A DNA stretch of 64,000 bases from an uncultured Mycoplasmatota bacterium (lineage in GTDB: Bacteria; Bacillota_I; Bacilli_A; RF39; UBA660). Each line of letters starts with the position of its first letter. Positions within the stretch are counted from its first letter, which is position 1. The notes below the pieces were generated by a model. It worked only from the letters and a program-made list of their open reading frames with translations. It was not told where the DNA came from and did not search any database. The translations under genes and the position numbers were made by a program. The stretch covers positions 13,678 through 77,677 of the forward strand of contig CAOJEH010000001.1 in assembly GCA_948434005.1 (NCBI GenBank), read 5' to 3'. This document shows positions 1-64,000 of the stretch, piece by piece.

Positions 1-45
1 CATATTATATAATAAAAATATAATATTAACAATTAAAATTTTCTT

Positions 46-459
46 TTATTTTCTATTTGATTTCAATAAATCCCTAATTTCTTCTAATAAAATAACTTCA
101 TCACTCTTCTTAGGTTTTACTTCTTTTTCTTGTTTTTTAAACTTTTCAAATATTTTTACCATCATAAATATACATAAAGAGATTATTATAAAATCAATAA
201 TTGTCTGTATAAAAACTCCATATTTAATAGTAGCTTCATTTACTTTAATAACAAGATTGCTAAAGTCTAGACCTCCTAAAATAACTCCTATTACAGGCAT
301 TATTATATCATTAACTAAACTACTAACTATTTTACCAAAAGCACCACCTACTATAACACCAACAGCCATATCTACTACATTACCTCTAGATATAAATTTT
401 TTAAAATCATTAGCGCCTTTCTTTAACTTTTTTAATTCATTAGTCTTTTTATTTGACAT
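46..459 (-). CDS. mscL: Large-conductance mechanosensitive channel MscL. The ORF track extends to 510; the likely true start is the ATG at 457-459 (MSNKK...), preceded by GAGGAG.
   Basis: Conserved MscL N-terminus ...[34 protein letters not shown]...; two TM helices; RBS GAGGAG upstream of the internal ATG. Confidence 0.85.
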
Positions 460-499
460 ATAATCACTCCTCATCAGATTTATTATATAAAAAGGAAAA

Positions 500-2485
500 C
501 TATTTTTCAAGCTTTCCTAATTCTTCTAATAATTCAGCTTTACTCATCTTTGAGTAATTTTTTATACCTTTTTCTTTTGCTAGTTCTTTTAATTTGGTTA
601 TAGACATTTTTTCTAGAACTTGATCATCCGTCTCTTCTGGCATTTTTCCGTTTTCTACTAAATAGTCTATTTGTTCTTTTGTTAAAGTCTCATATTCTAA
701 TAATGTCTCTGCAATCAGTTTTAATAAACTTTTGTTTTTATTAATAATATTATGTGCATCTTTATGACAAGTATCAATAATTTTTCTCATTTCCATATCT
801 ATTTCATTAGCAACTTCATTTGAGAAATGTTGACTCTTATTATAATCCCTTCCTAAAAATACACTTCCATCTTGTTGTTCAAATTGTAAAGGTCCTAAAT
901 CACTCATACCATATTCAGTAACCATGGCTCTAGCAATTTTAGTTGCCTTTTCAAAGTCATTGTGTGCTCCTGTTGTTATTTCTCCAAAGATTATTTCTTC
1001 TGCAGTACGTCCACCAAGTAACCCTGTTATTTCTTCTAATAAATCAGTTTTTGTTGAGCATAATTTTTCTTCACTAGGAACCATCATATTATATCCACCA
1101 GCTGATCCACGAGGAATAATTGTTACTTTTTGAACATCATTTGCATTATCAAGCTTTAATCCAATAACTGCATGACCAGCTTCATGATATGCAACTAATT
1201 TACGATCATTTTCACTATATTTACGAGATGTTTTAGCAGGGCCCATAAGTACTCTATCTGTTGCTTCATCTACTTCACTCATAGTAATAGCTTCTTTATT
1301 TCTTCTAACAGCAAGTAGTGCTGCTTCATTAAGTAGATTCTCTAAATCTGCTCCGCTAAAACCTGGAGTTCTTTTCGCCAAATTCTTTAAAGTTATTCCT
1401 TCACCTAATTTTTTATTTTTAGCATGTACTGATAATATTTCTTCTCTACCTTTAACATCTGGTAAGTTAACAGTTACTTGTCTATCAAATCTTCCTGGAC
1501 GAAGTAGAGCTGGATCTAATACATCAGGTCTATTAGTTGCTGCTATTATAATTATTCCTTCATTTTCTCCAAATCCATCCATTTCAGTAAGTAATTGATT
1601 TAGCGTTTGTTCACGCTCGTCATGACCTCCACCTAAACCAGTACCTCTTTGACGACCTACTGCATCTATTTCATCTATAAATATTAAACAAGGAGCATTT
1701 CTTTTTGCTTGTTGAAACATATCTCTAACACGACTTGCACCAACACCAACAAATAATTCTACAAAGTCAGATCCACTTATAAAGTAGAATGGAACATTAG
1801 CCTCTCCCGCTACTGCACGAGCAAGTAATGTTTTACCAGTTCCCGGAGGACCAAATAGTAATACTCCTTTTGGAATTCTAGCACCCATTTTTTGGAATTT
1901 TTTTGGACTTTTTAAAAAATCTATTAATTCTTCAACTTCTTCTTTCTCTTCTTTTAGACCAGCTACATCTTTAAATGTAACTTTATTATTTTCATTGCTT
2001 AATTTTGCTTTACTCTTTCCAAAATCTAACGAACTTTTATTTCCTGCCATTTGACGATTAAAGAAGAAGAAGGCAAATCCTATTAATAATACAAATGGAA
2101 GTACATTTACCAATACAACTAAGAATGTTGAACTTTCTGGATCAGGTTCAACTTCTAACTTGAAGTTTTGAGTTTCACTAACTTCAATAATCTTTTTAAC
2201 AACCTCATCACTCTTTGGTAATCTCGCAAAGAATGTTTCATTTTTCTTATACCCTTTTAATTTACCTGTAACCTCATATGTACCTGCACTTGATTTTGTT
2301 GTAATAGTTGAATTTTTTATAGTACCTTCATTCAATTCTGTCATGAATTCATTATATGTAAGTTTATTAACTTTAGTATTCATAACGTTTACTACATAAA
2401 ATATTCCTAACATAATTAGAAACATAAATAAATATGGTACTAAACCTCTTTTAACACTTTTATTATTGATTGTATTTTTATTCAT
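500..2485 (-). CDS. ftsH: ATP-dependent zinc metalloprotease FtsH
   Basis: N-terminal TM helices; Walker A GPPGTGKT; AAA second region of homology; HEAGH zinc motif; 661 aa. Confidence 0.95.
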
Positions 2486-2496
2486 AATTTCCTCCT

Positions 2497-3816
2497 CTAG
2501 CGATATTTCAATATTATATCACAATTTTTTCCTTTTGGAATATCAAATTTAGATTTTTTTACACCTGGTATCCATAATATATTACCTACTGCATCGATAA
2601 CTATAGGCCAAGTATCTCTTTCTTCTAAACTAATCTTATTATCTATAAATATTTCTTTTACTTTTTTCTTACCATTTAGACCCTTAACACTTATCTTATC
2701 TCCGAATTTTCTAGTTCTAATAGTTATTGGTAATTTTATATCATGCGAAGATAATCTACATATATTATTAGAATTATCTTCCGTATCATCTATTAATTCG
2801 ATTGAATGATTATTAGGTAATTCTGCATATTTATTAAACTCTATCTCATATGAATCTATTTCCCCAGTTTCTCTTTTTAAATAAAATTCATTATAACTTT
2901 TAATAGCCAAAATCTCGTTTGGAAGATTAACTATCATATTAGATTTATTACTATTAATTAAATACATAAGTAGTTCTATATGTTTATCATTAACTAAAAT
3001 TAAATCATCCTGATAAAAATCTTCCATTACATAATATAATATTTCTTTTTGTATATACTTATCTATCTTTAAAAACTCATCTATTAAAATTCTATTTGTT
3101 TTCTTATTAATTATTCTATTTATAGCCTTATCTCTTTCTTTATCAATATATTTAGAAGCTTCCTCTAAGTTTTCACTAAACTTTAAAAATTTTTTATGTA
3201 CATTGGAATCTTCCTCTTTTAAAAAAGGAAGTACATTCTTTCTATATCTATTTCTGGTATATTTCATAGAAAGATTAGAATCATCTGTAAAATATTTAAC
3301 ATTATTTTTTAAATCATAATCTTCCAATTCCTTCTTTGTAAAATAAATAAGTGGTCTAACTAATTTATAACCTTCCATATCAACTATTTTATGAATTCCA
3401 CTATAACCATCTAAATTAGAACCCCTAGTGATTCTCATAAGAATAGTCTCTATTAAGTCATCACCATGATGTGCAGTCATTAAATAATTAGCATTATATT
3501 TTCTAACAATCTTATCAAAAAAATTATACCTTATATTCCTAGCTTCATTATGGAAGTTATCATCACCATATTTTTCAATAGACATAACTTCTACTAATAT
3601 ATTTTTACAATTACAATATTCTTTTATAAACTCTTCTTCTATTTCACTTTGTTTTCTTATTTTATGGTTTACATGAGCACAAATTATTTGAAGATTATAC
3701 TTTTCTCTTAATTTGATTAACATATCTAAAAGTGCCATAGAGTCAGGCCCTGTTGAACAACCAATTACTATAGTATCTCCATTATTAAAATTAAAACTAT
3801 CTTCTAATGAAATCAT
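2497..3816 (-). CDS. tilS: tRNA(Ile)-lysidine synthetase TilS
   Basis: PP-loop ATPase motif GCSTGPDSMALL near the N-terminus; position immediately upstream of ftsH as in Bacillus and Clostridium (hprT absent here). Confidence 0.9.
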   Translation of the reverse strand: MISLEDSFNFNNGDTIVIGCSTGPDSMALLDMLIKLREKYNLQIICAHVNHKIRKQSEIEEEFIKEYCNCKNILVEVMSIEKYGDDNFHNEARNIRYNFFDKIVRKYNANYLMTAHHGDDLIETILMRITRGSNLDGYSGIHKIVDMEGYKLVRPLIYFTKKELEDYDLKNNVKYFTDDSNLSMKYTRNRYRKNVLPFLKEEDSNVHKKFLKFSENLEEASKYIDKERDKAINRIINKKTNRILIDEFLKIDKYIQKEILYYVMEDFYQDDLILVNDKHIELLMYLINSNKSNMIVNLPNEILAIKSYNEFYLKRETGEIDSYEIEFNKYAELPNNHSIELIDDTEDNSNNICRLSSHDIKLPITIRTRKFGDKISVKGLNGKKKVKEIFIDNKISLEERDTWPIVIDAVGNILWIPGVKKSKFDIPKGKNCDIILKYR

Positions 3817-3884
3817 TTTATACCACCACTACTATTCTATACGAAATAATATATTTTAGCAAGGTAAAACAAAATTAAAAAATT

Positions 3885-4178
3885 CTAAGGAATTCGAAGA
3901 ATTATTTCTCCATCCTTAGAATAAGAATATTTTTCTCTTGCATATCTCGCAATATAATCAGGATCTTGTAATTTGTTAGCGTCAACTTGTAATGCAGCTT
4001 CTTTTTCTTTCAAATTAGAAAGTTTAGTTTTAAGTTCCTTTTTTTCTTGATATTTATCATATATTTCAACCCAGTATTTTCCTATTGTATATGTAGTACC
4101 AACAATAACAGCAATAGAAGTCAGTCCCAATAGAAAAAGACGTTTTACAGACTTTTTAGATTTTTTCCTTTTTGCCAT
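3885..4178 (-). CDS. divIC: Septum formation initiator, FtsB/DivIC family
   Basis: Short bitopic protein: basic N-terminus, one TM helix, coiled-coil LKTKLSNLKEKEAALQ, and DPDYIARYAREKY motif; lies after yabP-yabQ as in B. subtilis. Confidence 0.8.
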   Translation of the reverse strand: MAKRKKSKKSVKRLFLLGLTSIAVIVGTTYTIGKYWVEIYDKYQEKKELKTKLSNLKEKEAALQVDANKLQDPDYIARYAREKYSYSKDGEIILRIP

Positions 4179-4239
4179 ATTATCATCTACCTTATCAACT
4201 ATAGTATATCACTAAAGAAAATTAATACAATAAGCTAGA

Positions 4240-4554
4240 TTATTTTTTTTTAAATTTGACACTTTTTAAACACATTTTTAATTTATTAACATACTTAGTA
4301 AATTTAAGTAGACCTACTATAAAACCTATCGCTATAAATAATAGAAAGTATAAATGAACGATTCCATTATTTATTTTCTTTATAATTATAAAATATAATA
4401 ATGTAGCATCTAAGATATATATAAATGTAAAAAATATTTTATAAATTTTATTTTTAGAAAATAAATACCTATAATTAATATTAGTTAATAAAGAAAAAAC
4501 TATTCCAAAAACAAAAGAAAAAAGAATTGATATTATCTGTACTTTTATATTCAT
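4240..4554 (-). CDS. yabQ: Small polytopic membrane protein, probably spore cortex protein YabQ
   Basis: Hydrophobic 104-aa protein directly downstream of yabP with a 1-nt overlap; the call rests on position only. Confidence 0.45.
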   Translation of the reverse strand: MNIKVQIISILFSFVFGIVFSLLTNINYRYLFSKNKIYKIFFTFIYILDATLLYFIIIKKINNGIVHLYFLLFIAIGFIVGLLKFTKYVNKLKMCLKSVKFKKK

Positions 4555-4844
4555 TATTTAAATAACCTATTAAAAATTCCACTTTCTTTATTTTTTTTTA
4601 CCCCTTCTTCTAAATAAGTAAAACTATTCACTAATCCTCTTATTGAAACAGTTCCCTGAATAGTATCTAATTTTATTAATTCTAACTCTTCACCTTTTAC
4701 TAAAATAAAACCCATACTAGTTTCTAATAAAAATTGTTCAGTATCAAAATTATCTATTTTCTTTACTCCTGTTACTAATAAATTTTTTCTTTCTGCTAAA
4801 CTTACTCCATGTGTATAACTACCCATTGCTTCTTGCTTTTCCAT
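4554..4844 (-). CDS. yabP: Sporulation protein YabP
   Basis: YabP-like sequence (GVKKIDNFDTEQFLLETSMGFILVKGEELELIKLD...); 96 aa; conserved yabP-yabQ-divIC order. Confidence 0.8.
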   Translation of the reverse strand: MEKQEAMGSYTHGVSLAERKNLLVTGVKKIDNFDTEQFLLETSMGFILVKGEELELIKLDTIQGTVSIRGLVNSFTYLEEGVKKNKESGIFNRLFK

Positions 4845-4906
4845 ATTTTTTCCTCCTAGAAAATTATATGTACAAGCTTATTATTTATGCAAAAAAAAGA
4901 TAGAGA

Positions 4907-5197
4907 TTATTCTCCATCTTCATTTACTTCACTATTTACATCCTCTGCATTATTGTAAGCTTCAATAATAGCTTCTTCAAACATTGCTCTAACTTCAGGA
5001 TTAATTGGATGTGCTATATCTCTATATCCACCTGCTGAAGTTTTACGACTTGGCATTGCTATAAATAAACCATTATCTCCTTCAATAACACGAATGTCAT
5101 GAACTGCAAAACTATCATCTAATAATACTGATGCAATTCCTTTCATACGAGATTCTTCTTTTTCAATTTTACGTACATTAACTGATGTAATCTTCAT
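4907..5197 (-). CDS. spoVG: Septation protein SpoVG
   Basis: Near-identical core to B. subtilis SpoVG: [33 protein letters not shown]...RDIAHPIN. Confidence 0.92.
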
Positions 5198-5269
5198 CTC
5201 TTGTTCCTCCTCTTAAAGTATATAACTTTATATATTCATTTTATAATACTTTTAAGATAAATGCAATAT

Positions 5270-5503
5270 TTATTTTTTTAGAACTATTTCTTTTATTTCT
5301 AGGCTATTTGTAAGTATATCATTATAACTATAAGATTTTGTTCTATTAGTATAATCATTTACTTTGACTGTAAATATTGATTTATAAACCCCTGTTATTT
5401 TTCCTATAAATTCTTCAGTTTGGTTTCTGGCACCTTTAAACTTAAATAAAAATAAATTACCTTTGTTACTTGTTATAAAACTTCTTATCTTATTTATATT
5501 CAT
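5270..5503 (-). CDS. veg: Veg protein (biofilm and sporulation associated)
   Basis: 77 aa; SYSYNDILT motif matching Veg SYSYADILT; lies directly downstream of yabG as in B. subtilis. Confidence 0.8.
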   Translation of the reverse strand: MNINKIRSFITSNKGNLFLFKFKGARNQTEEFIGKITGVYKSIFTVKVNDYTNRTKSYSYNDILTNSLEIKEIVLKK

Positions 5504-6288
5504 CTAGGATACCCCACATACATAGTACCATTTGTAATAATACCGCCTATACCATCGGCCCCGTATTTAGTTTTTTCTATTAGTGGAATTAAATCTATAC
5601 TTTTATTCTTAGCAGAAAGCGCTATTGTAGATGCAATTATAGCAGGATCTAGAGCATGTATATTAATTCTTTTAGGGCTAGATGCAAAATTTGATCCAGC
5701 CTTTATTAATTCTTCATAATTTGATTGACATGCTCCTGAAATAACTATTAATTTGTTTTCATCCTTTTCATATTTTCTAGCAACTTTAACTGCATTAATA
5801 AAATTCTTTGTATTTTGATAATTATCTATATTATTAGGATCTTTTTTCTTTTTATAAAATGCATCATGACCAGTCACTACTAATATATCGGGATTATACT
5901 TACTAAGGTATTCATCTAAATATTTAGAAATATCTTCTTCTTTTAATGAAATGCCATAGGCTTTAACATTTAAATCCTTATAAAAACTCATACATCTATT
6001 TAAATATTCCTCATCTCCATCTATATGAAGAATTTTTCCAGGTAAATAAAAATATTCATCTCTATTTAAATCTAAGTCTTTAATATTATCATTTATTATT
6101 TTTCTATCTGATTTACTTACATTATATACATCTTCTTCTTTTCGTAAATCATCAATTACACTATCAGCATATAACCTCAAATCTACTCCCTTTAATAATA
6201 TAATATCATCATTGATATCAATTACTTTAAATAATATATCATTATTATATGAATTTCTTGTTACTAAATCGCCCACTTTTAAATTCAT
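5500..6288 (-). CDS. yabG: Sporulation-specific protease YabG (peptidase U57)
   Basis: Motifs shared with B. subtilis YabG: GDLVTRNSY, LHIDGDEEYL, VVTGHDA, GACQS, ANFASSP, NIHALDP. Confidence 0.88.
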   Translation of the reverse strand: MNLKVGDLVTRNSYNNDILFKVIDINDDIILLKGVDLRLYADSVIDDLRKEEDVYNVSKSDRKIINDNIKDLDLNRDEYFYLPGKILHIDGDEEYLNRCMSFYKDLNVKAYGISLKEEDISKYLDEYLSKYNPDILVVTGHDAFYKKKKDPNNIDNYQNTKNFINAVKVARKYEKDENKLIVISGACQSNYEELIKAGSNFASSPKRINIHALDPAIIASTIALSAKNKSIDLIPLIEKTKYGADGIGGIITNGTMYVGYPR

Positions 6289-6366
6289 TTAATCATCTCC
6301 ATCTAATTATATGAGATAATCTTTTATTTATGAAAAATACTACTAAAGATTTAGTAGTATTTAATA

Positions 6367-7860
6367 TTATTTTTTTATTTTTCTTTTTATAATTATTGTA
6401 CCTATCGATAATATTATAATAATTGAAGAGATAATTATATATTCCTTTTTTAGTATTTTATTTGATTTATGTAATTTATCTTCTTTTTCTATAGAAGGAT
6501 TTTTAATAGCTGAAGATTTATTTACACGTAATATATATTTTCGTTGATTACCATTTGGTGCTTTCACATTAATAGTTATTATATTCTTTGCAGACTTTAA
6601 CGATGTATCTGAAACAGTTACTTTACTATTTGGGTTCTCAGTTTTATAATCAATAAGTAGATTATCTATATTTTTACTAACCACTAAGTCATACTCTAAT
6701 ATATCCTTATCAAAACTTATTTTATAATCTGATACTTTTAATAATTTTAAATAATTATTTGAAGATGACTTTTTAATATTATCCTCATACGAACTTAAAG
6801 TTTTACTCTCTGATACACTATCATCCATTATAACGTTATTTGGTACTTTCCCATCTTTACTTTTTCTATTGATAGTAATCATATATACTTTTTTACTATT
6901 ATTCTCTGCCAAAACTGTAATAGCAAAAACATTTTTACCTACTTTTAAATCTTTTTTTCCTATACCATTTACTATAGATTTAGATGATGATGCTTTAGCA
7001 TTTATATTTACTGACGTAATATCATTATTAACTGTAGCTTCATAATTAGTTTTTGTAGAACTAAATTTTATAGGGATTTTACTTATTTGTAACATTTTTA
7101 AACTATTATCTGAATCTCTATTATCTTTTCTATATACCACTATTTTATAATCTTTAGTAGCTCCAGATTCTGATATTGATGTAATAGTAAAAGTATTTGA
7201 ACCATACTTCAATGTTTTTTTACCTGTACCCACTACATTACCATTTGTTGAAGCAGTAGCATAAATAGAAACTTCTGATTGATTTGTTGTTATATTATAA
7301 GTTGTTATTTCAGAATTAAATTTAGGAGATAAATTACCTATATTAACAGATAAATTAGTCAAATTACTATTTGTAGATACTACTTTTAAATCAATAAATT
7401 TAGATTCATAGTTATCCTCTTGATAATTCTCATTACCTATCTTTATATTATTTATTGATATTTTCCCACCATTTACATTTTTAACTCTTACCTTAAAGTT
7501 ACCTATATTTATTTTACCTGATAATAATGATGCAGTAGATAATATATATTTACCATTAACTGAACTTGAAAAGTCTTTTGAAAATTCATTTGAGAATTCT
7601 GAAGATACTAATTCTAAATTATTACTAAGCTCTAGTTGGGCCTGAAAAGAAGTTAGGCTTCCTTTATCTATATTAGCATCTATATTACAAGATATAGTAT
7701 CACCTAGTATTGCATTTTTTTTATCACATTTTAAAGTAATAGGATTATCATTAGATGTAGATGTAATATCTGTTAATAGTTTATTTTTATCAAAAATAGA
7801 AACAATCAATAATATAATACATAAACCCGCTATTACAAATAGCGCTATTTTATTTTTCAT
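6367..7860 (-). CDS. Membrane-anchored surface protein: signal peptide, cohesin-like domain, three cadherin-like beta-sandwich repeats, C-terminal TM anchor
   Basis: N-terminal signal/anchor MKNKIALFVIAGLCIILLIVSIF. Residues ~35-165 fit the cohesin pattern (ILGDTISCNIDANIDKGSLTSFQAQLELSNNLELVSSEF...), compared with CipA cohesins KPGDTVNIPVRF...DFVYSYDPNVLEI. Repeated ...YKIVVYRKD / YMITINRKSK / YILRVNKS modules. C-terminal hydrophobic stretch IIISSIIIILSIGTIII followed by KRKIKK. Confidence 0.55.
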   Translation of the reverse strand: MKNKIALFVIAGLCIILLIVSIFDKNKLLTDITSTSNDNPITLKCDKKNAILGDTISCNIDANIDKGSLTSFQAQLELSNNLELVSSEFSNEFSKDFSSSVNGKYILSTASLLSGKINIGNFKVRVKNVNGGKISINNIKIGNENYQEDNYESKFIDLKVVSTNSNLTNLSVNIGNLSPKFNSEITTYNITTNQSEVSIYATASTNGNVVGTGKKTLKYGSNTFTITSISESGATKDYKIVVYRKDNRDSDNSLKMLQISKIPIKFSSTKTNYEATVNNDITSVNINAKASSSKSIVNGIGKKDLKVGKNVFAITVLAENNSKKVYMITINRKSKDGKVPNNVIMDDSVSESKTLSSYEDNIKKSSSNNYLKLLKVSDYKISFDKDILEYDLVVSKNIDNLLIDYKTENPNSKVTVSDTSLKSAKNIITINVKAPNGNQRKYILRVNKSSAIKNPSIEKEDKLHKSNKILKKEYIIISSIIIILSIGTIIIKRKIKK

Positions 7861-7870
7861 ATTACACCTC

Positions 7871-10800
7871 CTATAATTTACTTATATTTTTCATAATATA
7901 TGCAAAAAGTTTAGATAAATCTGTTATTGTCACTCTATTATCATCATTAACGTCACTAGACTTTATATTTGGTAAATCAATACTATAATTATCATCTACT
8001 ATATACCTAAATAGCCTTGATATATCTGTTATACTAATTAATCCATCATTATTAATATCTCCTCTAACAGAAAGATAAATCTTATAGTTTTCACCATTAT
8101 TATCTATCATTTGAATATAACTACCTGTTGTTATAATATCAGTATCTTCAATTAAATTATTCTTAGAATTATATAAAGAATAGTGATAATTGCTATTAAA
8201 AGAGGTATTTTTAATAAATTCTTTTACTGTAGTTTGTACTCCTATATTATAAATTAAGTTATTTTCTATATCATACCCATAAACTTCTGTTTTAATTAAT
8301 CCATCTATTGACCATACTGCATATAAATCTATAGTTTCATCTTCATTTATTAAGTTGATAATCTCTTGCTGTTCACTATAAGTTTTTCCAGTACCATCCG
8401 GTTTTGTATTCCACCCAGAAAATTTATAATAACCATTTTTAAATGTATTTTCTAATAACTTATCACTAGCGTTAAAAGTAACACTTTGAGTAATTATATT
8501 ATCTTCATCTGTATTAGAATGATAATTTATATTATATTTAGAAACCTTTACAGATACAGGGAGAATCTTTTTTGTTCCATTTGATATACTAACTATAATA
8601 ATATTAGCACTACCTACAGCTTTTGCAGTTATATTTCCATTTTTATCTACTTCTAATATATCGTTATTATCTGAATAGTATACAACGCCCTTATTGAAAA
8701 TATTTCCTTCTACAGTAGATTCAATAACATAATTGTCACTATGCGATAAGTTTATAGTTAATTCAGAAATATTTGGTATTATATTTGAAACTTTATTAAC
8801 TACCTTTTTATTATTTATAGTTGGAAATGAATTATCAATTATCCAATTATTTTCAAAATTAGGCCAATTAAAGTTATTTTCTATATCATAAGCATCAATA
8901 TAATCTATCTTTTTTACATTTTCTTTAACCAATACATTTTGTGCGATAGTACCTTTAAAATAATTTATATTTTCAATATTAATGTTCTCATCAGTTAAAG
9001 GTGCTATAGATGAATCCCTACATACTAACTCATCACTACAATGAGAAGTATATTTTTCACCTGTTGATGATACTAATTCTTCTTTTCCTTCACAAGATAA
9101 ACATCCTATATTTCCTGTATTATAACCACTATTAACAAATAGATTACCTGTTATATTTACATTACCAGAAGAATCAAATGTCATATTATTTAACTGTCCT
9201 ACGCCTCCTGCTGCAAATATCTCTGCAGTAACATCTCCATAGTTAATAAAACTAGTAATATTAGCAGAATTAGTCTTTCCAATTAATCCCCCCACTATAT
9301 CTTGACTATCTACTTTAGCTGTATTTATAACTTTATCTAAAGTAGCCAATGTAGTTTCTCCACCAATTCCTCCTGCTATATTATTACCATTTACTATACC
9401 TTCATTGGCGCTATTTATTACACTAGCAATTTTTAAACTACCATAAATTCCACCTGATATTTTAGAGTAAATTTCTGAATTATTATAACAATTAGTAAAG
9501 CTTATAGGAACAAATGAATTAGAATTAGCTACTAGTCCCGCTGCTTTTCCTTCAGAAGAAATATTACTAGAAGTAATAGATACATTATCAATAATTATAT
9601 TTGATACATTACTATCTGCTTCTAAAGTTCCAACTAGTGCAGCCACGTTATTATTAGAAGAATTAACTATATTAAAATTTTGTAATGTAAGATTGCTAAA
9701 AATAGAATTATTATCATTCACTTTACTAACAGTAACTGAGTCAAATAAACCGTTACGTGTACTATATAATCCTGTTATCTTATGATTATCACCATCAAAT
9801 GTACCTTTAAAGTTTGTAATAGATTGCCAACCAGTACCACTATTATAAAATATTCCATTTTCATTTTGAGTATCATATGTAAGATCAATATCATTAGAAA
9901 GTTTATAAGAACTAGAGGTAGATGTTCTAATCAAATCTAAATCAGAAGGACTTTTTATAAGATATGGATTATCTATAGTTCCCTCTCCTTCTAAGGATAT
10001 ATATGGAGCTTCTATAATTAAAGAAGTTTCATCAAGATATTCTCCATTATGATATACCTCTATAATATACTCACCAGGTATTAACTTATTTGATACACTC
10101 ATAGATGCAATAACAAAGTCTCCTGATACAGCATTATCACTATAAGAATTAATATATTGAGATATATCTTTTCCATTTAAATCATATATCTTGTAATCTA
10201 ATGTTTCTCCCTCTGGTATACCATATACCTGAGATTCTATAGTAAAATCATAGCTAGGTACAATAACTTCTGTACTATAATCAACTGGTGAAGTAGTAAC
10301 ACTTGCTACACCATCACTATTTAAAAATAATTTAGGAGTTGATATATTTATAGGAGTAAGATAATCTGGATCTTCTATATGGAAAACACATTTATCTGAG
10401 CGCTCTAAATTTTTATCATATAAGTCTACTGTATACCATCCTTTTAAATCAATACCTACAGTATCTATTAATTTCCTGCCATTAGATGTCTTATAGTATA
10501 CTTTTACATTTCTATCAGTTGAATTAGAAAAAAATTTAAGTTTTGACATTCTTGAATCGATTGGTGCATTAAAAACTATCTTTTTTTGCTCTTTGCCCGA
10601 TACAGTAACATTTTCTAGTTTTGTATAATCAAGTTGATAATCCCATGTTCTATCTGCCATAGAAACCATTTTAGTCACTACAGCAGGCTCTACTGCTAAG
10701 CTATAGGGTAAATACAAGTATTTTTTTGCACTAGTATCTCCCCAAGAATTTTTTATAATCCACGACCCCTCTGTATTTTCGTGTATTACTGAGGCAGGAC

Positions 10801-11701
10801 AATCTTCAATAGACCTATTCCATTCACAATACTTATATTTATAATTATCATCCCAACCTATAATTTGCATAGCATGATCAGTACCTAGTCCATATAAAAC
10901 ATAATTATTATCATAAATATTACGACCAGTATTAGTATTTGGACTAATTGTCATTACATACATACCACCATAGTTTTTTACCATATGTTTTATCATATTA
11001 TAATCAGATTCTGAACTAAGATGAAAAGGCATATGTTTAGCCTCATCTACTTCATATAATGAACTACTATAATTATAAATTTCACTTTTTTTCTTCATTG
11101 TCGTATCATAATAATTACCACTTTTTAATATCTTCTTATCCCAACTTGCATCTTTTGTTGCATAACCAGATGTCGCTACATGCATAACATAATAAAAGTT
11201 TCCACCTCGACCTAAACTTCTATTTGCATAAGCAAATTTAAAGTCAAAAATACCATCATTTGATGTGGCATAATCAAGTTGCCTTTCTGAAAAAATTTGA
11301 CTACTAGAAGAAACTGGTTGATTGTTAGTTATCGCTAGATATGTCTCCATTTGAGCATTTGTTGCAAAAGACCAGCACAAACCTAATGAACCCTGATTTT
11401 TAATTGGTGTCATATAATTTTTGCCATCAATATCTCTAAGATCAAATTTTGAAGGTAAGTTTTCATCTATTTGTTCTATAGCTTCTGGAGTAGAATCTAC
11501 AATTAAATCCGTTGGTATTACTTCCCTTTTTTCTTGTTCATAAGAGCTCATTGTCAAATAATCAACAAAATCCGGGTTTAAATATGCCTCATTTGGTTGT
11601 TTATTTTTTTCTGTCAAAATTATATTATCAGTTTCGGCATAATAAGCTTTAATGTAATTTTTAGCTTCTTTAGGTAAATAACTATAACTAGAAGTTTCCA
11701 T
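7871..11701 (-). CDS. 1276-aa multidomain protein: papain-like (C1) cysteine peptidase, GLUG-motif beta-helix region, Big_2 domain, Listeria-Bacteroides repeats, C-terminal type-I dockerin. No N-terminal signal peptide.
   Basis: C1 catalytic motifs NQGSLGLCWSFA (Cys), GTDHAMQIIGWDD (His), IKNSWG (Asn). GLUG-like repeats AAGLVANS, AGGIGGET, VGGLIGKT, AAGGVGQL. Big_2-like VYYSDNNDILEVDKNGNITAKAVGSANIIIV. Listeria-Bacteroides repeat GYYKFSGWNTKPDGTGKTYSEQQ. Dockerin GDINNDGLISITDISRLFRYI ... SDVNDDNRVTITDLSKLFAYI at the C-terminus. A 10-bp gap to the downstream cohesin gene suggests an operon. Confidence 0.75.
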   Translation of the reverse strand: METSSYSYLPKEAKNYIKAYYAETDNIILTEKNKQPNEAYLNPDFVDYLTMSSYEQEKREVIPTDLIVDSTPEAIEQIDENLPSKFDLRDIDGKNYMTPIKNQGSLGLCWSFATNAQMETYLAITNNQPVSSSSQIFSERQLDYATSNDGIFDFKFAYANRSLGRGGNFYYVMHVATSGYATKDASWDKKILKSGNYYDTTMKKKSEIYNYSSSLYEVDEAKHMPFHLSSESDYNMIKHMVKNYGGMYVMTISPNTNTGRNIYDNNYVLYGLGTDHAMQIIGWDDNYKYKYCEWNRSIEDCPASVIHENTEGSWIIKNSWGDTSAKKYLYLPYSLAVEPAVVTKMVSMADRTWDYQLDYTKLENVTVSGKEQKKIVFNAPIDSRMSKLKFFSNSTDRNVKVYYKTSNGRKLIDTVGIDLKGWYTVDLYDKNLERSDKCVFHIEDPDYLTPINISTPKLFLNSDGVASVTTSPVDYSTEVIVPSYDFTIESQVYGIPEGETLDYKIYDLNGKDISQYINSYSDNAVSGDFVIASMSVSNKLIPGEYIIEVYHNGEYLDETSLIIEAPYISLEGEGTIDNPYLIKSPSDLDLIRTSTSSSYKLSNDIDLTYDTQNENGIFYNSGTGWQSITNFKGTFDGDNHKITGLYSTRNGLFDSVTVSKVNDNNSIFSNLTLQNFNIVNSSNNNVAALVGTLEADSNVSNIIIDNVSITSSNISSEGKAAGLVANSNSFVPISFTNCYNNSEIYSKISGGIYGSLKIASVINSANEGIVNGNNIAGGIGGETTLATLDKVINTAKVDSQDIVGGLIGKTNSANITSFINYGDVTAEIFAAGGVGQLNNMTFDSSGNVNITGNLFVNSGYNTGNIGCLSCEGKEELVSSTGEKYTSHCSDELVCRDSSIAPLTDENINIENINYFKGTIAQNVLVKENVKKIDYIDAYDIENNFNWPNFENNWIIDNSFPTINNKKVVNKVSNIIPNISELTINLSHSDNYVIESTVEGNIFNKGVVYYSDNNDILEVDKNGNITAKAVGSANIIIVSISNGTKKILPVSVKVSKYNINYHSNTDEDNIITQSVTFNASDKLLENTFKNGYYKFSGWNTKPDGTGKTYSEQQEIINLINEDETIDLYAVWSIDGLIKTEVYGYDIENNLIYNIGVQTTVKEFIKNTSFNSNYHYSLYNSKNNLIEDTDIITTGSYIQMIDNNGENYKIYLSVRGDINNDGLISITDISRLFRYIVDDNYSIDLPNIKSSDVNDDNRVTITDLSKLFAYIMKNISKL

Positions 11702-11776
11702 CAGATAATTTATATCATCACTTTTTTGACCTGAAGAAAAGTTATAAATAGGTGTCTAATTTTGAAAAGTTATTTA

Positions 11777-13042
11777 TTATTTTTGAAATATAGATTTCGC
11801 TTTTTTATAACATTTAAAACAGTTTTTATATAAATTATATTTTCCTGGAGATATAACTAAATCAAACTCACCAATCAATTCATGTACACAAGCATTAAAA
11901 CCTCTTTTAAAATCAAACAACCCATAATTCTTTGATTTTTTAGAGAAGTTTCCATCTATACCATAGAAATTAAAAGCTTCATAACCATTTTTTATAGCAT
12001 AATCTATCATCTCATATTGTAATAAGTATTGAGAATTATACTTCATAAATTTTTTATAACTAGCACCAAAGAGATAAACTATTTCTCTACCATAAAGCAT
12101 ATACCAACCACCAGCAATGATTTTTTTATCACCATATTCTTTTATTGTATCTTCTAATAATCTTATTTTATTTTTAATATTTTCTTGTTCCGCTGATAGT
12201 TCTTTTATTTGTCCTTTATTTCTAGGTATATCACTTAGTTTTTCTAACTTTTCCTTATTTTTCTTTAAATCTTCTTCTGTTTTATCCTTAAGTTTCTTAA
12301 AATTAATCTCTGCTAATAAAACTTTTACTAAATTATCTTTTTTTAATACCCTATACATATTCTCATAATATGATAATGGTCTATCAATAAAATCTCTTCT
12401 TTCAGCAGTATGTTTCATTAGATTCTTAAATTCATATAAGTTAGTTTCATCTGCTTCTATTATAGTTAAACAATTTTTTTTACTATTATTAATACCCCAA
12501 CGTGTACCACTACGCATATTTTTAAATAATCCATCTATAGTTTTATCTTTTATATCTAATATAGATATCCATCTAGGTTCTAAATCACTTTTTTTATCCT
12601 GATCGATATAAAAACCGTTATGTTTATAGCCAAGTCTTTTAAAATTATTCATTAATTCATCATTTACAGTACCTTCTACTATATTTCCATCTACATCTCT
12701 TTGTTGATAATCTATATATGGATTTATTTTTAAAAATAAAGCTGACTCATTTTTTAAATATTCTTTTATTCCTTTAGTAAATTCTTCTAATAATTGATAA
12801 TCAGAATAGTCTAATAAAAATCCTCTAGGCGCATAAAACATTTTACCAAAAAAACTAATATTTTTACTTAATAAAAGTGTTGCTGCCACGATTTTTTTAC
12901 CTTCTACTAATCCTACATAATGACTATTCCATCCATTACTCTTCTTTATTTTGCCCCAATAAGGATTTTGAAAAAAAGATGTTTGAATACTTGTTTTAGA
13001 AAACTCCAAAAATTCTTTTTCTTTTAATGTTATAAATTGCAT
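11777..13042 (-). CDS. FemAB-family peptidoglycan cross-bridge aminoacyl-tRNA transferase
   Basis: 421 aa; GNAT-like halves with a central coiled-coil arm (KKLKDKTEEDLKKNKEKLEKL...IKNKIRLLEDTIKEYG) typical of FemA/FemX/MurM; C-terminal GGWYMLYGREIVYLFGAS. Confidence 0.75.
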   Translation of the reverse strand: MQFITLKEKEFLEFSKTSIQTSFFQNPYWGKIKKSNGWNSHYVGLVEGKKIVAATLLLSKNISFFGKMFYAPRGFLLDYSDYQLLEEFTKGIKEYLKNESALFLKINPYIDYQQRDVDGNIVEGTVNDELMNNFKRLGYKHNGFYIDQDKKSDLEPRWISILDIKDKTIDGLFKNMRSGTRWGINNSKKNCLTIIEADETNLYEFKNLMKHTAERRDFIDRPLSYYENMYRVLKKDNLVKVLLAEINFKKLKDKTEEDLKKNKEKLEKLSDIPRNKGQIKELSAEQENIKNKIRLLEDTIKEYGDKKIIAGGWYMLYGREIVYLFGASYKKFMKYNSQYLLQYEMIDYAIKNGYEAFNFYGIDGNFSKKSKNYGLFDFKRGFNACVHELIGEFDLVISPGKYNLYKNCFKCYKKAKSIFQK

Positions 13043-13074
13043 ATTATCACTCTCTCTATATTATTATACCCATT

Positions 13075-13860
13075 TTACAATACATTACTAATATCTACAA
13101 ATGCTTCAACTGGAATTTGTTCTGCTCTAGCAGTTAAATCTAGCTCATATTTTTTTAATACAGCCTCAATAGACTTCAAATCATAACCATTTAAATTATT
13201 TTTAATATTTTTTCTTTTAAACTTAAAACTATCTTTTACTAACTTAAAAAAAGTTTTTTCATTATTTAATTTTAATAAATTGTTTTTTCTAGAAAAAGAT
13301 ATAACTTCACTATCAACATTAGGAATGGGAGTAAAACTTTTTCTATTTACCTTAAATTCTTTTTTTATTTCAAAATAGTAATTCAAAAATACGGTTATAG
13401 ATCCATAGCTTCTACTATTAACTTTAGCAGAAAATCGTTCTCCTACTTCTTCCTGTACCATCATAACTATTTTATTAAAATTAAGATCAGATTCTATTAA
13501 CTTCATTAATATTGGTGTTGTTATATAGTATGGAACATTACTTACAAAATACAAGTTGTCATAGCTATATTCTTCTATATCATTTTTAATATCTCTATTT
13601 AAAAAATCATTAAAAATGAAATCTACATTACTATTCTTAAACTCAGATTCTAATATATCTTTTAATTCTAAGTCTATTTCATAACATAACACATTATCTG
13701 CTTGTAAAGATAATTCTTTAGTAAGTATTCCCTTGCCTGGTCCAACTTCTAAAACTAAAGATTTTTTTGATATTTCTGCTATAGATGCAATCTTTTTAAC
13801 TATTGTATTATCATTTAAAAAATTTTGACCATATTTCTTTTTAAAGTTAAAATGCTCCAT
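13075..13860 (-). CDS. rsmA: 16S rRNA (adenine1518/1519-N6)-dimethyltransferase RsmA/KsgA
   Basis: N-terminal KKYGQNFL; SAM motif LEVGPGKGILT; 261 aa. Confidence 0.92.
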   Translation of the reverse strand: MEHFNFKKKYGQNFLNDNTIVKKIASIAEISKKSLVLEVGPGKGILTKELSLQADNVLCYEIDLELKDILESEFKNSNVDFIFNDFLNRDIKNDIEEYSYDNLYFVSNVPYYITTPILMKLIESDLNFNKIVMMVQEEVGERFSAKVNSRSYGSITVFLNYYFEIKKEFKVNRKSFTPIPNVDSEVISFSRKNNLLKLNNEKTFFKLVKDSFKFKRKNIKNNLNGYDLKSIEAVLKKYELDLTARAEQIPVEAFVDISNVL

Positions 13861-13902
13861 AAAATCACCTAATGAAATTATATAATAAAAAAAAATAGAA
13901 GT

Positions 13903-14358
13903 CTATAAAACCTCTATATTATTTTTAGCTTGTCTCCTCTTTTTATTTATACATACCATAAATAAAATATTACTAATACATAAGCCATAAACCAATATTT
14001 TCATAAAAGCTATATAATCACTAAAATAAATGAAATTTATATTATAACCCATAACCCTATTTAAAATCATATTAGTATCACAAATTGCTCTAATTCCAAC
14101 TACTATAGTAGTAGAAAATACTAAGCAACAAGTTAAATTATAAAATAGATTACTATTAACACTTTTTTGACGAAATATAATATTTATAAAAAATATTATC
14201 AATAATATAGCATATGGTAAAAAGATATTTATAGATTCTATCATATCTTTACTTAACCTTTTATACATAGATAAAACTATATAAAAAGAAATAGCAAAAG
14301 CTCCTAAGAATAAAATATATCTTAAACCTAATAATATAACATTAATTATCTTTTTCAT
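13903..14358 (-). CDS. Polytopic membrane protein (4 TM), unknown function, last gene of the sipW cluster
   Basis: Hydrophobic 151 aa; 4-nt overlap with the upstream ORF. Confidence 0.5.
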   Translation of the reverse strand: MKKIINVILLGLRYILFLGAFAISFYIVLSMYKRLSKDMIESINIFLPYAILLIIFFINIIFRQKSVNSNLFYNLTCCLVFSTTIVVGIRAICDTNMILNRVMGYNINFIYFSDYIAFMKILVYGLCISNILFMVCINKKRRQAKNNIEVL

Positions 14359-15047
14359 ATATTTCCTCCTGCCATATTTTTATATAAAACTGATGTATCA
14401 TACATAAAATCAACTACGTTAACATAATCATACAAGATAGAATAATAACTATCTTTAAGTTGATCATAAATATTATCCTTTGTACTACGACTAGTGAAAT
14501 TATAACTACTATTATTCTTAATTATTTTTTCTATATAATCAGTTGAACCCTTTAGTCCATTTATATTATCTTCCATAAACGGTATAGTTGATTTATAAAC
14601 TGGCATACTACCAAATATAGAATTATCTTCTGTAGTCAAACCATATAATTGTTTAACTAAACATTCATTAGCAATATCTATTTTATAAAATTGTTGCATC
14701 TCATATACATCACTTATAGAAACAGTTTCTTTTTGTAAAATATTATCTAATTTAGAGTTACTTATTTTATCCATACAAATATTAAGTTTAGTTTGAAAAA
14801 CAGAAAGATTAGTATAGTTCTGATTTGTAATATTTAAATTTACTGAATTAATATTTTCATTTATTTTATTTATTTTTTCTTTTATTTCAGTATTTATTTG
14901 ATAATCACTATCTTGTTTATTGTATAAATCATTTACATCTTTATAATGATAAAGATTTAAAAACAATAGAAAAAAGGCAAAGCCAAAGACTAAACCAGAT
15001 ATTGTATAGGCCATTATATTTGAATATTCTACTAGTATCTTTTTCAT
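14355..15047 (-). CDS. N-terminally membrane-anchored Asn/Tyr-rich protein of unknown function in the sipW cluster
   Basis: Single N-terminal TM (YTISGLVFGFAFFLLFLNLY), then a polar 200-aa extracellular region. Position is analogous to tapA in tapA-sipW-tasA, but I see no sequence similarity. Confidence 0.45.
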   Translation of the reverse strand: MKKILVEYSNIMAYTISGLVFGFAFFLLFLNLYHYKDVNDLYNKQDSDYQINTEIKEKINKINENINSVNLNITNQNYTNLSVFQTKLNICMDKISNSKLDNILQKETVSISDVYEMQQFYKIDIANECLVKQLYGLTTEDNSIFGSMPVYKSTIPFMEDNINGLKGSTDYIEKIIKNNSSYNFTSRSTKDNIYDQLKDSYYSILYDYVNVVDFMYDTSVLYKNMAGGNI

Positions 15048-15056
15048 ATTTACCCT

Positions 15057-15590
15057 CTATTCTTTTATTGGTTCTACAGTTATATTATAACTATAATATT
15101 TATTCATCCAATCTGTTTCCTTAGATTTTTCATTTAACCATATTTTTAATGAATAACTATTAGTAGAATTTGTACTCATAGTTCTAGTATCCAATATATT
15201 ATTCTTAATATTAGACATAGTCCCTTTCTTAATAACCACACCATTTAGTTTTAGTTCATAATTTAAATAACTTCTTGATAAGGTATTCTCTCCTTTTTCT
15301 TTATCAATTATATCTTCTATAAGTAAATCATAAGTAGCGTTCTCCTCCTTAGTATTACTAATAGAAAATTCATAAGGTACTATAATATCTATATTATTAT
15401 CACTTATTGGTCCCAAATCTTTAAAATCATCTTTTGATACATCACTATCTGCTGATATTTCAAAATTATTGGCTATAAAATCATCTTTCTTTATTATTTT
15501 TGAAAATATAAATATTAATACTAAAAGTATTAGAATAATTATTACACCAATTAAAATATATAGTCCTTTCTTTCTTTTCATGTATATCAC
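15057..15590 (-). CDS. TasA-like secreted protein, paralogue 3 (SipW-cognate substrate candidate)
   Basis: N-terminal basic and hydrophobic signal (KKGLYILIGVIIILILLVLIFIF). Shares the C-terminal motif YSLKIWLNE...YSYNITVEP with the paralogues at 16524 and 17165 (YRLRIWIKE...YKLKVDVY; YRLRMWLGE...YTVKINVY). Confidence 0.55.
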   Translation of the reverse strand: MIYMKRKKGLYILIGVIIILILLVLIFIFSKIIKKDDFIANNFEISADSDVSKDDFKDLGPISDNNIDIIVPYEFSISNTKEENATYDLLIEDIIDKEKGENTLSRSYLNYELKLNGVVIKKGTMSNIKNNILDTRTMSTNSTNSYSLKIWLNEKSKETDWMNKYYSYNITVEPIKE

Positions 15591-15598
15591 TCCTATTC

Positions 15599-16447
15599 CT
15601 ATAATATTTCTATATCATCTTCAGTATCCTTACTATTTATAGAAGAGTTTTTTTCTTTATAGGCATTTATTTTATCTCTTAATTCTTCTTCTACATCTTC
15701 AGTATTATCTTCTTTTTTTGGAATATCTGAATCGCTTATAATTTCTATATTATCAGTATCTTCAGAATCTAAATTAGAATTAGAAACCTTCTCTTTGTTT
15801 GTAGGTAACCTTCTAGGATTAATTGCTTTAAACATTTTAATAATATCATAAATAACAACTCCCAAACAAGGTATTACAATTAAAACAACCCAACCAACAG
15901 CATTTGTAAGTGCCTGTTGTATATAACCAATTTTTGGAATTTTAAGCATAACTTTTCCATAAATATTACTAGCCCTTACTAAGGAAGAATCTTCGGTATT
16001 ATTATTATCTCCTTTTGTTCTAAAGTAAATTTCGCCAGTTTTAGATTTTTCAATTCCAACTATACGATGTGTAATAACAAGTCCAGAATATCTAGAATCG
16101 GTAGATAAAAAAGTTATTACATCATCAACTTCTAATTCTTCTGGTTCTGCCCTTTTTATAACAATAGCATCATATACATTTATTGTTGGTACCATACTAG
16201 GACTAATTATTATATAAGCTCCAAAAAGAGGTTGTTTATCAATTCCTTTTTTTGCATTTATTTGCTCATCAATAAAGTATAGTATAAATGCTATAGCAAC
16301 TAAAATAAGTATCATTAATATAGAATATAAGAATATTTTGGCAGCAAAGTGATATATTTTATATGCAAGTTGAAGTTTAGTCATACGTGGTTTTTTTTGT
16401 TTTTCTTGGTTACTTATCTGTTCTAATACTGCATCCACTTTTGCCAC
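15599..16447 (-). CDS. sipW: Signal peptidase I, ER/archaeal type (SipW-like), with an ~80-aa acidic C-terminal tail
   Basis: Catalytic Ser box IISPSMVPTI; His instead of Lys in ITHRIVGI; TKGDNNNTEDS, which is the GDNN..D motif of SEC11/SipW-type enzymes; single TM. The unusual D/E/S-rich C-terminal extension is read directly from the sequence. Confidence 0.8.
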   Translation of the reverse strand: MAKVDAVLEQISNQEKQKKPRMTKLQLAYKIYHFAAKIFLYSILMILILVAIAFILYFIDEQINAKKGIDKQPLFGAYIIISPSMVPTINVYDAIVIKRAEPEELEVDDVITFLSTDSRYSGLVITHRIVGIEKSKTGEIYFRTKGDNNNTEDSSLVRASNIYGKVMLKIPKIGYIQQALTNAVGWVVLIVIPCLGVVIYDIIKMFKAINPRRLPTNKEKVSNSNLDSEDTDNIEIISDSDIPKKEDNTEDVEEELRDKINAYKEKNSSINSKDTEDDIEIL

Positions 16448-16523
16448 CTCCCATTATTCTATGCTACTTATATAATAGCATGAAAATAAGAAAATTGCAC
16501 TAAAAAAGAAACAAGTTTGTTTC

Positions 16524-17138
16524 TTATTTTTTACTAAGCTCTGAATATACATCAACTTTTAATTTATAAGTCATAACTCTATCATATGAACAAGCATTTT
16601 CTTTTATCCATATTCTTAACCTATATTTATCTGTTATTGTAGCATTTTTTTCACTATTAACAGTACTTTTATATAATAACATACTATCTTTATTTACATA
16701 AGTATTTTCAAGATCTGTATCTTTTGGTATAAAGGTTTTAGGTTCTAATACTGATTTATATTTGCCTGCCATTTCTTTTTCTAAATATATATTTACACAA
16801 TTATTAGGAAGTCTATTATTATTTTTATAATCTGTTCTTCTAGCTCTTATTTCATAATCAATTGCGGCTTTACCATTGATGTTAGCCGATACGGTAAAAT
16901 CAAAATATTCTTTCTGTAATTTTCCTGCGGAATCTGACATTGGAACTGCATTATCAATTGCTATAACATTATCACTTTCAGTATATGTCATTGATATATT
17001 ACCAGTTGAAATTGTATTTTTTTTCATACCCTTACCAGTAAACATAAATATTGCATAGGAAATTCCAATTACTGCAACAAAAAGAATTGCAATACCTATT
17101 ATTGATAATAATATATTTCTTGAATCTGTATTTTGCAT
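16524..17138 (-). CDS. TasA-like secreted protein, paralogue 2. The ORF track starts at 17168; the likely true start is MQNTDS at 17138.
   Basis: Signal ILLSIIGIAILFVAVIGISYAIFMF with an A-x-F motif like TasA AAF; shares EYFDFTV and YRLRIWI motifs with the neighbouring paralogue. Confidence 0.6.
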   Translation of the reverse strand: MQNTDSRNILLSIIGIAILFVAVIGISYAIFMFTGKGMKKNTISTGNISMTYTESDNVIAIDNAVPMSDSAGKLQKEYFDFTVSANINGKAAIDYEIRARRTDYKNNNRLPNNCVNIYLEKEMAGKYKSVLEPKTFIPKDTDLENTYVNKDSMLLYKSTVNSEKNATITDKYRLRIWIKENACSYDRVMTYKLKVDVYSELSKK

Positions 17139-17164
17139 ATAACCTCCTCTATAAAAGAGTAAAA

Positions 17165-17803
17165 TCACTCTGTTTTTCCATAAACATTTATTTTTACTGT
17201 ATATGTTTTATTACCACCCACTGATGCATCTTCTCCTAGCCACATCCTAAGTCTATAATTATCTATTGTTTTAGTTACCTTTTCCTTTTTTATTTCTTTT
17301 TTTCCACGTTTTCTTACAACTCTCTTCAATACCATAGCGCCTTTTGGAGTTCCAATTTTTGTTTCTTTTGGAGATGGAATAAAGTTATTTGGTTTCATTA
17401 CTTTAGTATAAGTTCCACTTTTTTCTTGTTCTAAATACAATCTAATTTCATTATCAGGTATAGTAGATGCTTCATCTTTAATAGCTGCTATCTCATAAAT
17501 TGCTTTCATATTACCAACTAATTTTGTATTAACAATAAAGTCAAAATATTCATTTTCACCTAATTGAACCATACCTTTCTCATCACTAGTAGGTAATGCA
17601 TTTTCTATTGAAATACCATTTGTTTTTTCTAGATAATTCATTGTTATTTCTCCTGAATGAATAGTATTACTAATTCCACCCTCTGTTTTTATAAAAGCAG
17701 CAAACGAAAAACTTATTACTACTACTACTAATAGTGTTACTAGTAATAATGATATAAATATCTTTTTAGAATAATTCTTATCTAATTGTTCTGTTTCTTT
17801 CAT
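17165..17803 (-). CDS. TasA-like secreted protein, paralogue 1
   Basis: Signal KKIFISLLLVTLLVVVVISFSFAAFIK (AAF as in the TasA signal peptide region); motifs EYFDFIV, YRLRMWL and KINVY shared with paralogue 2. Confidence 0.6.
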   Translation of the reverse strand: MKETEQLDKNYSKKIFISLLLVTLLVVVVISFSFAAFIKTEGGISNTIHSGEITMNYLEKTNGISIENALPTSDEKGMVQLGENEYFDFIVNTKLVGNMKAIYEIAAIKDEASTIPDNEIRLYLEQEKSGTYTKVMKPNNFIPSPKETKIGTPKGAMVLKRVVRKRGKKEIKKEKVTKTIDNYRLRMWLGEDASVGGNKTYTVKINVYGKTE

Positions 17804-17861
17804 AAATTCAACTCCTATCTTAATAAGATAGTCAATATACTATAGTTAAATATTATCATTT

Positions 17862-18620
17862 TTATCTATTGAAGTCAAACAAATCATTACAGTTTATCGT
17901 AGTTATTTTAGCTACTTCTTCTACGGTTGTATTTTTTATTATAGATATTTTTTCTGCAATTATTGGTATATACTTAGATGAATTTATTTTTCCTCTATAT
18001 GGGTCAGGTGTTAAATACGGACTATCTGTTTCTAATACAATATTATCTAATGAAATATTTTTTATAACATCTGGTAGTTTACTATTTTTAAAAGTTACTA
18101 CACCACCTATACCTAATTTATATCCCATTTTTATATAAATATTTGCTGTCTCTAAACTCCCTGAAAAACAGTGTATAATTCCTTTAACTTTATATTTATT
18201 TAATATATCGATTGTATCTTTTGATGCATCTCTACTATGAATAATTACAGGTAAATCTAATTTTTCCGCAAGTTTTAATTGAATTTCAAATAGTTTTTTC
18301 TGTTTTTCTTTATCAATACCATCATAATGATAATCCAACCCTATCTCACCTATTCCTAATATTTTTTCATTAGATTTCAATAAATTCTCTAAATTATTAA
18401 TATCTTTATCAACTATTATACTAGCTTGATCAGGATGATAACCAATAGTTGCATAAACTATATCGTATTTTTTAGTCATTTCTATAGCTTCATCTACACT
18501 ATCTATTTCACATCCTGATATAATCATTTTATTTATAGAAACCTTAATATTTTCTTTTATAACCAAATCTATATCATTATAATCCTTTTTTGATAAATGA
18601 CAATGTGTATCTATAAACAT
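17862..18620 (-). CDS. tatD: TatD-family metal-dependent DNase (YabD)
   Basis: MFIDTHCHL start; conserved TIM-barrel hydrolase motifs (GEIGLDY, HSRDA, ETDSPYL); downstream of metG as in B. subtilis metS-yabD. Confidence 0.9.
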   Translation of the reverse strand: MFIDTHCHLSKKDYNDIDLVIKENIKVSINKMIISGCEIDSVDEAIEMTKKYDIVYATIGYHPDQASIIVDKDINNLENLLKSNEKILGIGEIGLDYHYDGIDKEKQKKLFEIQLKLAEKLDLPVIIHSRDASKDTIDILNKYKVKGIIHCFSGSLETANIYIKMGYKLGIGGVVTFKNSKLPDVIKNISLDNIVLETDSPYLTPDPYRGKINSSKYIPIIAEKISIIKNTTVEEVAKITTINCNDLFDFNR

Positions 18621-18902
18621 ACAATCACCTCTAAAAATAAATTAAATAAAAAAATACCACTTGTCAATGGTATTCTATATTATTTTTCTTTGATGCAATT
18701 TTATTCTTATATAATAAATTGTCAAAAATAAAAAATATACTATATCTAAACAATTTCTACTTCTAATTATTGAATTAATCTCTACAAAAGAAAAGATTAT
18801 GTAGAAACTATCTAAATTAACCCACTTCTTTATTTGATTTTGCATAAAGGCTTATGTATCTCCTTTCAAATATTTTTACTACCTTTACAACCATTATAAT
18901 AT

Positions 18903-18961
18903 AACATAAAAAAAACAAAAAAATGTACAATAAATGTTAATTTTACATTTATTGTACATTT
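18903..18961 (-). terminator. Rho-independent terminator of metG
   Basis: Perfect 17-bp inverted repeat AAATGTACAATAAATGT / ACATTTATTGTACATTT with a 7-nt loop. On the minus-strand transcript it is followed by a U-run (plus-strand AAAAAAACAAAAAAA at 18908-18920), 10 nt after the metG stop. Confidence 0.8.
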
Positions 18962-18970
18962 GTTTACAAA

Positions 18971-20488
18971 TTATTTATTATCGATTCGCATAAATAATGG
19001 AGTTGGTTCATTTAATGAGTAACTATTATCAGTAATATAATTTAAACTATCATTATCATTATTGATTTGTTTTAATATTTCATCACTAGTATCAGGTAGA
19101 TATGGCTTTAACAAAAGAGCACAAACCCTTATTGATTCTAATAAATTATATATTACTGTTTCTAACTTATCCTGCATTGAAGGATTCTTTGCTAAAACCC
19201 ATGGCGTTGTTTCATCTATATATTTATTACTAATTCTTAATACATCAAATATTTCATCTATAGATGAACTTATTTCTAGTTTATCCATTTTTGCCTCTAT
19301 TGCAGAATCTAAATTATTTACTGCATTAATAAGATTTTTATCATATTCTGTTTGTTCATTTTTATTAGAAATATTACCATTAAAATATTTATTTCCCATA
19401 GATATAGTTCTTTGAACCAAATTTCCTAATACATTAGCTAAATCTCCATTTATTCTTTCTATTAATAATTCACGAGTTATATTACCATCACTAGAGAATG
19501 GGATTTCATGTAATAAATAATATCTAACAGCATCAACACCAAATTCTTTTACTAATTCATCAGCATAAATAACATTTCCCTTACTCTTACTCATTTTATC
19601 ATTATTCATTAATAACCATGGATGGCCAAATACTTTTTTTGGAAGGTCTAATCCTAATGAAAATAAGAAACATGGCCAATATATAGTATGAAACCTAATA
19701 ATGTCTTTTCCTATTAATTGAACATCTGCAGGCCAATACTTTTTAAATGTATCTGTAACATTATCAACATCATAACCAATATTAGTAATATAATTAGTAA
19801 GTGCATCTAGCCAAACATATACGATATGCTTATCATCAAAATCGACTGGTACTCCCCAATCAAATGATGTACGAGAAACACATAAATCTTGAAGACCTGG
19901 TTTAATAAAATTATTTAACATTTCATTTTTACGTGCAACAGGTTGAATAAAGTCTGGATGACTTTCTATATATTCTTCTAATTGTTTTTGATATTTTGAT
20001 AACCTAAAGAAATATGCTTCTTCTTTTCTCTCTTCTACTTCTCTACCACAATCGGGACAAGTGCCTTCTACTAATTGAGATTCAGTCCAAAAGGATTCGC
20101 AAGGAACACAATAAAGTCCCCTATATTCTCCTTTATAAATATCTCCTTTATCATACATTGTCTTAAAAATATGTTGCACTATTTTTTCATGATTAGTATC
20201 TGTTGTTCTAACAAAATTATCATAACTAGTATTCATAATATCCCAAATATCTTTTATTTCTAAAGATAATTTGTCTACATATTCTTTTGGACTAACGTTA
20301 TTTTCTTTTGCCTTTTTCTCTATTTTCTCTCCATGCTCATCTGTACCTGTTTGAAAATATACATCATATCCTTTCAATCTTTTATATCTTGCAATTGAAT
20401 CGGCTAAAACAATTTCGTAAGTGTTACCTATATGAGGTTTACCTGAGGTATATGCAATTGCAGTAAATATAGAAAAACTTTTTGCCAT
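18971..20488 (-). CDS. metG: Methionyl-tRNA synthetase (short form lacking the C-terminal tRNA-binding domain)
   Basis: HIGN (HIGH-type) motif PHIGNTYEIVLAD; KMSKS motif; 505 aa. Confidence 0.93.
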   Translation of the reverse strand: MAKSFSIFTAIAYTSGKPHIGNTYEIVLADSIARYKRLKGYDVYFQTGTDEHGEKIEKKAKENNVSPKEYVDKLSLEIKDIWDIMNTSYDNFVRTTDTNHEKIVQHIFKTMYDKGDIYKGEYRGLYCVPCESFWTESQLVEGTCPDCGREVEERKEEAYFFRLSKYQKQLEEYIESHPDFIQPVARKNEMLNNFIKPGLQDLCVSRTSFDWGVPVDFDDKHIVYVWLDALTNYITNIGYDVDNVTDTFKKYWPADVQLIGKDIIRFHTIYWPCFLFSLGLDLPKKVFGHPWLLMNNDKMSKSKGNVIYADELVKEFGVDAVRYYLLHEIPFSSDGNITRELLIERINGDLANVLGNLVQRTISMGNKYFNGNISNKNEQTEYDKNLINAVNNLDSAIEAKMDKLEISSSIDEIFDVLRISNKYIDETTPWVLAKNPSMQDKLETVIYNLLESIRVCALLLKPYLPDTSDEILKQINNDNDSLNYITDNSYSLNEPTPLFMRIDNK

Positions 20489-20494
20489 AATTTC

Positions 20495-20760
20495 ATCTCC
20501 TTTTTATTGAGGTTAATATTAACTATAGTATATTATGAAAATAAAAAAATATTATAACATAAGGACGAATTACTCCGCGGTTCCACCTTATTTTATAATA
20601 TCAATTATACTCTCAAATAGTTAACGCCTATATACGATCATACCTACATATCGATATGATGGTTCAAAAGCCATATTTTATAAATTATCTATATCTACTT
20701 TCACCAACATAGACTCTCTTTAATAGATACTATTTATAAAACTCTTTCTCACAACCTCTA
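20495..20760 (-). ncRNA. T-box riboswitch leader of metG
   Basis: On the minus strand the conserved T-box sequence AAGGTGGAACCGCGG is present (plus-strand CCGCGGTTCCACCTT at 20575-20589). Stem I base AAAGAGAG (plus CTCTCTTT at 20714-20721) is followed by GGTGAAAGTAG. A candidate AUG specifier lies in AAAAUAUGGC. I could not fold the terminator confidently by eye. Confidence 0.5.
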
Positions 20761-20787
20761 ATTGAAGCTATAATATCATATATTTTT

Positions 20788-21318
20788 TTATTCTTCAATA
20801 TGTTTACCTAAAAAACTTGAAATTATTGAAGCCAATTTTACATCACTATCAGTTATACCTTCTTTATCAGAAAATATAACAACATTTCCCACTACATCAC
20901 CATTCATAATAATAGGACTAATTACAAAAGCTAAACTCTCATTAACTCCATCTACAATCTCAACATCATGTAAATCTTTTTCTACTACCATTTCCCTACT
21001 ATTAAGTTTCTGCTCTAAATATTTTGAAATATTTTTATCCAAATATTGCATTTTTATATTACTAGATGCTGATATAACTTTATCTCTATCAGTAATAATA
21101 ACATTTTTAAGTATAGTTTGATTAATCGTATTAACTAAATTATTAGAAATTTCCTTTATATCAGACATAGAAGAATACTTTTTTAGAGTAATCATCTCAT
21201 TTTCTACAAATATTTCTAACGATTCACCATCTCGTATTCTTAATGTTCTTCTTAATTCTTTTGGAATAACAATTCTTCCTAAATCATCTATTCTTCTTAC
21301 TACGCCAGTTGTTTTCAC
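20788..21318 (-). CDS. spoVT: Stage V sporulation protein T (AbrB-type N-domain plus GAF domain)
   Basis: N-terminus MKTTGVVRRIDDLGRIVIPKELRRTLRIRDGESLEIFV, nearly identical to B. subtilis SpoVT; C-terminal GAF-like GDVVGNVVIFSDK; 176 aa; lies next to mfd. Confidence 0.9.
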   Translation of the reverse strand: MKTTGVVRRIDDLGRIVIPKELRRTLRIRDGESLEIFVENEMITLKKYSSMSDIKEISNNLVNTINQTILKNVIITDRDKVISASSNIKMQYLDKNISKYLEQKLNSREMVVEKDLHDVEIVDGVNESLAFVISPIIMNGDVVGNVVIFSDKEGITDSDVKLASIISSFLGKHIEE

Positions 21319-21466
21319 AATTATTCCTCACTTTCTTCTATAAATATTATTTCTAATATTTTTAATTTTATACTCAAATATCTTCATATATTTATATTAT
21401 AATATCTATAGAGTAAAATTAACTTGGTAAATATTTCCAATAAATATAAATAAAAAAAGCGCAATT

Positions 21467-22174
21467 TTATGCGCTTAAACTTTTTTCTTTAAATATATGT
21501 GAATTTGTTTTTGTAAATAAGTATCTTTCTTTTTGCTCATTAATCCCATTTATTAATGTTCTATCTTTTACCATTTGTTTAATATCAATACTATCTAGTA
21601 ATTGTTTTTGATAAGTAGTTTTCATATACTTTAGAAATAATTCTGATATTTTTTCTGTTTTTTCTCTATCTTCAGAATCTTTATATATTGTATCAAGACC
21701 TTCTACCAAAATATCATCATTACACTCTAATATAGATTTTTTAACTCTACTTTTTATTTTTTTATCTATAACTTTTAAATCTTCTACTTCTAAATCTATA
21801 GTTTCAGTTTCTCTTTCTGGAATAAATTCTACTATTCTATCTATAAGAGGTTTATTTCTAACATCTTTTAATTCAGCTATCTTTTCTAACAAAACCATTC
21901 TATAATTAGATAATAACTTTTTTAATTTTTCATCATTTAATACTAGATTTTCTTTTTTTGCAAGGGATAAAAGCTTTTGTTTTATAGCATCCATCGAATC
22001 AAGAGGTGGTTCTTTTATTAAAGAAGCAATATCTTCATCAATTAAAGATTTTGTATTATTCTCTACTATAAGAATAACAGCATTTTTATAATTGGTATCT
22101 AACTGTTCTAATATTTTTTGGTCTTCTGCTTCCATCTTAATCCTCCTAGTATCTACTATATACAAGAATAGCAA
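21467..22174 (-). CDS. Hypothetical highly charged, coiled-coil-rich protein between mfd and spoVT
   Basis: 235 aa, K/E/D/L rich, no TM and no recognisable motif; a hairpin (AAGCGCA...TGCGCTT, 21455-21477) plus U-run follows its 3' end. Confidence 0.4.
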   Translation of the reverse strand: MLFLYIVDTRRIKMEAEDQKILEQLDTNYKNAVILIVENNTKSLIDEDIASLIKEPPLDSMDAIKQKLLSLAKKENLVLNDEKLKKLLSNYRMVLLEKIAELKDVRNKPLIDRIVEFIPERETETIDLEVEDLKVIDKKIKSRVKKSILECNDDILVEGLDTIYKDSEDREKTEKISELFLKYMKTTYQKQLLDSIDIKQMVKDRTLINGINEQKERYLFTKTNSHIFKEKSLSA

Positions 22175-22185
22175 GCCTTTTTTTG

Positions 22186-25100
22186 TTAGTCAATACCTTT
22201 TATATATTTAGTTTCTATATAATCCAATAGCTCTGTCAAATATAGTAGTGGATGTTTTTCTAAACGAATAGTATCCAAAATAATTAATAGATTACTACCT
22301 TTACTTTTAAACCTAAACATTGTAGATATCTTATAAGACTTAACAAATAAATCTTCTGTATCTATCTTTTTTACTACACTCTCTGGAAATACCAACTCTA
22401 TATAATTTTTTGTTTCATTTACATTTTTTAATCCAATTAATTCAATTTGTTTTTCAAACCATTCTTCATACATATAAGTTATCATATTTTCATTAAGCTT
22501 ACCAAATCTATCTTCTAACTCATTTTTAATAATTTCTAGTTTCTCTTTACTATCTATTTCATTTATTTTTCTATGGATTTCTATTTTTAAAGATTCGTCT
22601 TCTACATAATTATCCTCTATATGAGTATTAACATTTAAAACTGGTTGAGAAGACTCTTCATCTTCTAAATCTACTTCCTCTCCTTTTCTAATAGAGATTT
22701 CTTGATCTAACATTTTTAAATATAAATCTATTCCGACTGTATCAATAAAACCAGCCTGCTCACTACCTAAAATATCTCCTGCTCCTCTTATTGATAAATC
22801 CCTTGTTGCAATTGAAAAACCACTACCAAGTTCAGTAAATTCTTTTATAACATTAAGACGTTTAGTAGCAGATTCTGTAAGAACTTTTGAAGGTTGATAC
22901 ATTAAATATGCATAAGCAAATTTATTACTTCTACCAACACGCCCTCTAATCTGATATAACTGACTTAATCCAAATCTATCTGCATCTAAAATAATCAATG
23001 TATTAGCATTAGGAATATCTATCCCTGTCTCTATAATAGTAGTACATACTAAAACATCAAATTCTTTATTTATAAAACTAATCATTTTATTTTCTAATTC
23101 TTTTTTAGTCATTCTACCATGAGCATAAGATATTCTAGCATCAGGAACTAAAGTGCGTATTTCATTTACTTTATTTTCTATCTTTTCTACACTATTAAAC
23201 AATACAAAAGTTTGTCCATTCCTAGATAACTCTTTATAAATAGCATCTTTAATTAATCCTTTATTTTCTTCAACAACATATGTCTGAATTGGATATCTAT
23301 CAACTGGAGGAGTCTCTATTAATGATAAACTTCTAATACCTACCATAGACATTTGTAAAGTTCTAGGTATAGGAGTTGCCGTAAGTGTTAGAACATCCAC
23401 ATTTGTCTTATATGATTTAATTTTCTCTTTATGTAAAACACCAAATCGTTGTTCTTCATCTATTACTAACAATCCTAAATCTTTTGGTTTTATATCATCA
23501 CTTAGTAATCTATGAGTTCCAAAAACAATATCTATAGTACCAGTTGATAAACCTTCTCTAATTCTTTTTACTTCTTTTGGACTAGTAAATCTATTTAATA
23601 TAGCTATATTGACAGGAAAGTTTTCAAATCTTTTTATAGCGTTTTCGTAATGTTGATTAGATAAAATTGTTGTTGGACATAAAAATAAGACTTGTTTAGA
23701 ATCTATTACAGCTTTAGCAATTGCCCTGAAAGCAACTTCTGTTTTTCCAAATCCAACATCTCCACACAATAATCTATCCATAGGTAACGGTTTTTGCATA
23801 TCTTCTTTTATTTGTTTTACTGCTACACTCTGATCTGTTGTTAAATCAAAAGAACAATCATTTTCAAATTCAATTTGTAAAGAAGAATCTTCACTAAAAG
23901 CAAATCCTTTTCTACTTTCACGTTCTGCATATAATTTAAGCAATTTATCTGCCATATCAGCAACACGTTTTCTAACCCTAGCCTTTGTTTTTTTCCAATC
24001 TAGGCTATCCATCTTATTTATTTTTGGTACAACACCTTCTTTACCAACGTATTTATATAATAAATCAATTTTTTCTACAGGTATATATAACTTATCTTTT
24101 CCTTTATATAAAACTTCTATATAATCTCTCTTAATACCATTTGATGTTAAAACCTTTATTCCATTATATACCCCAATACCATGAGCATTATGAACAACAT
24201 AATCTCCTATTTTTAAAGAGTTAATATCATTTATTTTTGAAGAATATTTGAACTTTGTCTTATATTTTTTCTTTTCATTCTTTTTTATAAATAACTCATT
24301 TTCAGTTAAAATTACAAAGTCTTCATAAATAAATCCTTCAGATAGTGGTTTAGCAATTATATTTATTTGATTTAGTTTTATATCTTGTTCTGTTGTTTCA
24401 TATATCTTACAGTTTATTTTTCTTATAATCTTTTTAATTCTACTTTTGTCTAGACAAATAATAACAGTTCTATTATTCCTCATTTGGTTATTTAAAAAGC
24501 TTGTTATAGCATCTTCTTTTTCCATAAAGTTATTTATTGTAAAAACTTCATATAAAGTAACATCCTTAACTTCTTTTTTACTTGATACATTATTAATACT
24601 CATATAGTAAATATAATCTTTATTATAAATATCTGATAAGTCAAACATATACTTATTATTAAAGTCATTATCCTTTGTTTCAATATAAGTTAAAACTTCA
24701 TTCATAATACTAGAAAAACCAACTTCTAATTGAGAATAATCTTTAAATACAACAATAGAATCGTCCATATAATTAGATATGTTAACTACATTTTTAGAAT
24801 ACATTGGTAAATATTTTTGCTTATCATAATGATTTATATCTACTTCTTTATCACAAATAAACTCTGTAAAAGGTTTAATAAGTATACTATCTACTTTATC
24901 TATCGACTTTTGATTATCTGGAGAAAAATGCCTAATAGATTCTATTTCATCACCAAAGAATTCTATTCTAATTGGATTATCCTCTCCTAAAGGATATATA
25001 TCTATTAAAAAGCCTCTTACACCTACTTCACCAGTTTTAGTAACAATAGATTCTTTTACATAACCATAATTAATAAGTTTTTCAATTAATGTTTTTGGTT

Positions 25101-25503
25101 TTAATTCCATACCAACAGTAAGAGATAAACAAGCAGATTTATAAGTTTCTTTTTCAGGAAGAAATCTTAAATATCCCATTAAATTTGTAATTACAATACA
25201 TTTTTTATTATCATTTAAAGCACTCATTGTCTCTAGTCTAGTAATTTTTAAATCTGGACTAATTGCAATAGCTTCACTTGTTAAAAAATCATCCATAGGA
25301 AATAAATAACAACTATCTGTATAATTTTGTAGTGAAGAATATATTTTATTAGCTTCATATAATGAATTAACTACTACTAATATATTTTTATTTTCCTGCT
25401 TTAATAAATTATATAAGTAAACACAAAAAAACTCAGATGTATTACTAGACACACCCATACCTTTTTTATAATTTATCTTAATTAGATTATCAAATATATT
25501 CAT
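22186..25503 (-). CDS. mfd: Transcription-repair coupling factor Mfd
   Basis: 1105 aa; Walker A GDVGFGKTEVA; DEEQ helicase motif (LLVIDEEQRFGV); UvrB-homology N-terminus; TRG motif region; directly downstream of pth. Confidence 0.95.
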   Translation of the reverse strand: MNIFDNLIKINYKKGMGVSSNTSEFFCVYLYNLLKQENKNILVVVNSLYEANKIYSSLQNYTDSCYLFPMDDFLTSEAIAISPDLKITRLETMSALNDNKKCIVITNLMGYLRFLPEKETYKSACLSLTVGMELKPKTLIEKLINYGYVKESIVTKTGEVGVRGFLIDIYPLGEDNPIRIEFFGDEIESIRHFSPDNQKSIDKVDSILIKPFTEFICDKEVDINHYDKQKYLPMYSKNVVNISNYMDDSIVVFKDYSQLEVGFSSIMNEVLTYIETKDNDFNNKYMFDLSDIYNKDYIYYMSINNVSSKKEVKDVTLYEVFTINNFMEKEDAITSFLNNQMRNNRTVIICLDKSRIKKIIRKINCKIYETTEQDIKLNQINIIAKPLSEGFIYEDFVILTENELFIKKNEKKKYKTKFKYSSKINDINSLKIGDYVVHNAHGIGVYNGIKVLTSNGIKRDYIEVLYKGKDKLYIPVEKIDLLYKYVGKEGVVPKINKMDSLDWKKTKARVRKRVADMADKLLKLYAERESRKGFAFSEDSSLQIEFENDCSFDLTTDQSVAVKQIKEDMQKPLPMDRLLCGDVGFGKTEVAFRAIAKAVIDSKQVLFLCPTTILSNQHYENAIKRFENFPVNIAILNRFTSPKEVKRIREGLSTGTIDIVFGTHRLLSDDIKPKDLGLLVIDEEQRFGVLHKEKIKSYKTNVDVLTLTATPIPRTLQMSMVGIRSLSLIETPPVDRYPIQTYVVEENKGLIKDAIYKELSRNGQTFVLFNSVEKIENKVNEIRTLVPDARISYAHGRMTKKELENKMISFINKEFDVLVCTTIIETGIDIPNANTLIILDADRFGLSQLYQIRGRVGRSNKFAYAYLMYQPSKVLTESATKRLNVIKEFTELGSGFSIATRDLSIRGAGDILGSEQAGFIDTVGIDLYLKMLDQEISIRKGEEVDLEDEESSQPVLNVNTHIEDNYVEDESLKIEIHRKINEIDSKEKLEIIKNELEDRFGKLNENMITYMYEEWFEKQIELIGLKNVNETKNYIELVFPESVVKKIDTEDLFVKSYKISTMFRFKSKGSNLLIILDTIRLEKHPLLYLTELLDYIETKYIKGID

Positions 25504-25507
25504 AAAA

Positions 25508-26074
25508 TCACCTATTTTTCTGATTATATTTATTCATTAAATCTGGAAACGGTAATTTAAAATAATTATCTATTACATCATTTATTAAAGGAACCATATC
25601 TGAAAATATCTTTTTATCATCACTATTTATTCTACTTAGTACATAATCTTTAGTATCAATATTTTTATTATTAGATATTCCTATTTTTAATCTTTTATAT
25701 TGATTACTACTTAAATGAAGTTCTATATTTTTTAAACCATTATGACCTCCACTACTACCAGAAGGTTTTAATTTAAAGTTTCCCATATTTAAATCTAAAT
25801 CATCACTTATAACTAAAATATCATCAATATCTATTTTATAAAAATCTATGTACTTTCTTACAACTTCTCCTGATAAGTTTATAAACGATTGAGGTTTTAA
25901 CAATATAACATCAGTATCAAATAATTTTGTTTTAATAAATAAACCATTATCTTTTAATTTATAATCACCCAAATTATTAGCACTAACATAATTATCTAGA
26001 AAATAAAAACCAATATTATGTCTAGTATTTTCATATTCTTTTCCAGGATTTCCTAATCCTACAATTAATTTCAT
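25508..26074 (-). CDS. pth: Peptidyl-tRNA hydrolase
   Basis: MKLIVGLGNPG...TRHNIGF...GHNGLK motifs; 188 aa. Confidence 0.93.
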   Translation of the reverse strand: MKLIVGLGNPGKEYENTRHNIGFYFLDNYVSANNLGDYKLKDNGLFIKTKLFDTDVILLKPQSFINLSGEVVRKYIDFYKIDIDDILVISDDLDLNMGNFKLKPSGSSGGHNGLKNIELHLSSNQYKRLKIGISNNKNIDTKDYVLSRINSDDKKIFSDMVPLINDVIDNYFKLPFPDLMNKYNQKNR

Positions 26075-26084
26075 CTACATCACC

Positions 26085-26552
26085 TTATTTCAACTCTTTT
26101 TGATAGTAAACTGAATATTCTAAAAAATTATATTTATGATAAAAACTAATAGCCGCAGTATTTTTAGGGAAAGCATTTAATTTTATAAATTTTGCTCCTT
26201 GTAATTTCATTTCTTCAGTAAATTCATTTAATAGTTTAGTGCCGATACCACATCTTCTATACTCTTTATCAACACATAAGTGAGATAAAAATCCAACCTT
26301 TTCTTTATAATACCAAGCATCTAATATTTTACCATCAATGAAACCAACTATTTCATTATCTATTACAGCAACTAAATAAGTATTCTTTTTATTTTTTATA
26401 CTTTTTTTCAAATCTTGAATTCCCTTTTCTTTTAATATACAATCCTCTATTAAGTTAGAGTCAAAAGGTAATTCAGCCTCTTCTATCTGCAAATTAAGTT
26501 TTTGAATAGAATCAAAATCACAAATAGTAGCTTTTTTAATCAAAATATTCAT
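26085..26552 (-). CDS. GNAT-family N-acetyltransferase
   Basis: Acetyl-CoA binding motif RRCGIGTKLLNEF; 155 aa. Confidence 0.75.
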   Translation of the reverse strand: MNILIKKATICDFDSIQKLNLQIEEAELPFDSNLIEDCILKEKGIQDLKKSIKNKKNTYLVAVIDNEIVGFIDGKILDAWYYKEKVGFLSHLCVDKEYRRCGIGTKLLNEFTEEMKLQGAKFIKLNAFPKNTAAISFYHKYNFLEYSVYYQKELK

Positions 26553-26611
26553 TTAAATCAGCTCCTGTATATAATCAATTATAATATAAAATTACCTACA
26601 TAATAAATTTA

Positions 26612-27487
26612 TTACATATTTTTTTCTATAATACCATATACCATAGATATATTAGTAGGTACAATATATTTTACATTTAATTTTTTAGCAACTACTAATA
26701 CAAAGGCACACATTGCTCTAGTAGCAAACCACCAATCTGGATTAGATACTTTTTTCTTTATATCATCTAAAGAAATTTCTTTATAATATCTTTTAGTCTC
26801 TTTAATTCTTGTTTCTATATCCATCATAATAGATGAATTATCATCACTATATAAAGTATTATTTTCATACTTTATTCCGGAATTTCTAGCAAAGTATTCA
26901 TGTCCTCCTCCAGCAAGAATTAAAATATCTACTTTTTCATTAGGTACATCTAGACGTTGTTCAATATAATCTATTACTTCCTCAAGTGAGGTACCAGCAG
27001 TATCATTATCTAAATCAGGAAACTCTTTCATAATATCCATAACACCTATTTTTGTATTTTTACTTTCAACAATTTGTTTATCAAAAATAGATATTTCTGT
27101 AGAGCCGCCGCCGCCTACAAAAACACATACTTTTTCTTCTACACCTCTTGTTGCACCAATAACTGTAAGTTCATTTTCCTCTTGTTGAGATATAATATTA
27201 AAGTTTATGCCTGTTTGATTTAAAAAGTTATTAAGAAAAGCATCTTTTTTATTTTGCTCTAAATCTCTAAAAATACTTGTACCACATACATAAATATCAT
27301 CATAATCTTTTTTTAATTCTAAAACTTTACCAACTAATAAATTCATGTCATTAGAATCTATTTCCTGATTCTTTTGATAATTACTCTTAAATAGAATTGT
27401 AACTTCATCTAGTCTTTTAATTGTTTTACCATCATAGATATCTATTTTAGTATTAGTTGAACCTACTTCAATAATAATTTTATTCAT
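26612..27487 (-). CDS. Ppx/GppA-family phosphatase, short form (actin-like ATPase fold)
   Basis: EVGSTNTK phosphate-1 motif; CGTSIFRDL (compare ATSAxReA); GINFNIISQQEENELTVIGA (compare GieVisGeEEArL); VFVGGGGSTEISI (compare DIGGGSTE). Confidence 0.55.
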   Translation of the reverse strand: MNKIIIEVGSTNTKIDIYDGKTIKRLDEVTILFKSNYQKNQEIDSNDMNLLVGKVLELKKDYDDIYVCGTSIFRDLEQNKKDAFLNNFLNQTGINFNIISQQEENELTVIGATRGVEEKVCVFVGGGGSTEISIFDKQIVESKNTKIGVMDIMKEFPDLDNDTAGTSLEEVIDYIEQRLDVPNEKVDILILAGGGHEYFARNSGIKYENNTLYSDDNSSIMMDIETRIKETKRYYKEISLDDIKKKVSNPDWWFATRAMCAFVLVVAKKLNVKYIVPTNISMVYGIIEKNM

Positions 27488-27497
27488 ATTAACACTC

Positions 27498-27812
27498 CTA
27501 TTTTTTAGTTAAATCTAAATCAGTATAATAAATAATTTCTTTATTTAATTTTTTTGCATATTCTATTTCACTTTTTGTACTACCTCCTATATAATTATCA
27601 ACATTAACAACCAAAATTGCATCTGATAATTTTATTTTTTCTTTATGCATCTTATCTAAAATATCCACTTCTTCATCAGTATAAGCATCTTTGTCAGGAT
27701 TAGTAGGATAAATTGGTGCAAGTACACAATTTTCTTGTAATTCCAACATTTCTGCCACTTCTATCATCTCATTTTTAAATCTTAAACTTCCACATATTGT
27801 TATAACTTTCAT
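27498..27812 (-). CDS. Hypothetical small protein, possibly a nucleoside 2-deoxyribosyltransferase-like (Rossmann-like) fold
   Basis: 104 aa; the only weak hints are an MKVITICGS...IGGSTKSEIEYAKKLNK pattern. Confidence 0.3.
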   Translation of the reverse strand: MKVITICGSLRFKNEMIEVAEMLELQENCVLAPIYPTNPDKDAYTDEEVDILDKMHKEKIKLSDAILVVNVDNYIGGSTKSEIEYAKKLNKEIIYYTDLDLTKK

Positions 27813-27824
27813 TTACTCCTCCTA

Positions 27825-28235
27825 TTATATTTGCTCTAATTCAGCTAATGATTTAGATTTTTTTATGGTCTTATCTGATACTTTAATCAACTTATTATTT
27901 ACTGCAACATAATGAATTATTTCTAGATTATTACAATTCATAGCTTTTCTTATCTCACTTTCAATATAATGAAGTTGAATACAATGGGAGGACTTATCCA
28001 CAGTAGCAAAAATAATTTTTTTAATATCTACCTTACAAATCATACCAATTATTTTTGTTACTACCATATTAAAATGTGTGCTTTCTAAACATACTTCATA
28101 TATATTTTTAGACATTTTTGTAAGTGCTTGATAAGCATTTGGTTGCATATTTTTTAAACAACTACCTACTATAACCATATCAGTATCAACATCATAACAA
28201 TTTGTTTTCATTAAACCTTTCATCATTACCTCCAT
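27825..28235 (-). CDS. Hypothetical Cys/His-containing protein
   Basis: 136 aa with several Cys (VIVGSC, EVC, MIC, SHC, NC) and no motif I can name. Confidence 0.35.
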   Translation of the reverse strand: MEVMMKGLMKTNCYDVDTDMVIVGSCLKNMQPNAYQALTKMSKNIYEVCLESTHFNMVVTKIIGMICKVDIKKIIFATVDKSSHCIQLHYIESEIRKAMNCNNLEIIHYVAVNNKLIKVSDKTIKKSKSLAELEQI

Positions 28236-28251
28236 ATTTATCGTTAATTTA

Positions 28252-28953
28252 TTAAAGATAATTTCTACTTTTTAAATACTTAAAAAGTATTGGTACCATT
28301 TTTTCTATATCTAACTTTGTATTATTAATAGCATACTTCAAAATATCAATTAAGGAAGTAGAATCATTTATATAACATAACTCTATATTTTCCTTAGAAA
28401 TAATATGATTAGATAAACAATGAAGATTCCATCTATCCATATCATTATTTTCTAAAGAAGAGTATTTTTTATCATAACCCATTAACTCTAAATGCCTTTT
28501 TTTATATTTTCTTGACTTTATTTCATCTATATCATCATAATTAAAATCAATTTTTTCTTTTAAATCTAATTTTAATAAAATAGATTCATCAAGAAGTTTA
28601 TCAAAAACTTTAAAAGCTCTTTTTTCATGTACTTTTGTTTTCTTTAAGACACCAAAATAGCAATCTGCAATGATTTGTGGAAACCATCTTTGTCTTAGAA
28701 AATTTGCACCTATTGTATAAATAAAAGGTATTCTTGGCATATAATAATATACATTTATCCAGCAATCAAATAATATTAAAAGATTGTCTAAACCTTCAAC
28801 AAAAAAGACTTTTTTTGTTTTTTCAATGTATTTAGCATGTTTTACGATTTTAGGAATTAGTCCTTTTTTTTCAATAGACTCTAAATTATAATTAGCTGTA
28901 AAATGGAAATAATTTGAAGTTATATCACTAGTAGTTAATTTATATTTTTTCAT
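28252..28953 (-). CDS. Hypothetical protein
   Basis: 233-aa ORF with reasonable codon usage in a tight gene array; no recognisable domain. Confidence 0.4.
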   Translation of the reverse strand: MKKYKLTTSDITSNYFHFTANYNLESIEKKGLIPKIVKHAKYIEKTKKVFFVEGLDNLLILFDCWINVYYYMPRIPFIYTIGANFLRQRWFPQIIADCYFGVLKKTKVHEKRAFKVFDKLLDESILLKLDLKEKIDFNYDDIDEIKSRKYKKRHLELMGYDKKYSSLENNDMDRWNLHCLSNHIISKENIELCYINDSTSLIDILKYAINNTKLDIEKMVPILFKYLKSRNYL

Positions 28954-28992
28954 ATAACACCTCTATAATTCTTACTAAAATTATAACATAAT

Positions 28993-29847
28993 TTACTTTT
29001 TATTGGTATGATACTCGTTATATATAATAGATTTAGCAACTCCTCTTTCTTTAGCTACTAATTTAATGGCTTCTTTTTCAGACATACCATCTTCTAAATA
29101 AAGATTAATATGTTCTAAAATAGTCATATGTGAATAATCTATTTTTTCTGTATTTCCCTCAACTAATAGAACTAACTCCCCTTTTATATTATCTATTTCT
29201 AATAATACATCTTCTATTGTTCCACGGTATATCTCTTCATATAATTTAGATATTTCACGGGTTAAACATATTCTCCTGTTTCCAAAAACTTCTTTCATAT
29301 TATTTAATGTATCTACTATTCTATGGGGAGCTTCATAAAAAATGATTGTATAAGAAATATCTTTTAAAGAATTTAGTTCCTCTTTTTGTTTGCTCTTTTT
29401 CGTATTTAAAAAACCATAAAATAAAAACTTAGAAGGAGGAAGTCCAGATGAAATTAATGCAGGAACAAATGCTGTTGCACCAGGTAGACCAATGACATGA
29501 AAATCATTTTTGATTACTTCCTCCACTACTTTAAATCCAGGATCACTAATAATCGGTGTTCCTTGATCGGTTACAAGTCCAACTTTTTTTCCTTCACTTA
29601 ATAATTTTATAACATCTATTTTTACTTTATCTTCATTATATTCATAACAACTAACTAATTTATTTTTAATATCATATTTTTTTAATAAACTACCAGTTAC
29701 TCTAGTGTCTTCACATAATAAAACATCAACTTCATTTAATAGTTTTAAAGCCCTTACCGTAATATCATCTAAATTACCAATAGGTGTAGGAATTAAATAT
29801 AAACCTACTTCACTTTTATAACTTTTCTGGCTCATCTTTATCACCAT
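28993..29847 (-). CDS. rsmI: 16S rRNA (cytidine1402-2'-O)-methyltransferase RsmI
   Basis: GLYLIPTPIGNLDDITVRALKLL...LLCEDTR tetrapyrrole-methylase-like N-terminus typical of RsmI/YabC. Confidence 0.9.
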   Translation of the reverse strand: MVIKMSQKSYKSEVGLYLIPTPIGNLDDITVRALKLLNEVDVLLCEDTRVTGSLLKKYDIKNKLVSCYEYNEDKVKIDVIKLLSEGKKVGLVTDQGTPIISDPGFKVVEEVIKNDFHVIGLPGATAFVPALISSGLPPSKFLFYGFLNTKKSKQKEELNSLKDISYTIIFYEAPHRIVDTLNNMKEVFGNRRICLTREISKLYEEIYRGTIEDVLLEIDNIKGELVLLVEGNTEKIDYSHMTILEHINLYLEDGMSEKEAIKLVAKERGVAKSIIYNEYHTNKK

Positions 29848-29865
29848 CCATCAATACTACTTACC

Positions 29866-30543
29866 TTAGTTAATTTTTTCTTCATTCATTATTGTTGGAG
29901 CATCTATCTTCATACCTGGATTACCATTTTTATGGCATTCAATCAAAAACATACTTGCCTCATAACTTTTATCTTGATGAACAAAACTAATTCGTTTAGG
30001 AATTAAATTATTCTTTTGTAGTTCACTTATTAATTCAAGAAATCTATTACTATTATAAACTAGATATAATTTCCCATTATCTTTTAGTATTTTTTTACTA
30101 ACTTTTAATATACTTTTTAAATCTATACAAACTTCATGTCTTGCAATTAGTTTTTCTTTCGAAATATTTTTCTTTAATTCATTATAATATGGTGGATTTG
30201 ATATAACAATATCATAATAATTGTTTATATCTTTAGAATAATTTAAAATATCGTCAACAATTAAGTTTATTTGATTTTCTAATTTATTATATTTAATTGT
30301 TTTTCTAAATAAATTAGCTACATTTTCTTGGATTTCAATAGCATCTATTTTTTTATCTGTCTTAGTTGATAATATTAGCGGTATAGCTCCTGTACCTGTT
30401 CCTATATCTATAATTTTTTTAGTAGTTTTTTGAATATTTACAAATTCTGCTAATAAAACACTATCCAAAGTAAAAGAAAACCAATCTGTATTTTGGTATA
30501 TTTTTCTATTACTATATCCTACTAAATCATTCAATACTTCCAT
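29866..30543 (-). CDS. SAM-dependent methyltransferase, YabB / tRNA(m6A37) methyltransferase-like
   Basis: DIGTGTGAIPLILS SAM motif; NPPY motif; lies between rsmI and yaaT as B. subtilis yabB does. Confidence 0.8.
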   Translation of the reverse strand: MEVLNDLVGYSNRKIYQNTDWFSFTLDSVLLAEFVNIQKTTKKIIDIGTGTGAIPLILSTKTDKKIDAIEIQENVANLFRKTIKYNKLENQINLIVDDILNYSKDINNYYDIVISNPPYYNELKKNISKEKLIARHEVCIDLKSILKVSKKILKDNGKLYLVYNSNRFLELISELQKNNLIPKRISFVHQDKSYEASMFLIECHKNGNPGMKIDAPTIMNEEKIN

Positions 30544-30544
30544 A

Positions 30545-31327
30545 TTATTTTACATACTCTTCTACTATATTGTTTTTATCAATCTCTACTTTATAACTTT
30601 TATTAAGTACATTTATTGATATAACTTTTCCAGTTCCACTTTCTGTTTTAACAGTTGAACCAACTTTTGGTAAATCCTTCTTTAATTCTGTATAAACTTC
30701 ATCTTCATAATTAAGACAACATAAAAGTCTTCCACAAACTCCATTTATTTTAGTAGGATTAAGTGCTAAAAGTTGATTTTTAGCCATATTTATAGAAACA
30801 CTATTAAAATCTGTTAAAAAACTATTACAACATAGAAATAATCCACAAGGACCTAAACCACCAATAGTTTTTGCTTTATCTCTTACTCCTATTTGTCTTA
30901 ATTCTATTCTGGTCTTATATCTTTGAGCTAATTTTCTAGTTAATTCTCTAAAATCAACTCTCTCATCTGCTGTAAATGTAAAATATAATTGATTTTTATC
31001 GTATGTAAAACTAGCAGATACAAAATTCATATTTAAATCTAATTCTTTAACACATTTTTTAGCATATTTTATAGCTTTTTCTGCTTCTTTTTTATTTTCA
31101 TCTATTATTTTTAAATCTTTATTAGTAACTTTTCTTAATATCTTTCTTAAAGGAAAAACAATATTATCTTTTGACTCTTTTTTTATTTCTGTAACACAAA
31201 TTCCATAATCTAAACTATTCTCAGAATCTACTATTACTTTATCTCCTTTCTTTAAAGAAAGATTATTAGTACTAAAATAATATATATTAGTAGAAGATTC
31301 AAAATTTACACCTATTATGTCATACAT
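30545..31327 (-). CDS. yaaT: PSP1-domain stage 0 sporulation protein YaaT (RicT)
   Basis: Cys-rich PSP1 C-terminal region GPCGLFLCCNSFL...GVCGRLLCCLNYE; downstream of holB as in B. subtilis. Confidence 0.88.
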   Translation of the reverse strand: MYDIIGVNFESSTNIYYFSTNNLSLKKGDKVIVDSENSLDYGICVTEIKKESKDNIVFPLRKILRKVTNKDLKIIDENKKEAEKAIKYAKKCVKELDLNMNFVSASFTYDKNQLYFTFTADERVDFRELTRKLAQRYKTRIELRQIGVRDKAKTIGGLGPCGLFLCCNSFLTDFNSVSINMAKNQLLALNPTKINGVCGRLLCCLNYEDEVYTELKKDLPKVGSTVKTESGTGKVISINVLNKSYKVEIDKNNIVEEYVK

Positions 31328-31328
31328 A

Positions 31329-32156
31329 CTACTCTACCTCCATCAAAGCCGCAATTAAGTTAGTTAACCATAACTTCATATTAATATTATAATCTAATTT
31401 ACTTTTTTCTTTGTCTATAATTAATATATAATCAACTATTTTAGATTCTTTAACTTTTAACATATCCTCTATTTCTTTTGGAATACTATATTCATTTACA
31501 TAATTATAAAGGATCTGTTCTATAATTTCTAATGATTCTACTGCTTTTTTTCTATCAACAAATAAACTATTTAAATATAAATCATAATTAATTATTAGTT
31601 TTTTTGTTATAAATAAATCTTTTACAAATAGATTTATTTCATCAATTATATCTAATTGTATTTCATTATTACTTAAGGCAATTATTTGGCACCTAGATAA
31701 GATTGTTTCTAATACTTTATATCTATTATTAGTAACTAAAATTGCAATTATATCTTCCTCTGGTTCTTCTAAAAATTTTAAAATTGTATTAGCAGAAGAA
31801 TCATTTAACTTTTCTGCTCCATCTATTACATAGATTAATTTATTATCTAGTAATGATTTTTTTGAAAATTCTTGTTCTAATGATAATATTTGTTCTTTTT
31901 TAATATAGTTACCATCTGGATAAATATATTTTAAATCAGGATAACTATCATTTTCTACTAATGTATCTATTTTTTTTATATAACTATCATCTTCTATATC
32001 AGAACATAAAATAGATTTAACCATATGTTTAATAAAAATTTTATAATCATTATATCCATTTGTTTCTATTAAATAAGCGTGTGATATTTTCTTATTTTTA
32101 TTTATTATTTTATCAAGAAAAGAATAAGCTTTTTCCTGATCCTTTATACAGTTCAA
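31329..32156 (-). CDS. holB: DNA polymerase III delta-prime subunit
   Basis: AAA-like clamp-loader fold without an intact Walker A (HAYLIETNGYNDYK); SRC motif (TILSRCQII); position between yaaT and bofA/recR. Confidence 0.8.
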   Translation of the reverse strand: MNCIKDQEKAYSFLDKIINKNKKISHAYLIETNGYNDYKIFIKHMVKSILCSDIEDDSYIKKIDTLVENDSYPDLKYIYPDGNYIKKEQILSLEQEFSKKSLLDNKLIYVIDGAEKLNDSSANTILKFLEEPEEDIIAILVTNNRYKVLETILSRCQIIALSNNEIQLDIIDEINLFVKDLFITKKLIINYDLYLNSLFVDRKKAVESLEIIEQILYNYVNEYSIPKEIEDMLKVKESKIVDYILIIDKEKSKLDYNINMKLWLTNLIAALMEVE

Positions 32157-32175
32157 AATATCACCACCTAATATA

Positions 32176-32361
32176 TTATAAGGCTATAACTTTTAATAAT
32201 AGCAATGCTATTAACGATGGAACACCTAATATTGCTACTACACCGACTGTTATAATATTTATAGGTATTACCATATTAAAGTTTGCTGCTATAAGATTAT
32301 ATCCATATAAAATAACAAAACTTAAAACGACTCTTTTTAGTAAATCTAATATTTTTTTCAT
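32176..32361 (-). CDS. bofA: Pro-sigma-K processing inhibitor BofA (short)
   Basis: NMVIPINIITVGVVAILGVPSLIALLLLKVIA aligns with B. subtilis BofA GIHVPINLVTTAISGILGIPGIAALVVIKQFI; lies just upstream of recR. Confidence 0.7.
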   Translation of the reverse strand: MKKILDLLKRVVLSFVILYGYNLIAANFNMVIPINIITVGVVAILGVPSLIALLLLKVIAL

Positions 32362-32404
32362 ACTTGTCCATCTCCTTAATAAAAAGTATGAAAAAAAATA
32401 TTTT

Positions 32405-33001
32405 TTATTCTATTTCTTTTCTATCTGCCATTGCTCTTTCTAAAGTTAACTCATCAACATATTCCATATCTGCTCCCATAGGAACACCACTAGCCAGTCT
32501 AGTTACTTTAATTTTACTACCATCTAAGACTTTTTTAATATATAGAGATGTTGTTTCACCCTCAATACTTGGTTTAAATGCAAATAAAATTTCTTTAAAC
32601 TTTTCTTTTTTTATTCTCTCTAGAAGTTTATTGATACCTATATCTTCTGGATTAATACCATCTAAAGGAGATATAAGACCATCCAAAACATGATATTTTC
32701 CCTTAAAAATCCCCATTTTTTCAAATAAAAATACATTTTTACTATCATCTAAAACACATAGTATTTCATTATTTCTATTTTGGTCATTACAAACAAAACA
32801 TTCTTCTTCATCTGTTAAAGTATTACAGATTTTACAATGTTTTATCTTCTTTTTAACATTAACCAAACTATCAGAAAAGAACTCTACATTGTTAATATCC
32901 ATATCAATTATAGAAAAAGCTAAACGTTCTGCAGTCTTAGTACCTATTCCAGGCAATAATTTAAAAGATTCTATCAAATCATTTATACTATTTGGTATCA
33001 T
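32405..33001 (-). CDS. recR: Recombination protein RecR
   Basis: HhH N-terminus LPGIGTKTAERLAF; C4 zinc finger CKICNTL...CFVC; Toprim region; 198 aa. Confidence 0.95.
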   Translation of the reverse strand: MIPNSINDLIESFKLLPGIGTKTAERLAFSIIDMDINNVEFFSDSLVNVKKKIKHCKICNTLTDEEECFVCNDQNRNNEILCVLDDSKNVFLFEKMGIFKGKYHVLDGLISPLDGINPEDIGINKLLERIKKEKFKEILFAFKPSIEGETTSLYIKKVLDGSKIKVTRLASGVPMGADMEYVDELTLERAMADRKEIE

Positions 33002-33003
33002 AA

Positions 33004-33303
33004 TTAAAATAATCCTGGCATAGAATTGCCATATTTTCCTAATTTATCTTCTGTCATCTTATCTATTTTTGCAGTTGCTTCATTTGTTGCTACTAAAATC
33101 ATATCTTGCAACATTTCTATATCATCTTTATCTAAAGAATCTTCGGAATTTATTTCCACCTTGATTACTTCTCTAGTTCCTTTCATTGTAATTTTCACTA
33201 GTGAATTTTCACCTACAAACAAAGTATTATCTATCTCTTCCTTTGCAGATAACATATCCTTTTGTAATTTTTGTGCTTGTTTCATTAAAGCTTGCATATT
33301 CAT
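33004..33303 (-). CDS. ybaB: Nucleoid-associated protein YbaB/EbfC
   Basis: 99 aa; MQALMKQAQKLQKDM start and C-terminal GLF typical of YbaB; lies between dnaX and recR. Confidence 0.92.
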   Translation of the reverse strand: MNMQALMKQAQKLQKDMLSAKEEIDNTLFVGENSLVKITMKGTREVIKVEINSEDSLDKDDIEMLQDMILVATNEATAKIDKMTEDKLGKYGNSMPGLF

Positions 33304-33315
33304 AATATATTCCTC

Positions 33316-35034
33316 CTATTTTATTTCTACTATATCTTTAAATAAACCTAACGGACTATCCTCTATATCTATGCTTTCTTCTTTTAGTGTATTTATAATT
33401 AAGTCAGGCTCTTTTATAATATCATACTTTTTACCATTTTTAGTATTATTAATGTATTCTTTTTTCAACTTATTCCAGTTATCTTTACTCACTATTGCAA
33501 TTTTTTTATCTGATTTAGTTAAATTATTATATATATCATTAAGTTTTTGCAAATTATTTATATTAGTATCCACTACTGATTCATATTCATAGCTTATTAT
33601 CATTCCTAAAGTACTAGAAGCTTCTATTGTAGCATTAAGAAGTTCTGAAACTATATAACCAATCTTTTGATCAAATACATAATCATTTAAAGAATTCATC
33701 AATTGCAAATCGTTTGTCTTTTCTGTTTTATCAGCTGTTGCTAAAACATTATTTACTCTAATCTTATTTATTTCAAGTATATTGGAAGATTCTACCAATT
33801 TACTTTCAGTAAATTCAGTATTGCTATCTTTTTCTTGTTGCTCCACTATCTGTTCCTCTTCTATTTTAGAATTTTCTTCAATATCAACTTTACTTGGTTC
33901 TGGTACTTCTATTTTTTCTTCTTTAGGTTGTTTTTCTTCATTTACTATCTTTTTTTCCACAGTTTTATCATCTTTTGGGAAATAATTTATTTCCTGGGGA
34001 ATATTTTTATGTTCATTAACAAAATTCAAAAACATTATTTCTATGTATATTTTTGGATTTCCATTCTTTTTTATATCGAACATTTTTTCGTTTATTAAAT
34101 TTGCTAAATGTTGATAAATTTCAATAGATTCTATTTCATCATTACCATTTATATAATAATTTACAATACTATTTCTTAATAATACCAACAATTGAACTAT
34201 TATTTCTACTAGATTCTTTCCACCATCACTATAAGATTTAATTTTACTTATAATTTCATTATTATTAAAAGATAAAATACTATTTTTAAAGTCCTCTAAT
34301 TCCTTTTCAGTTATCATATCATTTATTTCATAATAATCTTCTATTGTTATTTTATCACTCTTATAAGACGATAATTTATCAAGTACACCTAAAGAATCTC
34401 TTAATCCACCATCTGAGAATTCTGCAATTAATTCCAAAACTTTTTTATCTATTTCTATTTTTTCTTTTTTACATACTTCTTCTAGTTTTAATACTATGTT
34501 ATCAGTACTTATTCTTTTAAAAGAATAGCACTGGCACCTTGATATAATTGTATCAGATACCTTTTGTGGATCAGTAGTTGCTAAAATAAATATAACATGC
34601 TTAGGTGGTTCTTCTAAAGTCTTTAATAATGCATTAAATGCACCTGATGTAAGCATATGAACTTCATCTATTATATATACTTTATATTTCAACTCACTTG
34701 GTACTATATTTACCTTACTTTTTATTTCTCGAATTTCGTCTACACCATTATTAGAAGCCGCATCAATTTCGATTATATCCACACTATTTACAGATTTTTC
34801 ACAGTTTTCGCACTTTTCACAAGGATTTCCATCATTTGGATTTAAACAATTAACAGTTCGAGATAATATTTTTGCAATTGTTGTTTTACCTATACCTCTA
34901 GGTCCAAAAAACATATAAGCATGACTTATTTTATCGTTCTTTATTGAATTTTTTAAAGTTTTTATAACAAAATCTTGTCCAACTACATCATCAAAACATT
35001 TTGGTCTATATTTTCTATATAACGCTTGATACAC
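33316..35034 (-). CDS. dnaX: DNA polymerase III subunits gamma/tau
   Basis: Walker A GPRGIGKTT; zinc module CLNPNDGNPCEKCENC; SRC motif TIISRCQ; 572 aa. Confidence 0.95.
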   Translation of the reverse strand: MYQALYRKYRPKCFDDVVGQDFVIKTLKNSIKNDKISHAYMFFGPRGIGKTTIAKILSRTVNCLNPNDGNPCEKCENCEKSVNSVDIIEIDAASNNGVDEIREIKSKVNIVPSELKYKVYIIDEVHMLTSGAFNALLKTLEEPPKHVIFILATTDPQKVSDTIISRCQCYSFKRISTDNIVLKLEEVCKKEKIEIDKKVLELIAEFSDGGLRDSLGVLDKLSSYKSDKITIEDYYEINDMITEKELEDFKNSILSFNNNEIISKIKSYSDGGKNLVEIIVQLLVLLRNSIVNYYINGNDEIESIEIYQHLANLINEKMFDIKKNGNPKIYIEIMFLNFVNEHKNIPQEINYFPKDDKTVEKKIVNEEKQPKEEKIEVPEPSKVDIEENSKIEEEQIVEQQEKDSNTEFTESKLVESSNILEINKIRVNNVLATADKTEKTNDLQLMNSLNDYVFDQKIGYIVSELLNATIEASSTLGMIISYEYESVVDTNINNLQKLNDIYNNLTKSDKKIAIVSKDNWNKLKKEYINNTKNGKKYDIIKEPDLIINTLKEESIDIEDSPLGLFKDIVEIK

Positions 35035-35075
35035 AACATCACCACATTTCTATATATATTATACCATATTTTTGC

Positions 35076-35513
35076 CTATTTTCTTTTATTTTTAAAGAAA
35101 TCTACAATTATTTTTTTACATTCCTTCTCACATATTTTTTCTTCTATATTAACATTTGAATTTATATCTTTTTCCACAAGTATTTTATTACTTATTTCAT
35201 TATTTTTATTATCCACACCATAATATATTTTAGAAATTCTAGCTTGTTTTATAGCACTAGAACACATAGGGCATGGTTGAAGAGTTACATATAGTTCACA
35301 GCCATTTAGTCTCCAATTTTTTAATTTTTTTGACGCTTTTCTTATAGCTAATAATTCGGCATGATACAAAACACTCTTATATTTTTCCTTTAAATTATGT
35401 GTTTTGGCAATAATTTTATCATTTTTAACTATTACACAACCTACAGGAACCTCATTTTTATCAAAGGATTTTTTAGCTTCATTTAAAGCTATTTTCATAT
35501 ATTCTTCTTTCAT
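35076..35513 (-). CDS. tadA: tRNA-specific adenosine deaminase TadA. The ORF track extends to 35543; the likely start is ATG 35511-35513 (MKEEYMKIALNEAKK), preceded by GGAGTG.
   Basis: CMP/dCMP deaminase zinc motifs HAELLAI and PCPMCSSAI. Confidence 0.9.
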   Translation of the reverse strand: MKEEYMKIALNEAKKSFDKNEVPVGCVIVKNDKIIAKTHNLKEKYKSVLYHAELLAIRKASKKLKNWRLNGCELYVTLQPCPMCSSAIKQARISKIYYGVDNKNNEISNKILVEKDINSNVNIEEKICEKECKKIIVDFFKNKRK

Positions 35514-35527
35514 TACTTTCACTCCAA

Positions 35528-35615
35528 AAATAAAAGTGCACATAAGTGTTGATTGTTAAAGCTGCTATCTTCCGATCCTGACTTGTTTCCAATACACTTA
35601 TTGCACCAATAACAT
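35528..35615 (-). ncRNA. ffs: Small (4.5S-type) signal recognition particle RNA
   Basis: The minus-strand transcript contains the domain IV consensus GUCAGGAUCGGAAGAUAGCAGC (plus-strand GCTGCTATCTTCCGATCCTGAC, 35561-35582). It is flanked by a long imperfect helix: 5' GGUGCAAUAAGUGUAUUGG pairs with 3' CAAUCAACACUUAUGUGCAC. It ends in a U-run that abuts the tadA RBS. Synteny with tadA-dnaX matches B. subtilis scr. Confidence 0.65.
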
Positions 35616-35651
35616 TGTATTACATTACCTAATAAAATACAAGTATATTTT

Positions 35652-35723
35652 ATGTTTCACGTGAAACATACTAAAACTATATAAAATTTTTATAAAAAAA
35701 TACAATGTTTCACGTGAAACATC
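35652..35723. promoter_or_regulatory. parS: Two perfect parS centromere sites (TGTTTCACGTGAAACA) in tandem, 54 bp apart
   Basis: The 18-bp perfect palindrome ATGTTTCACGTGAAACAT occurs at 35652-35669 and 35706-35723; the 16-mer core matches the Firmicute parS consensus TGTTNCACGTGAAACA exactly. Confidence 0.8.
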
Positions 35724-35774
35724 ACATTTTAAATACTATTTTATTTCCCGGGAAATATTTTTTATATGAAATAT

Positions 35775-38243
35775 CTACTGAGTTACCTCTGCTTCTTGTT
35801 CTTCTATAGCAGTTTCTTCTTCAATTTCTTTTTCCACAAGTGCTACGGTAGAGACTTTTTGATTATCTTTTAGATTTATTAATCTAACACCTTGTGTAGC
35901 TCTTTTTAATACTGAAATTTGCGATAATGGCATTCTCATAATAATTCCACTATCTGTAATTATCATTATATCATTATCTTCTATAGCATCTTTATCAACA
36001 CATTTTAATGCAACCATCATACCATTTTTATCTGTTATATTTAAAGCTTTAACACCTTTACTACCTCTATGTGTTAACCTATATTCCTCTATAGGAGATT
36101 GTTTACCATAACCATTTTCAGTTACAATCAATACTAATTGCTCTGGTTTTATAACTTCACTACCAACAACAAAATGTTCTCCCAAGTCCATACCTTTGAC
36201 ACCTGAGGTATTTCTTCCCATAGCTCTTATTTCAGTTTCTATAAATCTTACCATTCGACCGTTATTAGCACCTATTACTATTTCGTCTTCTCCACTTGTC
36301 TTTTTAACAGCAATTAATTCGTCATCTTCTTTTAATAAGATAGATATTTTTCCACCTTTTCTAATATTATCGAATTCGCTAATAGCAGTTCTCTTAACTA
36401 ATCCCTTCTTCGTTGTAAACATTAAGTATTTACTAGATTCTTCTGTTCCATCCACAGAAATTATAGAACGTATGTTTTCGTCTTTATCAAGTGATAACAA
36501 GTTAATTATTGGTAAACCTTTGGATTGTCTTCCAAATTCTGGAATTTCATATCCTTTTAATCTATATACTCTACCTTTATTAGAGAAGAATAAAATATAA
36601 TCATGTGTTTTTGTTGATAATAAGTGTTCTACTATATCTTCTTCATTAGTAGACATTCCTTTTATACCAACTCCTCCTCTATTTTGAACTCTATAAGTAT
36701 CAGATTTCAAACGCTTAATATATCCTTTATTTGTTAGCGTTACTATAATATCTTCAACTGGAATTAAAGATTCATCTTCAATGTATTCTATTGCTGTCAT
36801 ATCAATATTAGTACGTCTTTCATCAGCAAATTTTGCTTTTATTTCAAGCATTTCTTCTTTTATTATATCTAATACTTTAGCTTCACTTGCCAAAATTCCT
36901 TTTAGTCTTTCAATCTCTTCTAAAAGTTCCTTTAATTCATTTTCAATTTTATCTCTTTCTAAGCCAGTTAATCTCCTTAATTTCATTTCAAGAATTGCTT
37001 GAGCTTGTTTTTCTGTTAGTTCAAATTTAGTCATCAAGCCATTCATTGCAATTTCATCACTTTTAGAACCTCTTATTAGTTTTATAATTTCATCTATATG
37101 ATCTAGAGCTATCTTCAATCCTTCTAATATATGCGCTCTAGCTTCATCTTTATTTAAATCAAATTTAGTACGTCTTATAACTATTTCTTTTTGATAATCA
37201 ACATACTTTGATATTATATCTTTTAATCCTAATGTCTTTGGTACTCCCTGATCAAGCATTAAGAAAATGATTCCATATGTTGTTTGAAATGATGTATGTT
37301 TATATAAGTTATTTAATACAACTTGAGGATTAGCATCTTTCTTTAATGTAATTGTTATCTTAATACCATCTTTCAAATCAGTATGATAATCAGATATACC
37401 ATCAATTACTTTATTGTGTACTAAATCTGCTACTTTATTTTTTAATTCTAAAGTATTAACACCATAAGGAACTTCATCGACAATAATGTAATGTTTACCC
37501 TTTTCTTCCTCAATTCTTGCTTTACTTCTTATAGTAATACTACCTCTACCCGTTTCATAAGCCTTTTTAATACCACTATTACCTAAAATTGTAGCACCAG
37601 TTGGAAAATCAGGACCTTTTATATATTGCATTAATCCATCTAAATCAATCTCCGGATTATCTATATAAGCTATACAACCATCAATTACTTCACCTAAATT
37701 ATGAGGTGGAATATTTGTTGCCATTCCTACTGCAATACCCATAGTTCCATTTACTAGTATATTAGGAAATCTAGAAGGTAATATTACAGGTTCTTTTTCA
37801 CTTTCATCAAAGTTTGGTGCAAAATCTACAGTATCTTTATTTATATCTCTAAGTAATTGTAAAGATATTTTTGAAAGACGGGATTCTGTATAACGCATTG
37901 CTGCTGCCCCATATCCTTCAATATTACCAAAGTTACCATGTCCATCCACTAACATATTTCGATATGAGAAATCTTGTGCCATTCTAACCATTGCTTCATA
38001 AATACTTGAATCACCATGAGGATGATATTTACCCATAACATCTCCGACAATTCTTGCACTCTTTTTATGTGGTTTGTCAGGAGTATAACCGGATTCATAC
38101 ATAGAATATAAGATACGTCTATGTACTGGTTTTAATCCATCACGTAAATCTGGTAAAGCACGTGCTACAATTACACTCATAGAATATTCTAAAAAAGAAT
38201 CTTTTACTTCATTAACTATATTATTTTGTTCTAATCTATCCAT
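35775..38243 (-). CDS. gyrA: DNA gyrase subunit A
   Basis: 822 aa; active-site region AAMRYTE; QRDR-like [17 protein letters not shown]; C-terminal beta-pinwheel repeats. Confidence 0.97.
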
Positions 38244-38255
38244 ATCCTTTACCTC

Positions 38256-40187
<1,932 letters not shown>

Positions 40188-41300
40188 TTATTGCCTTCTT
40201 TCTATAATTCCATTCTTTATTTCATATATAAAAGCATCACTAGTATACTTAGATTTTATACTTTTTAAATCTGTCGTAGTAATAATACTTTGAATATCAA
40301 CATTTATATATTCTAATAGCCTATTTCTTTTTACTATATCTAATTCACTAAAAATATCATCTAATAACAATACAGGCTTTGTATTTCTATATTCTTCAAA
40401 TATATCTATTTCTGATAATTTAAATGCTAAAACTGCTACTTTTTGTTGACCTTGAGAACCAAAAAATTTTAAATTTTTATCCTGTAATGAAAATATAAAA
40501 TCATCCCTATGAGGACCATATAATGTCATTCCATAGTTTAATTCTTTTTTATATTCACTACTAAATTTTTCTTTTAGAATACTATAAATATTATCTGAAG
40601 AAAAATTATCTATTTCAATATTTGGTTCATATATAATTTTTAATGAGTCCTCTCCTGTTATATCTTTATAGATTTTATCTATTTTTTGGTTAATAAAATC
40701 TAAATATTTTTTTCTCTCCTCGTATATTATTATAGCTTTTTCTATCAATTTTTCTGTAATAACATCTAAATATTTTTTATCAGCTATAGATGACGTTAAT
40801 AATAGTTTTAAATATTCATTTCTTATTTTTAAAATCTTATTATATTCATTGTATGTATTTAAATATTTATTAGATATTTGAGATAATTCCATATTTATTA
40901 GATTTCTTCTAACACTTGGTGATCCTTTAATTATTTCTAAATCTTCAGGTGTAAAAACAATAATATTTAAATTAGAAATATACTCACTTATTTTTTTTAT
41001 ATCTTTCTTATTAATCTTAAGAGTTTTACTACCTTCTGATATTGATACCTCTAAATCATTAATTAACTTATTATTCCTAACTTTTCCTTTGATTAAAGCC
41101 TTTTTCTTATTAAAGGAAATTAAGTTAGGCTCTATTCCATTTCTATAAGTTTTTGTTAAAGCAAGTACACATATACTTTCCAATATATTTGTTTTTCCTT
41201 GTGCATTTTGTCCTATAAAAATATTCATTTTAGTATTTAAAGGTATATCTAGTTGAGAATAATTTCTAAAATTTTTCAATTTTATATTCTTAAGTATCAT
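40188..41300 (-). CDS. recF: DNA replication and repair protein RecF. The ORF track begins at a TTG at 41333; the likely start is ATG 41298-41300 (MILKNIKLKNFRNY).
   Basis: Walker A GQNAQGKTNILE; SMC-like signature and Walker B LLLDDIFSELD. Confidence 0.93.
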   Translation of the reverse strand: MILKNIKLKNFRNYSQLDIPLNTKMNIFIGQNAQGKTNILESICVLALTKTYRNGIEPNLISFNKKKALIKGKVRNNKLINDLEVSISEGSKTLKINKKDIKKISEYISNLNIIVFTPEDLEIIKGSPSVRRNLINMELSQISNKYLNTYNEYNKILKIRNEYLKLLLTSSIADKKYLDVITEKLIEKAIIIYEERKKYLDFINQKIDKIYKDITGEDSLKIIYEPNIEIDNFSSDNIYSILKEKFSSEYKKELNYGMTLYGPHRDDFIFSLQDKNLKFFGSQGQQKVAVLAFKLSEIDIFEEYRNTKPVLLLDDIFSELDIVKRNRLLEYINVDIQSIITTTDLKSIKSKYTSDAFIYEIKNGIIERRQ

Positions 41301-41423
41301 CTTTGATATAATAACTCTCCATATTATCACCAAAACCCTATCAAAGTATTCCTATACATACAAGACTATTATATCATAAATGACGTGTTTTTGCACTAAA
41401 AAAAGTCATAAGTGACTTTTTCT

Positions 41424-41858
41424 TTATCTATCTCTCATTATTAAATCTAATCTAGAAGCTCTTAATATTTGATTTTCTATAGTTCTTCTAGATACAGGTA
41501 TTAATATTGATATATCATTATTGAATATTATATTAGTTGAATTATAATCTGCAGCTTCTATTTTTTTAATATTTTTTAAAGATATCCAACAACAATCCTC
41601 TGCAGATGGTGAATTAGTTGGAAAGAATATTATATTTTTACTATTTTCAACTATAATTGGAACTTTATAATTTATATCAAGTATTGCTTTAGTTCCCTCT
41701 TTTCTTCCTTCGTATGATGACCCAAAATATTTACAACTATAATCCATTATTTCATATGGTGTATTATTTATAACATATTCTTTGCTATCTTCTAATACCT
41801 TACTCTTCTCTTCTTTAGGTAATATTGCTAAAGTACCTTCATTAATTTCATAATTCAT
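41424..41858 (-). CDS. comK: ComK-family competence transcription factor homologue (short, 144 aa)
   Basis: Alignable with B. subtilis ComK over most of its length: EINEGTLAILPKEE / YEVNGATIAVLPEE; DYSCKYFGSSYEGRKEGT / DRSCRFFGSSYAGRKAGT; VPIIVENSKNIIFFPTNS / PPIMVDPSNQIFLFPTLS; CCWISLKNIK / CGWISHVHVK; IENQILRASRL / FENQVYRTAWL. It lacks the ~45 C-terminal residues of ComK. Confidence 0.7.
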   Translation of the reverse strand: MNYEINEGTLAILPKEEKSKVLEDSKEYVINNTPYEIMDYSCKYFGSSYEGRKEGTKAILDINYKVPIIVENSKNIIFFPTNSPSAEDCCWISLKNIKKIEAADYNSTNIIFNNDISILIPVSRRTIENQILRASRLDLIMRDR

Positions 41859-41957
41859 AAATTTTCCCCCTTTGAAAACAGATTATCCCGTTTTCAGGAG
41901 GTATAATAACACACTATATAGTCGTTTTTTGTGGAATTTTGTCATACATCACTTATT

Positions 41958-43088
41958 TTAATATGTTCTTATAGGAAGAACTAATTGTGTTAATGTTTCA
42001 TCCTCACTAGATTTCACAAGAATAGGTTTTACTTCCCCTACAAAATGTAACTCTACATTTTCTGTATTAAAAGATTTTAAAGCTTCCATCATATATTTAG
42101 CACTAAATGATATTTTTATATTTTCTTCATTATTCTTTTCTATATTCATTTTTTCTTCTACTCTACCTATTTCTTGTGAAGAAGATTTTAATGTTAATAA
42201 ATTACCATCTGTTTCTAAAGTAACTATATTTTTTTCCTTATCACTAGTAAGAATACTAGCCCTATCTATAACACCGTAAATATCACTTAATTTTGTATTT
42301 ATTATAAGAAATTCATCTTTTGGCATTAAATTAGATGTATTTGGATAAGTACCATTTATTAATCTAGATTGAAATTTAAAATTTTTATACATAAACAATA
42401 TTTTATTATTAGAAATATGCAATTCAATATTTGCCTTTTCATCATCATCTAATATTCTTACAAATTCTAAGATATTATGACTAGGTATAACTATATTATA
42501 GTTATCTTCTCCTTTTATATCTAAAGTTACAACTTTTCTAGCTAAACGATATGAATCAGTAGAATTACATTCTAATACATTTCCAACAATATTAAAATTA
42601 ATTCCAGTTAATACAGGTTTAGTTTCCTCGTTAGATGATGCAAAAGCTGTTTGATTAACAATATCTTTAAATACTTTATTATTTATAATTATTTTTTTCT
42701 TTGATTCTTCTAAATTAATATTAGGATATTCTTCTTCATCTATTCCATTTAAATTAAATTCACTATTTTCTGTATAAATAAGAACTTTTAATTCATCTAT
42801 AACTTCTATATTAATATATTTATCTGGTAGTTTCCTTACAATATCTAGTATATATTTTCCTTGAACAATAATACTACCTTCTTTTTCAACTTTAAAATCC
42901 TCATCTTTTAAAGAATGAATTACAGTTTGAATTGTAATATCATTATCACTAGCAGTTAGTGTAAGTTTATTCTTATTTAATTCAAATTTTATACCTGATA
43001 ATACAGGAATTAAATTTTTAGTTGAAATAGCCTTCGATACCTTATTTATTCCTTCTAATAAAATGTCTTTTTTTATTGTTAATTTCAT
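41958..43088 (-). CDS. dnaN: DNA polymerase III beta sliding clamp
   Basis: 376 aa; three-domain clamp pattern; C-terminal LVLPIRTY; directly downstream of dnaA. Confidence 0.95.
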   Translation of the reverse strand: MKLTIKKDILLEGINKVSKAISTKNLIPVLSGIKFELNKNKLTLTASDNDITIQTVIHSLKDEDFKVEKEGSIIVQGKYILDIVRKLPDKYINIEVIDELKVLIYTENSEFNLNGIDEEEYPNINLEESKKKIIINNKVFKDIVNQTAFASSNEETKPVLTGINFNIVGNVLECNSTDSYRLARKVVTLDIKGEDNYNIVIPSHNILEFVRILDDDEKANIELHISNNKILFMYKNFKFQSRLINGTYPNTSNLMPKDEFLIINTKLSDIYGVIDRASILTSDKEKNIVTLETDGNLLTLKSSSQEIGRVEEKMNIEKNNEENIKISFSAKYMMEALKSFNTENVELHFVGEVKPILVKSSEDETLTQLVLPIRTY

Positions 43089-43224
43089 ATATATTCCTTC
43101 TTTCTTATTATTTAATTTATATTTTTTTATATTATTGCTGTGGATTTTGTTAATAACTCGATTTTTTAGTTAAAATTAATAGATTTATAATAAATTTAGT
43201 TGTGGAAAAATCATAGTTTAAATT
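43089..43224. promoter_or_regulatory. dnaA-dnaN intergenic AT-rich region with DnaA-box-like 9-mers (candidate DNA-unwinding part of a bipartite oriC)
   Basis: TGTGGATTT at 43139-43147 and TGTGGAAAA at 43201-43209, embedded in >85% AT sequence with A/T tracts. Confidence 0.5.
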
Positions 43225-44619
43225 TTATTTATTAACAACACCCTCTCCTATGTCTTTTTTTAATTTATCAATTATTTTTGCTAAATCTGGGTTGATTTTT
43301 ATTTCTTGATCTATTTTTTCAACTGAATGCATCACTGTAGAATGATCTTTTCCGCCAAATTCAGTCCCTATTTTAGGAAATGATTCACTGGTCATATTTC
43401 TACATAAATACATTGCAATTTGTCTAGGAAATGAAATATTAGAACTTCTCTTTTTACTTCTAATATCTTCTACTGTTATTTGAAAATATTCAGAAACAAT
43501 CTTTTGAATTCTATGAACATCATTTTTTTCAGATATTCCTTTACTTATAAAATCTTTTAAAGCTTCTATCGCTAAATCAAGATTTATATCTACTCCACCC
43601 ATTATGGTAGAATAAGCAATTAATCTAGTAATAGAACCTTCTAGCTGTCTAACATCTGTACCAATATTAGAAGCAATATATTCTATTACATCTTCAGGTA
43701 TTTCTTTTTCAAAATTACCTGCTGCTATTTTCTTTCTTATTATTTCTGTTCTAAGAGAAAAATCAGGTGGAAAAACATTAACTGTTAATCCCCAACAAAA
43801 CCTGGTTCTTAAACGATCTTCTAATAATTTTAAATCATCAGGAGATCTATCAGATGAAATAATAATTTGCTTACTATCATTATATAATGTATTAAAGGTG
43901 TGAAAAAATTCTTGTTGAGTTTGTGTTGCTCCTCCTAAAAACTGAATATCATCAATTATTAAAACATCAACATTTCTATATTTATTTTTAAAGAAATCAA
44001 CATAATTAAAGTTTGTTCCTTTAGCATCTCTTTTATTTATACCAATAAAGTCTTGAATAAATTGATCGCTTGTTACATATAAAACTTTTCTATTACTATT
44101 AGCCATAATATAATTACCAATAGCATGCATTAAATGGGTTTTACCAAGTCCACTATTTCCATATATAAATAATGGATTATACATATTGCCAGGATTCTCA
44201 GCGACTGATAAAGCTGCAGCATGAGCAAATTTATTACTATTTCCAACAATAAAATTATCAAAAGAATATTTATTCTTCAAATTAGACTGAAATGAATTAG
44301 GAGGGACACCAGAATTATTATCCTCAATCATATCATTATCTATTAAAACTCTTTCTACTGTTTCTTTTTTTATTTCACTTTCTAATATAAATTCTAATTC
44401 AAAATTAGTACCCGTAATATTATTTAATTTTTCTATAATTAGGGAAGAATATTTATCAGCTAAATGTTTTTTATGTATTTGCATAGGAACAACAATAAAT
44501 GCTTTGCCATCTTTTAATTCATGTAGTTTTGTATCATTAAACCATGTATCAAAAGCTAGTGCAGATAAATCATCCTTTATTTGTGATAAAAAGTTGTTCC
44601 ATAATACATCCACATTCAT
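43225..44619 (-). CDS. dnaA: Chromosomal replication initiator DnaA. The ORF track begins at a TTG at 44637; the likely start is ATG 44617-44619 (MNVDVLWNNFL), with GGGGAG upstream.
   Basis: Walker A GNSGLGKTHLMHA; Walker B LIIDDIQF; sensor and Arg finger; C-terminal DNA-binding signature (RQIAMYLCRNMTSESFPKIGTEFGGKDHSTVMHS). Confidence 0.97.
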   Translation of the reverse strand: MNVDVLWNNFLSQIKDDLSALAFDTWFNDTKLHELKDGKAFIVVPMQIHKKHLADKYSSLIIEKLNNITGTNFELEFILESEIKKETVERVLIDNDMIEDNNSGVPPNSFQSNLKNKYSFDNFIVGNSNKFAHAAALSVAENPGNMYNPLFIYGNSGLGKTHLMHAIGNYIMANSNRKVLYVTSDQFIQDFIGINKRDAKGTNFNYVDFFKNKYRNVDVLIIDDIQFLGGATQTQQEFFHTFNTLYNDSKQIIISSDRSPDDLKLLEDRLRTRFCWGLTVNVFPPDFSLRTEIIRKKIAAGNFEKEIPEDVIEYIASNIGTDVRQLEGSITRLIAYSTIMGGVDINLDLAIEALKDFISKGISEKNDVHRIQKIVSEYFQITVEDIRSKKRSSNISFPRQIAMYLCRNMTSESFPKIGTEFGGKDHSTVMHSVEKIDQEIKINPDLAKIIDKLKKDIGEGVVNK

Positions 44620-44639
44620 ACAACCATCTCCCCACAAGA

Positions 44640-44930
44640 AAAGTAATTAAGTTTATTCTACATTAAATTGTGTAAAAAATAAATAGAAAAACAAAATTTT
44701 CTTTTTTCCACAAAAAAATAACAAAATTATCAACAATCAAAATCAAGTGAAAGGGTCTTTTAAAAAGTTTTCCACATTTTCCACAAATTTTATTAATCAA
44801 CTGTTATTTTTATTTTCCACATACTTGTGGATTTTGTGAAAACAAAAAAAACTAAAAATATAGTATATTTATTTGACAAAACATCATATTTACTATTATA
44901 ATAATGTAGATTTATGTCTGGAGGTGGAAT
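44640..44930. promoter_or_regulatory. oriC: oriC DnaA-box cluster between dnaA and rpmH, including the rpmH sigma-A promoter
   Basis: TTTTCCACA (1 mismatch to TTATCCACA) at 44704-44712, 44768-44776, 44777-44785 (direct tandem) and 44814-44822; inverted TGTGGATTT at 44826-44834. Consensus promoter TTGACA (44873-44878), 18-nt spacer, TATAAT (44897-44902). GGAGGTGG RBS before rpmH. Confidence 0.75.
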
Positions 44931-44932
44931 AA

Positions 44933-45055
44933 ATGAAAAGAACATATCAACCAAACAATCGTAAAAGAGCAAAAAAGCATGGATTCTTTGCTCGTAAAAT
45001 AACAAATATATTAAATAATCGTCGTCGTAAAGGACGTAAAAAATTATGTAACTAA
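44933..45055 (+). CDS. rpmH: 50S ribosomal protein L34
   Basis: [22 protein letters not shown]...RRRKGRKKL; 40 aa; absent from the supplied ORF track because it is under 60 aa; strong RBS. Confidence 0.85.
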
Positions 45056-45105
45056 TCCACAAGTTTTATACTGTGGTTTTTTACATTTATAGATAGGTGA
45101 TATAT

Positions 45106-45438
45106 ATGAAAAAAAAGTATATAGTTAAAAAACAACAGGATTTCAATACTTTGATTAAAACTGGAAAAAAAATATATAGTAAATACTTTGTCATATATTA
45201 TAAAGATAATAATATGAATCACAGTAGATATGGAATATCAGTAGGAACTAAACTAGGTAATGCTGTATTTAGAAATAATCATAAAAGAAAAATCAGAATG
45301 ATAATAGACAAAAATGATGATATAAAAATAAAGAAAAATGATTTTATAGTATTACTTAGAAAAAAAGGTTCGAATTTAAAATATTGTGAATTACAACAAG
45401 ATTTTAATATATTAGTAAGTAAAATAAAGGAGAAATAA
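45106..45438 (+). CDS. rnpA: RNase P protein component. The ORF track begins at a GTG at 45097; ATG 45106 (MKKKY) preceded by AGGTGA is more likely.
   Basis: Basic 110-aa protein immediately after rpmH; FRNNHKRKIR resembles the RNR motif region. Confidence 0.85.
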   Translation: MKKKYIVKKQQDFNTLIKTGKKIYSKYFVIYYKDNNMNHSRYGISVGTKLGNAVFRNNHKRKIRMIIDKNDDIKIKKNDFIVLLRKKGSNLKYCELQQDFNILVSKIKEK

Positions 45439-46410
45439 ATGAAAAAAAGAAAAAAGAAAATACTTCTAATATTAGTAGTTGCAGTACTTTTATTAACAAC
45501 AGGGTGTACAAAAACTTTAACAGATAAGAAAAATAATCCTGTTAAAAATGAAATAACAGGACAAAATCTAACTAAAAATATTATTTGTAAGCCTACTAGT
45601 AAAGAGACAATTAAACTATATAAAAAAAATGGTGTTAAGGTTAATAAATTACCTGATTGCAAAAAATTTAAAGTAACCAGCGGAAAATATGAGGGACTAT
45701 GGACTAGTTTATTTATAAAGCCCTTAGCTTTTATACTTATATTATTAGGAAATAAAATAGGTAATTATGCAGTATCATTAATAATAATAAGCTTAATAAT
45801 AAGATTAATAGCATTCCCATTTACTAAAAAGACCGCAATGCAGTCAGAATTAATAAAAGAAGCTCAACCAGAACTAAATAGAATTCAAAATAAGTATAAA
45901 GATAAACAAGACCAAGCTTCATTAACTAAACAAAGCCAAGAAATGATGGCCGTATATAAGAAATATAATATAAGTCCAATGTCAGGTTGTTTATTTTCAA
46001 TGATTCAATTACCATTATTTATAGCCTTTTTTGAAGCAGTTCAAAGAACCCCAGCAATTTTTGAAGATAAATTTTTAGGCTTACAATTAGGTACAACTCC
46101 AGTAGTGGGATTTGGAACTAGTGCCATAGTAGCATATATAATTTTAATGCTTTTAATTGCAGTATCTACATTAGGATCATTTAAATTAAATATGTCAGGA
46201 AATTCATTAGATCCTAGTATGAAAATGATGCCAGTAATGATGAGTATAATGATAATAATAATGGGACTCTTTATGCCATCAGCATTAGGTATATATTGGA
46301 TAACAACTAACTTATTTACAATATTTCAAAATTTATTAGTTAAAAGGAGTAAGAATAATTATGGAAAAAAAGACTTACATAGGAAAAACCAAAGAAGAAG
46401 CAATAAGTAA
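45439..46410 (+). CDS. yidC: Membrane protein insertase YidC/SpoIIIJ (lipoprotein form)
   Basis: Lipobox LLLTTGC; five-TM YidC core (...FPFTKKTAMQSELIKEAQPELNRIQNKYKD...PMSGCLFSMIQLP...); basic C-terminal tail. Confidence 0.9.
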   Translation: MKKRKKKILLILVVAVLLLTTGCTKTLTDKKNNPVKNEITGQNLTKNIICKPTSKETIKLYKKNGVKVNKLPDCKKFKVTSGKYEGLWTSLFIKPLAFILILLGNKIGNYAVSLIIISLIIRLIAFPFTKKTAMQSELIKEAQPELNRIQNKYKDKQDQASLTKQSQEMMAVYKKYNISPMSGCLFSMIQLPLFIAFFEAVQRTPAIFEDKFLGLQLGTTPVVGFGTSAIVAYIILMLLIAVSTLGSFKLNMSGNSLDPSMKMMPVMMSIMIIIMGLFMPSALGIYWITTNLFTIFQNLLVKRSKNNYGKKDLHRKNQRRSNK

Positions 46411-46972
46411 TGCAACAATTGATTTACAAGAAATAGAAGAAAATTTAATAATAAATGAGAAAGAGATAAAACAGGGTTTATTTAAAACAAAAAAAATTGA
46501 AATAGAAGTAATTGAAAAAAGAGAAGTTGTTAAGTATATAAAGGATTATACTAATTCACTATTAAAAGATTTAGGCTTTAATGCTAATATAGAAATAAGA
46601 AAGAATCAAGAAGTTCCAACTTATATAATCTACTCAGATAATGACTCATTATTAATAGGTAAGAATGGAAAAAACTTACAAGCTTTATCTAAAATAATAT
46701 CACAAGTAGTAAAAAAAGAAATAGGAACATCGTTCAAGTTTATGTTAGATGTTAATGATTATAAAGAAAAGAATGAAAAAAGACTAGAAAGGTTAGCAAA
46801 ACAAATTGCAAGAGAAGTAAAAACAACAAAAGTAGAAGCAAAGCTCGATTCAATGAATTCTTATGAAAGAAGAATTATACATAATACTTTAACTAATAAT
46901 AAATATGTATATACAGAAAGTGAAGGAGAAGAGCCAAATAGATATATAGTTATTAAACCAAAAGAGGATTAA
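46361..46972 (+). CDS. jag: Jag/KhpB (KH plus R3H RNA-binding protein)
   Basis: KH motif LIGKNGKNLQAL; R3H motif SMNSYERRIIHNTL; follows yidC. Confidence 0.88.
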   Translation: MEKKTYIGKTKEEAISNATIDLQEIEENLIINEKEIKQGLFKTKKIEIEVIEKREVVKYIKDYTNSLLKDLGFNANIEIRKNQEVPTYIIYSDNDSLLIGKNGKNLQALSKIISQVVKKEIGTSFKFMLDVNDYKEKNEKRLERLAKQIAREVKTTKVEAKLDSMNSYERRIIHNTLTNNKYVYTESEGEEPNRYIVIKPKED

Positions 46973-47038
46973 GCCTCTTTTTTCTTGTAACAATTTAGTA
47001 AATATGATATAATACAACTCAAAAAAGGAGATGTAAAA

Positions 47039-47794
47039 ATGTATGGTGCAACTTTATATGCGATAAAACAACAATTTGAAGAAAGACAAAAAATAAGGGA
47101 AGCAATGAAAGGTGAAAAAGAAGAAAAAGAAAAAATAGAATTAGCAAAACAAATATTAACAGTTATTAAGAATAATTTAGAAAATTGTGCACAAGAAGGT
47201 AAAAATTTAATAACAAAGATTTCTTATGAAGATGAGGAAACTAGAGAAAAAATAAATAAATGCTTTAATAAATTAATAGAATTAGGTTGGGAAGAAGGAA
47301 TAAGCATTTATATGAGTTATGATAAATTAAAACCAGAATATTATGCAACGATAGAAAATATATTTTTTGATTATGATATGTATAGATTTATTAGTAATAA
47401 TAGAAAACAATTCCTTGATGCCAATGAAAAAAATTATATAGATTTAGAAAAAAAATACTTTGAACAATTATCAGAAGGAACAGATATTTCAACTTTATTA
47501 TGTTCTATAGAACAAGTAGATTCTATCGATTCAATAGAAAAAATAGATGAAAAAAATCAAATTTATACTAAAGCTTTAGCTAATGCGGCATATAGAATAG
47601 GTATGGAAAATGATCCTGATTTAATAGAACTTGGTTTTTCTATAGAACCAACATATTATGATATATTCGGTTTTAGAATAGATAGTAATAAATATGAAAA
47701 TTATATTCAAATAATGCACAGATACTATAAAGAAAAAACACCAAAAGAAAGTCAAAGCTTGCAACAAAAGGTAAAGAATCAAAAAGAAGGTTAA
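47039..47794 (+). CDS. Hypothetical K/E-rich cytoplasmic protein inserted between jag and mnmE
   Basis: 251 aa; good RBS AAAAGGAGATG; no recognisable domain; a bidirectional terminator (AAAAAATAGCAATTGCTATTTTTT, ~47797-47820) follows. Confidence 0.45.
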   Translation: MYGATLYAIKQQFEERQKIREAMKGEKEEKEKIELAKQILTVIKNNLENCAQEGKNLITKISYEDEETREKINKCFNKLIELGWEEGISIYMSYDKLKPEYYATIENIFFDYDMYRFISNNRKQFLDANEKNYIDLEKKYFEQLSEGTDISTLLCSIEQVDSIDSIEKIDEKNQIYTKALANAAYRIGMENDPDLIELGFSIEPTYYDIFGFRIDSNKYENYIQIMHRYYKEKTPKESQSLQQKVKNQKEG

Positions 47795-47810
47795 AAAAAT
47801 AGCGCAATTG

Positions 47811-48164
47811 CTATTTTTTCTTTCCTATACCATAAGTTACGCCTGCTTTGTAATCTTCAGTAGCTTCTTTAATTATATCATCAATAAATTCATTTTCTAG
47901 ATTATTAGAACTATCGCTAGAACTATTTTTTTGAAAAGAAGATAAACCATAATTCCCCATATCTTCCATAGACTCTCTAATAACATCATCAACAAATGAT
48001 TTATGAATTTGAGATTTCTCAGGTAGAATAGGATTAATACTAGATTTATGAATTTGAGTATTATTCATAAATGATCTTCTTCTTAAAATAGTATTTTTAG
48101 TATTATCTGTCATTATTGATATATTTGTAATACTTTTTATTCCCATAAAACATTCCCCCTCCAA
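47811..48164 (-). CDS. Hypothetical small protein (convergent to the previous gene)
   Basis: 117 aa, with an internal duplication (...IHKSSINPILPEKSQIHKS...; DDVIRESMEDMGNYG / DDIIKEATEDYKAG); no known motif. Confidence 0.35.
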   Translation of the reverse strand: MEGECFMGIKSITNISIMTDNTKNTILRRRSFMNNTQIHKSSINPILPEKSQIHKSFVDDVIRESMEDMGNYGLSSFQKNSSSDSSNNLENEFIDDIIKEATEDYKAGVTYGIGKKK

Positions 48165-48297
48165 AGTGTTTACAATTATATCATAAAAATATGAAAAAGT
48201 AAATATTTATATGACATAATAGTAAAAAATAACAAAAAAACAAAGCAAATATTAAGATTAAGTATGATATAATAATGAAAGAAAAAGGAGAATAATT

Positions 48298-49656
48298 ATG
48301 GAAGATAATATTGTTGCTGTCTCATCAGCCTTAGGAATAGGTGCCATTTCAATAATTAGATTAAGTGGAAAAGAAGTAATATCTATTGTAAATTCTATCT
48401 TTAAAGGTAAAGATTTAAATAAAGTAAAATCCCATACTATAAATTATGGCTATATTATAGATGAAAAAAAAGAAATAGTTGATGAAGTATTAGTATCTAT
48501 TATGAAAGCCCCTAAAACTTATACAAAAGAAGATGTTGTAGAAATTAATTGTCATGGAGGAATTGCTACAACAAATAAAATTTTAGAAATTATATTAACG
48601 AAAGATATACGTCTAGCTGAACCAGGTGAGTTTACAAAAAGAGCGTTTTTAAATGGAAGAATTGATTTAACAGAATCAGAAGCAGTAATGGATTTATTAG
48701 AAAGTAAAACAGAAAAAGCAAGAAAGCTAGCACTCAATAGCTTACAAGGAAAGACCTTTAATATGATAGAAGGATTTAGATATAAAATAAAAGATTTGCT
48801 TTCAAGAATAGAAGTAAATATAGATTATCCTGAATACTATGATATAGAAATAGTAACAATAGATAAAATAAAAGAAGAAGTATCTAAAATGATGGAAGAA
48901 TTACAAAATATTATTAAAGAATCAAAGAATACAAGAATTATAAAAGAAGGAATAGATACTTTAATCATTGGAAAACCAAATGTAGGAAAAAGTAGCATAT
49001 TAAATAGATTATTAGATGAAGAAAAAGCTATTGTAACTGATATTCCAGGTACAACAAGAGATATCATAGAAGGCCAAGTAACATTAAATGGAATTTCCCT
49101 AAATATTATAGATACTGCGGGAATTAGAAAAACAAAAGATCAAGTAGAAAAAATTGGAGTAGAAAAAAGTCTTTATCTCATTGATAAAGCAGACTTAGTA
49201 ATTGTTGTTTTAAATGGAAATGATAAGTTAACTCGAGAAGATCAAGAAATATTAGAAAAAACAAAGAATAAAACAACTATTGTTGTTATCAATAAAAATG
49301 ATATAGAAGAAAAAATAGAAAAAGAAAAATTAAAAAATTATACATTAGTAAGTACAAATACAAATAGTGATGCAGGAATAAAAGAACTAAAAGAAAAAAT
49401 TATTGAACTATTTAATTTAGAACAAATAGAGACTAAAGATCATTATTATTTAACCAATGTAAGACAAATATCTAAAGCAAAAGAAGCATATCAAAAATTA
49501 ATTGAAGTAGAAGAAGGAATTAAAAATAATTTACCTATTGATATGGTAGAAATAGATTTAAAGAATTGTTTTGATCTTTTAGGAGAAATAATAGGGAAGA
49601 CTTATAGTGATGAGATAATAGATCACTTATTTGAAAATTTTTGTGTAGGAAAGTAG
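48298..49656 (+). CDS. mnmE: tRNA modification GTPase MnmE
   Basis: G-domain motifs GKPNVGKSS, DTAGIR, NKND; C-terminal CVGK; 452 aa. Confidence 0.95.
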   Translation: MEDNIVAVSSALGIGAISIIRLSGKEVISIVNSIFKGKDLNKVKSHTINYGYIIDEKKEIVDEVLVSIMKAPKTYTKEDVVEINCHGGIATTNKILEIILTKDIRLAEPGEFTKRAFLNGRIDLTESEAVMDLLESKTEKARKLALNSLQGKTFNMIEGFRYKIKDLLSRIEVNIDYPEYYDIEIVTIDKIKEEVSKMMEELQNIIKESKNTRIIKEGIDTLIIGKPNVGKSSILNRLLDEEKAIVTDIPGTTRDIIEGQVTLNGISLNIIDTAGIRKTKDQVEKIGVEKSLYLIDKADLVIVVLNGNDKLTREDQEILEKTKNKTTIVVINKNDIEEKIEKEKLKNYTLVSTNTNSDAGIKELKEKIIELFNLEQIETKDHYYLTNVRQISKAKEAYQKLIEVEEGIKNNLPIDMVEIDLKNCFDLLGEIIGKTYSDEIIDHLFENFCVGK

Positions 49657-49665
49657 GAGAAGAAT

Positions 49666-50169
49666 ATGGACTTAAAAAATTTTAATTTAGCCCCTTTATA
49701 CAAATTAGATCAAGAATGGGCATTATTAACAGCAGGAACAAAAGAAAAATTTAATACAATGACAATTAGTTGGGGAGGATTTGGAACTATTTGGAATAAA
49801 CCTGTAGTAACAGTTTATGTAAGACCAAATCGTTATACTTATGAGTTTATGGAAAACAATGAGTATTTTACTATTAGTTTTTATGATGAAGAGTATAAAA
49901 AAGATCTAGGAATATTAGGAACTAAATCAGGTAAAGATATGGATAAAATAGCCTTAACAAAACTAACACCAAATTTTTTAAGTAAAGGAATTTCATTTAA
50001 AGAAGCAGAATTAACAATTATATGTAAAAAAATTTATTTTCAAGATTTAGATATTAATAATATTAACAATCAAAGCATTGTACAGAGTGAATTAGATAGA
50101 TTTTATAAAGAAGAACCTATGCACAGAATGTATATAGGAGAAGTAATAGAAATTATAGATAGAAGATAA
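49666..50169 (+). CDS. Flavin reductase-like FMN-binding domain protein
   Basis: 167 aa; pattern PLYKLDQEWALLTAG...NTMTISWGGFGTIW...VYVRPNRYTYEFM is typical of the split-barrel flavin reductase family. Confidence 0.6.
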   Translation: MDLKNFNLAPLYKLDQEWALLTAGTKEKFNTMTISWGGFGTIWNKPVVTVYVRPNRYTYEFMENNEYFTISFYDEEYKKDLGILGTKSGKDMDKIALTKLTPNFLSKGISFKEAELTIICKKIYFQDLDINNINNQSIVQSELDRFYKEEPMHRMYIGEVIEIIDRR

Positions 50170-50186
50170 GTAAAAAGGAGTAGTGT

Positions 50187-50843
50187 ATGAAAATAGCAAT
50201 TATAGAACGTATAGAAAATGATGATAAGGACAAAACATTTAGTAAAAATTTTTATATGAATAATTATTTTCAAGAAATATTTGAAAAATTAAATATTTTA
50301 TGGATACCTATAGTATCAGAACAATTTTCAGAAGAAATATGTGAAATGTGTGATGGATTAGTAGTTACAGGAAGTTGTAATGATGTTCATCCAAAGTATT
50401 ATAACGAACAACCAATTGAAGGGAAAGATTATATATATGATGAATTTCCTACAGTAAAAAAGGCGGTAGAACTTTTTTCTAAAAATAATAAACCAATATT
50501 AGGTATATGTGCAGGAATACAAGAGATTAATGTAGTCTTTGGTGGAACTCTAAATCAATTAATCAAAAATCATAACTTAAAAGATAAATCTAAACACAAT
50601 GTAGAAATAAAAAAAGACACACTATTATGTAGCATATACAAAAAAGAATATATGGAGGTAAATTCTTATCATAAACAATCTATTAAAGATATAGCCCCAG
50701 GATTTAAAGTAGGAGCAATTAGCAGTGATGGTGTAATAGAAGCTATAGAAAAAGATAATATTATAGCAGTACAGTGGCATCCGGAAGCTTTATATGATAT
50801 GAAACTATTTGAAAAGTTTATCGACATGTGTAAAAGAAAGTAG
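50187..50843 (+). CDS. Class I glutamine amidotransferase-like hydrolase (peptidase C26 / gamma-glutamyl-GABA hydrolase family)
   Basis: Catalytic Cys in ILGICAGIQEIN; His in VQWHPE; 218 aa. Confidence 0.7.
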   Translation: MKIAIIERIENDDKDKTFSKNFYMNNYFQEIFEKLNILWIPIVSEQFSEEICEMCDGLVVTGSCNDVHPKYYNEQPIEGKDYIYDEFPTVKKAVELFSKNNKPILGICAGIQEINVVFGGTLNQLIKNHNLKDKSKHNVEIKKDTLLCSIYKKEYMEVNSYHKQSIKDIAPGFKVGAISSDGVIEAIEKDNIIAVQWHPEALYDMKLFEKFIDMCKRK

Positions 50844-52732
50844 TGATAAAAGTGAAATACGAAATAATAGTAGTAGGTGGAGGACATGCTGGCTGTGAGG
50901 CCGCTTTAGCCACATCAAGAAAAAATCATAAAACATTATTAATTACAGGAAATATAAATAATATTGCAGATATGCCTTGTAATCCTTCAATTGGTGGTCC
51001 TGCTAAGGGAATTGTTGTACGAGAAATAGATGCTTTAGGTGGAGAAATGGGAAAATGCGCTGATAAAGGTGCAATTCAGGTAAAAATGTTAAATACAAAA
51101 AAAGGACCTGCTGTACAAGCATTACGTGCACAAGAAGATAAACATATATATCCAAAGGAGATGCTAAAAACACTAAAACAAGAAAAAAACTTAGATATAA
51201 AAGAATCATTAGTAGAACATTTAATAGTAAAAGATAAAAAAATAAAAGGTATTGTATTAGAAACTGGCGAAGAAATAAAAGCTGATGCTGTAATATTAAC
51301 AACAGGAACATATTTAAAAGGTATGATATTAGTTGGATCAAATAAAACACCAGGAGGACCTCACGGAGAAAGAGATTCAAAGTTTTTATCAGAAGACCTA
51401 AAACAACTAGGTTTTAATATTCTAAGATTAAAAACAGGCACACCACCAAGAATAGATAAAAGTAGTATAGATTATGAAGAAACAAAACTTGAGCCAGGTG
51501 ATTTAAAAGAATTAACTTTTTCATATGATAATAAATCATATTATGACTATAAGAACCAAACTCCATGTCATTTAATATATACAAATAATGAAACTCATAA
51601 AATAATAAATGAACATTTAAATGAATCTTCTATGTATGGAGGCTATGTAGAAGGTGTAGGTCCAAGATACTGTCCATCAATAGAAGATAAGGTAGTAAGA
51701 TTTAAAGATAAAGAAAGACATCAATTATTTTTAGAACCAGAAAGTAATATAAAAGAAGATAAAGAGTATGGAAATACAATTTATATTCAAGGGTTTTCTA
51801 CAAGTATGCCAGAATATGTTCAAGAAAAAATGATTTATAGCCTACCAGGTCTAAAAAATGCAAAAATACTTAAATATGCGTATGCCATAGAATATGATGC
51901 TATAGACTCTAAACAATTAAAGCAAAGTTTAGAAACAAAACTTATAGAAGGTTTATATACAGCCGGTCAAATTAATGGGACAAGTGGATACGAAGAAGCA
52001 GCAGGACAAGGTTTAATTGCAGGAATTAATGCAGCATTAAAACTAGAAGGAAAATCTCCATTAATATTGAAAAGAAACGAATCCTATATTGGTGTTTTAA
52101 TAGATGATTTAGTAACTAAAGGAGTAAAAGACCCATATAGATTATTAACATCACGTGCAGAATATAGATTATTATTAAGACATGATAATGCAGATATAAG
52201 ATTAAGAGAGTATGGTTATCAAGTAGGTCTTATAAAAGAAGATAAATATAAAGAATTTCTAAAAAAGAAACAAGATATAGAAGAAGTATATAAATTATTG
52301 AAAGAGGCAAGAATAACACCAAAAGAAGATATAAATAATTATTTAAAAGAAATAAGAAGTAGTGAATTAAAAGACGGTATAAGTTTATATGATTTATTAA
52401 AAAGACCTGAAATTTCTATAGATAATCTAAAACACTTTATAGAACTTAATTATAATAATGAAGTTTTAGAACAAGTAGAAATTAATGTTAGATATGAAGG
52501 ATATATAAAGAAAGCTAATAAAGAAGCAGAAAAAATGTTAAGTTTAGAGAAAAAATTAATACCAGATGATATAGACTATGATAATATTCCAAATATTGCA
52601 AGTGAAGCAAAACAAAAACTATCTGAAATAAGACCTACTTCAATTGGACAAGCTTCTCGTATAAGTGGAGTAAATCCTGCGGATATAGGAGTTTTAATGG
52701 TTTATTTAAAAAGGAAGTATAATAATGAGTAA
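50843..52732 (+). CDS. mnmG: tRNA uridine 5-carboxymethylaminomethyl modification enzyme MnmG (GidA)
   Basis: FAD motif VVGGGHAGCEAA; 629 aa; highly conserved GidA signature blocks. Confidence 0.96.
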   Translation: MIKVKYEIIVVGGGHAGCEAALATSRKNHKTLLITGNINNIADMPCNPSIGGPAKGIVVREIDALGGEMGKCADKGAIQVKMLNTKKGPAVQALRAQEDKHIYPKEMLKTLKQEKNLDIKESLVEHLIVKDKKIKGIVLETGEEIKADAVILTTGTYLKGMILVGSNKTPGGPHGERDSKFLSEDLKQLGFNILRLKTGTPPRIDKSSIDYEETKLEPGDLKELTFSYDNKSYYDYKNQTPCHLIYTNNETHKIINEHLNESSMYGGYVEGVGPRYCPSIEDKVVRFKDKERHQLFLEPESNIKEDKEYGNTIYIQGFSTSMPEYVQEKMIYSLPGLKNAKILKYAYAIEYDAIDSKQLKQSLETKLIEGLYTAGQINGTSGYEEAAGQGLIAGINAALKLEGKSPLILKRNESYIGVLIDDLVTKGVKDPYRLLTSRAEYRLLLRHDNADIRLREYGYQVGLIKEDKYKEFLKKKQDIEEVYKLLKEARITPKEDINNYLKEIRSSELKDGISLYDLLKRPEISIDNLKHFIELNYNNEVLEQVEINVRYEGYIKKANKEAEKMLSLEKKLIPDDIDYDNIPNIASEAKQKLSEIRPTSIGQASRISGVNPADIGVLMVYLKRKYNNE

Positions 52733-53363
52733 AGAAGAACTATATGAGGAATTAGAAAAATTAGGTATATCTTTAACTGAGGAACAAAAAGAACAATTAG
52801 AAAAATTTTATAATATTTTAATAGAAGAAAATACAAAAATAAATTTAACTAGAATAATAGAAAAAGAAGATGTTTATTTAAAGCATTTTTATGATAGTTT
52901 AACTATAGCAAAAGAAATAAATTTAAATAAAGTAAATACTTTATGTGACATAGGAAGTGGTGCAGGATTTCCTGGAATAGTATTAAAAATTGTGTTTCCT
53001 CACTTAAAAATAGTATTAATAGATTCATTATTAAAAAGAGTAAATTACTTAAATGAAACCATAAATAAACTAAAACTAAAAAATATAGAAGCAGTTCATA
53101 CAAGAAGTGAAGATTATAAAGGCGAATTTGATATAGTAACATCTCGAGCAGTGGCTAATTTAAAAAAACTAATTCCTTGGTGCATACATCTTGTAAAACC
53201 AAATGGAGTTATGATAGCAATGAAAGGAAATATAGAAGAAGAATTAAAAGATATTGATAAAGTTTTAAAGAAAAATCATTGTAAAATAGATAAAGTAATA
53301 AAGTTTATATTACCGAAAGAAAATAGCAATAGAACATTGATCACTCTTTCAAAGAAATTATAA
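52725..53363 (+). CDS. rsmG: 16S rRNA (guanine527-N7)-methyltransferase RsmG (GidB)
   Basis: SAM motif DIGSGAGFPGIVLKI; 8-nt overlap with mnmG; 212 aa. Confidence 0.93.
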   Translation: MSKEELYEELEKLGISLTEEQKEQLEKFYNILIEENTKINLTRIIEKEDVYLKHFYDSLTIAKEINLNKVNTLCDIGSGAGFPGIVLKIVFPHLKIVLIDSLLKRVNYLNETINKLKLKNIEAVHTRSEDYKGEFDIVTSRAVANLKKLIPWCIHLVKPNGVMIAMKGNIEEELKDIDKVLKKNHCKIDKVIKFILPKENSNRTLITLSKKL

Positions 53364-53485
53364 GTAAAAGGGATGTTAAAAATATTAATCTCTTTTTTTA
53401 TTTCAACTCTTTTCAAAATAAAAAAATAATGATATACTATATAATAGAATAAAAGAATAAAAGAATAAAAAGAGAGGTATTAGGT

Positions 53486-55099
53486 ATGCAGCAAGGAGAA
53501 GAAGTAGTATATCTATATTTGGATGATATTATTCCTAATAGGTTTCAACCTAGAGAAGTATTTGATGAAAGACCTTTAAAAGAATTAGCTGTTTCTATAA
53601 AAGAACATGGAGTAATACAACCAATTATAGTAAGAAAAGTAAATGATAAATATGAAATAATAGCTGGTGAACGTAGATATAAAGCTTCTGCTTTAGCTGG
53701 ATTAACTAAGATACCTGCAATTATTAGAGATTTAGATGATAAAGAAACTTCTAAAGTAGCATTGTTAGAAAATTTACAAAGAAAAAATTTGAATCCATTA
53801 GAAGAAGCTAAAACATATCAAAAAATATTAGAAATAGATGAAATGACCCAAGAAGAGTTAGCAAAAACAATGGGAAAAAGTCAATCAGCAGTATCAAATA
53901 AGATAAGACTTCTATCATTATCTGAAGAGGTTCAACAAGCGTTATTAAAAGAAGAAATATCAGAAAGACATGCAAGAGCATTATTAAATATAGATGATAA
54001 AGAAGAACAAAACAAATTATTAAAAGAAATTATAGATAATAAGATGACAGTAAGACAATTAGAAGCAAAAATTAAAGGAGAAACTGTTTCAAATCAATCA
54101 ATAAACGAAGTATCATCTGAAATTACACCAAATATAGCTATTCCAGAAAATAGCGAAGATATAGGTTCTCAAACCAACTTCTTATCAAGTAGCCCATTAG
54201 TACCAAATTTTGGAGAAAATGAATCAGTAAATCAAAATAATCCAATGGCTTCAATTTTTAATAATATAGAGCAAAAAGAAGAACCATTAATAGTGAATAC
54301 TAATACTGAACCAAATTCTATGATGAATCAGTCAGAAGAAGATAAGGAGCCTTTAATAACAATGCCTAATGAAAATAATATAAATCAATCTGATGATTCA
54401 CAATCTAGTGAACCATTAATAATGATGTCAACAAATTCTAATGAATCATCAAATAATAGCAACGATAATAGTAATACTGAGAATAATAAATTTATAAATT
54501 TCGGAGAAATAGATGATGATGAAGATGATGAACCTGCAGATGAAAAGTTTTACGAAGATACTATTAATGATAGTCCTAGCATTTCATTTGGAGCAGGGCC
54601 AATATCAGCTAATAATGCAATTGACTTAGATGATTTAAAACAAAATACCAAAGATATTAATATCAAAGATGAGAACGCACCAGGCGCAGATTTAGATAGT
54701 CTATTAAGAATTAATAATAATGATTTATCAATTAATAATTCTAATACAGAAGAAAACGATAGTTTTAAGTTTTTTTCTCCAGCTGCAGAAGCAATAAAAG
54801 AAAGTGAAAATAATGAAAAACCAAAAAATAGCGAAGACTACTTTAAAGCTCCAGACTTGATGGGGATAGATTTACCAGGTGAAGTTCCTACATATAATAC
54901 AAATAATGTTCCATTAGCAAGTAATATAGATACTAAATCTATAGAAACAGAATCAAAACAAAATAGCTTAGAAAATGCTATAAATATTATAAATAATTCT
55001 ATAAAGGAAATAGAACAATCAGGCATTAAAGTAGAAAAGGATGAAATGAATTTAAATAATTCTTATCAAGTAATAATCAAATTAGAAAAAGACAACTAA
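53486..55099 (+). CDS. noc: Noc/ParB-family protein with a long low-complexity internal region (positional Noc orthologue)
   Basis: N-terminal ParB box IPNRFQPREVFDE...GVIQPIIVR...EIIAGERRYKAS...ALLENLQRKNL; HTH QEELAKTMGKSQSAVSNKIRLL. C-terminus LENAINIINNSIKEIEQSGIKVEKDEMNLNNSYQVIIKLEK aligns with the B. subtilis Noc C-terminus ...[33 protein letters not shown]. Between them lie ~320 aa of N/S/E/D-rich sequence with three E/K/S-EPLI repeats. Confidence 0.8.
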   Translation: MQQGEEVVYLYLDDIIPNRFQPREVFDERPLKELAVSIKEHGVIQPIIVRKVNDKYEIIAGERRYKASALAGLTKIPAIIRDLDDKETSKVALLENLQRKNLNPLEEAKTYQKILEIDEMTQEELAKTMGKSQSAVSNKIRLLSLSEEVQQALLKEEISERHARALLNIDDKEEQNKLLKEIIDNKMTVRQLEAKIKGETVSNQSINEVSSEITPNIAIPENSEDIGSQTNFLSSSPLVPNFGENESVNQNNPMASIFNNIEQKEEPLIVNTNTEPNSMMNQSEEDKEPLITMPNENNINQSDDSQSSEPLIMMSTNSNESSNNSNDNSNTENNKFINFGEIDDDEDDEPADEKFYEDTINDSPSISFGAGPISANNAIDLDDLKQNTKDINIKDENAPGADLDSLLRINNNDLSINNSNTEENDSFKFFSPAAEAIKESENNEKPKNSEDYFKAPDLMGIDLPGEVPTYNTNNVPLASNIDTKSIETESKQNSLENAINIINNSIKEIEQSGIKVEKDEMNLNNSYQVIIKLEKDN

Positions 55100-55193
55100 A
55101 AGGTAGATAAAATCTACTTTTTTTACTAAAAACATTTCAAAATATGCCTATATTTGATACAATAAAATATGTACAAAAGGAACAGGTGATAGT

Positions 55194-55982
55194 ATGGGAA
55201 AGATAATTTCTTTAGTAAATCAAAAAGGTGGAGTAGGAAAAACAACTACAAGTATTAATCTTTCTGCGTCCCTTGCAGCACTAAATCAGAAAGTATTATT
55301 AATAGATTTAGATCCACAGGGAAACACTACAACAGGTGTAGGTATAAATAAAGGTGATATAGAAACAAGTATTTATGACGTTTTAACTGGAAAGTGTACT
55401 ATAGAACAAGCAATAGTACAAACAAAATATAAAAATCTATATGTAATACCTGCAACTATAAATTTAGCTGGATTAGATATCGAACTATTAGAAAAAAGTC
55501 AAACTGAACCAGGTTTTTCTAAAGGGACTCAATTAAAAAGTCACATAGAAAAAATAAATCTTAATTATGATTTTATTATAATAGATTGTCCTCCATCATT
55601 AGGTTTAATTACAACAAATGCCTTAACAGCATCTAATTCAGTAATAATTCCAGTACAATGTGAATTCTTTGCATTAGAAGGAATTATGCAATTATTAAAT
55701 ACTATAATGTTAGCCCAAAAAACATTAAATCCTAATTTAGATATAGAAGGAGTCCTTTTAACAATGTTAGATTCCAGAACTAATTTAGGCTTCGAAGTAG
55801 TAGAGGATATAAGAAAGTTCTTTAAAGAGAGAGTTTATAATACAATTATACCAAGATTAATTAGATTAACAGAAGCTCCTTCACATGGAGAACCAATTAT
55901 TGCATATGATCCAAAAAGTAGAGGATCAGAAGCATATATGAATTTAGCTAAGGAAGTGATTGAAAGAAATGGAAAACAATAA
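55194..55982 (+). CDS. soj: Chromosome partitioning ATPase ParA/Soj
   Basis: Deviant Walker A NQKGGVGKTTT; 262 aa. Confidence 0.95.
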   Translation: MGKIISLVNQKGGVGKTTTSINLSASLAALNQKVLLIDLDPQGNTTTGVGINKGDIETSIYDVLTGKCTIEQAIVQTKYKNLYVIPATINLAGLDIELLEKSQTEPGFSKGTQLKSHIEKINLNYDFIIIDCPPSLGLITTNALTASNSVIIPVQCEFFALEGIMQLLNTIMLAQKTLNPNLDIEGVLLTMLDSRTNLGFEVVEDIRKFFKERVYNTIIPRLIRLTEAPSHGEPIIAYDPKSRGSEAYMNLAKEVIERNGKQ

Positions 55983-56862
55983 TTTAAAAAGAAGAGCATT
56001 GGGGAGAGGGTTGGAAGAATTATTTAATAATGAACCTATAGATTATAATAAAATGGAAGAGAAGATAATTACAGAAACACCAAAAGAACAAATTATAAAA
56101 ATATCTTTAGATGATTTAAGAAGTAATCCATATCAACCAAGACAAGTCTTTGATCAAAACGCCTTAGATGAGTTAGCTGCCTCTATAAAGGAACATGGAG
56201 TTTTTCAACCTATAATTGTTAAAAAAAGCATAAAAGGTTATGAAATAATAGCAGGAGAGCGTAGAGTTAAAGCTTCAAAAATAGCAGGATTAAAAGAAAT
56301 ACCAGCAATAGTTAGAGAATTTTCTGATAATGAGATGATGGAAATAGCATTATTAGAAAATTTACAAAGGGAAAATTTAAACTCAATAGAAGAAGCTATG
56401 GCATATAAACAATTACTAATTAATTTAAAATTAACACAAGAACAATTAGCAGAAAGATTAGGTAAGAGTAGAAGCCACATTACAAATATGATAGGTTTAT
56501 TAAATTTACCAAAACAAACACAAGATCTAATAAGTAGTAAAAAAATAACTATGGGTCACGCTAGAGTATTAAGTAAATTAGAAGATGAAGAAAAAATAAA
56601 CTCTTTAGCAAGCCAAATAATTTTAGATGGACTAAGCGTTAGACAATTAGAAGATATAACATCTAGTAAGGATGAATTTGAAAGAAAGAATAAAATTACT
56701 AGAGTAAAACAAGTAAAAAATCATGATTATGATTATTTAGAAGAAGAATTATCAGAAAAACTAGGAACAAAAGTAAAAGTAAAAAATACAAAATTGGAAA
56801 TTACTTTTGCTAATAGTAATGATTTAAATAGAATATTAGAAATAATGAATCTAAATAAATAA
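55960..56862 (+). CDS. spo0J: Chromosome partitioning protein ParB/Spo0J
   Basis: ParB boxes RSNPYQPRQVFD and GERRVKASKIAGL; HTH QEQLAERLGKSRSHITNMIGLL; C-terminal KLGTKVKVKNTKLEITFANSNDLNRILEIM. Confidence 0.95.
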   Translation: MKEMENNNLKRRALGRGLEELFNNEPIDYNKMEEKIITETPKEQIIKISLDDLRSNPYQPRQVFDQNALDELAASIKEHGVFQPIIVKKSIKGYEIIAGERRVKASKIAGLKEIPAIVREFSDNEMMEIALLENLQRENLNSIEEAMAYKQLLINLKLTQEQLAERLGKSRSHITNMIGLLNLPKQTQDLISSKKITMGHARVLSKLEDEEKINSLASQIILDGLSVRQLEDITSSKDEFERKNKITRVKQVKNHDYDYLEEELSEKLGTKVKVKNTKLEITFANSNDLNRILEIMNLNK

Positions 56863-56866
56863 GTGG

Positions 56867-57685
56867 GTGATAATAGTGATACTATTTGGTAAATATGAAA
56901 TAAGTATCCAACAACTTATAAATCCAATAGTTTATATAGTTATTGGTTTTATAATATATGAAATAGTTCAAAAAATAATAGTAAATACAGAGAAAAAAAA
57001 TTTTAAAAATAGGCACCATAAAAAAAGAGTAAAAACTATTAATAGTTTAATTATTAATATTGTTAGATATATAACAATTATATTTATAATTATAGCAATA
57101 CTCGCTAACTTTGGAGTAAACGTTAAATCAATAGTTGCTGGCTTAGGTATAACGGCGGCAATTTTAGGATTAGCTTTTCAAGACATAGCAAAAGATTTTC
57201 TAGCAGGAATATCAATAATAATGGAAGATCAATATGAGATTGGTGATACAGTAGAGATAAATGAATTTATGGGAGAAGTTATCTCATTAGGACTTAGAAC
57301 AACAAGAATAAAAAATTATAAAGGTCAAACTCTTATAATAGCTAATCATACTATAAGCCAAGTTATAAATTATAATTTATCTAATTCTCTTGCAATAGTA
57401 GATGTATCTGTTGATTATAGCTATGATTCTGATAAGGTTGAAAATGTATTAAATAAAATGGCAGAAGAAATATCAGGTAAAATTCCAAAAACTAAAGGAA
57501 AAGTAATTGTTCAAGGTATAAATGATTTAGAGGCTTCTGGTGTAATATATAGAGTAGTCGTAGAAACCTCATCTGCGGAACATCTTGGAGTTCAAAGAGA
57601 ATTAAGAAAAGAAATAAAGAAAGCATTAGATAAAGCAAATATAAAAATACCATATCAACAAATAGAGGTACATAATGGAAAATAA
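56867..57685 (+). CDS. mscS: Small-conductance mechanosensitive channel (MscS family)
   Basis: Three N-terminal TMs, then the MscS beta-domain signature (...GDTVEINEFMGEVISLGLRTTRIKNYKGQTLIIANH...). Confidence 0.8.
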   Translation: MIIVILFGKYEISIQQLINPIVYIVIGFIIYEIVQKIIVNTEKKNFKNRHHKKRVKTINSLIINIVRYITIIFIIIAILANFGVNVKSIVAGLGITAAILGLAFQDIAKDFLAGISIIMEDQYEIGDTVEINEFMGEVISLGLRTTRIKNYKGQTLIIANHTISQVINYNLSNSLAIVDVSVDYSYDSDKVENVLNKMAEEISGKIPKTKGKVIVQGINDLEASGVIYRVVVETSSAEHLGVQRELRKEIKKALDKANIKIPYQQIEVHNGK

Positions 57686-57878
57686 AAAAATAAATTATCA
57701 ATTAGGAACAAGAGTAATAATGAAAAAGCCGCATCCTTGTGGTGCCAACGAATGGGAAATTATAAGATTAGGTGCAGATATAAAAATAAAATGCCTAAAT
57801 TGTAATAGAACACTATTTATGCCAAGAATAGAATTCAATAAGAAATTAAAAAAGATCATTACTGAGGAAGGTAACTAA
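57675..57878 (+). CDS. DUF951-family small protein (YyzM-like)
   Basis: MKKPHPCGANEWEIIRLGADIKIKCLNCNRTLFMPRIEF; conserved position near ychF in Firmicutes. Confidence 0.7.
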   Translation: MENKKINYQLGTRVIMKKPHPCGANEWEIIRLGADIKIKCLNCNRTLFMPRIEFNKKLKKIITEEGN

Positions 57879-57879
57879 T

Positions 57880-59475
57880 ATGAGAAAAAATAAAAAACTA
57901 AAACTTAAAAAGTTTTATTTTCATCCAATAACAGTATTTATAGCATTAAGCTTTATTATTATTTTATTGAGTGGGATTTTATCAAAATTTGAAATGCAAG
58001 CAACATATAATACAGTTAATAAAAATACAAAAGAACTTGAAGCTACAATAGTCGCAGTAGAAAATTTACTTTCTTTTGATGGAATGCAATTTATTATAAG
58101 TAATGCATCTAAAAACTTTATGAGTTTTGCCCCTTTAGGTATGTTGCTTATTTCGTTAATAGGACTTTGTGTAGCAGAGGCAACTGGGTTTATTGAAGCC
58201 TTTTCTAGAAAATATATTAGAAAATTATCAAATGTCCAATTGACTTTTATAGTAATATTTTTATCAGTAATCTCATCATTAATAAATGAAATAGGCTATG
58301 CAATAATAATTCCATTAGTTGCAATGGTATATTCTGCTAACGGAAGAAATCCACTAACAGGTATAGTAACAGCATTTTGTGGAGTTGCATTTGGTACAGG
58401 AGTATCAATATTTGTTGGCTCAACAGAAGTCGCACTAATGGATTATACATCTATAGCAGCATCAATAATAGACAGTAATACTCATATTAGTTTAACTTGT
58501 AATTTAATATTTATTATTGTATCTTCAATAATAATTTCAATAGTAGGAACAATTATAGTAGAGAAAATAATAAGTCCAAGACTTGGTAAGTACAAAGTAA
58601 GAGAAGATTTATCAAAAACAGAAGAATTAAGAATTATAGATTTAGAGGAAGAAGAACAACATAAAATAGAGAGAGAAAAAAGACAAAAAAGAGGTCTTAA
58701 ATATGCTTTTATTACGGCAATAGTAGTAATTATAGTATTTATTTATATGTTAATACCAAATCTACCTAACTCAGGAATACTTTTAGATATGAAAGAAAAT
58801 ACTTATTTAGGACAAGTATTCGGAGATAATTCATATTTTCAAGATGGATTTACTTATATGATGTCACTATTATTCTTATTTATAGGTCTAGCTTATGGTA
58901 TAGGTGCTAAATCCATAAAAAACGATAGAGAGCTTATTGAAAAAACAGGAGAGTATTTTTCAAAAATAGGTACTATATTAGTATTAATATTTGTAGTATC
59001 TCAGTTTATCGCTATATTTAAAAAAGCAAATATTGGTTTAGTAATAACTGCATGGTTAGCTAATTTGATAGAGTATTTAAAATTTAGTGGTATACCATTA
59101 ATAATATTAACTTTAGTTGCTATAGCAATAGCAAATTTATTTTTAACAACACCGGGAGCAAAATGGGCAATCTTTTCACCAGTAATAGTTCCTATGTTTA
59201 TGCAATCAAATATATCAGCACAATTTGCACAAGTTGTTATGAGAGTTGGAGATTCAATGACAAATGGAATAACTCCTTTATTAGCATGTTTTGTAATATA
59301 TATGGGATATTTGAATATATATAATTTTGATAAGGATAAACCTATAACAATAAGAAGAGCAATAAAATTAGTAATACCATATTTTGTATTTACCTGCTTA
59401 ACTTGGATATTATTAGTCCTTGGTTGGTATATATTAGGTATTCCAATTGGTCCAGGTGTATACCCAACAATATAA
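57880..59475 (+). CDS. abgT: AbgT-family transporter (aminobenzoyl-glutamate / antimetabolite efflux family)
   Basis: 531 aa, ~12 TMs; N-terminal pattern FHPITVFIALSFIIILLSGI...LLSFDGMQFII...NFMSFAPLGMLLISLIGLCVAEATGFIEAF matches the AbgT/MtrF family. Confidence 0.7.
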   Translation: MRKNKKLKLKKFYFHPITVFIALSFIIILLSGILSKFEMQATYNTVNKNTKELEATIVAVENLLSFDGMQFIISNASKNFMSFAPLGMLLISLIGLCVAEATGFIEAFSRKYIRKLSNVQLTFIVIFLSVISSLINEIGYAIIIPLVAMVYSANGRNPLTGIVTAFCGVAFGTGVSIFVGSTEVALMDYTSIAASIIDSNTHISLTCNLIFIIVSSIIISIVGTIIVEKIISPRLGKYKVREDLSKTEELRIIDLEEEEQHKIEREKRQKRGLKYAFITAIVVIIVFIYMLIPNLPNSGILLDMKENTYLGQVFGDNSYFQDGFTYMMSLLFLFIGLAYGIGAKSIKNDRELIEKTGEYFSKIGTILVLIFVVSQFIAIFKKANIGLVITAWLANLIEYLKFSGIPLIILTLVAIAIANLFLTTPGAKWAIFSPVIVPMFMQSNISAQFAQVVMRVGDSMTNGITPLLACFVIYMGYLNIYNFDKDKPITIRRAIKLVIPYFVFTCLTWILLVLGWYILGIPIGPGVYPTI

Positions 59476-59570
59476 AGAAAAGAAATCGCTTTTCTTTTTC
59501 ATTTTATAGTAATCTAACTTGCCATATTAAATATTATACTTTATAATAAAAAAACCAAGGGGATAATTAT

Positions 59571-60200
59571 ATGGAAATTTACAAAAAGCAAAAGATTTTA
59601 ATAAGAACAATAGAAGAAAAGGATAAAAATAATTATTTAAAGCTATTTGATGAAGAAAACTTTGGATGTATTGGAATAAATGAAGATCAAAAACCTTCAC
59701 TATCTGAAACTAAAAGATTCTTACAACTTGTTATAGATAAGGAGATAATTGATGAAGAAATCCTAGTTTTAGAATCCACAGACGAATTTATTGGTTATGT
59801 AACAGTATCTAGACCACATAAAAATCAATACCATATAGGCTCAATTGCGGTGAGGAAAGAAAAAAGGAAACAAGGATATGGCACTTTATTATTAGATATA
59901 GTAAAAGAGTTAGCACGTAAAGATAACTGTTATATAAAACTAGAATGTATAAATGAATCCTTTAGTTATTTTAAGAACCAAGGTTTTAAAAATGATGGCA
60001 GGTTTTTTATATATGAAAAAAACGAAAAACAATTCCAAAATTCAAGTATGGGAAATAAACTAATAAAACCAATATTCGCAGATTATTCTATAATAGAAGA
60101 AGAGCGTAAAAAAAGATATGAAGAAGAAACTATCAAAGAGAGAGAACGTTTTCAAAAATTTTTAAAATCACCATTCTTTGATTATTTTAAAAGATTATAA
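59571..60200 (+). CDS. GNAT-family N-acetyltransferase with a charged C-terminal extension
   Basis: Acetyl-CoA motif RKQGYGTLLL; 209 aa. Confidence 0.65.
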   Translation: MEIYKKQKILIRTIEEKDKNNYLKLFDEENFGCIGINEDQKPSLSETKRFLQLVIDKEIIDEEILVLESTDEFIGYVTVSRPHKNQYHIGSIAVRKEKRKQGYGTLLLDIVKELARKDNCYIKLECINESFSYFKNQGFKNDGRFFIYEKNEKQFQNSSMGNKLIKPIFADYSIIEEERKKRYEEETIKERERFQKFLKSPFFDYFKRL

Positions 60201-60218
60201 AAGAAAAGAGGTAATAAT

Positions 60219-61319
60219 ATGAGTTTAACAGCTGGAATAGTAGGTCTTCCAAATGTTGGTAAATCTACATTATTTAATGCTATAACAAATCAAAAGATAC
60301 TTGCAGAAAACTATCCCTTTGCAACAATAGAGCCAAATGTAGGTGTGGTAACGGTACCAGATGAGAGGATGGATAAATTAAAGAGTATGTATGAGCCAAA
60401 TAAATTCATCCCCACTGCATATGAATTTACAGATATCGCAGGTTTAGTTAAGGGGGCTTCAAAAGGAGAAGGTTTAGGTAACAAATTTTTATCTCATATA
60501 AGAGAAGTAGATGCTATTGTAGAAGTTGTAAGATGCTTTGATAATGGAAAAATAATTCATGTAGATGGTAATGTAGATCCAATAAGAGATATAGAGACTA
60601 TAAACTTAGAACTTATAATATCTGATTTAGATATAATAAATAATAGATTAGAAAAAGTATCTAAAAAAGCTAGAACAACTAAAGACAAAGATAGCTTAAT
60701 AGAGGTAGAAGCTTTAGAAAAGGCAAAAGAATCATTAGAAAAAAATATACCTTTAAGAAGTATAGAATTTAGTGAAGAAGAAGAAAAAGTATTAAAATCA
60801 TATAGTTTTTTAACTATAAAACCAATTATTTATTTAGCAAATATAGATGAAGATGAATTAGGAAAAGAAGATAATGATTATGTAAAGACGGTAAAAGAAT
60901 ATGCAAAAGCAGAAAACTCTAAAGTAGTTAGTTTATGTGCAAAAGTAGAAGAAGATTTATCAGAATTAGAAAAAGATGATAAAAAGGAAATGCTAGAAGC
61001 TTTAGGAATAGAAAATTCTGGATTAGATAAACTTATTACTGCAACTTATGATATTTTAGGACTTGCTACTTATTTTACTGTAGGAAAAGATGAAGTAAGA
61101 GCTTGGACTTTTAAAAAGGGAATGAATGCAAAAAAATGTGCAGGAATTATTCATACTGATTTTGAAAAAGGATTTATAAGAGCAGAAGTAATATCTTATA
61201 ATGATTTAATAGAGTATGGGAGCGAACTACAAGTAAAAGAAGCTGGAAAAGCAAGATTAGAAGGAAAAGATTACTTAATGCAAGATGGAGATATCTGTCA
61301 TTTTAGGTTTAATGTATAG
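60219..61319 (+). CDS. ychF: Ribosome-binding ATPase YchF
   Basis: GLPNVGKSTLFNA P-loop; TGS C-terminal domain; 366 aa. Confidence 0.96.
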   Translation: MSLTAGIVGLPNVGKSTLFNAITNQKILAENYPFATIEPNVGVVTVPDERMDKLKSMYEPNKFIPTAYEFTDIAGLVKGASKGEGLGNKFLSHIREVDAIVEVVRCFDNGKIIHVDGNVDPIRDIETINLELIISDLDIINNRLEKVSKKARTTKDKDSLIEVEALEKAKESLEKNIPLRSIEFSEEEEKVLKSYSFLTIKPIIYLANIDEDELGKEDNDYVKTVKEYAKAENSKVVSLCAKVEEDLSELEKDDKKEMLEALGIENSGLDKLITATYDILGLATYFTVGKDEVRAWTFKKGMNAKKCAGIIHTDFEKGFIRAEVISYNDLIEYGSELQVKEAGKARLEGKDYLMQDGDICHFRFNV

Positions 61320-61504
61320 GATAGTTGATCAAATTGTCCAAAAATGGAAAGTTGCTTATTCTAGTGAAAAATACAAGATGGAAAATAAAATGGCAAAACA
61401 ATTTACAAAAATACAATAATTTGTTATAATACATACGAGTATTTAAAATACTCCTTACTCATAAAATTATTATATGAGTCGTATGTCCAAAAGGAGGTGG
61501 AATA

Positions 61505-61792
61505 ATGAATAAGTATGAAATTACTTTTATCGTTAGACCTGATATGGAGGAAGCAGAAATTAAAAAAACTGCTGATACTATGAAGAAGGTGTTAACTGAT
61601 AAATCTGCAAAAGTAGAAGAAGAAAAAGCTTTGGGACAAAAAGATCTAGCATATGAAGTAAAAAAATATAAAACTGGATATTATTATTTCTTAGTTGTTA
61701 GTGCAGAACCACAAGCAATAGAAGAATTTAATCGTGTAGTAAAAATTAATGAAAGCGTAATTCGTCACTTAGTTGTAAGAGTAGAGGATTAA
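61505..61792 (+). CDS. rpsF: 30S ribosomal protein S6
   Basis: MNKYEITFIVRPDMEE start; 95 aa; rpsF-ssb-rpsR operon order. Confidence 0.95.
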   Translation: MNKYEITFIVRPDMEEAEIKKTADTMKKVLTDKSAKVEEEKALGQKDLAYEVKKYKTGYYYFLVVSAEPQAIEEFNRVVKINESVIRHLVVRVED

Positions 61793-61807
61793 AGAAGAGG
61801 TATTTAT

Positions 61808-62281
61808 ATGAATAAAGTATTTTTAATAGGAAGACTAACAAGAGATCCAGAATTAAGATATACTGGTAGCAATGTTCCAGTAGCGTCATTTTCACTAGCA
61901 GTTAATAGAACATATACAAATCAATCAGGAGAAAGAGAAGCAGATTTTATTAACATAGTTGTTTGGAGAAAACAAGCGGAAAATGTAAAAAATTATTTAC
62001 AACAAGGAAGCCAAGTTGCTATAGATGGTCGTATTCAGACTAGAACATATGATGATAAGGATGGAAATAAGAGATATGTTACAGAAGTAATTGCAGATAA
62101 TGTAGAGTTTTTAGGATCAAAATCATCAAATGCAGCTAGTGGTTCAGGAAATAATGATCAAGGTCCCACACCATATGACTTTGATAAAGCCCCTGATACA
62201 AAAGGAACTGATGTAGACAATAATCCTTTCGCAGATTTTGGATCAAGTATTGAAATAAGCGATGATGAATTACCATTTTAA
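61808..62281 (+). CDS. ssb: Single-stranded DNA-binding protein
   Basis: OB fold; acidic C-terminal tail ending DDELPF. Confidence 0.95.
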   Translation: MNKVFLIGRLTRDPELRYTGSNVPVASFSLAVNRTYTNQSGEREADFINIVVWRKQAENVKNYLQQGSQVAIDGRIQTRTYDDKDGNKRYVTEVIADNVEFLGSKSSNAASGSGNNDQGPTPYDFDKAPDTKGTDVDNNPFADFGSSIEISDDELPF

Positions 62282-62297
62282 GGAAGGGAGATAAACT

Positions 62298-62510
62298 ATG
62301 GGTTTTTATGGAAAGAAAAGAAAAGTATGTGCAATGTGTACTGGTAAAACAGTAAATTATAAGGACACAGAAACATTAAAAAGATATATAAATGAAAAAG
62401 GTAAAATCTTACCACGTAGAGTAACAGGAAACTGTGCTCGTCATCAAAGATTTATTGCAAGAGAAATAAAGAGAGCTCGTGCAATTGGATATTTACCATA
62501 TACAAAATAA
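62298..62510 (+). CDS. rpsR: 30S ribosomal protein S18
   Basis: [31 protein letters not shown] motif; 70 aa. Confidence 0.93.
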
Positions 62511-62631
62511 TTAAGCAGGACAATTCCTGTTTTTTTGTTTCTATAATAAGTTTAATTTATATATACTAGTATCGACAAAAACTTAAAAATATTATATAAT
62601 CATTATGGGGGAAAGTATCTAGGAGGATAGT

Positions 62632-63621
62632 ATGGTAATTATAGATAAAAAAAAGAAATTAACAAGAAAAATTAAAAAAGCAAAAAATATCTTTATTATG
62701 GCTCATAAAGATCTAGATTTAGATGCACTAGGTAGTTCCATAGGAATGTATGTAATATTACAGAAGAAAAAGAAAAAATGCTATTTAGTAATAGATGATA
62801 CTAAACATGAGTTAGGTGTTGAAAAAATCTTAAAAGAATTAGAAGGATGCTTAACTATCATTAAAAGTAGTGAAGTAGAAAGTAAGTTGCATAGAAGACA
62901 AGAAAAAAATTTACTTTTAATACTAGATACAAATAAAAAAGAATTAGTTCAAAATGAAGATACATTAAAAAAGATAAAAAATAAAGTTGTAATAGATCAT
63001 CATAATTTAGGGAAAACAAGTATAAAAGATGCATTTATGATAATGGATGATGAAGCCTCAAGTACTTGCGAGATGGTAACTAATTTACTAGAAGGATATG
63101 ATATAGAAATAGATTCTTATTATGCAACTGTCCTACTATCAGGAATAGTTCTAGATACTAATAACTTTATGTTAAAAACAACATCTAATACATACTATAC
63201 TGCTTATTACTTATCATCTTTAGGAGCATCAGCTAAAAAAGTTCAATATTTATTAAAACAAGATTTATTAGAATATACTGAAAGAGAAAAACTATTAAGT
63301 AGAATAGAGATAATAAATGATAAGATTGCTTTTACAAAAGCTACACCTTATACAATATATAGAAGAGAAGATTTAGCTAAAATAGCAGATACACTTTTAT
63401 TCTTTAATGACATAGAAGCTTCATTTGTAGTAGGTAAAATTGGAAAAAATACTGTAGGTGTAAGTGGTAGAAGTCTAGGAAATTATAACATTGAAGATAT
63501 TTTAACTAATATCGGTGGCGGTGGAGATGAATATAATGGTGCTGCTAAATTTGAAAAGAAAAGTATAAGTAAAGTTGAGGAGTTATTAAAAAAAGAAATA
63601 AAGAAACAAGAAGGTGAATAA
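62632..63621 (+). CDS. Stand-alone DHH/DHHA1 phosphoesterase (GdpP/NrnA-like; candidate c-di-AMP or nanoRNA phosphodiesterase)
   Basis: Motif I HKDLDLDALGS; DHH in VVIDHHNLG; DHHA1 glycine motif GGGGDEYNGAA. Lies between rpsR and rplI, where B. subtilis has yybS-gdpP, but with no TM, PAS or GGDEF-like N-terminus. Confidence 0.75.
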   Translation: MVIIDKKKKLTRKIKKAKNIFIMAHKDLDLDALGSSIGMYVILQKKKKKCYLVIDDTKHELGVEKILKELEGCLTIIKSSEVESKLHRRQEKNLLLILDTNKKELVQNEDTLKKIKNKVVIDHHNLGKTSIKDAFMIMDDEASSTCEMVTNLLEGYDIEIDSYYATVLLSGIVLDTNNFMLKTTSNTYYTAYYLSSLGASAKKVQYLLKQDLLEYTEREKLLSRIEIINDKIAFTKATPYTIYRREDLAKIADTLLFFNDIEASFVVGKIGKNTVGVSGRSLGNYNIEDILTNIGGGGDEYNGAAKFEKKSISKVEELLKKEIKKQEGE

Positions 63622-63622
63622 A

Positions 63623-64000
63623 ATGCAAGTCATTTTTGTTAAAGATTTAAGAAAACAGGGTAAAAAAGGCGAAATAAAAACAGTAGCAGACGGATATGCA
63701 AAAAACTTTTTAATAAAGAATGGTTATGCCATACCAGTTAATGAAAGAAATATGAATAACCTTCAGCATGAAAGATTAAAAGAAGAAAAACTAGATCAAG
63801 AAAAGAAAAAAGATGCTACAAAAGAAAAAAAGAAACTAGAAGCAGAAAAAATAGAATTTCAAGTAAAAACAGGAAAAGACGATAAAGTCTTTGGTAGTAT
63901 AAGTCCAAAACAAATAAAAGAAGACTTAGATAAAAGAGGATATAAAATAGATAAGAAACAAATAGAATTAGAAAATAGTATTACATCATTAGGCTATCAC
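63623..64000 (+). CDS. rplI: 50S ribosomal protein L9 (3' end truncated by the window edge)
   Basis: MQVIFVKDLRKQGKKGEIKTVADGYAKNFLIKNGYAIPV typical L9 N-domain. Confidence 0.93.
   Translation, partial: MQVIFVKDLRKQGKKGEIKTVADGYAKNFLIKNGYAIPVNERNMNNLQHERLKEEKLDQEKKKDATKEKKKLEAEKIEFQVKTGKDDKVFGSISPKQIKEDLDKRGYKIDKKQIELENSITSLGYH

Follow-up and report, generated by a model that had tools for sequence, protein, structure and literature searches.

Do the genes between tatD and ksgA in the window, i.e. the whole 64-kb stretch of DNA analysed here, encode a SipW-dependent surface-fibre system, and how would such a system relate to TasA? The ORF list and profile searches place six ORFs, all co-directional on the minus strand, between an upstream tatD (17862–18620, minus strand; PF01026, 2.5e-76) and a downstream ksgA/rsmA (13075–13860, minus strand; TIGR00755, 232 bits), in the order tatD, P1, P2, signal peptidase, P3, O5, O6, ksgA. 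We lean, with moderate confidence, towards a SipW-dependent surface-fibre system, either branching off remotely within the TasA superfamily and so far unannotated, or closely analogous to it. This reading is grounded in the family to which the peptidase belongs, its unaltered catalytic residues, the paralogy of the subunits, a conserved cleavage-type motif, jelly-roll models and the conservation of the cassette.

The SipW-like signal peptidase gene (15599–16447, minus strand; 282-aa ORF) belongs to the TIGR02228 family (MEROPS S26B-like; 97.2 bits, cut-off 51.85, E 8.5e-28); its score on TIGR02227, the model for bacterial LepB-type enzymes, is as low as 18.9 bits (cut-off 47). Together with the SPSMVPT, THRIV and TKGDNN motifs, these scores confirm the ER/archaeal-type signal peptidase I proposed in the sequence-only reading. 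The serine of the S-x-S-M-x-P box, the histidine replacing the LepB lysine and the aspartate of the GDNN box are all present, and Ser84, His127, Asp147 and Asp153 are invariant across 76 aligned homologues; the residues essential in SipW were reportedly identified by Tjalsma et al. 2000. Judging from its 92.7 bits against the Bacillus SipW equivalog model NF046067 (cut-off 190), the enzyme is of the same broad type as Bacillus SipW and not the equivalog. Its topology comprises TM1 (residues 38–56), a catalytic ectodomain, TM2 (residues 185–203) and a cytoplasmic tail (residues 210–282; 15602–15820, minus strand) that contains an internal NIEII and ends with DDIEIL-COOH. The acidic tail of about 80 residues described earlier is indeed there, with 73 residues beyond TM2 (22 D/E versus 11 K/R), but its length varies between 0 and 83 aa among homologues, and what is conserved in it is a short motif at the C-terminus, common to SipW and O6.

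P1 (17165–17803, minus strand; 212 aa), the candidate major subunit, and P2 (16524–17138, minus strand; 204 aa) are indeed paralogous to each other (37% identity, E 3e-37), and each carries SFA↓AF or SYA↓IF (arrow, putative cleavage site; S-Y-A↓I-F in P2), EYFDF and YRLR(M/I)W. P1 consists of a K-rich n-region, a hydrophobic segment (residues 15–33), an N-terminal arm (36–47) and a jelly-roll domain, the putative SipW site being S33-F34-A35↓A36-F37. The models to which the sequence-only reading had pointed, TIGR04088 and Peptidase_M73/TasA, do not recognise them: P1, P2 and P3 have no match to PF12389 or NF046066 at E ≤ 1 (none at E ≤ 10 for P1 and P2), the positive controls scoring 129 bits (TasA) and 316 bits (CalY), and none of the three matches TIGR04088 (cut-off 19 bits; CalY control, 46.2 bits). 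One family member, P0188, gives sub-threshold matches to the TasA model (E 0.0013, N-terminal 66 residues only) and, through its N-terminus, to TIGR04088 (11.8 bits). A PDB sequence search with P-family proteins returned no match.

TasA-like families such as those of the C. perfringens and B. cereus loci (see below) have diverged too far for BLAST, only profiles or structure connecting them, and the published comparison set comprises 2,172 proteins; the homology criterion used in that literature is a profile–profile probability above 90%. Against the TasA/CalY profiles, the only ones compared, hhalign gave no such value for the P family: probabilities ranged from 0.9 to 9.8% (best, A6 versus TasA/CalY family A5, 9.8%, E 0.0033; P3 versus A5, 6.7%), and the aligned part was limited to the N-terminal 48–57 columns. 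Since PF12389 and TIGR04088 are unmatched and the profile probability peaks at 9.8%, the P family is, as far as its sequences tell, an analogue or a remote relative of TasA and not a demonstrable TasA family member.

Within these N-terminal columns, the register is that of TasA: SFA↓AF falls on TWA↓AF, the TasA cleavage site, NTIxTGxISM falls on ATFASGTLDL, and the conserved F37 and I48 align with F29 and F39, the donor-strand residues of TasA (PMC9674648). The features of a SipW-cognate motif, i.e. small-aromatic-A at −3/−2/−1 and an aromatic P2' residue, are found over 213 HMM-aligned members, with S/T/A/G in 86% at −3, F/Y in 83% at −2, A in 57% at −1 and F/Y in 89% at +2; in TasA, it is the P2' Phe that makes the protein a substrate of SipW and not of LepB (PMC10269814). 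The motif suggests that P1 and P2 are cleaved by the peptidase of the locus. It is absent from P3 and from the first-gene paralogues. Conservation runs past the putative site into an amphipathic mature N-terminus, in which position +4 is also Y/F. Both AlphaFold2 models display a TM helix, a low-pLDDT arm (residues 41–47 in P1) and a β-sandwich. The predicted folds are jelly-rolls, with the TasA fibre among the closest structural matches, but generic β-sandwiches match equally well, and Foldseek retrieved only generic jelly-rolls (TM-scores 0.2–0.3), TasA not being among the matches. The fibre would probably polymerise by donor-strand exchange between such subunits.

P3 (15057–15581, minus strand; 174 aa) stands apart. 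Its paralogy with P1 and P2 is undetectable by BLASTP and emerges by hhalign (94.4%, E 8.5e-8, 130 columns), so that the three paralogues initially recognised are a pair plus a remote, profile-only relative. The C-terminal motifs EYFDF(T/I)V and Y(R/S)L(R/K)(I/M)W(I/L), thought to be common to all three, are common to P1 and P2; P3 shares YSLKIWL only, and PYEFSIS stands where the others have EYFDF. Likewise, the SipW-cognate-like N-terminus attributed to each paralogue is TasA-like and in register in P1 and P2, but the N-terminal hydrophobic segment of P3 has neither AxF at its end nor a small-x-small cleavage motif. Lacking the latter, P3 is probably signal-anchored, an uncleaved minor subunit or possibly the anchor. 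The fibre subunit is thus not triplicated: the cassette has two cleavable subunits and, alongside them, a minor paralogue that is remote and probably uncleaved.

As had been noticed, the operon also encodes two membrane proteins. O5 (14355–15047, minus strand; 230 aa) is a type II membrane protein: it has a single TM segment, at the N-terminus, and an ectodomain bearing two invariant cysteines (C91 and C129) and a conserved C-terminal S-x-W-Y, and no known homologue of it was found. O6 (13903–14358, minus strand; 151 aa) has four TM segments and a cytoplasmic C-terminus ending in NIEVL-COOH; O5 is always accompanied by O6 (38 loci). Neither matches Pfam at E ≤ 1. We considered whether they could be DUF5305 SPase-I accessory proteins and rejected this identification, given the lack of a Pfam match and TM counts of one and four instead of the 2 that go with a β-sandwich and a cytoplasmic α/β part in DUF5305 proteins. 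Among 1,108 ORFs in 80 loci, a terminal [ILV][ED][IVLY][ILV] is displayed only by SipW (26/75) and O6 (15/38), the cytoplasmic motif reading DDIEIL in the former and NIEVL in the latter. This common motif suggests that SipW and O6 have a common cytoplasmic partner.

The tatD–ksgA gap holds the cassette in 80/80 related species-level gut-MAG loci, lineage-wide; the cassette is therefore not a peculiar insertion between the two genes, as had been supposed. From 1 to 6 subunit genes were detected per locus (at least two in 76 of the 80), and they directly precede the peptidase gene in 80 loci, wherever the contig extends that far. In 80/80 loci, the subunits are encoded together with a dedicated signal peptidase I and with minor or accessory components, and this architecture, with accessory or anchor proteins, matches that of published TasA-superfamily loci, in favour of a fibre system. 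The P family is also larger than the cassette: an HMM search returned 3,592 cluster representatives, and adhesin-like proteins, the largest of 2,346 aa, carry a P domain at their N-terminus. Large paralogues encoded elsewhere in related genomes have an N-terminal P module followed by Big_2 or Listeria-Bacteroides repeats; a C-terminal TM segment or LPXTG signal was found in 0/46 multidomain relatives. No family member checked has a Pfam domain or a source name for the P module.

The resemblance to the B. subtilis tapA-sipW-tasA locus put forward in the sequence-only reading holds for the SipW-type peptidase, the cognate-looking substrates and the predicted jelly-rolls, and fails at the level of TasA HMM matches. 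More specifically, both loci have (i) a dedicated archaeal-type signal peptidase encoded amid its substrates and bearing a C-terminal tail past TM2; (ii) substrates that are jelly-roll proteins of about 200 aa (predicted here), with a cleavage site [ST]-aromatic-A↓x-F followed in the same register by a first strand G-x-[IL]-x-[LM]; (iii) a minor, differently processed partner, TapA in B. subtilis and, judging from its motifs, P3 here. Unlike in B. subtilis, the P proteins have no significant homology to TasA (by PF12389, NF046066 and TIGR04088), the peptidase scores too low for the SipW equivalog, a TapA homologue was not detected, O5 and O6 are two additional membrane proteins, the subunit number varies, and the N-terminal module is also fused to giant adhesin-like proteins. 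The C. perfringens sipW-bsaA-bsaB-bsaC and B. cereus sipW-tasA-calY loci likewise combine several TasA-like paralogues with SipW in one operon, and heteropolymers or minor subunits have been proposed for them, BsaA polymers being membrane-anchored and not sortase-anchored; in contrast to these loci, the cassette has neither a vWA protein nor a link to type IV pili. In the AbpX, AbpA and Tafi loci of the archaeal/bacterial TasA superfamily, which also hold minor subunits, tip proteins, membrane anchors and SPase-accessory proteins, the major subunit similarly adjoins a TIGR02228-type SPase I; there, however, the peptidase has 10 TM segments against 2 here, the accessory O5 and O6 are not DUF5305 proteins, and our cassette comes from a gut bacterium of low GC content within the Bacilli. 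Finally, the chaperone-usher and type V pili of Gram-negative bacteria share with the proposed system the N-terminal donor-strand complementation of an incomplete β-sandwich and a pilin module common to adhesin-bearing subunits, but they are non-homologous, mechanistic analogues only, with no chaperone, usher or outer membrane here.

In the mechanism that we propose, P1 and P2 would be exported by Sec and cut after S-[FY]-A by the archaeal-type peptidase encoded between P1/P2 and P3. The cut would expose a mature N-terminus A-F-x-[YF]-... acting as a donor β-strand that completes the jelly-roll of a neighbour, yielding a polymer on the cell surface. P3, and in minimal loci the first gene product after tatD, which have neither the cleavage motif nor the arm, would probably be membrane-anchored base or minor subunits; the large paralogues with Big_2 or Listeria-Bacteroides repeats would be displayed via the same N-terminal module, with O5 and O6 as accessory membrane proteins. 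A bolder version, which we consider unlikely, makes the P domain a general display module of the lineage, independent of sortase: by donor-strand complementation, the SipW-cut strand would attach both the small subunits and giant adhesins (2,346 aa at most, no C-terminal anchor) to uncleaved anchored paralogues such as P3, while processing and assembly would be coupled to a cytoplasmic partner through the SipW/O6 motif (DDIE[IV][IL]/IEVL), an inside-out control undescribed for TasA-type systems.

If the fibre reading is correct, a whole uncultured lineage of animal-gut Bacilli would make its main surface fibres or display its adhesins by a TasA-type, SipW-dependent system, and gut-colonisation structures would be tied to a tractable mechanism. 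Current annotation would then be missing this system entirely, and the family would merit a new HMM. With two cleavable subunits, an uncleaved paralogue and a peptidase, the compact cassette could serve as a model for the anchoring of donor-strand fibres without sortase or TapA; the short C-terminal motif common to the peptidase and its partner membrane protein is a new lead.

The position of the cassette argues against a fibre: it belongs to a run of housekeeping genes near the origin (pth, mfd, spoVT, metG, tatD ... ksgA; dnaA about 27 kb off) with a σA-like promoter upstream, unlike the biofilm-regulated, SinR-type controlled tapA operon. The enzyme could be the general housekeeping (main or only) type I signal peptidase of the lineage, the P proteins being mere neighbours, abundant monomeric proteins, anchored or secreted, that form a lineage-specific coat or the basal domain of adhesins. 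The presence of the cassette in every related genome examined, the many unrelated large surface proteins led by a P domain and structural matches that are as much generic β-sandwich as TasA all agree with this alternative, as does the lack of a second S26 peptidase among the 36 ORFs scanned within the window, although, for a LepB-type enzyme too, this view is limited to 64 kb of the genome. The strict pairing of subunits and peptidase (80 loci), with a varying tandem copy number typical of pilin or fibre sets, and a mature N-terminus conserved beyond the needs of a signal peptide speak against it, and we regard it as a serious, if somewhat improbable, explanation.

TasA first came to notice as CotN, a protein associated with spores, some TasA homologues are labelled spore coat proteins by sources, and genes for SpoVT (20788–21318) and the coat protease YabG (Peptidase_U57, 5500–6288) flank the region. 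The SipW-processed subunits might decorate endospores instead of vegetative cells, forming either a layer associated with the coat or a spore appendage; we find this quite unlikely, since the gene order is conserved Bacillus-like chromosomal synteny, implying no functional link, and the best promoter match is of the σA type with an extended −10. It is most improbable that the three P proteins are metalloproteases of the cell surface akin to camelysin (Peptidase_M73): the idea comes only from what PF12389, the Pfam family of TasA and CalY, was historically called, they do not match that family, the invariant columns of the P-family alignments contain no His and no metal-binding motif, and the protease assignment of CalY itself is likely a misidentification (PMC11580942).

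The candidate σA promoter upstream of P1 (17850–17878, minus strand; TTGACT, 17 nt, TAATAT, extended −10 TG) is a consensus match only; it is the sole site with TG preceding the −10 hexamer within 12900–19000, promoter-like sites overall being no more numerous than in shuffled sequence. An AT-rich hairpin followed by a T-run (GAAACAAACUUGUUUC UUUUUU) in the P2–peptidase gap (16502–16523, minus strand) is weak (−7.2 kcal/mol, z −1.8) and was not called in a terminator scan; it may be a leaky terminator. As for gene starts, the listed P2 ORF reaches GTG 17168, but the likely start is ATG 17138 (204 aa, as in public gene calls), after the RBS AGAGGAGG; the real starts of SipW and P3 are likely GTG 16438 (279 aa) and ATG 15581 (174 aa), respectively, and the end of O5 and the beginning of O6 have 4 nt in common.

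The cassette comprises six tightly packed ORFs, all on the minus strand between tatD (17862-18620) and ksgA/rsmA (13075-13860): (i) P1 (17165-17803, 212 aa) and P2 (listed as 16524-17168; 204 aa, with translation most likely starting at ATG 17138, after the ribosome-binding site AGAGGAGG), two candidate surface subunits; (ii) a signal peptidase (15599-16447, 282 aa, or 279 aa with the GTG start at 16438 used in public gene calls); (iii) a third candidate subunit, P3 (listed as 15057-15590; 174 aa, the real start being ATG 15581); (iv) the membrane proteins O5 (14355-15047, 230 aa) and O6 (13903-14358, 151 aa). GC content remains at about 20-28% all the way through, without a break in composition. 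In Pfam/NCBIfam scans of the six proteins, the peptidase alone is annotated. No terminator proper was retained between P2 and the peptidase gene (sipW): all that was found is a weak AT-rich hairpin followed by a U-run (16502-16523, minus strand; -7.2 kcal/mol, z -1.8), just past the P2 stop codon and ahead of the peptidase gene, which may act as a leaky terminator raising the ratio of subunit to peptidase transcripts.

In the NCBIfam scan, the peptidase scored 97.2 bits against TIGR02228 (archaeal-type signal peptidase I; cut-off 51.85) and 92.7 bits against the Bacillus SipW equivalog model, below the cut-off of 190; its match to the LepB-type model barely registers. Residues Ser84 (SPS84M), His127 (TH127R), Asp147 and Asp153 (KGD147NN...D153) are invariant in 76 of 76 aligned homologues and, together with the TIGR02228 match, confirm the Ser, His and GDNN boxes picked out by the sequence-only reading. 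Hydropathy predicts two transmembrane segments (38-56 and 185-203), which, with a lysine-rich N-terminus inside, would place the catalytic domain outside and a 73-residue tail in the cytoplasm. An acidic tail of about 80 aa had been singled out as unusual; a tail of this kind is indeed present here, but its length varies from 0 to 83 aa among homologues (median 24), which rules it out as a defining feature. The median length of the peptidase is 246 aa where O5 and O6 are present versus 209 aa where they are absent.

A scan of species-representative genomes yielded 80 loci. All come from MAGs of uncultured gut bacteria that bear the labels Bacilli, Tenericutes, Mycoplasmatota or Erysipelotrichaceae; Candidatus Onthousia and Candidatus Faecimonas (Bacilli incertae sedis) are among them. 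On every contig that extends far enough, metG and tatD are followed by P-family genes, the SipW-type peptidase gene, optionally P3-O5-O6 or O5-O6, and ksgA. The cassette had been taken for an insertion between tatD and ksgA; a recent insertion is ruled out by its retention in 80 of 80 loci, the same gene order pointing instead to a fixed, ancient feature of the lineage. Counting the P3-type members caught by the HMM, one to six P-family members were detected per locus, with at least two in 76 of the 80 loci; of the four loci with a single copy, three are truncated or atypical. The minimal cassette combines a motif-less paralogue, a paralogue bearing the cleavage motif, and the peptidase. In the minimal loci (L024-L080), the first gene past tatD codes for a divergent relative within the P family (HMM E 1e-6 to 1e-23), in which both the S-[FY]-A↓x-F motif (the arrow marks putative cleavage) and the arm, some 10 residues long, are missing; motif-bearing and motif-less paralogues are thus paired in nearly every locus. 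Our literature search found no paper tying SipW to RF39-type gut lineages.

Clear paralogy links P1 and P2 (37% identity, E 3e-37). BLASTP, by contrast, detects no relation of P3 to either of them. The relationship emerges from profiles: comparison of an alignment of 32 P1/P2 sequences with one of 19 P3 sequences gave a probability of 94.4% (E 8.5e-8 over 130 columns), and the P1/P2 HMM finds P3 orthologues at 1e-4 to 1e-9. The YSLKIWL segment of P3 is the counterpart of YRLR(M/I)W(L/I) in P1/P2, and P3 has PYEFSIS where P1/P2 have EYFDF(I/T)V. The small-x-small/AxF motif behind the hydrophobic segment is absent in P3. Given this remoteness and the missing motif, the triplicated subunit first proposed reduces to two similar, putatively cleavable subunits and one remote paralogue, P3, which, judging from its sequence, is probably signal-anchored. 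Note that P1 carries a lysine-rich loop insertion (KKEIKKEKVTK, residues ~167-177, within 164-RKRGKKEIKKEKVTKTID-181; 17252-17305 in the window, residues ~167-184), limited to its closest relatives (the top eight rows of the P1/P2 alignment) and missing in P2 and the rest of the family.

An HMM alignment of 213 members shows, around P1 residues 33-37, S, T, A or G at position -3 (86%), F or Y at -2 (83%), A at -1 (57%, plus S and T) and F or Y at +2 (89%); these columns are followed by [TS]-[YF]-[ST] ... N-x-I-x-T-G-x-I-S-M-x-Y. The cleanest putative site, G-[IV]-[ST]-Y-A↓A-F-[ST]-[YF]-[ST], occurs in the large adhesin-like members. That conservation continues past this site is an argument for a function of the mature N-terminus itself. 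According to published work (PMC10269814), TasA is cut at TWA↓AF, and its P2' Phe is the feature that disfavours cleavage by LepB and makes the protein a substrate of SipW. We aligned P profiles, narrow then broadened, with hhalign against a TasA and CalY alignment and a 17-member TasA/CalY alignment; the matches cover the N-terminal 48-57 columns only, equating SFA↓AF with TWA↓AF and NTIHSGEITM with ATFASGTLDL, and are not significant (probability 0.9% and 9.8%, E 0.064 and 0.0033, respectively), with a consistent register. In this register, F29 and F39, the TasA donor-strand contact residues (PMC9674648), correspond to F37 and I48 of P1, the latter being I, V or L in 77% of members.

The searches with TasA-family models suggested by the sequence-only reading came back negative: P1, P2 and P3 have no match at E≤1 in Pfam/NCBIfam, including PF12389 (Peptidase_M73/TasA) and TIGR04088 (SipW-cognate signal), nor do P1 and P2 have any relevant match at E≤10, whereas the TasA and CalY controls match both models strongly. 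A reading of P1-P3 as metalloproteases is rejected, PF12389 being unmatched. P1 has 175 close homologues, and none of the 120 matches listed carries a precomputed Pfam domain or source name; sequence searches of the PDB gave nothing meaningful, whether run with P1, with P3 or with the profiles of P1 and O5. AF2 models built with family alignments are confident (pLDDT 84.1 for P1, 83.5 for P3) and comprise an N-terminal helix corresponding to the hydrophobic segment, a low-confidence linker (residues 41-47 in P1, 35-39 in P3) and a beta-sandwich of about nine strands. Foldseek comparison of the P1 model with the PDB retrieved generic jelly-rolls only (TM-scores 0.2-0.3). In the structural rankings, CanX cannulae (9h8b) came 20th for P1 and fourth for P3, and Hyper2 (9bac) and the bundling pilin AbpA (7ueg) 13th and 22nd for P3; all three are donor-strand-complemented fibres placed in the TasA superfamily. 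The structural data lend some support to a TasA-like jelly-roll for P1 and P3, short of proof of superfamily membership.

A SipW-type peptidase encoded together with TasA-like subunits, of which an operon often has several, is a known kind of system. The most likely reading is that SipW-type cleavage here leads to donor-strand TasA-like fibres. P1 and P2 would be exported by Sec and cleaved after S-[FY]-A by the adjacent SipW-type enzyme; the freed N-terminal arm would then act as donor strand in fibre assembly, while P3, or the motif-less first-gene paralogue elsewhere, would stay membrane-anchored as a base. More speculatively, the large P-headed proteins might be displayed via the same module. 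The main rival, weighed with 64 kb of the genome in view, is that the peptidase serves as the general signal peptidase of the lineage and that the P proteins sit at the surface without polymerising. In published TasA-superfamily loci, a dedicated signal peptidase I is accompanied by anchors, accessory proteins and several paralogues serving as major and minor subunits, an organization matched by the cassette, and BsaA polymers are membrane-anchored rather than sortase-anchored, as proposed here for the fibres. The sequence-only reading is partly borne out: a SipW-type peptidase with probable TasA-like subunits stands, triplication and insertion do not. Compared to known SipW/TasA systems, the cassette differs in (i) subunits so divergent that all curated models and profile-profile tests fail; (ii) a fixed housekeeping, origin-proximal site across a whole uncultured gut lineage; (iii) a probably uncleaved paralogue instead of TapA; (iv) two new accessory membrane proteins; (v) an N-terminal module that also heads anchorless giant adhesin-like proteins; (vi) a C-terminal motif common to the peptidase and O6.

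The two accessory proteins are never found apart (38 loci). O5, a type II membrane protein, has an ectodomain in which two cysteines are invariant and a C-terminal S-x-W-Y is conserved; it has no relatives in Pfam, NCBIfam or the PDB, and it proved to be neither a further P-family paralogue nor a protein of known fold. O6 has four transmembrane segments, and its endings (e.g. NIEVL, EIEVL and DLEVL) unexpectedly resemble that of the peptidase, a similarity seen at L001-L021 and other loci. The peptidase tail is of low complexity and, in the sub-clade of the window, has (Y)IE(I/V)I internally and DD(I/L)E(I/V)(I/L)-COOH at its end; the termini here are DDIEIL for the peptidase (15602-15619) and NIEVL for O6 (13906-13920). 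The terminal pattern [ILV][ED][IVLY][ILV]-COOH occurs 41 times across the 80 loci (1,108 ORFs of 100 aa or more), on 26 peptidases and 15 O6 proteins and on nothing else; in the window, it is confined to these two of 65 ORFs. In another sub-clade, the termini of both proteins are basic instead. The two C-termini are predicted to lie in the cytoplasm, and the explanation we offer is that the motif could be a common cytoplasmic binding, sorting or turnover signal. The C-terminal region of B. subtilis SipW reportedly has a peptidase-independent role in biofilm formation.

The P module extends well beyond the cassette. An exhaustive HMM search retrieved 3,592 cluster representatives at E≤1e-3; among the best 150, about one third are 330-1,743 aa long, with an N-terminal P module followed by Big_2, Listeria-Bacteroides (Flg_new) or other repeats. 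A related MAG encodes a 2,346-aa P-headed protein (L039, 8001-15041) at a locus unrelated to the cassette, with a small P3-like gene 650 nt downstream. It belongs to a set of large P-headed proteins (330-2,346 aa), also encoded at L079 (491-2359) and represented among P0145-P0283, that bear Big_2, Flg_new or DUF6273 repeats together with the canonical putative site G-[IV]-S-Y-A↓A-F. None of 46 large members, some perhaps cut by contig ends, displays a C-terminal transmembrane segment or LPXTG-like signal.

The window corresponds to the origin-proximal part of a Bacillus-like chromosome, with dnaA, dnaN, recF and gyrB on the minus strand (up to 44637), yidC, jag and mnmE on the plus strand (from 45439), and tadA, dnaX, recR, holB, rsmI, pth, mfd, spoVT, metG, tatD, ksgA, femAB, yabG, tilS and ftsH. 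The replication origin region lies at ~44640-45440, between the minus-strand dnaA side (left) and the plus-strand yidC side (right), and the cassette is ~27-31 kb from oriC and oriented as replication. Two sporulation genes are present, yabG (coat protease; Peptidase_U57, 4.8e-91; 5500-6288, minus strand) and spoVT (SpoVT_C plus an AbrB-type N-terminal domain; 20788-21318, minus strand), suggesting that the lineage is, or was, an endospore former, though many MAGs are labelled Tenericutes or Mycoplasmatota; a FemAB-family gene (11777-13042) implies peptidoglycan. Finally, a 1,276-aa protein (7871-11701, minus strand) combines a papain-family (C1) peptidase domain with Big_2 and Listeria-Bacteroides repeats and has a type I dockerin at its C-terminus, implying that this gut organism has a cohesin partner somewhere; it adjoins a 497-aa protein (6367-7860, minus strand) with cadherin-like beta-sandwich domains.

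Follow-up and report, generated by a model that had tools for sequence, protein, structure and literature searches.

Tandem parS sites and a Noc-binding site beside oriC of an uncultured Mycoplasmatota bacterium: the probable smallest form of a clade-wide composite array

Background

The parS sites of B. subtilis are spread across the region of the chromosome near the origin, one of them lying inside spo0J, and the sopC centromere of F consists of tandem 43-bp units, each of which carries a 16-bp inverted repeat. ParB and Noc are the model pair for the duplication of a DNA-binding protein followed by a change in specificity, and they are treated as proteins with separate sites and separate jobs. 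The Noc-binding site, NBS, differs from parS at two positions in each half-site (PMC7383237, PMC8429893). The specificity is set by four residues, R173, T179, A184 and G201 in ParB and Q, K, K and R in Noc. ParBs have an invariant R173 and G201, and Noc-type binding needs a lysine at only one of the positions 179 and 184 (PMC7383237). B. subtilis Noc binds the membrane via an N-terminal amphipathic helix, and nucleoid occlusion is impaired when the helix is missing (PMC8429893). NBS have been described only as scattered over the origin-proximal chromosome, and replication control has been reported for the S. aureus Noc (PMC5540599). Clusters of parS sites are also known, parS1-4 of P. aeruginosa and those of C. 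glutamicum and C. crescentus being examples, and clustering has been suggested to give robustness to the partition complex (PMC7022226).

The DNA considered here, designated the window, is a 64-kb origin-proximal stretch from an uncultured Mycoplasmatota bacterium. An initial annotation had reported two perfect parS sites in tandem between gyrA and the SRP RNA gene, and had overlooked an NBS beside them, a Noc-type ParB paralogue encoded at 53486-55099 and the array context found throughout the clade. The parS pair by itself is an ordinary, textbook feature that extends a known pattern by one organism. The reading preferred here, to which we assign a probability of about 0.8, is that these are genuine parS and NBS sequences that make up the smallest form (NBS-parS-parS) of a clade-wide composite array, the geometry of which argues for co-occupancy. 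The clade comprises uncultured low-GC gut and rumen Firmicutes, with the array located in the gaps between gyrA, ffs, tadA and dnaX.

The locus resembles several described systems and departs from each of them. Relatives such as the one designated L034 have 44-bp tandem units with one palindrome each, as in sopC of F, but the arrays are chromosomal, carry the chromosomal parS sequence and are mostly heterotypic, and the window itself has only two parS sites. The window shares with B. subtilis the identical 16-bp parS sequence (PMC7383237), an origin-proximal location, a ParB with the R..G residues and the CTP motif, a ParA partner, and the position of parA-parB downstream of gidB and noc. It differs in that a stretch of +/-30 kb around oriC has just two parS sites, which are 53 bp apart in a single gap and are paired with an NBS. 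Similarly, the 16-bp NBS is identical to that of B. subtilis and S. aureus, and the paralogue has the residues Q, K and R and occupies the noc position in the order gidB-noc-parA-parB. Unlike Noc, however, it has a long disordered linker and no N-terminal amphipathic helix (PMC8429893), and the NBS cluster next to parS, in helical phase with it, rather than being scattered. As in the known parS clusters (PMC7022226), several closely spaced parS sites lie next to oriC, but those clusters have one type of site and one protein, whereas here there are two types of site, phased with respect to each other, and two CTP-clamp paralogues. No description of side-by-side or phased parS/NBS arrays was found in the literature searched, coverage of which was incomplete, and the phased composite array seems to be a variant that has not been described before.

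The parS pair and its surroundings

The genes in this part of the window are all on the minus strand and point away from the origin, which lies at about 44.7-44.9 kb. The order is dnaA (43225-44637), dnaN, a small ORF of the ComK family, recF, gyrB (38256-40184), gyrA (35775-38243), a 160-bp gap that contains the sites, ffs, tadA, dnaX (33316-35034), ybaB and recR. The upstream boundary of the gap, gyrA, was identified by the Pfam families DNA_topoisoIV (8e-164) and DNA_gyraseA_C, and the small SRP RNA gene, ffs (35525-35614, minus strand), by Rfam RF00169 with 53.3 bits against a gathering score of 40. The tadA gene (35076-35513, minus strand) matched Pfam deaminase families. Its likelier start is the ATG at 35513, with GGAG at 35525-35522 and a 145-aa call in identical contigs, although the listed ORF runs to 35543. 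The origin is marked by a cluster of five DnaA-box-like 9-mers (44704-44821, plus strand) adjoining dnaA, and the sign of the GC skew switches at about 44-46 kb. Across the origin from these genes are gidA, gidB, a 537-aa ParB-family gene, parA and parB. The ParA/Soj ATPase (55194-55982, plus strand) matched the Pfam families AAA_31 (1e-69), CbiA and ParA.

A sequence scan of the window located the core TGTTTCACGTGAAACA, without mismatch, at 35653-35668 and 35706-35721. Both cores are embedded in the same perfect 18-bp palindrome, ATGTTTCACGTGAAACAT, for which no strand is assigned; parS-1 (35652-35669) is the copy nearest ffs and parS-2 (35705-35722) is the second. Both palindromes match the parS consensus TGTTNCACGTGAAACA, and the identity of the two cores with the Firmicute consensus is exact, so that the reported tandem pair between gyrA and the SRP RNA gene was borne out, flanking genes included. 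The centres, however, are 53 bp (5.05 helical turns) apart and not 54 bp as first given. Further copies of ATGTTTCACGTGAAACAT or TGTTTCACGTGAAACA were absent from the 64-kb window even when three mismatches were allowed; the two copies are both in the gyrA-ffs gap and there is none inside parB. Given the base composition of the window (25% G+C), 1.35e-5 perfect copies would be expected in 64 kb by chance and the matches are exact, and the observation is therefore real and not a chance occurrence. Measured from the DnaA-box cluster and the GC-skew switch, the sites are 9.0-9.2 kb away, which, together with the position of dnaA, agrees with the earlier estimate of their distance to oriC, about 9 kb.

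The base adjoining the parS core was A or T in 98% of 618 oriented copies from relatives, indicating that the conserved unit is 18 bp. The commonest variant, TGTTCCACGTGAAACA, accounted for 62 of the 90 copies with one mismatch, and the altered position is the N of the published consensus. The assignment of the window palindromes as parS sites is well supported, and they very probably function as binding sites for ParB. They belong to a known kind, since the palindrome, the origin-proximal location, the cognate ParB and ParA and the conservation were all found.

The Noc-binding site and the two ParB paralogues

The same gap contains a perfect NBS, TATTTCCCGGGAAATA, at 35742-35757 (no strand assigned). 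It lies 17 nt beyond the stop codon of gyrA, and its centre is 36 bp (3.4 turns) from that of parS-2. It is the sole perfect copy in the window, where 1.35e-5 copies would be expected by chance. A decayed NBS with two mismatches, TATTTCCTGGGGAATA (33988-34003, no strand assigned), was found inside dnaX; the strains that are 99.5% identical to the window have one mismatch here, and many relatives carry a perfect NBS at the corresponding position.

The protein encoded at 55960-56862 on the plus strand, which had been proposed to be Spo0J/ParB, is 300 aa long and indeed has the Pfam domains ParB_N, HTH_ParB and ParB_C. Its best solved relative was B. subtilis Spo0J (6sdk, 1e-61). The sequence has an N-terminal LGRGL, the motif GERRVKA, corresponding to the GERRxxA CTP motif, and GKSRS...MGHAR, which supplies the R..G residues of parS-type specificity. 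The protein is thus predicted to be a parS-binding CTP clamp.

The second paralogue, 537 aa long (53486-55099, plus strand), had Noc structures as its best solved relatives (7nfu, 1e-63; 7ol9, 1e-53). It reads GKSQS..NK..LLSL..SERHAR, that is, Q, K, S and R at the positions occupied by QKKR in Noc, and the Q, K and R were invariant in nine Noc-type homologues. The two paralogues are 51% identical over the N-terminal and DNA-binding domains, while their C-terminal parts are unrelated. With R..G in the 300-aa ParB and Q, K, S, R in the 537-aa protein, the window encodes one predicted reader for each type of site, and the NBS is probably bound by the Noc-type paralogue.

The N-terminal amphipathic membrane-targeting helix, 10 residues long in Noc, is absent from the window protein. 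Its alignment to the Noc structures sets in at residue 2-5 of the window protein, opposite residue 23-28 of the structures, so that its start is about 22 residues later than that of the Noc proteins of G. thermoleovorans and B. subtilis. The gene has no overlooked start further upstream from which a membrane helix could be translated, since an in-frame stop lies 12 codons before the ATG. Moreover, nine Noc-type homologues from long contigs have the same short N-terminus, M-D-x-EVV-x-LYLDDIIPNRFQPR. The late start of the alignment, the upstream stop codon and the short start of the homologues together indicate a Noc-type protein that has no membrane helix. The homologues are 297-345 aa long; the 537 aa of the window protein result from an expanded low-complexity linker of roughly 300 aa, rich in N, S, E and D, that is followed by a conserved C-terminal domain of about 45 aa. 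Since the specificity residues and the NBS are present and the helix is missing, the protein is probably Noc-like at the DNA level and should not be filed as a nucleoid occlusion factor.

The locus in relatives

Relatives were collected with a TadA scan of one genome per species (GTDB representatives) that returned 54 loci. Sixteen of these share the gene order from dnaA to recR and constitute the syntenic set, with GyrA up to 83% identical to that of the window. The metagenome-assembled genomes in this set carry labels such as 'uncultured Bacilli bacterium' and 'uncultured Clostridia bacterium', and some relatives are labelled 'Tenericutes bacterium'. About 20 kb of origin-proximal sequence was covered per relative.

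All 16 syntenic loci have parS or near-parS sequences in the gyrA-ffs-tadA-dnaX gaps. With up to one mismatch allowed, 61 parS sites fell between -2.0 and +2.3 kb of ffs and none in the remaining 229 kb, and the comparison with relatives therefore placed the sites at the same locus in every case. The NBS were also concentrated there, 21 inside this interval and 11 outside, corresponding to an approximately 6.7-fold higher density inside. A perfect or one-mismatch NBS was present in the gyrA-ffs gap of 7 of the 16 loci, and between -2.0 and +2.3 kb of ffs in 9. Neither parS nor NBS was found in the 38 non-syntenic tadA loci (638 kb), which came from Clostridium, Gastranaerophilales and others.

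The number and arrangement of the sites varied. The window's order, NBS-parS-parS, recurs in L011, while in L019 NBS and parS alternate nine times within 1 kb, and in L012 a 2-kb gap with no ORF of at least 40 aa contains eight parS and three NBS. A repeat search showed that the L012 array is composed of three units of about 600-640 bp that are 65-88% identical, with every site perfect. Tandem Repeats Finder, which has a period limit of 500, saw only short AT repeats in the long arrays for that reason. A lineage represented by L034, L040 and L055 has no NBS and carries the variant TGTTCCACGTGAAACA in tandem units of 44-50 bp; in L034 a 44-bp unit with one parS-type palindrome is repeated four times. 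In L192 and L193, the DnaA of which is 90-91% identical to that of the window, the spacers could not be aligned and the order and spacing of the sites had changed, with the cores intact. That sites remain perfect in diverging surroundings, here as in L012, points to selection acting on them. The NBS copies had A-rich and T-rich flanks. Palindromes composed of one parS and one NBS half-site, a sign of heterodimers, were essentially absent (one in 1.7 Mb), which fits two separate homodimeric readers.

Within the species, ten Logan contigs were 100% identical to the window, and two strains 99.5% identical to it had kept both parS sites and the NBS, with one SNP in the gap, in the promoter spacer. 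This variation was too small for the same-species contigs to serve as a test of selection.

The co-occurrence of NBS and the noc-type gene was followed in DnaA-centred loci of about 21 kb, using single contigs that span the gidB side and the array. A ParB-family gene lies directly after gidB in four NBS-bearing species, the window's own (three samples, L189-L191), L193, L194 and L195. The residues Q, K, S and R were read in the window, L194 and L195, and in the latter two the gene is followed by parA and an R..G parB. Three species of the NBS-free lineage (L185, L187/L188 and L197) had no ParB-family gene after gidB and no NBS in the 21 kb. There, noc-parA-parB is replaced by a 384-456-aa protein for which no Pfam match was obtained at E values up to 1. 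The pattern of presence and absence is consistent with a link between NBS and the noc-type gene but is not clean, since parA-parB is also missing from its canonical position in the NBS-free lineage and so must lie elsewhere in those genomes.

Helical phasing of parS and NBS

A metagenome scan for a perfect NBS-N{5,35}-parS, which used no gene information and was thus blind to context, returned at least 120 stretches with NBS-parS dyads. Of the 120 listed, 116 carry gyrA, tadA and/or dnaX beside the sites, and the remaining four are on contigs of no more than 1.9 kb that had no gene match. In this clade, the dyad is thus peculiar to this one place in the chromosome. The G+C content of the listed stretches was mostly 19-31%, with one contig at 48%. 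Among the matches listed, the largest arrays had 17-18 sites (L084, L141), and there were 326 further NBS copies with at most one mismatch.

The start-to-start distances of neighbouring parS and NBS peaked at 26-29, 35-37, 45-47, 55-58, 67-69, 77-78 and 88 bp. Identical spacers were merged, followed by spacers of equal length that were at least 70% identical, leaving about 240 classes. The periodogram of these dereplicated spacers had a peak at 10.5-10.75 bp with a power of 17-18, compared to a mean of 2-3 and a maximum of 9-11 in the null obtained with a jitter of +/-5 bp. The mean phase was 0.48 turn (p<0.001). The phasing also held for spacings of more than 51 bp, which are not forced by the scan pattern (p about 0.002; 0.011 with perfect sites only). 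These tests are not fully independent, since the arrays are related and partly duplicated, and dereplication at 70% reduces this dependence but does not remove it. The same spacing analysis gave no periodicity for neighbouring parS-parS or NBS-NBS pairs. The 36 bp (3.4 turns) between NBS and parS-2 in the window is on the main spacing peak; some dyads are off phase, for example that of L011 at 73 bp. Centres that are n+1/2 turns apart face opposite sides of the DNA, an arrangement that argues for simultaneous occupancy by both proteins.

The predicted ffs promoter

The alignment of the 75 nt upstream of ffs from 17 loci revealed a footprint, TTGnnn-17-TAnaAT, about 7 nt before a conserved (G)TGCAA, in all 17, the spacer being 16 nt in one. 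In the window, the predicted promoter (35614-35642, minus strand) has a -35 hexamer TTGTAT at 35642-35637, a 17-nt spacer and a -10 hexamer TACAAT at 35619-35614, with a start near 35607. A scan with consensus promoters and terminators found no minus-strand ffs promoter and no terminator between gyrA and ffs; it missed the promoter because only 8 of 12 positions match. The first parS site had been thought to overlap the -35 region. The footprint did not support this, since the edge of the parS-1 core, 35653, is 10 bp upstream of the -35 hexamer and the core spans approximately -46 to -61 from the predicted start, so that parS-1 abuts the promoter without overlapping it. In 11 of the 17 loci the proximal site and the -35 hexamer are 4-15 bp apart, the site being upstream, even where the gap is 1-2 kb long.

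Discussion

We infer the binding events, the loading of clamps, their co-occupancy and any downstream role from the mechanisms described for ParB and Noc (PMC7053999, PMC8429893, PMC7333895). Most likely, dimers of the 300-aa ParB would nucleate on both parS sites, close as CTP clamps and slide onto the flanking DNA. The resulting partition complex, about 9 kb from oriC, would be acted on by ParA/Soj, and in known systems SMC is recruited as well. The NBS is the most likely loading site for the Noc-type paralogue encoded beside parA-parB. A dimer of that protein would nucleate on the NBS, on the side of the helix facing away from parS, and the geometry of the dyad suggests that both proteins are bound together. 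The candidate purposes of such an arrangement are mutual roadblocks that confine the clamps, a mixed condensate, or an origin-linked role, for example in replication control. A genuine functional coupling of ParB and the Noc-type protein is a tentative proposal. Equally tentative is the suggestion that ParB and a helix-less paralogue derived from Noc co-assemble on the half-turn dyads to form a two-protein centromere beside oriC.

The sites might instead be independent of one another, an ordinary parS pair and an ordinary NBS that are both origin-enriched and share scarce intergenic space with no coupling. The genomes are compact, homotypic neighbours are unphased, and 11 of the 32 NBS in the species-representative loci are off the array, including the conserved one inside dnaX. 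However, this explanation, which we consider unlikely, leaves the half-turn phasing of heterotypic neighbours (p<0.001), seen also beyond the range forced by the scan, and the location of 116 of the 120 listed context-blind dyads at one locus out of account, and space is not limiting, in that ORF-free gaps reach 1-2 kb and are taken up by sites (L012, L019). It is scarcely credible that the sites belong to a dispersed repeat or miniature mobile element with incidental palindromes. No other copies occur in the 64 kb, or off the locus in the 229 kb of the relatives, and conservation is limited to the 16-18-bp cores while the flanks diverge, although growth by tandem duplication, as in the fourfold 44-bp unit of L034 and the threefold 600-640-bp unit of L012, is what such an element might display.

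Two further explanations place the function of the sites in transcription or in RNA. The sites may have some effect on transcription, and they could serve as operators through which ParB, the Noc-type protein or both regulate SRP RNA and tadA-dnaX from a position just upstream of the ffs promoter. The close approach of the proximal site to the -35 hexamer in 11 of the 17 loci is in keeping with this, and one account gives a precedent in P. aeruginosa, where ParB in excess represses promoters beside parS3 and parS4 (PMC5521831). As the main function of the array, regulation is nevertheless improbable: the window site overlaps neither the -35 nor the -10 hexamer, and most sites of the arrays are far from promoters, or between ffs and tadA, after tadA or inside dnaX. 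Alternatively, transcription might read through from gyrA and the palindromes might fold into hairpins, ending or stabilising the transcript. The gyrA-ffs interval yielded no canonical terminator, a T run follows parS-2 on the transcribed strand, and the two palindromes can pair as an 18-bp stem (MFE -35.3 kcal/mol, z = -4.0), a trivial result of two identical palindromes pairing with each other. An RNA element would not account for the invariance of all 16-18 positions, would-be loop included, with no covariation, or for the free variation of site number, order and spacing between close relatives. Moreover, the sequences are those of two experimentally defined protein-binding sites, and an RNA-level element is very improbable.

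The preferred reading, a composite array of parS and NBS, brings together two proteins that have been considered apart. Hundreds of natural loci have both types of site adjacent at a fixed chromosomal address, and half-integer helical-turn spacing usually signals proteins that are bound simultaneously. If the co-assembly of ParB and the Noc-type paralogue proved to be true, it would be the first time that two CTP-clamp paralogues were seen to share a loading array in nature, and the job of the Noc-type protein would be in origin segregation, in cohesion or in the control of replication, and not in nucleoid occlusion at the membrane. The array offers a system for testing how two CTP sliding clamps affect one another, by cooperation, blocking or sorting, and allows the role of a Noc-like protein to be tested apart from membrane binding. 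It is also a sequence signature of the origin region for a large group of uncultured gut bacteria.

Noc-type paralogue and other genes

The Noc-type paralogue (53486-55099, plus strand), the ParB-family protein predicted to read the Noc-binding sites (NBS), was 537 residues long because a linker of about 300 residues, of low complexity and rich in N, S, E and D, separated the DNA-binding domain from a C-terminal domain that is conserved and some 45 residues long. Its homologues had 297-345 residues or, on other contigs, 457-477 residues. The N-terminal amphipathic helix of Noc was missing from the window protein and from all homologues seen.

A small ORF between dnaN and recF (41424-41858) had a precomputed Pfam match to ComK (PF06338), as did its equivalents in all of the relatives L185-L197. 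In Bacillus, this position is usually held by an S4-like RNA-binding gene. A T-box leader (20558-20761, minus strand; Rfam, 109 bits) was located upstream of a 505-residue ORF (18971-20488).

The tadA start and the gyrA-ffs gap

The tadA ORF as listed, starting at 35543, overlapped the 3' end of ffs, the small SRP RNA gene. The ATG at 35513 is the likelier start; it was preceded by GGAG at 35525-35522, and tadA was called as a protein of 145 residues on contigs identical to the window. The two genes are probably co-transcribed. A search of the gyrA-ffs gap (35615-35774) gave no intrinsic terminator. Were this gap transcribed, pairing of the two parS palindromes, which are identical, would give an 18-bp stem (MFE -35.3 kcal/mol, z -4.0).

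Sites within dnaX and the NBS-free lineage

In many relatives, a perfect NBS was conserved within the dnaX coding sequence, approximately 1.6-1.75 kb downstream of ffs (L012, 11624; L014, 11527; L192, 20795; L193, 20774; L194, 21232; and further loci). The window copy (33988-34003) had two mismatches, and that of strains 99.5% identical to the window had one. The array of L012 carried an additional conserved motif, TTTAAATTTTAATTATAGATG, roughly 25-35 nt in length and repeated between its parS and NBS sites (8065-8107, 8705-8747, 9302-9344 and 9728-9779). This motif may represent a promoter or a further binding site.

The lineage that includes L034, L040, L055 and L185 had no NBS and lacked noc-parA-parB after gidB, where an unannotated gene of 384-456 codons was found instead. 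At the dnaX position where relatives have an NBS, there were two to three parS-type sites. A 44-50-bp tandem repeat, resembling a plasmid iteron centromere, was present between ffs and tadA (L034, 9840-10000; likewise in L040, L055 and L185), with TGTTCCACGTGAAACA in every unit.

Distribution of the array

Contigs L001-L010 and L189, from eleven different SRA runs, were 100% identical to the window over as much as 21.4 kb (L189); a single strain, or a clone of very recent origin, recurs across many public datasets. The window arrangement, NBS-parS-parS-tadA-dnaX, also occurred in L178 (6295-6434), a contig whose G+C content of 48% greatly exceeded that of the other loci (19-31%). In L196, whose DnaA was 85% identical to that of the window, gyrA was followed by unrelated genes rather than by ffs-tadA-dnaX, and both parS and NBS were absent from its 21 kb. 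The array seems to travel with ffs-tadA-dnaX and not with gyrA.

Follow-up and report, generated by a model that had tools for sequence, protein, structure and literature searches.

A short-form ComK-family gene lies between dnaN and recF, close to the replication origin, in a low-GC lineage of uncultured Bacilli

Results

The dnaN-recF interval holds a comK-family gene

We analysed a 64-kb stretch of DNA with a G+C content of ~25%, referred to here as the window. The interval between dnaN and recF in the window holds an open reading frame (ORF) of 144 amino acids, at 41424..41858 on the minus strand, with an ATG start and a TAA stop in the ORF list. The evidence given below from Pfam, dN/dS and AlphaFold identifies this ORF as a short-form comK-family gene, with a complete ComK domain and no C-terminal tail. 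Its upstream neighbour is dnaN (41958..43088, minus strand; ORF list and Pfam DNA_pol3_beta), its downstream neighbour is recF (40188..41300, minus strand; ORF list and annotation), and the order on the minus strand is dnaA (43225-44619, minus strand; ORF list), dnaN, the comK-family ORF, recF, gyrB and gyrA. The ORF list therefore bears out the original prediction of an ORF between dnaN and recF that is co-oriented with dnaA-dnaN. Neither an S4-domain yaaA/rlbA gene nor a remB gene is present in the dnaN-gyrB interval of the window, consistent with the further claim that the yaaA/rlbA slot is taken by another gene here. The sign of the GC skew flips at ~44-45 kb of the window. Boxes for DnaA, with the form TTTTCCACA, are concentrated at 44704-44821, in the rpmH-dnaA interval, and a single box is located at 43201-43209, between dnaA and dnaN. 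Based on the skew flip and the DnaA-box clusters, we place oriC 1.3-3 kb from the comK ORF.

The encoded protein is an intact, short-form member of the ComK family

The search against Pfam PF06338 (ComK), which had been proposed as a refutation test of the ComK-family assignment, returned a match with E=2.3e-47 and a score of 161 bits, relative to a gathering cutoff of 22.3, over profile positions 3-150 of 152, and the assignment stands. No match was found in an NCBIfam search of the protein, and a PDB sequence search with the protein returned no relative. In an alignment of 108 sequences, the window protein has the invariant residues C42, P67 and P80 and the near-invariant residues G51, R52, K65, C89 and W91. 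It also has I68 and the blocks typical of the family, namely the cysteine of SC-x-Y-[FY]-G, K-x-P-I, F-F-P-T and C-x-W, in agreement with the claim that all conserved ComK blocks can be aligned. Long, Bacillus-like forms, picked by comparison with a B. subtilis ComK sequence that served no other purpose, align over the whole of the window protein and then run ~45 residues further; as predicted, the C-terminal ~45 residues are absent relative to the 192-aa Bacillus-type ComK.

We searched for homologues among ~15 billion proteins, using one representative per 50%-identity cluster, and recovered 1228 relatives at E<=0.001. The lengths of the best 150 of these 1228 representatives are bimodal, with 79 proteins of 140-159 aa and 37 of 180-209 aa, such that short proteins outnumber every other length class among those 150. 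Values of dN/dS for comK relative to its nearest relatives are 0.08-0.15, similar to those for dnaN (0.09-0.15), with those for recF at 0.18-0.26. The AlphaFold model of the protein has a pLDDT of 97.1 and a LytTR-like beta fold. The corresponding sequence match to PF04397 (LytTR) is below threshold, at 16.1 bits relative to a cutoff of 22.6 (E=0.013), and covers only residues 90-127. The model differs from LytTR domains such as those of AgrA, ComE and 3d6w by two additional helices (residues 34-60) and a long C-terminal helix (residues 124-143), and the window protein lacks a receiver domain.

The original prediction had allowed for a possibly truncated ComK or a degenerated paralogue. The shortfall of ~45 residues relative to B. 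subtilis-type ComK is the one feature that speaks for a truncated copy decaying without function. This reading is ruled out by the complete Pfam domain, the retention of all the invariant residues, the prevalence of proteins of 140-159 aa among the best 150 representatives, dN/dS values like those of dnaN, an intact reading frame in ~100 deeply diverged loci, a conserved promoter, Shine-Dalgarno sequence and terminator (see below), and the high confidence of the predicted structure. We conclude that the ORF is an intact, functional, short-form ComK-family gene under purifying selection.

The position of comK is conserved across a lineage of gut Bacilli

The order dnaA-dnaN-comK-recF-gyrB-gyrA is present in 20/20 species-representative genomes of the clade, in which ComK identity ranges from 88% down to 47%. 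A scan of metagenomes with the clade alignment returned 80 loci, and in 75 of them comK has dnaN, recF or both as immediate neighbours, with identities in the metagenome loci falling to ~50% for DnaA, ~45% for DnaN and ~40% for RecF, and with G+C contents ranging from 19% to 32%. Adjacency is thus observed in 95 of 100 loci overall (20 genomes and 80 metagenome loci). Five metagenome loci have comK elsewhere; for example, the gene lies between a DedA-like gene and ligA-pcrA in locus L075. A homologue labelled Lachnospiraceae (L021) has 30% identity, lies outside the dnaN-recF context, and lacks the phased boxes described below. Our searches of the literature turned up no account of a comK gene in the dnaN-recF interval. 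The origin-adjacent position of comK is therefore undescribed, and it is deeply conserved. The dnaA-gyrA cluster is among the regions of bacterial genomes that are most resistant to rearrangement, and frozen synteny of this stable cluster accounts for the position of comK equally well as control by gene dosage.

The 21 loci from species-representative genomes come almost exclusively from uncultured 'Bacilli' or 'Tenericutes' metagenome-assembled genomes (MAGs) from rabbit, mouse, goat and human gut, the exceptions by deposited label being L013 (Muribaculaceae) and L021. The window itself encodes femAB and the sporulation-specific genes yabG, yabP, yabQ, spoVT, spoVG and bofA, and spoIIE was not found between divIC and tilS in the window. 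The order RF39 has been described as a predicted spore former that has spoVG and is generally without spoIIE (PMC10868615), and this description fits the pattern in the window of sporulation genes that include spoVG and of a divIC-tilS interval free of spoIIE. We place the host in a low-GC lineage of uncultured Bacilli, not in Clostridium, and it is probably RF39-like. The framing of the gene as unusual because ComK is rare in Clostridia is irrelevant to such a host, the related records being gut MAGs of Bacilli or 'Tenericutes'.

Phased direct repeats replace the -35 element of the comK promoter

Aligning loci on the motif TGnTAnnnT revealed an extended -10 element upstream of comK, TGTTATTAT, at 41903..41911 on the minus strand of the window, with no -35 hexamer at 17 bp. 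A two-hexamer promoter scan found no standard promoter at this -10 site, and strict TGnTAnnnT is present in 60 of 88 unique comK upstream regions. Further upstream, a matrix built from the 88 unique loci identified three phased direct repeats with a 10-bp period at 41920..41946 on the minus strand: TATGACA (41940-41946), TTCCACA (41930-41936) and AACGACT (41920-41926). Each of these repeats differs from the lineage consensus, TTCGACA, at 2 of 7 positions; the middle one is identical to the local DnaA-box core, and 8 nt separate the proximal one from the TG of the extended -10. Promoters dependent on response regulators are typically laid out like this, with phased boxes in place of a -35 element ahead of an extended -10.

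Across the lineage, the architecture consists of two to four head-to-tail TTCGACA boxes separated by A/T-rich 3-bp spacers, followed by TGnTAnnnT, a stem-loop, a strong Shine-Dalgarno sequence (GGGGG or GGAGG) and the ATG; the two-box consensus from the position-weight matrix for 88 unique loci is TTCGACAAAWTTCGACA. The geometry is rigid. Of the 50 loci in which the spacer between box and TGnTAnnnT was scorable, 45 have a spacer of exactly 8 nt, and 64/65 loci have a repeat period of 10 bp. Pairs of boxes exactly 10 bp apart, with no more than one mismatch each, occur in 37.5% of the 88 upstream regions as compared to 0% of shuffled sequences. Among the tandem box pairs in ~1 Mb of sequence from the loci, ~58/70 lie just upstream of comK, and most of the remainder are DnaA boxes at oriC. 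Similarly, the 64-kb window contains only two matches to the matrix with a score of at least 11 bits, and these overlap, at 41917-41946. The boxes also accompany comK at sites that are not adjacent to dnaN (L063, L070, L075 and L086). Canonical K-boxes (paired A4-N5-T4) were found neither in 41859-41957 nor in any other promoter of the window; the only K-box matches in the window are inside the ksgA and recR coding regions.

We considered the possibility that the repeats are DnaA boxes. In the same loci, the sequence upstream of dnaA and the dnaA-dnaN interval together contain 94 copies of TTCCACA and two of TTCGACA, whereas the dnaN-comK spacers show the opposite preference. Given this difference, and given that the repeats follow comK to sites away from the origin, DnaA boxes are ruled out as the identity of the repeats.

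comK has a structured leader and its own terminator

The Shine-Dalgarno sequence of comK, GGGGG, is located at 41866..41870 on the minus strand, 7 nt before the ATG, and GGGGG or GGAGG is found at the same place in nearly all related loci. The 5'-UTR of the window contains a stem-loop at 41866..41901 on the minus strand, with a minimum free energy (MFE) of -17 kcal/mol and z=-3.98. In its core stem, TGAAAAC (41890-41896) pairs with GTTTTCA (41873-41879). In the window, an extension of the stem pairs a 5' CCUCCU with the GGGGG of the Shine-Dalgarno sequence; this extension is present in only some relatives. The fold supports the existence and the placement of a hairpin directly upstream of the ribosome-binding site, both of which had been predicted, but with predicted coordinates that were off by ~6 nt.

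Single-sequence folds predicted an equivalent hairpin in 16 of 17 clade leaders. These folds, together with explicit counting of pairs, replaced an RNAalifold analysis of a MAFFT alignment of the 17 leaders, which gave no structure; the A/U-rich arms of distant loci were misaligned in that alignment. Pairing holds in 94% of the cells of an alignment of 14 sequences, which also shows a single compensatory change, from A-U to G-C, and several changes from A to G in the stem that create G-U wobbles, preserving pairing on the sense strand only. Covariation of the hairpin in the close clade is modest. In the wider lineage the hairpin is not universal, with z<-2 for 24/84, but many leaders fold into a hairpin of unrelated sequence at the corresponding position. 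Rfam returned nothing for the comK or recF leaders, either at the gathering threshold or at E<=10. Although the hairpin was the sole terminator-like match of the terminator scan, we rejected it as a terminator, since the pairing behind that match is not conserved and no U-tract follows. A palindromic DNA operator is less likely, given that the wobbles maintain pairing only on the sense strand and that the distant hairpins are unrelated in sequence. We read the hairpin as a putative 5'-UTR stem-loop that may stabilise the mRNA, limit translation initiation, or both.

An intrinsic terminator, consisting of an A-tract, an 11-bp stem and a U-tract, follows comK at 41398..41423 on the minus strand (MFE -9.3 kcal/mol, z=-2.4), and relatives have equivalent terminator hairpins with different stem sequences. 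Downstream of it, recF has an extended -10 element of its own, TGATATAAT (TGnTATAAT), at 41368-41376 on the minus strand of the window, and a conserved leader. With its own promoter, its own terminator and a separate promoter for recF, comK is not merely a member of the dnaA operon. A terminator scan and aligned spacers revealed a terminator after dnaN in many related loci and none in the window, where read-through from dnaA-dnaN into comK is therefore possible.

A 12-mer, GTAYAGGWRTAY, lies where the recF transcript begins, immediately downstream of comK; 72/105 loci have a single copy of it there, and it is found at no other place. A unique sequence at this position, combined with the adjacency in 95 of 100 loci, is what would be expected if the location of comK reflected a local role, with ComK regulating the adjacent recF-gyrB-gyrA genes or interacting with origin function. 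We consider a local role unlikely: GTAYAGGWRTAY has none of the repeat structure that typifies ComK or LytTR sites, the comK promoter architecture is kept where the gene adjoins ligA/pcrA, and the frozen synteny of the dnaA-gyrA cluster is sufficient to explain the adjacency.

Discussion

Spo0A~P as the candidate binder of the phased repeats

Read on the opposite strand, the consensus repeat, TTCGACA, becomes TGTCGAA, the '0A box' of Spo0A, a 7-mer common to both Bacillus and Clostridioides (PMC3485338). Pairs of 0A boxes that are 3 bp apart are protected by dimers of Spo0A~P (PMC2731898), and the B. subtilis comK promoter is a direct target of Spo0A~P, which both activates and represses it, thereby opening and closing a window of competence (PMC3297582). 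Based on the match to the 7-mer and to the 3-bp spacing of tandem Spo0A~P sites, we infer that Spo0A~P, which accumulates at the end of growth, is most likely to control comK transcription. Indirectly, the sporulation-specific genes of the window and the predicted sporulation of RF39 (PMC10868615) point the same way. The effect could be activation or repression. Boxes that overlap a core promoter can repress, as at the A2c promoters of phages phi29 and Nf (PMC2731898), and the proximal box here is at about -30 to -24. Neither spo0A nor a second Spo0A-type promoter was found in the 64-kb window or in the flanks of the fetched loci.

The phased arrangement resembles that of known promoters with tandem 0A boxes, such as phi29/Nf A2c and B. 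subtilis PcomK, in the 7-mer, in the 3-bp spacer, and in the phasing of boxes that abut the core promoter (PMC2731898, PMC3485338, PMC3297582). It differs from them in that the boxes of the window are degenerate and are putative sites, recognised from sequence alone. Other Spo0A-controlled promoters with tandem 0A boxes include those of abrB and spoIIG.

The main alternative is that the repeats are bound by ComK itself, which would then autoregulate positively as at the B. subtilis comK promoter, or by another response regulator that substitutes for the -35 element as PhoB or ComE does. Extended -10 promoters that lack a -35 element are activated through direct repeats by LytTR regulators, among them ComE and AgrA, and the model of ComK has a LytTR-like fold. 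Moreover, the boxes always accompany comK, including at loci away from the origin, and there is no other copy in ~1 Mb of sequence, as would be expected of a dedicated autoregulatory site. We nonetheless regard binding by ComK or by another such regulator as doubtful. Known ComK sites are A4-N5-T4 dyads; the repeat period of LytTR regulators is ~21 bp, as opposed to 10 bp here; and the 7-mer, the A/T flanks and the 3-bp spacing match a Spo0A site exactly (PMC3485338, PMC2731898). In addition, the motif is constant while ComK falls to 47% identity, which fits more easily with a highly conserved binder, such as Spo0A.

A proposed role for the short-form ComK

We propose that the gene encodes a short ComK in the dnaN-recF slot, forms its own regulatory unit, is switched by Spo0A~P, and drives a regulon for DNA uptake and recombination; we assign this proposal as a whole a probability of roughly 0.55. 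According to this model, an ancestor of a large, very low-GC lineage of uncultured Bacilli would have acquired comK in the slot that is occupied by yaaA/rlbA in Bacillus, and the gene would have been retained since. At the end of growth, Spo0A~P would switch transcription of comK on, or switch it off at high levels. In the window, the stem-loop would sequester the Shine-Dalgarno sequence, which may dampen translation or stabilise the mRNA. ComK would then act on a DNA-uptake and recombination regulon, as in Bacillus. We found none of comG, comE, comF and dprA in the 64-kb window or in the flanks of the fetched loci, and neither ssbB nor mecA in the window. With no late com genes in the window, and K-boxes only in two coding regions, it is membership of the ComK family that suggests a role in competence.

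The protein shares with B. subtilis ComK its Pfam family over the whole domain, all the conserved blocks and both conserved cysteines, and the B. subtilis comK promoter provides a precedent for Spo0A-type boxes (PMC3297582). By contrast, the window protein lacks the C-terminal tail of ~45 residues, the window promoter has only phased 0A-type boxes and an extended -10 where that of B. subtilis has K-boxes, and the gene, which is far from the origin in B. subtilis, is between dnaN and recF here. The tail of Bacillus ComK includes an F-x-x-x-P segment that has been implicated in targeting by MecA/ClpCP. By analogy, the short ComK probably escapes MecA/ClpCP control.

The short form may also regulate its targets differently, since the C-terminal tail is needed for activation in B. 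subtilis. As summarised in PMC3128618 with reference to Susanna 2006, removal of the last 25 residues from B. subtilis ComK leaves DNA binding in place and abolishes activation of comG. Short ComK2 of B. cereus lowers comG expression (PMC3128618), and ComK2 of S. aureus represses competence (PMC12491500). ComK2 proteins resemble the window protein in being C-terminally shortened members of the ComK family (PMC3128618). The protein described here might thus be a repressor or modulator of the ComK2 type, without the tail required for activation, and not a master activator. We judge this to be possible and yet clearly less probable than a role in activation. ComK2 is a second copy that accompanies a long ComK1, acts negatively on competence, and is missing 22 residues, as compared to ~45 for the window protein, whereas in the lineage described here it is the short form that is conserved at the locus. 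Apparently no other ComK is seen there, and short proteins make up the majority of the closest representatives, such that a loss of activation across the whole family is unlikely. Furthermore, a LytTR-like domain is by itself sufficient to activate transcription in other systems.

Placement near the origin has a parallel in S. pneumoniae, where the origin-proximal position of comCDE allows competence to be induced through gene dosage under replication stress (PMC5034851). As with comK in the lineage studied here, a competence-regulator gene is kept near oriC across a lineage (PMC5034851). The two regulators belong to different families, and the analogy with respect to dosage is hypothetical. 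As for an autocatalytic loop that would make expression sensitive to copy number, the comK promoter has no canonical K-box, and the TTCGACA repeats may or may not be ComK sites. Coupling of comK to origin gene dosage is therefore a speculation. A more ambitious version would be a single hard-wired switch, in which Spo0A~P and origin copy number, the latter reflecting replication stress, would jointly set the level of ComK, and ComK would induce both DNA uptake and, via GTAYAGGWRTAY, recF-gyrBA. We think it improbable that all these elements are combined in this way. If they are, replication status, DNA scavenging or repair, and the decision to sporulate would be linked in organisms with reduced genomes.

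The locus does not represent a new kind of system; it is a short variant of a known regulator family in an unusual, conserved place. The short-form class of ComK makes up the majority in metagenomes and is essentially uncharacterised, and the rigid geometry of the promoter provides a concrete candidate binding site. The presence of comK beside oriC adds a second, independent case to the question of whether competence regulators are placed according to gene dosage. Uncultured bacteria of RF39 and related groups are abundant in the gut and have reduced genomes, and their gene exchange has been a blank. An intact ComK under selection, with a promoter that looks Spo0A-controlled, suggests that these bacteria have a regulated programme of DNA uptake or recombination that is tied to the master regulator of sporulation. 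If so, DNA uptake linked to Spo0A would bear on horizontal gene transfer and on nucleotide scavenging in the gut.

A conserved leader element and an upstream ORF at the recF start

The leader of recF (41340-41376, minus strand) contains a 12-mer, GTAYAGGWRTAY (41346-41357, minus strand), that recurs at the same place in most of the 105 comK-bearing loci fetched from relatives. The 12-mer lies ~10 nt downstream of an extended -10 element, TGnTATAAT (41368-41376, minus strand), and is present as a single copy per locus in 72 of the 105 loci. Wherever it occurs, its site is invariably the + strand of the comK-recF spacer; neither the window nor the loci, ~1 Mb in all, held a further site. Conservation is at the level of sequence, without covariation, and the element had no match in Rfam. 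GTAYAGGWRTAY may serve as an operator where transcription begins or, in the 5' RNA, as a protein-binding site.

An upstream ORF of 10 codons (MESYYIKDDT*; 41290-41322, minus strand) runs across the start codon of recF (41298-41300) in a different reading frame. The Shine-Dalgarno sequence ahead of this ORF, AGGTGAT, is both strong and conserved. Within the close clade, the layout is kept and the sequence of the peptide is variable, a combination that suggests translational coupling of recF.

Placement of comK and its upstream region among relatives

The spacer between dnaN and comK is 815 bp long in one relative (locus L006, 5186-6000) and, judged by eye, seems to contain an additional ORF of ~230 codons. 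The unit of phased boxes, extended -10 and 5'-UTR hairpin is still directly upstream of comK. In five metagenome loci (L063, L069, L070, L075 and L086), the short comK lies away from both dnaN and recF; in L075 (5995-6453), for example, its neighbours are a DedA-like gene with rmuC on one side and, on the opposite side, ligA-pcrA. TTCGACA-like boxes and a leader hairpin are still seen in at least four of these five loci (L063, L070, L075 and L086).

Upstream of dnaA, the oriC regions of a few loci (L055, position 3076; L056, 496; L058, 4026; L017, 3119) contain a DnaA-type box and, in phase with it at 10 bp, a TTCGACA box. This arrangement recalls the 0A boxes known from the oriC of B. subtilis.

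Other features of the window

Two Rfam gathering matches, a T-box leader upstream of metG (20558-20761, minus strand) and a small SRP RNA between tadA and gyrA (35525-35614, minus strand), are both ordinary. Upstream of the regular soj-spo0J pair is a ParB/Noc-like protein (53486-55096, plus strand) that is unusually long at 537 aa and whose ParB_N and HTH_ParB domains are confined to the first ~200 residues. No Pfam match was found for three consecutive ORFs of 233, 136 and 104 aa between rsmI and a Ppx/GppA-like gene (27501-28953, minus strand), or for two ORFs between jag and mnmE (47039-48164; 251 aa on the plus strand, 117 aa on the minus strand), a pair conserved in the same-species contigs L022-L025.

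Six consecutive ORFs between tatD and ksgA (13903-17803, minus strand), all without a Pfam match at E<=1e-5, resemble an inserted TasA/SipW-like secretion cassette. By eye, the ORF at 15599-16447 (minus strand) looks like a SipW-type signal peptidase with the motif SPSMxPT, and those at 16524-17168 and 17165-17803 (minus strand) are paralogous secreted proteins with N-terminal anchors. Elsewhere (within 6370-11701, minus strand), a 1276-aa protein with a papain-family protease domain, a Big_2 domain and a C-terminal dockerin adjoins a 497-aa protein with cadherin-like domains; the dockerin is unexpected for reduced-genome gut Bacilli.

In Bacillus, spoIIE sits between divIC and tilS, whereas it is absent from that place in the window (2500-4178, minus strand). 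The genes yabG, yabP, yabQ, spoVG, spoVT and bofA are all in the window, and this combination matches the published marker pattern of the order RF39 (PMC10868615).

Follow-up and report, generated by a model that had tools for sequence, protein, structure and literature searches.

The noc locus and its neighbourhood

The window, that is, the whole stretch of 64,000 nucleotides that was analysed, carries a gene for a long ParB-family protein, hereafter long Noc, in the canonical rsmG-noc-soj-spo0J slot. The features at this locus are:

53440..53485, + strand: upstream region, with tataat at 53440-53445, an in-frame TAA at 53450-53452 and an RBS, agagagg, at 53471-53477
53486..55099, + strand, stop codon included: long helix-less Noc orthologue of 537 aa (ORF, Pfam, NCBIfam and PDB matches)
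55194..55982, + strand: soj/parA (Pfam AAA_31 and ParA matches), 83-93% identical across 19 species
55960..56862, + strand: spo0J/parB, the canonical paralogue, with parS-type residues R...G and, at its N-terminus, the ParA-contact motif LGRGLEELF

The gene order mnmE-mnmG-rsmG-X-soj-spo0J was kept in 19/19 species (for the origin (ORI) gene cluster, see PMC8136486). The best NCBIfam model for long Noc was nucleoid_noc (TIGR04285), with 293.4 bits in two stretches compared with 236 for the neighbouring Spo0J. This score lies below the curated cut-off of 315 bits because the tether between the folded domains splits the match. The best PDB match was Geobacillus Noc (7nfu), with 219 bits versus about 175 bits for Spo0J/ParB. 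In an alignment, the four specificity positions of Spo0J were occupied by R, M, N and G, and it carried the N-terminal peptide RRALGRGLEELF, whereas long Noc had Q and R at the ParB R/G positions (R173 and G201 in Caulobacter numbering) and no LGRGL peptide. A reading made from the sequence alone had proposed a Noc orthologue here, and this is borne out by synteny, the best PDB and NCBIfam matches, Noc-type specificity residues and the cognate binding site described below. From its sequence, the product of 53486-55099 is thus strongly supported as a real Noc orthologue of an uncultured, low-GC, walled gut Bacilli lineage.

The long linker was carried by 19 GTDB species. The same architecture was found in a wider-clade set, defined as the best 150 clusters at 50% identity retrieved with the N-terminal half of long Noc. 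For annotation, this means that a protein of the ParB family, 335-800 aa long and encoded in the noc slot, is to be regarded as Noc-derived despite missing the TIGR04285 cut-off.

The ORF call confirmed the 537-aa frame at 53486-55099. The in-frame TAA lies 12 codons 5' of the ATG, which is the first start codon after it, and all 19 orthologous loci have the leader tataat...aaagagaggta together with an upstream in-frame stop. A mis-called N-terminus is therefore ruled out, as is the upstream start codon that the sequence-only reading had named as able to restore an amphipathic helix.

That reading had also considered an assembly artefact, which is taken here together with mis-assembly of low-complexity DNA, gene fusion and pseudogene decay. 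AT-rich low-complexity DNA is prone to assembly error, and P0001 differs by a 17-aa gap. Against this, the linker was identical in P0001 and P0006, which come from other, independent assemblies. Furthermore, more than 100 full-length homologue clusters (440-540 aa), the 19 GTDB species and the 150 representative clusters all had an intact frame and kept the C-terminal domain at the very end of the protein. The artefact explanation is considered already refuted, with a probability close to nil.

Folded domains and their diagnostic residues

Three folded domains were recognized:

53501..53779, + strand: ParB_N CTPase domain, aa 6-98 (Pfam PF02195, E 1.9e-34), with GERR (R64) and ENLQR (N96) just after
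53783..54076, + strand: HTH_ParB DNA-binding domain, aa 100-197 (Pfam PF17762, E 8.8e-34), with Q133, K139, S144 and R161
54962..55096, + strand: Noc-type C-terminal (dimerisation) domain, made up of one helix and then two strands (TIGR04285, AlphaFold)

The two Pfam matches agree with the earlier proposal that the N-terminal ParB and HTH half is kept. R64 and N96, the equivalents of R89 and N121, which B. subtilis Noc needs for CTP binding and clamping, were invariant in 149/149 representatives. When the specificity residues were mapped onto Q158/K164/K169/R186 of B. subtilis Noc via the PDB alignment, three of the four Q-K-K-R positions matched, and S144 stood at the K169 equivalent. Among the 149 representatives, Q133 and K139 were each present in 149 and R161 in 148, while the second permissive lysine (position 144) was never K, being S, N, T or A instead. 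A single permissive K alongside Q and R is sufficient for preference for the Noc-binding site (NBS) (Jalal 2020).

At the other end, aa 488-536 alone matched positions 208-255 of the 255 in TIGR04285 (E 2.4e-5), in line with the earlier assignment of the C-terminal ~45 residues to the dimerisation end of Noc. AlphaFold modelled this domain with a pLDDT of 86-94, and it was located at the extreme C-terminus in 127/149 representatives. Judged by these residues and domains, long Noc should load as a CTP-gated dimeric clamp at the 16-bp NBS.

Absence of the membrane-targeting helix

The N-terminus of long Noc is MQQGEEVVYLYLDD, and its alignment with Geobacillus Noc begins at residue 23 of the latter, which leaves it without helices alpha1 and alpha2. 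An MTS-like N-terminus was found in 0/267 family members. The earlier observation that the N-terminal membrane-targeting helix is missing was thus upheld by the upstream stop, the alignment and the relatives, and loss of both this helix and helix alpha2 in the long Noc clade is strongly supported.

In Noc, which serves as the model for a CTP switch that couples DNA binding to membrane binding, the N-terminal helix is considered essential and conserved throughout (Adams 2015, Jalal 2021); it was present in every Noc examined, and required (Adams 2015). Because B. subtilis Noc lacking its 10 N-terminal residues is non-functional, some substitute for the helix would be needed in long Noc.

An acidic tether with conserved motifs

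The region between the HTH and C-terminal domains contains the following features:

54077..54961, + strand: polyanionic disordered tether, aa 198-492 (295 aa), net charge -45 (composition, AlphaFold)
54170..54220, + strand: motif S1, N/S-P-L-x-P-N-F, aa 229-245; P237 and P240 invariant (71 sequences)
54275..54424, + strand: E-P-L-I motif in three copies, aa 264-313; one copy in relatives
54485..54514, + strand: motif S3, KFINFGEI, aa 334-343; N338 and G340 invariant, K335, F336, I337, F339 and I342 at least 90% conserved
54617..54661, + strand: motif S4, I-D-L-x-x-L-K-x-N-T-x-D-I, aa 378-392, predicted to form a short helix (conservation; AlphaFold pLDDT 65-73)
54683..54715, + strand: motif S5, (A/N)DLDSLL(R/K/N)I, aa 400-410; D404, L406 and L407 invariant, short helix in AlphaFold
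54761..54811, + strand: motif S6, SFKFFSPAxEAIKESE, aa 426-442; F429, F430, S431, A433 and A436 at least 90% conserved, S440 invariant
54833..54916, + strand: motifs S7, EDYFKAPDLxxxDLP, aa 450-465, and S8, TNNVPL, aa 469-477; Y452, F453, P456 and L458 invariant

The tether has 60 acidic and 15 basic residues, with 16.9% N, 12.5% S and a single Arg in 295 residues. It was matched neither by Pfam or NCBIfam models nor by PDB sequences at E values up to 10. AlphaFold pLDDT was 33-50 over most of its length, rising exactly at the motifs, and a model of the tether and C-terminal domain alone had no globular fold except the C-terminal domain. The insertion described earlier is therefore long and disordered, although it measures 295 rather than 320 aa. 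Its acidic runs are present (DDDEDDE) and its three EPLI repeats were found at aa 266, 288 and 309, but polyasparagine is absent, Asn occurring in runs of 3 at most. By comparison with relatives, the EPLI copy number is expanded in this species group. A tandem repeat at the DNA level was considered as the source of the three copies, and none was detectable.

At least six conserved short motifs, including KFINFGE, LDSLL, FKFFSPAxEAIKE and DYFKAPDL, lie in the tether. In the alignment of 71 sequences from the close family used to score conservation, the motifs were either invariant or conserved to at least 90%, and the spacers between them varied in length and sequence. S3 had the top 3-10-type amphipathic moment within the linker. 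S6, with an AlphaFold-predicted helix at aa 432-441, was the most amphipathic tether segment (hydrophobic moment 0.61, compared with 0.43 for the B. subtilis Noc helix). By eye, S3 resembles the canonical Noc N-terminal RFFGLGE. LDSLL and DYFKAPDL were compared by eye with clamp-binding (QLxLF) and FtsZ C-terminal-peptide motifs, and such mimicry was rejected on a misfit of spacing. A profile of the linker and C-terminal domain, run against other protein families, returned only fragments of the same family, with candidates swamped by low-complexity words.

Across the wider clade, each motif HMM matched 0-15 of the 149 representatives, the S4 model reaching 15 more distant clusters, which indicates that the motifs are specific to a subfamily. 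The 143 linkers of the wider clade were nevertheless similar in composition (N 14.9%, E 10.9%, D 7.2%, R 0.9%) and charge (median net charge -25, down to -85), in proteins of 279-798 aa total length.

Two readings of the tether bear on how the helix may have been replaced. The first, suggested by the sequence-only reading as steric exclusion by a bulky disordered region, is a steric and electrostatic brush, in which two ~300-aa polyanionic chains per dimer on a DNA-spread clamp would exclude FtsZ polymers or the divisome by entropy and negative charge, requiring neither membrane contact nor a specific partner. The conservation of composition and charge instead of sequence across the wider clade, the range of lengths, and the failure of most motif HMMs to transfer to that clade are as a brush would have it. 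Against it, motifs containing invariant residues stand amid freely drifting spacers in the close family, which a pure brush does not call for. Furthermore, occlusion in B. subtilis requires that DNA be recruited to the membrane, and most of the NBS seen here lie in one origin-proximal cluster (see below), an arrangement ill suited to the shielding of an entire nucleoid. A brush therefore appears rather unlikely: the disorder stands, but the region is not generic, and its strongly conserved motifs favour specific docking over pure steric exclusion.

The second reading is a relocated membrane anchor, in which one or more aromatic motifs (KFINFGE or FKFFSPAxEAIK) would bind lipid directly and DNA would still be brought to the membrane, from an internal position. 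KFINFGE lines up in register with the B. subtilis N-terminal pattern [KR]-F-[FI]-x-[LF]-G-E and shows amphipathicity when taken as a 3-10 helix, the conformation seen for the Noc N-terminal helix (Jalal 2021), but the resemblance spans 7-8 residues and was drawn by eye. The hydrophobic moment of FKFFSPAAEAIK was 0.61 versus 0.43 for the B. subtilis helix, FG dipeptides numbered 110 in the wider clade against 45 ± 6.7 expected, with R/K enriched just before F, and a heterologous amphipathic helix can replace the native one (Adams 2015). However, both motifs lie in a strongly acidic context (e.g., KFINFGEIDDDEDDE) with one Arg per 295 residues, unfavourable on anionic bacterial membranes, and AlphaFold confidence for them was just 50-70. 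Direct lipid binding by the tether is accordingly considered quite improbable.

NBS and parS sites near oriC

Four candidate binding sites were located in the window:

33988..34003: degenerate NBS with 2 mismatches, inside dnaX
35653..35668: second perfect 16-bp parS
35706..35721: perfect 16-bp parS, TGTTTCACGTGAAACA, 20 bp from the NBS
35742..35757: perfect 16-bp NBS, TATTTCCCGGGAAATA, the element that comes first after the gyrA stop codon; ~1e-5 expected by chance in the window (from base composition)

Two parS and one NBS thus occur within 105 bp just downstream of gyrA, in DNA of 25.6% GC. The 14-bp NBS palindrome reported earlier at 35743-35756 is in fact part of the perfect 16-mer. The gyrA-proximal NBS was found at the matching position in relatives, and the NBS in dnaX was perfect in four of them (L140, L145, L146 and L147), with 1 mismatch in L141. 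At 8-9 kb from dnaA, the cluster is across oriC from noc, and in the 19 species no NBS or parS occurred up to 6 kb from noc.

In relatives, the gyrA-proximal spot is occupied by composite arrays with up to 18 parS and NBS sites in tandem, built from tandem copies of an NBS-parS unit. Mixed clusters were found at 120 metagenome loci, all AT-rich, with gyrA in 77 and a tadA-like gene in 89. The related loci contained 310 NBS cores, with the full 16-mer in 308/309; 292/310 lay ≤1.5 kb from a parS, a fraction biased upward since array loci were chosen for having a parS-NBS pair. Spacing between NBS and parS peaked at 26, 36 and 47 bp, a period of ~10.5 bp. Long Noc and a mixed cluster occurred together in 6/6 loci with both in view. 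The relative L144 has another synteny after gyrA and no cluster there, so the gyrA-proximal position is not universal. Dispersed NBS amounted to 18 in 856 kb, or ~1 per 48 kb, about the density in B. subtilis. The interleaving of most NBS seen in the lineage with parS, as composite clusters or arrays just downstream of gyrA, is strongly supported. No description of interleaved, apparently helically phased parS/NBS arrays was present in the literature searched.

The position of the NBS inside a parS cluster near oriC implies that the likely site of action shifts to the origin or partition complex. Taken further, this would mean a change of role, in which long Noc is a division inhibitor no more and, via NBS beside parS, has become an accessory of the partition/origin complex, acting in ParB spreading or condensation, SMC loading, ParA activity, oriC insulation or DnaA control. 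The joint amplification of composite NBS-parS units, their ~10.5-bp phasing and the distance of 8-9 kb from dnaA suit such a role, as does the loss of the membrane helix, which removes the known effector of occlusion; in B. subtilis, Z-ring timing is a joint target of Spo0J and Noc. It is less easily reconciled with dispersed NBS at about B. subtilis density and with a Noc-specific C-terminal domain and specificity residues that are fully kept. A complete change of role is thus deemed unlikely. It overlaps the explanation given next and does not exclude it.

A proposed role as a helix-less clamp beside ParB

Long Noc probably works differently from textbook Noc. The explanation preferred here, with a probability of roughly 45%, is that helix-less Noc acts as an NBS-loaded CTP clamp beside ParB on the origin region, with tether motifs that reach a partner in place of the lipid-binding helix. 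Long Noc and Spo0J/ParB would be loaded side by side and spread over one origin region, giving a mixed nucleoprotein complex. The acidic chain may keep the tether extended and away from DNA, and the motifs would dock a partner protein, either membrane- or divisome-associated or belonging to the partition machinery, so that direct lipid binding is replaced. The outcome would be that chromosome position is coupled to division or segregation in an origin-centred way, as opposed to DNA being drawn to the membrane chromosome-wide. Several points limit this explanation. Since the motifs occur in the closer subfamily only, docking via exactly these motifs cannot explain the whole helix-less clade, and, given the dispersed NBS and the biased choice of loci, long Noc may also load chromosome-wide. 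Position 144, moreover, never carries the second permissive lysine, and the TIGR04285 score falls short of its cut-off.

A broader version, in which a large clade of uncultured Bacilli has rebuilt nucleoid occlusion as an origin-centred system, with ParB and helix-less Noc co-loaded from phased, tandem composite parS/NBS centromere arrays and tether motifs recruiting an envelope, divisome or partition factor, is put forward tentatively and is on balance doubtful. If true, it would provide a second, protein-mediated effector mode for the CTP-switch clamp and a bacterial centromere of a new, two-clamp kind; the long polyanionic tether would also make the clamp lumen very wide. A clade that keeps the clamp, NBS specificity and the dimerisation domain but has given up the helix for a motif-bearing acidic tether suggests that membrane recruitment is not the sole mode of Noc, or that the effector has been outsourced to a partner. 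The parS/NBS arrays offer a testable case of two paralogous CTP clamps on one loading platform, where they may block, pass or cooperate with each other.

Comparison with known systems

The closest known system is Noc of B. subtilis and Geobacillus thermoleovorans (TIGR04285; PDB 7nfu, 7ng0, 7ol9, 6y93), which shares with long Noc the gene slot, the CTPase domain with R89/N121 equivalents, the HTH with Q158, K164 and R186 equivalents, the 16-bp NBS and the C-terminal domain. Long Noc differs in having neither alpha1 nor alpha2 and in carrying S, N, T or A at the K169 equivalent. The short linker of B. subtilis Noc is basic. In its place, long Noc has the ~300-aa acidic tether with motifs, and its NBS are mostly clustered with parS near oriC and not just scattered. 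Chromosomal ParB/Spo0J (Pfam ParB_N, HTH_ParB and ParB_C) resembles long Noc in fold, in the logic of the CTP clamp and in loading sites at an origin-proximal centromere region, whereas long Noc has Q/R instead of R/G, a Noc-type C-terminal domain and no LG(R/K)GL ParA-contact peptide.

RacA of B. subtilis, RicO of S. aureus and RocS of S. pneumoniae are functional analogues only: they bind DNA site-specifically, at sites concentrated near the origin, and link that region to the membrane or pole. RicO tethers directly by an amphipathic helix and RacA via its partner DivIVA (bioRxiv 10.64898/2026.03.06.710092). These proteins have an unrelated fold, no CTP clamp and no long acidic tether, and long Noc is at most a putative tethering protein. 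Finally, KorB of plasmid RK2 is a CTP sliding clamp of the ParB family whose output is set by protein partners and not just by binding to DNA, as is proposed for long Noc. It differs in being a plasmid-borne transcriptional repressor with other sites and domains, and the sole link between the two is a faint Pfam KorB match in long Noc (E 0.003).

Gene Structure and Relationship to Noc

The noc slot of the window is occupied by an ORF encoding a 537-aa protein (long Noc), with the N-terminus MQQGEEVVYLYLDDIIPNRFQP and a Shine-Dalgarno sequence (agagagg) 8 nt 5′ of the ATG. Its parts are:

53486-55099, + strand: ORF of long Noc
aa 6-98 of long Noc, + strand: ParB_N (Pfam)
aa 100-197 of long Noc, + strand: HTH_ParB (Pfam)
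aa 198-492 of long Noc: disordered tether (linker), followed by the C-terminal domain

The closest solved structures were Noc from Geobacillus (219 bits) and B. subtilis (186 bits), with Spo0J/ParB at ~175 bits. Because the alignment began at Geobacillus Noc residue 23, helices alpha1 and alpha2 are missing, confirming the absence of the N-terminal membrane-targeting helix proposed in the sequence-only reading. An upstream start restoring an amphipathic helix was excluded, since an in-frame TAA lies 12 codons 5′ of the ATG, which is the earliest start past it. At orthologous loci in 19/19 species, an in-frame stop was found 1-26 codons 5′ of the start, itself 4-9 residues ahead of strand beta1, and none of 267 long-Noc family members had a membrane-targeting-like N-terminus. 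The helix was extremely conserved in all Noc examined and needed for function (Adams et al., 2015), and Noc without its 10 N-terminal residues neither bound liposomes nor complemented (Jalal et al., 2021).

The top NCBIfam model was nucleoid_noc TIGR04285 (293 bits, in two stretches, below the curated cut-off of 315), against which the neighbouring Spo0J scored less (236 bits). Searched alone, the final 61 residues matched positions 208-255 (of 255) of this model (E 2.4e-5), in agreement with the earlier alignment of the C-terminal end to the Noc dimerisation end. AlphaFold pLDDT was 82-90 at aa 1-197 and 76-94 at the C-terminal helix and two strands. The CTP residues R64 and N96, equivalent to B. 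subtilis R89 and N121, were invariant in 149/149 representatives of helix-less Noc (the wider clade). At the four positions specifying the 16-bp Noc-binding site (NBS), B. subtilis Q158, K164, K169, and R186, glutamine and arginine function when either permissive position holds a lysine (Jalal et al., 2020). Long Noc has Q133, K139, S144, and R161, three of the four; across the wider clade Q was found in 149/149, K in 149/149, and R in 148/149, with lysine at position 144 in none. With R, M, N, and G in the corresponding places and RRALGRGLEELF as its ParA-contact peptide, the neighbouring Spo0J is an ordinary ParB.

Long Noc is very probably a Noc orthologue that binds NBS. It has the CTPase domain, NBS, C-terminal domain and synteny by which Noc is recognized, and lacks the N-terminal membrane helix. 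As judged from sequence, it is a Noc-derived protein with predicted CTP and NBS determinants intact and the dimerisation domain present, and should be placed among Noc-derived variants, not canonical Noc.

Distribution and Conservation

The linker was not an assembly artefact, a concern raised with the original observation: a fragment from another assembly (P0006) was identical to the window protein, linker included, and more than 100 clusters (90% identity) were full-length homologues of 440-540 aa. The protein of a further assembly (P0001) was identical, linker included, except for 17 missing residues in the DNA-binding domain (aa 169-185; window 53990-54040); strain variation, or a difference in assembly or gene calling, may account for this gap. 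An artefactual origin of the protein is scarcely credible.

A GTDB scan of one genome per species, with the linker and C-terminal domain as query, detected long Noc in 19 species, each represented by an uncultured MAG from gut or rumen with Bacilli, Tenericutes or Erysipelotrichaceae in its title. The gene order mnmE-mnmG-rsmG-X-soj-spo0J-mscS-DUF951-abgT, where X is long Noc, was kept in 19/19 species, and Soj was 83-93% identical across them, whereas long Noc was just 50-66% identical. When aa 1-200 were searched against 1.84 billion representatives, the best 150 matches (57-87% identical) were nearly all long (335-798 aa, median 462), with a median linker net charge of -25, down to -85. The helix-less, long-tether Noc is real and conserved; no description of a helix-less or long-linker Noc was found in the literature searched, and as far as that goes it is undescribed.

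Tether Composition and Motifs

The tether contained 60 acidic versus 15 basic residues (net charge -45), with 16.9% Asn and 12.5% Ser, and its pLDDT was mostly 33-50, in keeping with the long disordered N/S/D/E-rich middle first described. The three EPLI motifs (aa 266, 288, 309) and the acidic run DDDEDDE were recovered, while polyasparagine was an overstatement, as Asn runs were no longer than 3. The view of this middle as a low-complexity tract held for its length, acidity and disorder, but not for a featureless chain: in alignments of 120, 71, and 18 members, between spacers of varying length and sequence lay short islands that were invariant or ≥90% conserved. The conserved islands in the tether are:

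NPLxPNF
EP(L/I)(L/I), a single motif, with three copies in the window's species group only
KFINFGEI
IDLxxLKxNTxDI
(A/N)DLDSLLxI
SFKFFSPAxEAIKESE
EDYFKAPDLxxxDLP
TNNVPL

Precisely at these islands pLDDT climbed to 60-73 and short helices were predicted. Conserved hydrophobic or aromatic motifs set among drifting, acidic spacers are typical of docking sites, making partner recruitment the likeliest substitute for direct lipid binding. An internal membrane anchor within the tether would be consistent with the likeness of KFINFGE to RFFGLGE and with the amphipathic FKFFSPAxEAIK, but is improbable given the strongly acidic surroundings of the motifs.

In the wider clade, motif HMMs matched only 0-15 of 149 representatives, and the C-terminal domain was found in 127/149. 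The tethers were composed of N 14.9%, E 10.9%, P 8.6%, D 7.2%, and R 0.9%, with a loose aromatic pattern (110 FG dipeptides versus 45 ± 6.7 in shuffles; FD enriched, and R/K enriched immediately ahead of F). This conservation of composition only would fit a pure acidic brush, an unlikely account with which the invariant motifs do not agree. Some distant helix-less Noc (such as P0145, P0272, and P0209) had Asn-rich tethers of 350-560 aa with repeated aromatic-Gly motifs, (D/N)SLFG and DFYGFNQNF, recalling FG-repeat or sticker-and-spacer domains.

NBS and parS Sites in the Window and Its Relatives

The NBS-like palindrome flagged from sequence is real, and in fact a perfect 16-mer, accompanied by two sites for ParB (Spo0J):

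35742-35757: NBS, perfect 16-mer TATTTCCCGGGAAATA
from 35706: parS, perfect 16 bp (TGTTTCACGTGAAACA), 20 bp from the NBS
from 35653: parS, perfect 16 bp (TGTTTCACGTGAAACA), 73 bp from the NBS

The trio spans 105 bp (35653-35757) just after gyrA, inside the 160-bp gap that separates gyrA from the SRP RNA/tadA-like gene, with dnaA ~8 kb off. At the window GC of 25.6%, ~1e-5 of each 16-mer would be expected per window by chance. An NBS internal to dnaX, degenerate in the window (33988-34003, 2 mismatches), was conserved in five relatives (L140:20772, L141:20609, L145:21232, L146:20723, L147:20795).

Scanning metagenomes for an NBS core 5-35 nt after a parS core revealed at least 120 loci, all those listed being AT-rich (GC 0.19-0.38). 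Among the 120 matches listed, 77 carried a homologue of gyrA, at a median 69% identity to the window gene, 89 a tadA-like gene, and 71 dnaX; where the genes on either side of the gap were both present (60 listed loci), it contained 262 of 367 sites. In many of the related low-GC metagenome contigs the gyrA-adjacent gap held arrays of up to 18 sites (9 parS + 9 NBS in L108; 6 + 8 in L043; 7 + 8 in L142), built of a composite unit [NBS-spacer-parS-spacer] of 106 or 118 bp in tandem. Over 856 kb (L020-L143 and the window) there were 404 parS and 310 NBS cores, 292 of the latter ≤1.5 kb from a parS in loci that had been chosen for carrying a parS-NBS pair; the full 16-mer was present at 308 of 309 NBS, and dispersed NBS also occurred (~1 per 48 kb). 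NBS-to-parS centre distances in this set peaked at 26, 36, and 47 bp, with a Rayleigh z of ~31 at a 10.5-11 bp period that 0/2000 uniform nulls reached, kinship of loci being ignored. This period of ~10.5 bp, at half-integer helical turns, suggests that NBS and parS loading sites are held in a fixed rotational setting.

With DnaA homologues as anchors and 10 kb fetched either side, a mixed cluster following gyrA was accompanied by a long helix-less Noc (456-525 aa) in 6/6 loci where the fetched range covered both places (window, L140-L143, L145). L146 and L147 had the cluster, with noc outside the fetched range, and L144 had no cluster and a different synteny. Next to oriC, predicted long-Noc sites thus cluster together with parS. 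The literature searched contained no account of parS/NBS arrays interleaved in this way; they are the least expected finding and open long-Noc function to experiment.

Host and Other Genes of the Window

The window encodes FemAB, the YabG sporulation protease, FtsH, TilS, Mfd, MetRS with a T-box, and a ComK-like gene in the dnaN/recF interval. By these genes the host is a Firmicute that has a cell wall and a Bacillus-like organisation and possibly forms spores, rather than a mollicute lacking a wall, although "Tenericutes" appears in the titles of some related MAGs.

500-2485, - strand: FtsH with an additional C-terminal Rho_N-like domain (aa 624-656; E 5e-8)
5500-6288, - strand: YabG sporulation peptidase (U57), fitting a possibly spore-forming host
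6367-11701, - strand: 1276-aa protein (papain-like C1 peptidase, Big_2, C-terminal dockerin) and adjoining 497-aa protein (cadherin-like domains)
11777-13042, - strand: FemAB-family peptidoglycan bridge-forming enzyme, fitting a walled host
20558-20761, - strand: T-box leader (109 bits), upstream of the methionyl-tRNA synthetase gene (18971-20488)
41424-41858, - strand: ComK-family gene (144 aa; Pfam E 2e-47), between dnaN and recF
47039-47794, + strand: 251-aa ORF between jag and mnmE, no Pfam match
49666-50843, + strand: flavin-reductase-like gene and C26 peptidase/GATase gene, between mnmE and mnmG

The dockerin protein, with its cadherin-like neighbour, suggests a possible cellulosome-type surface protease. 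A ComK-family gene occupied the dnaN/recF position in 8/8 related loci fetched. The origin cluster holds lineage-variable insertions: the jag-mnmE spot of relatives was empty or held other cargo (a 1178-aa protein in L144; a DUF87/TrwB-like ATPase set in L146 and L147), and between mnmE and mnmG the C26/GATase gene was found in some relatives and the flavin-reductase-like gene in none.

Proposed Mode of Action and Comparison with Known Systems

Long Noc would load as a CTP clamp beside ParB and spread across the same origin region, where its tether motifs may recruit a partner in place of direct lipid binding. Its acidity would hold the tether away from DNA, and the clamp lumen may be unusually wide, as two ~300-residue tethers would separate the gate from the dimerisation domain. 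We give this full statement, with partner docking at the origin complex, a probability of roughly 45%. A shift to an accessory role in partition or replication, which overlaps with partner docking, seems rather unlikely. Long Noc descends from Noc and would operate in the manner of ParB-family CTP clamps, and its functional analogues would be the origin tethers RacA, RicO, and RocS.
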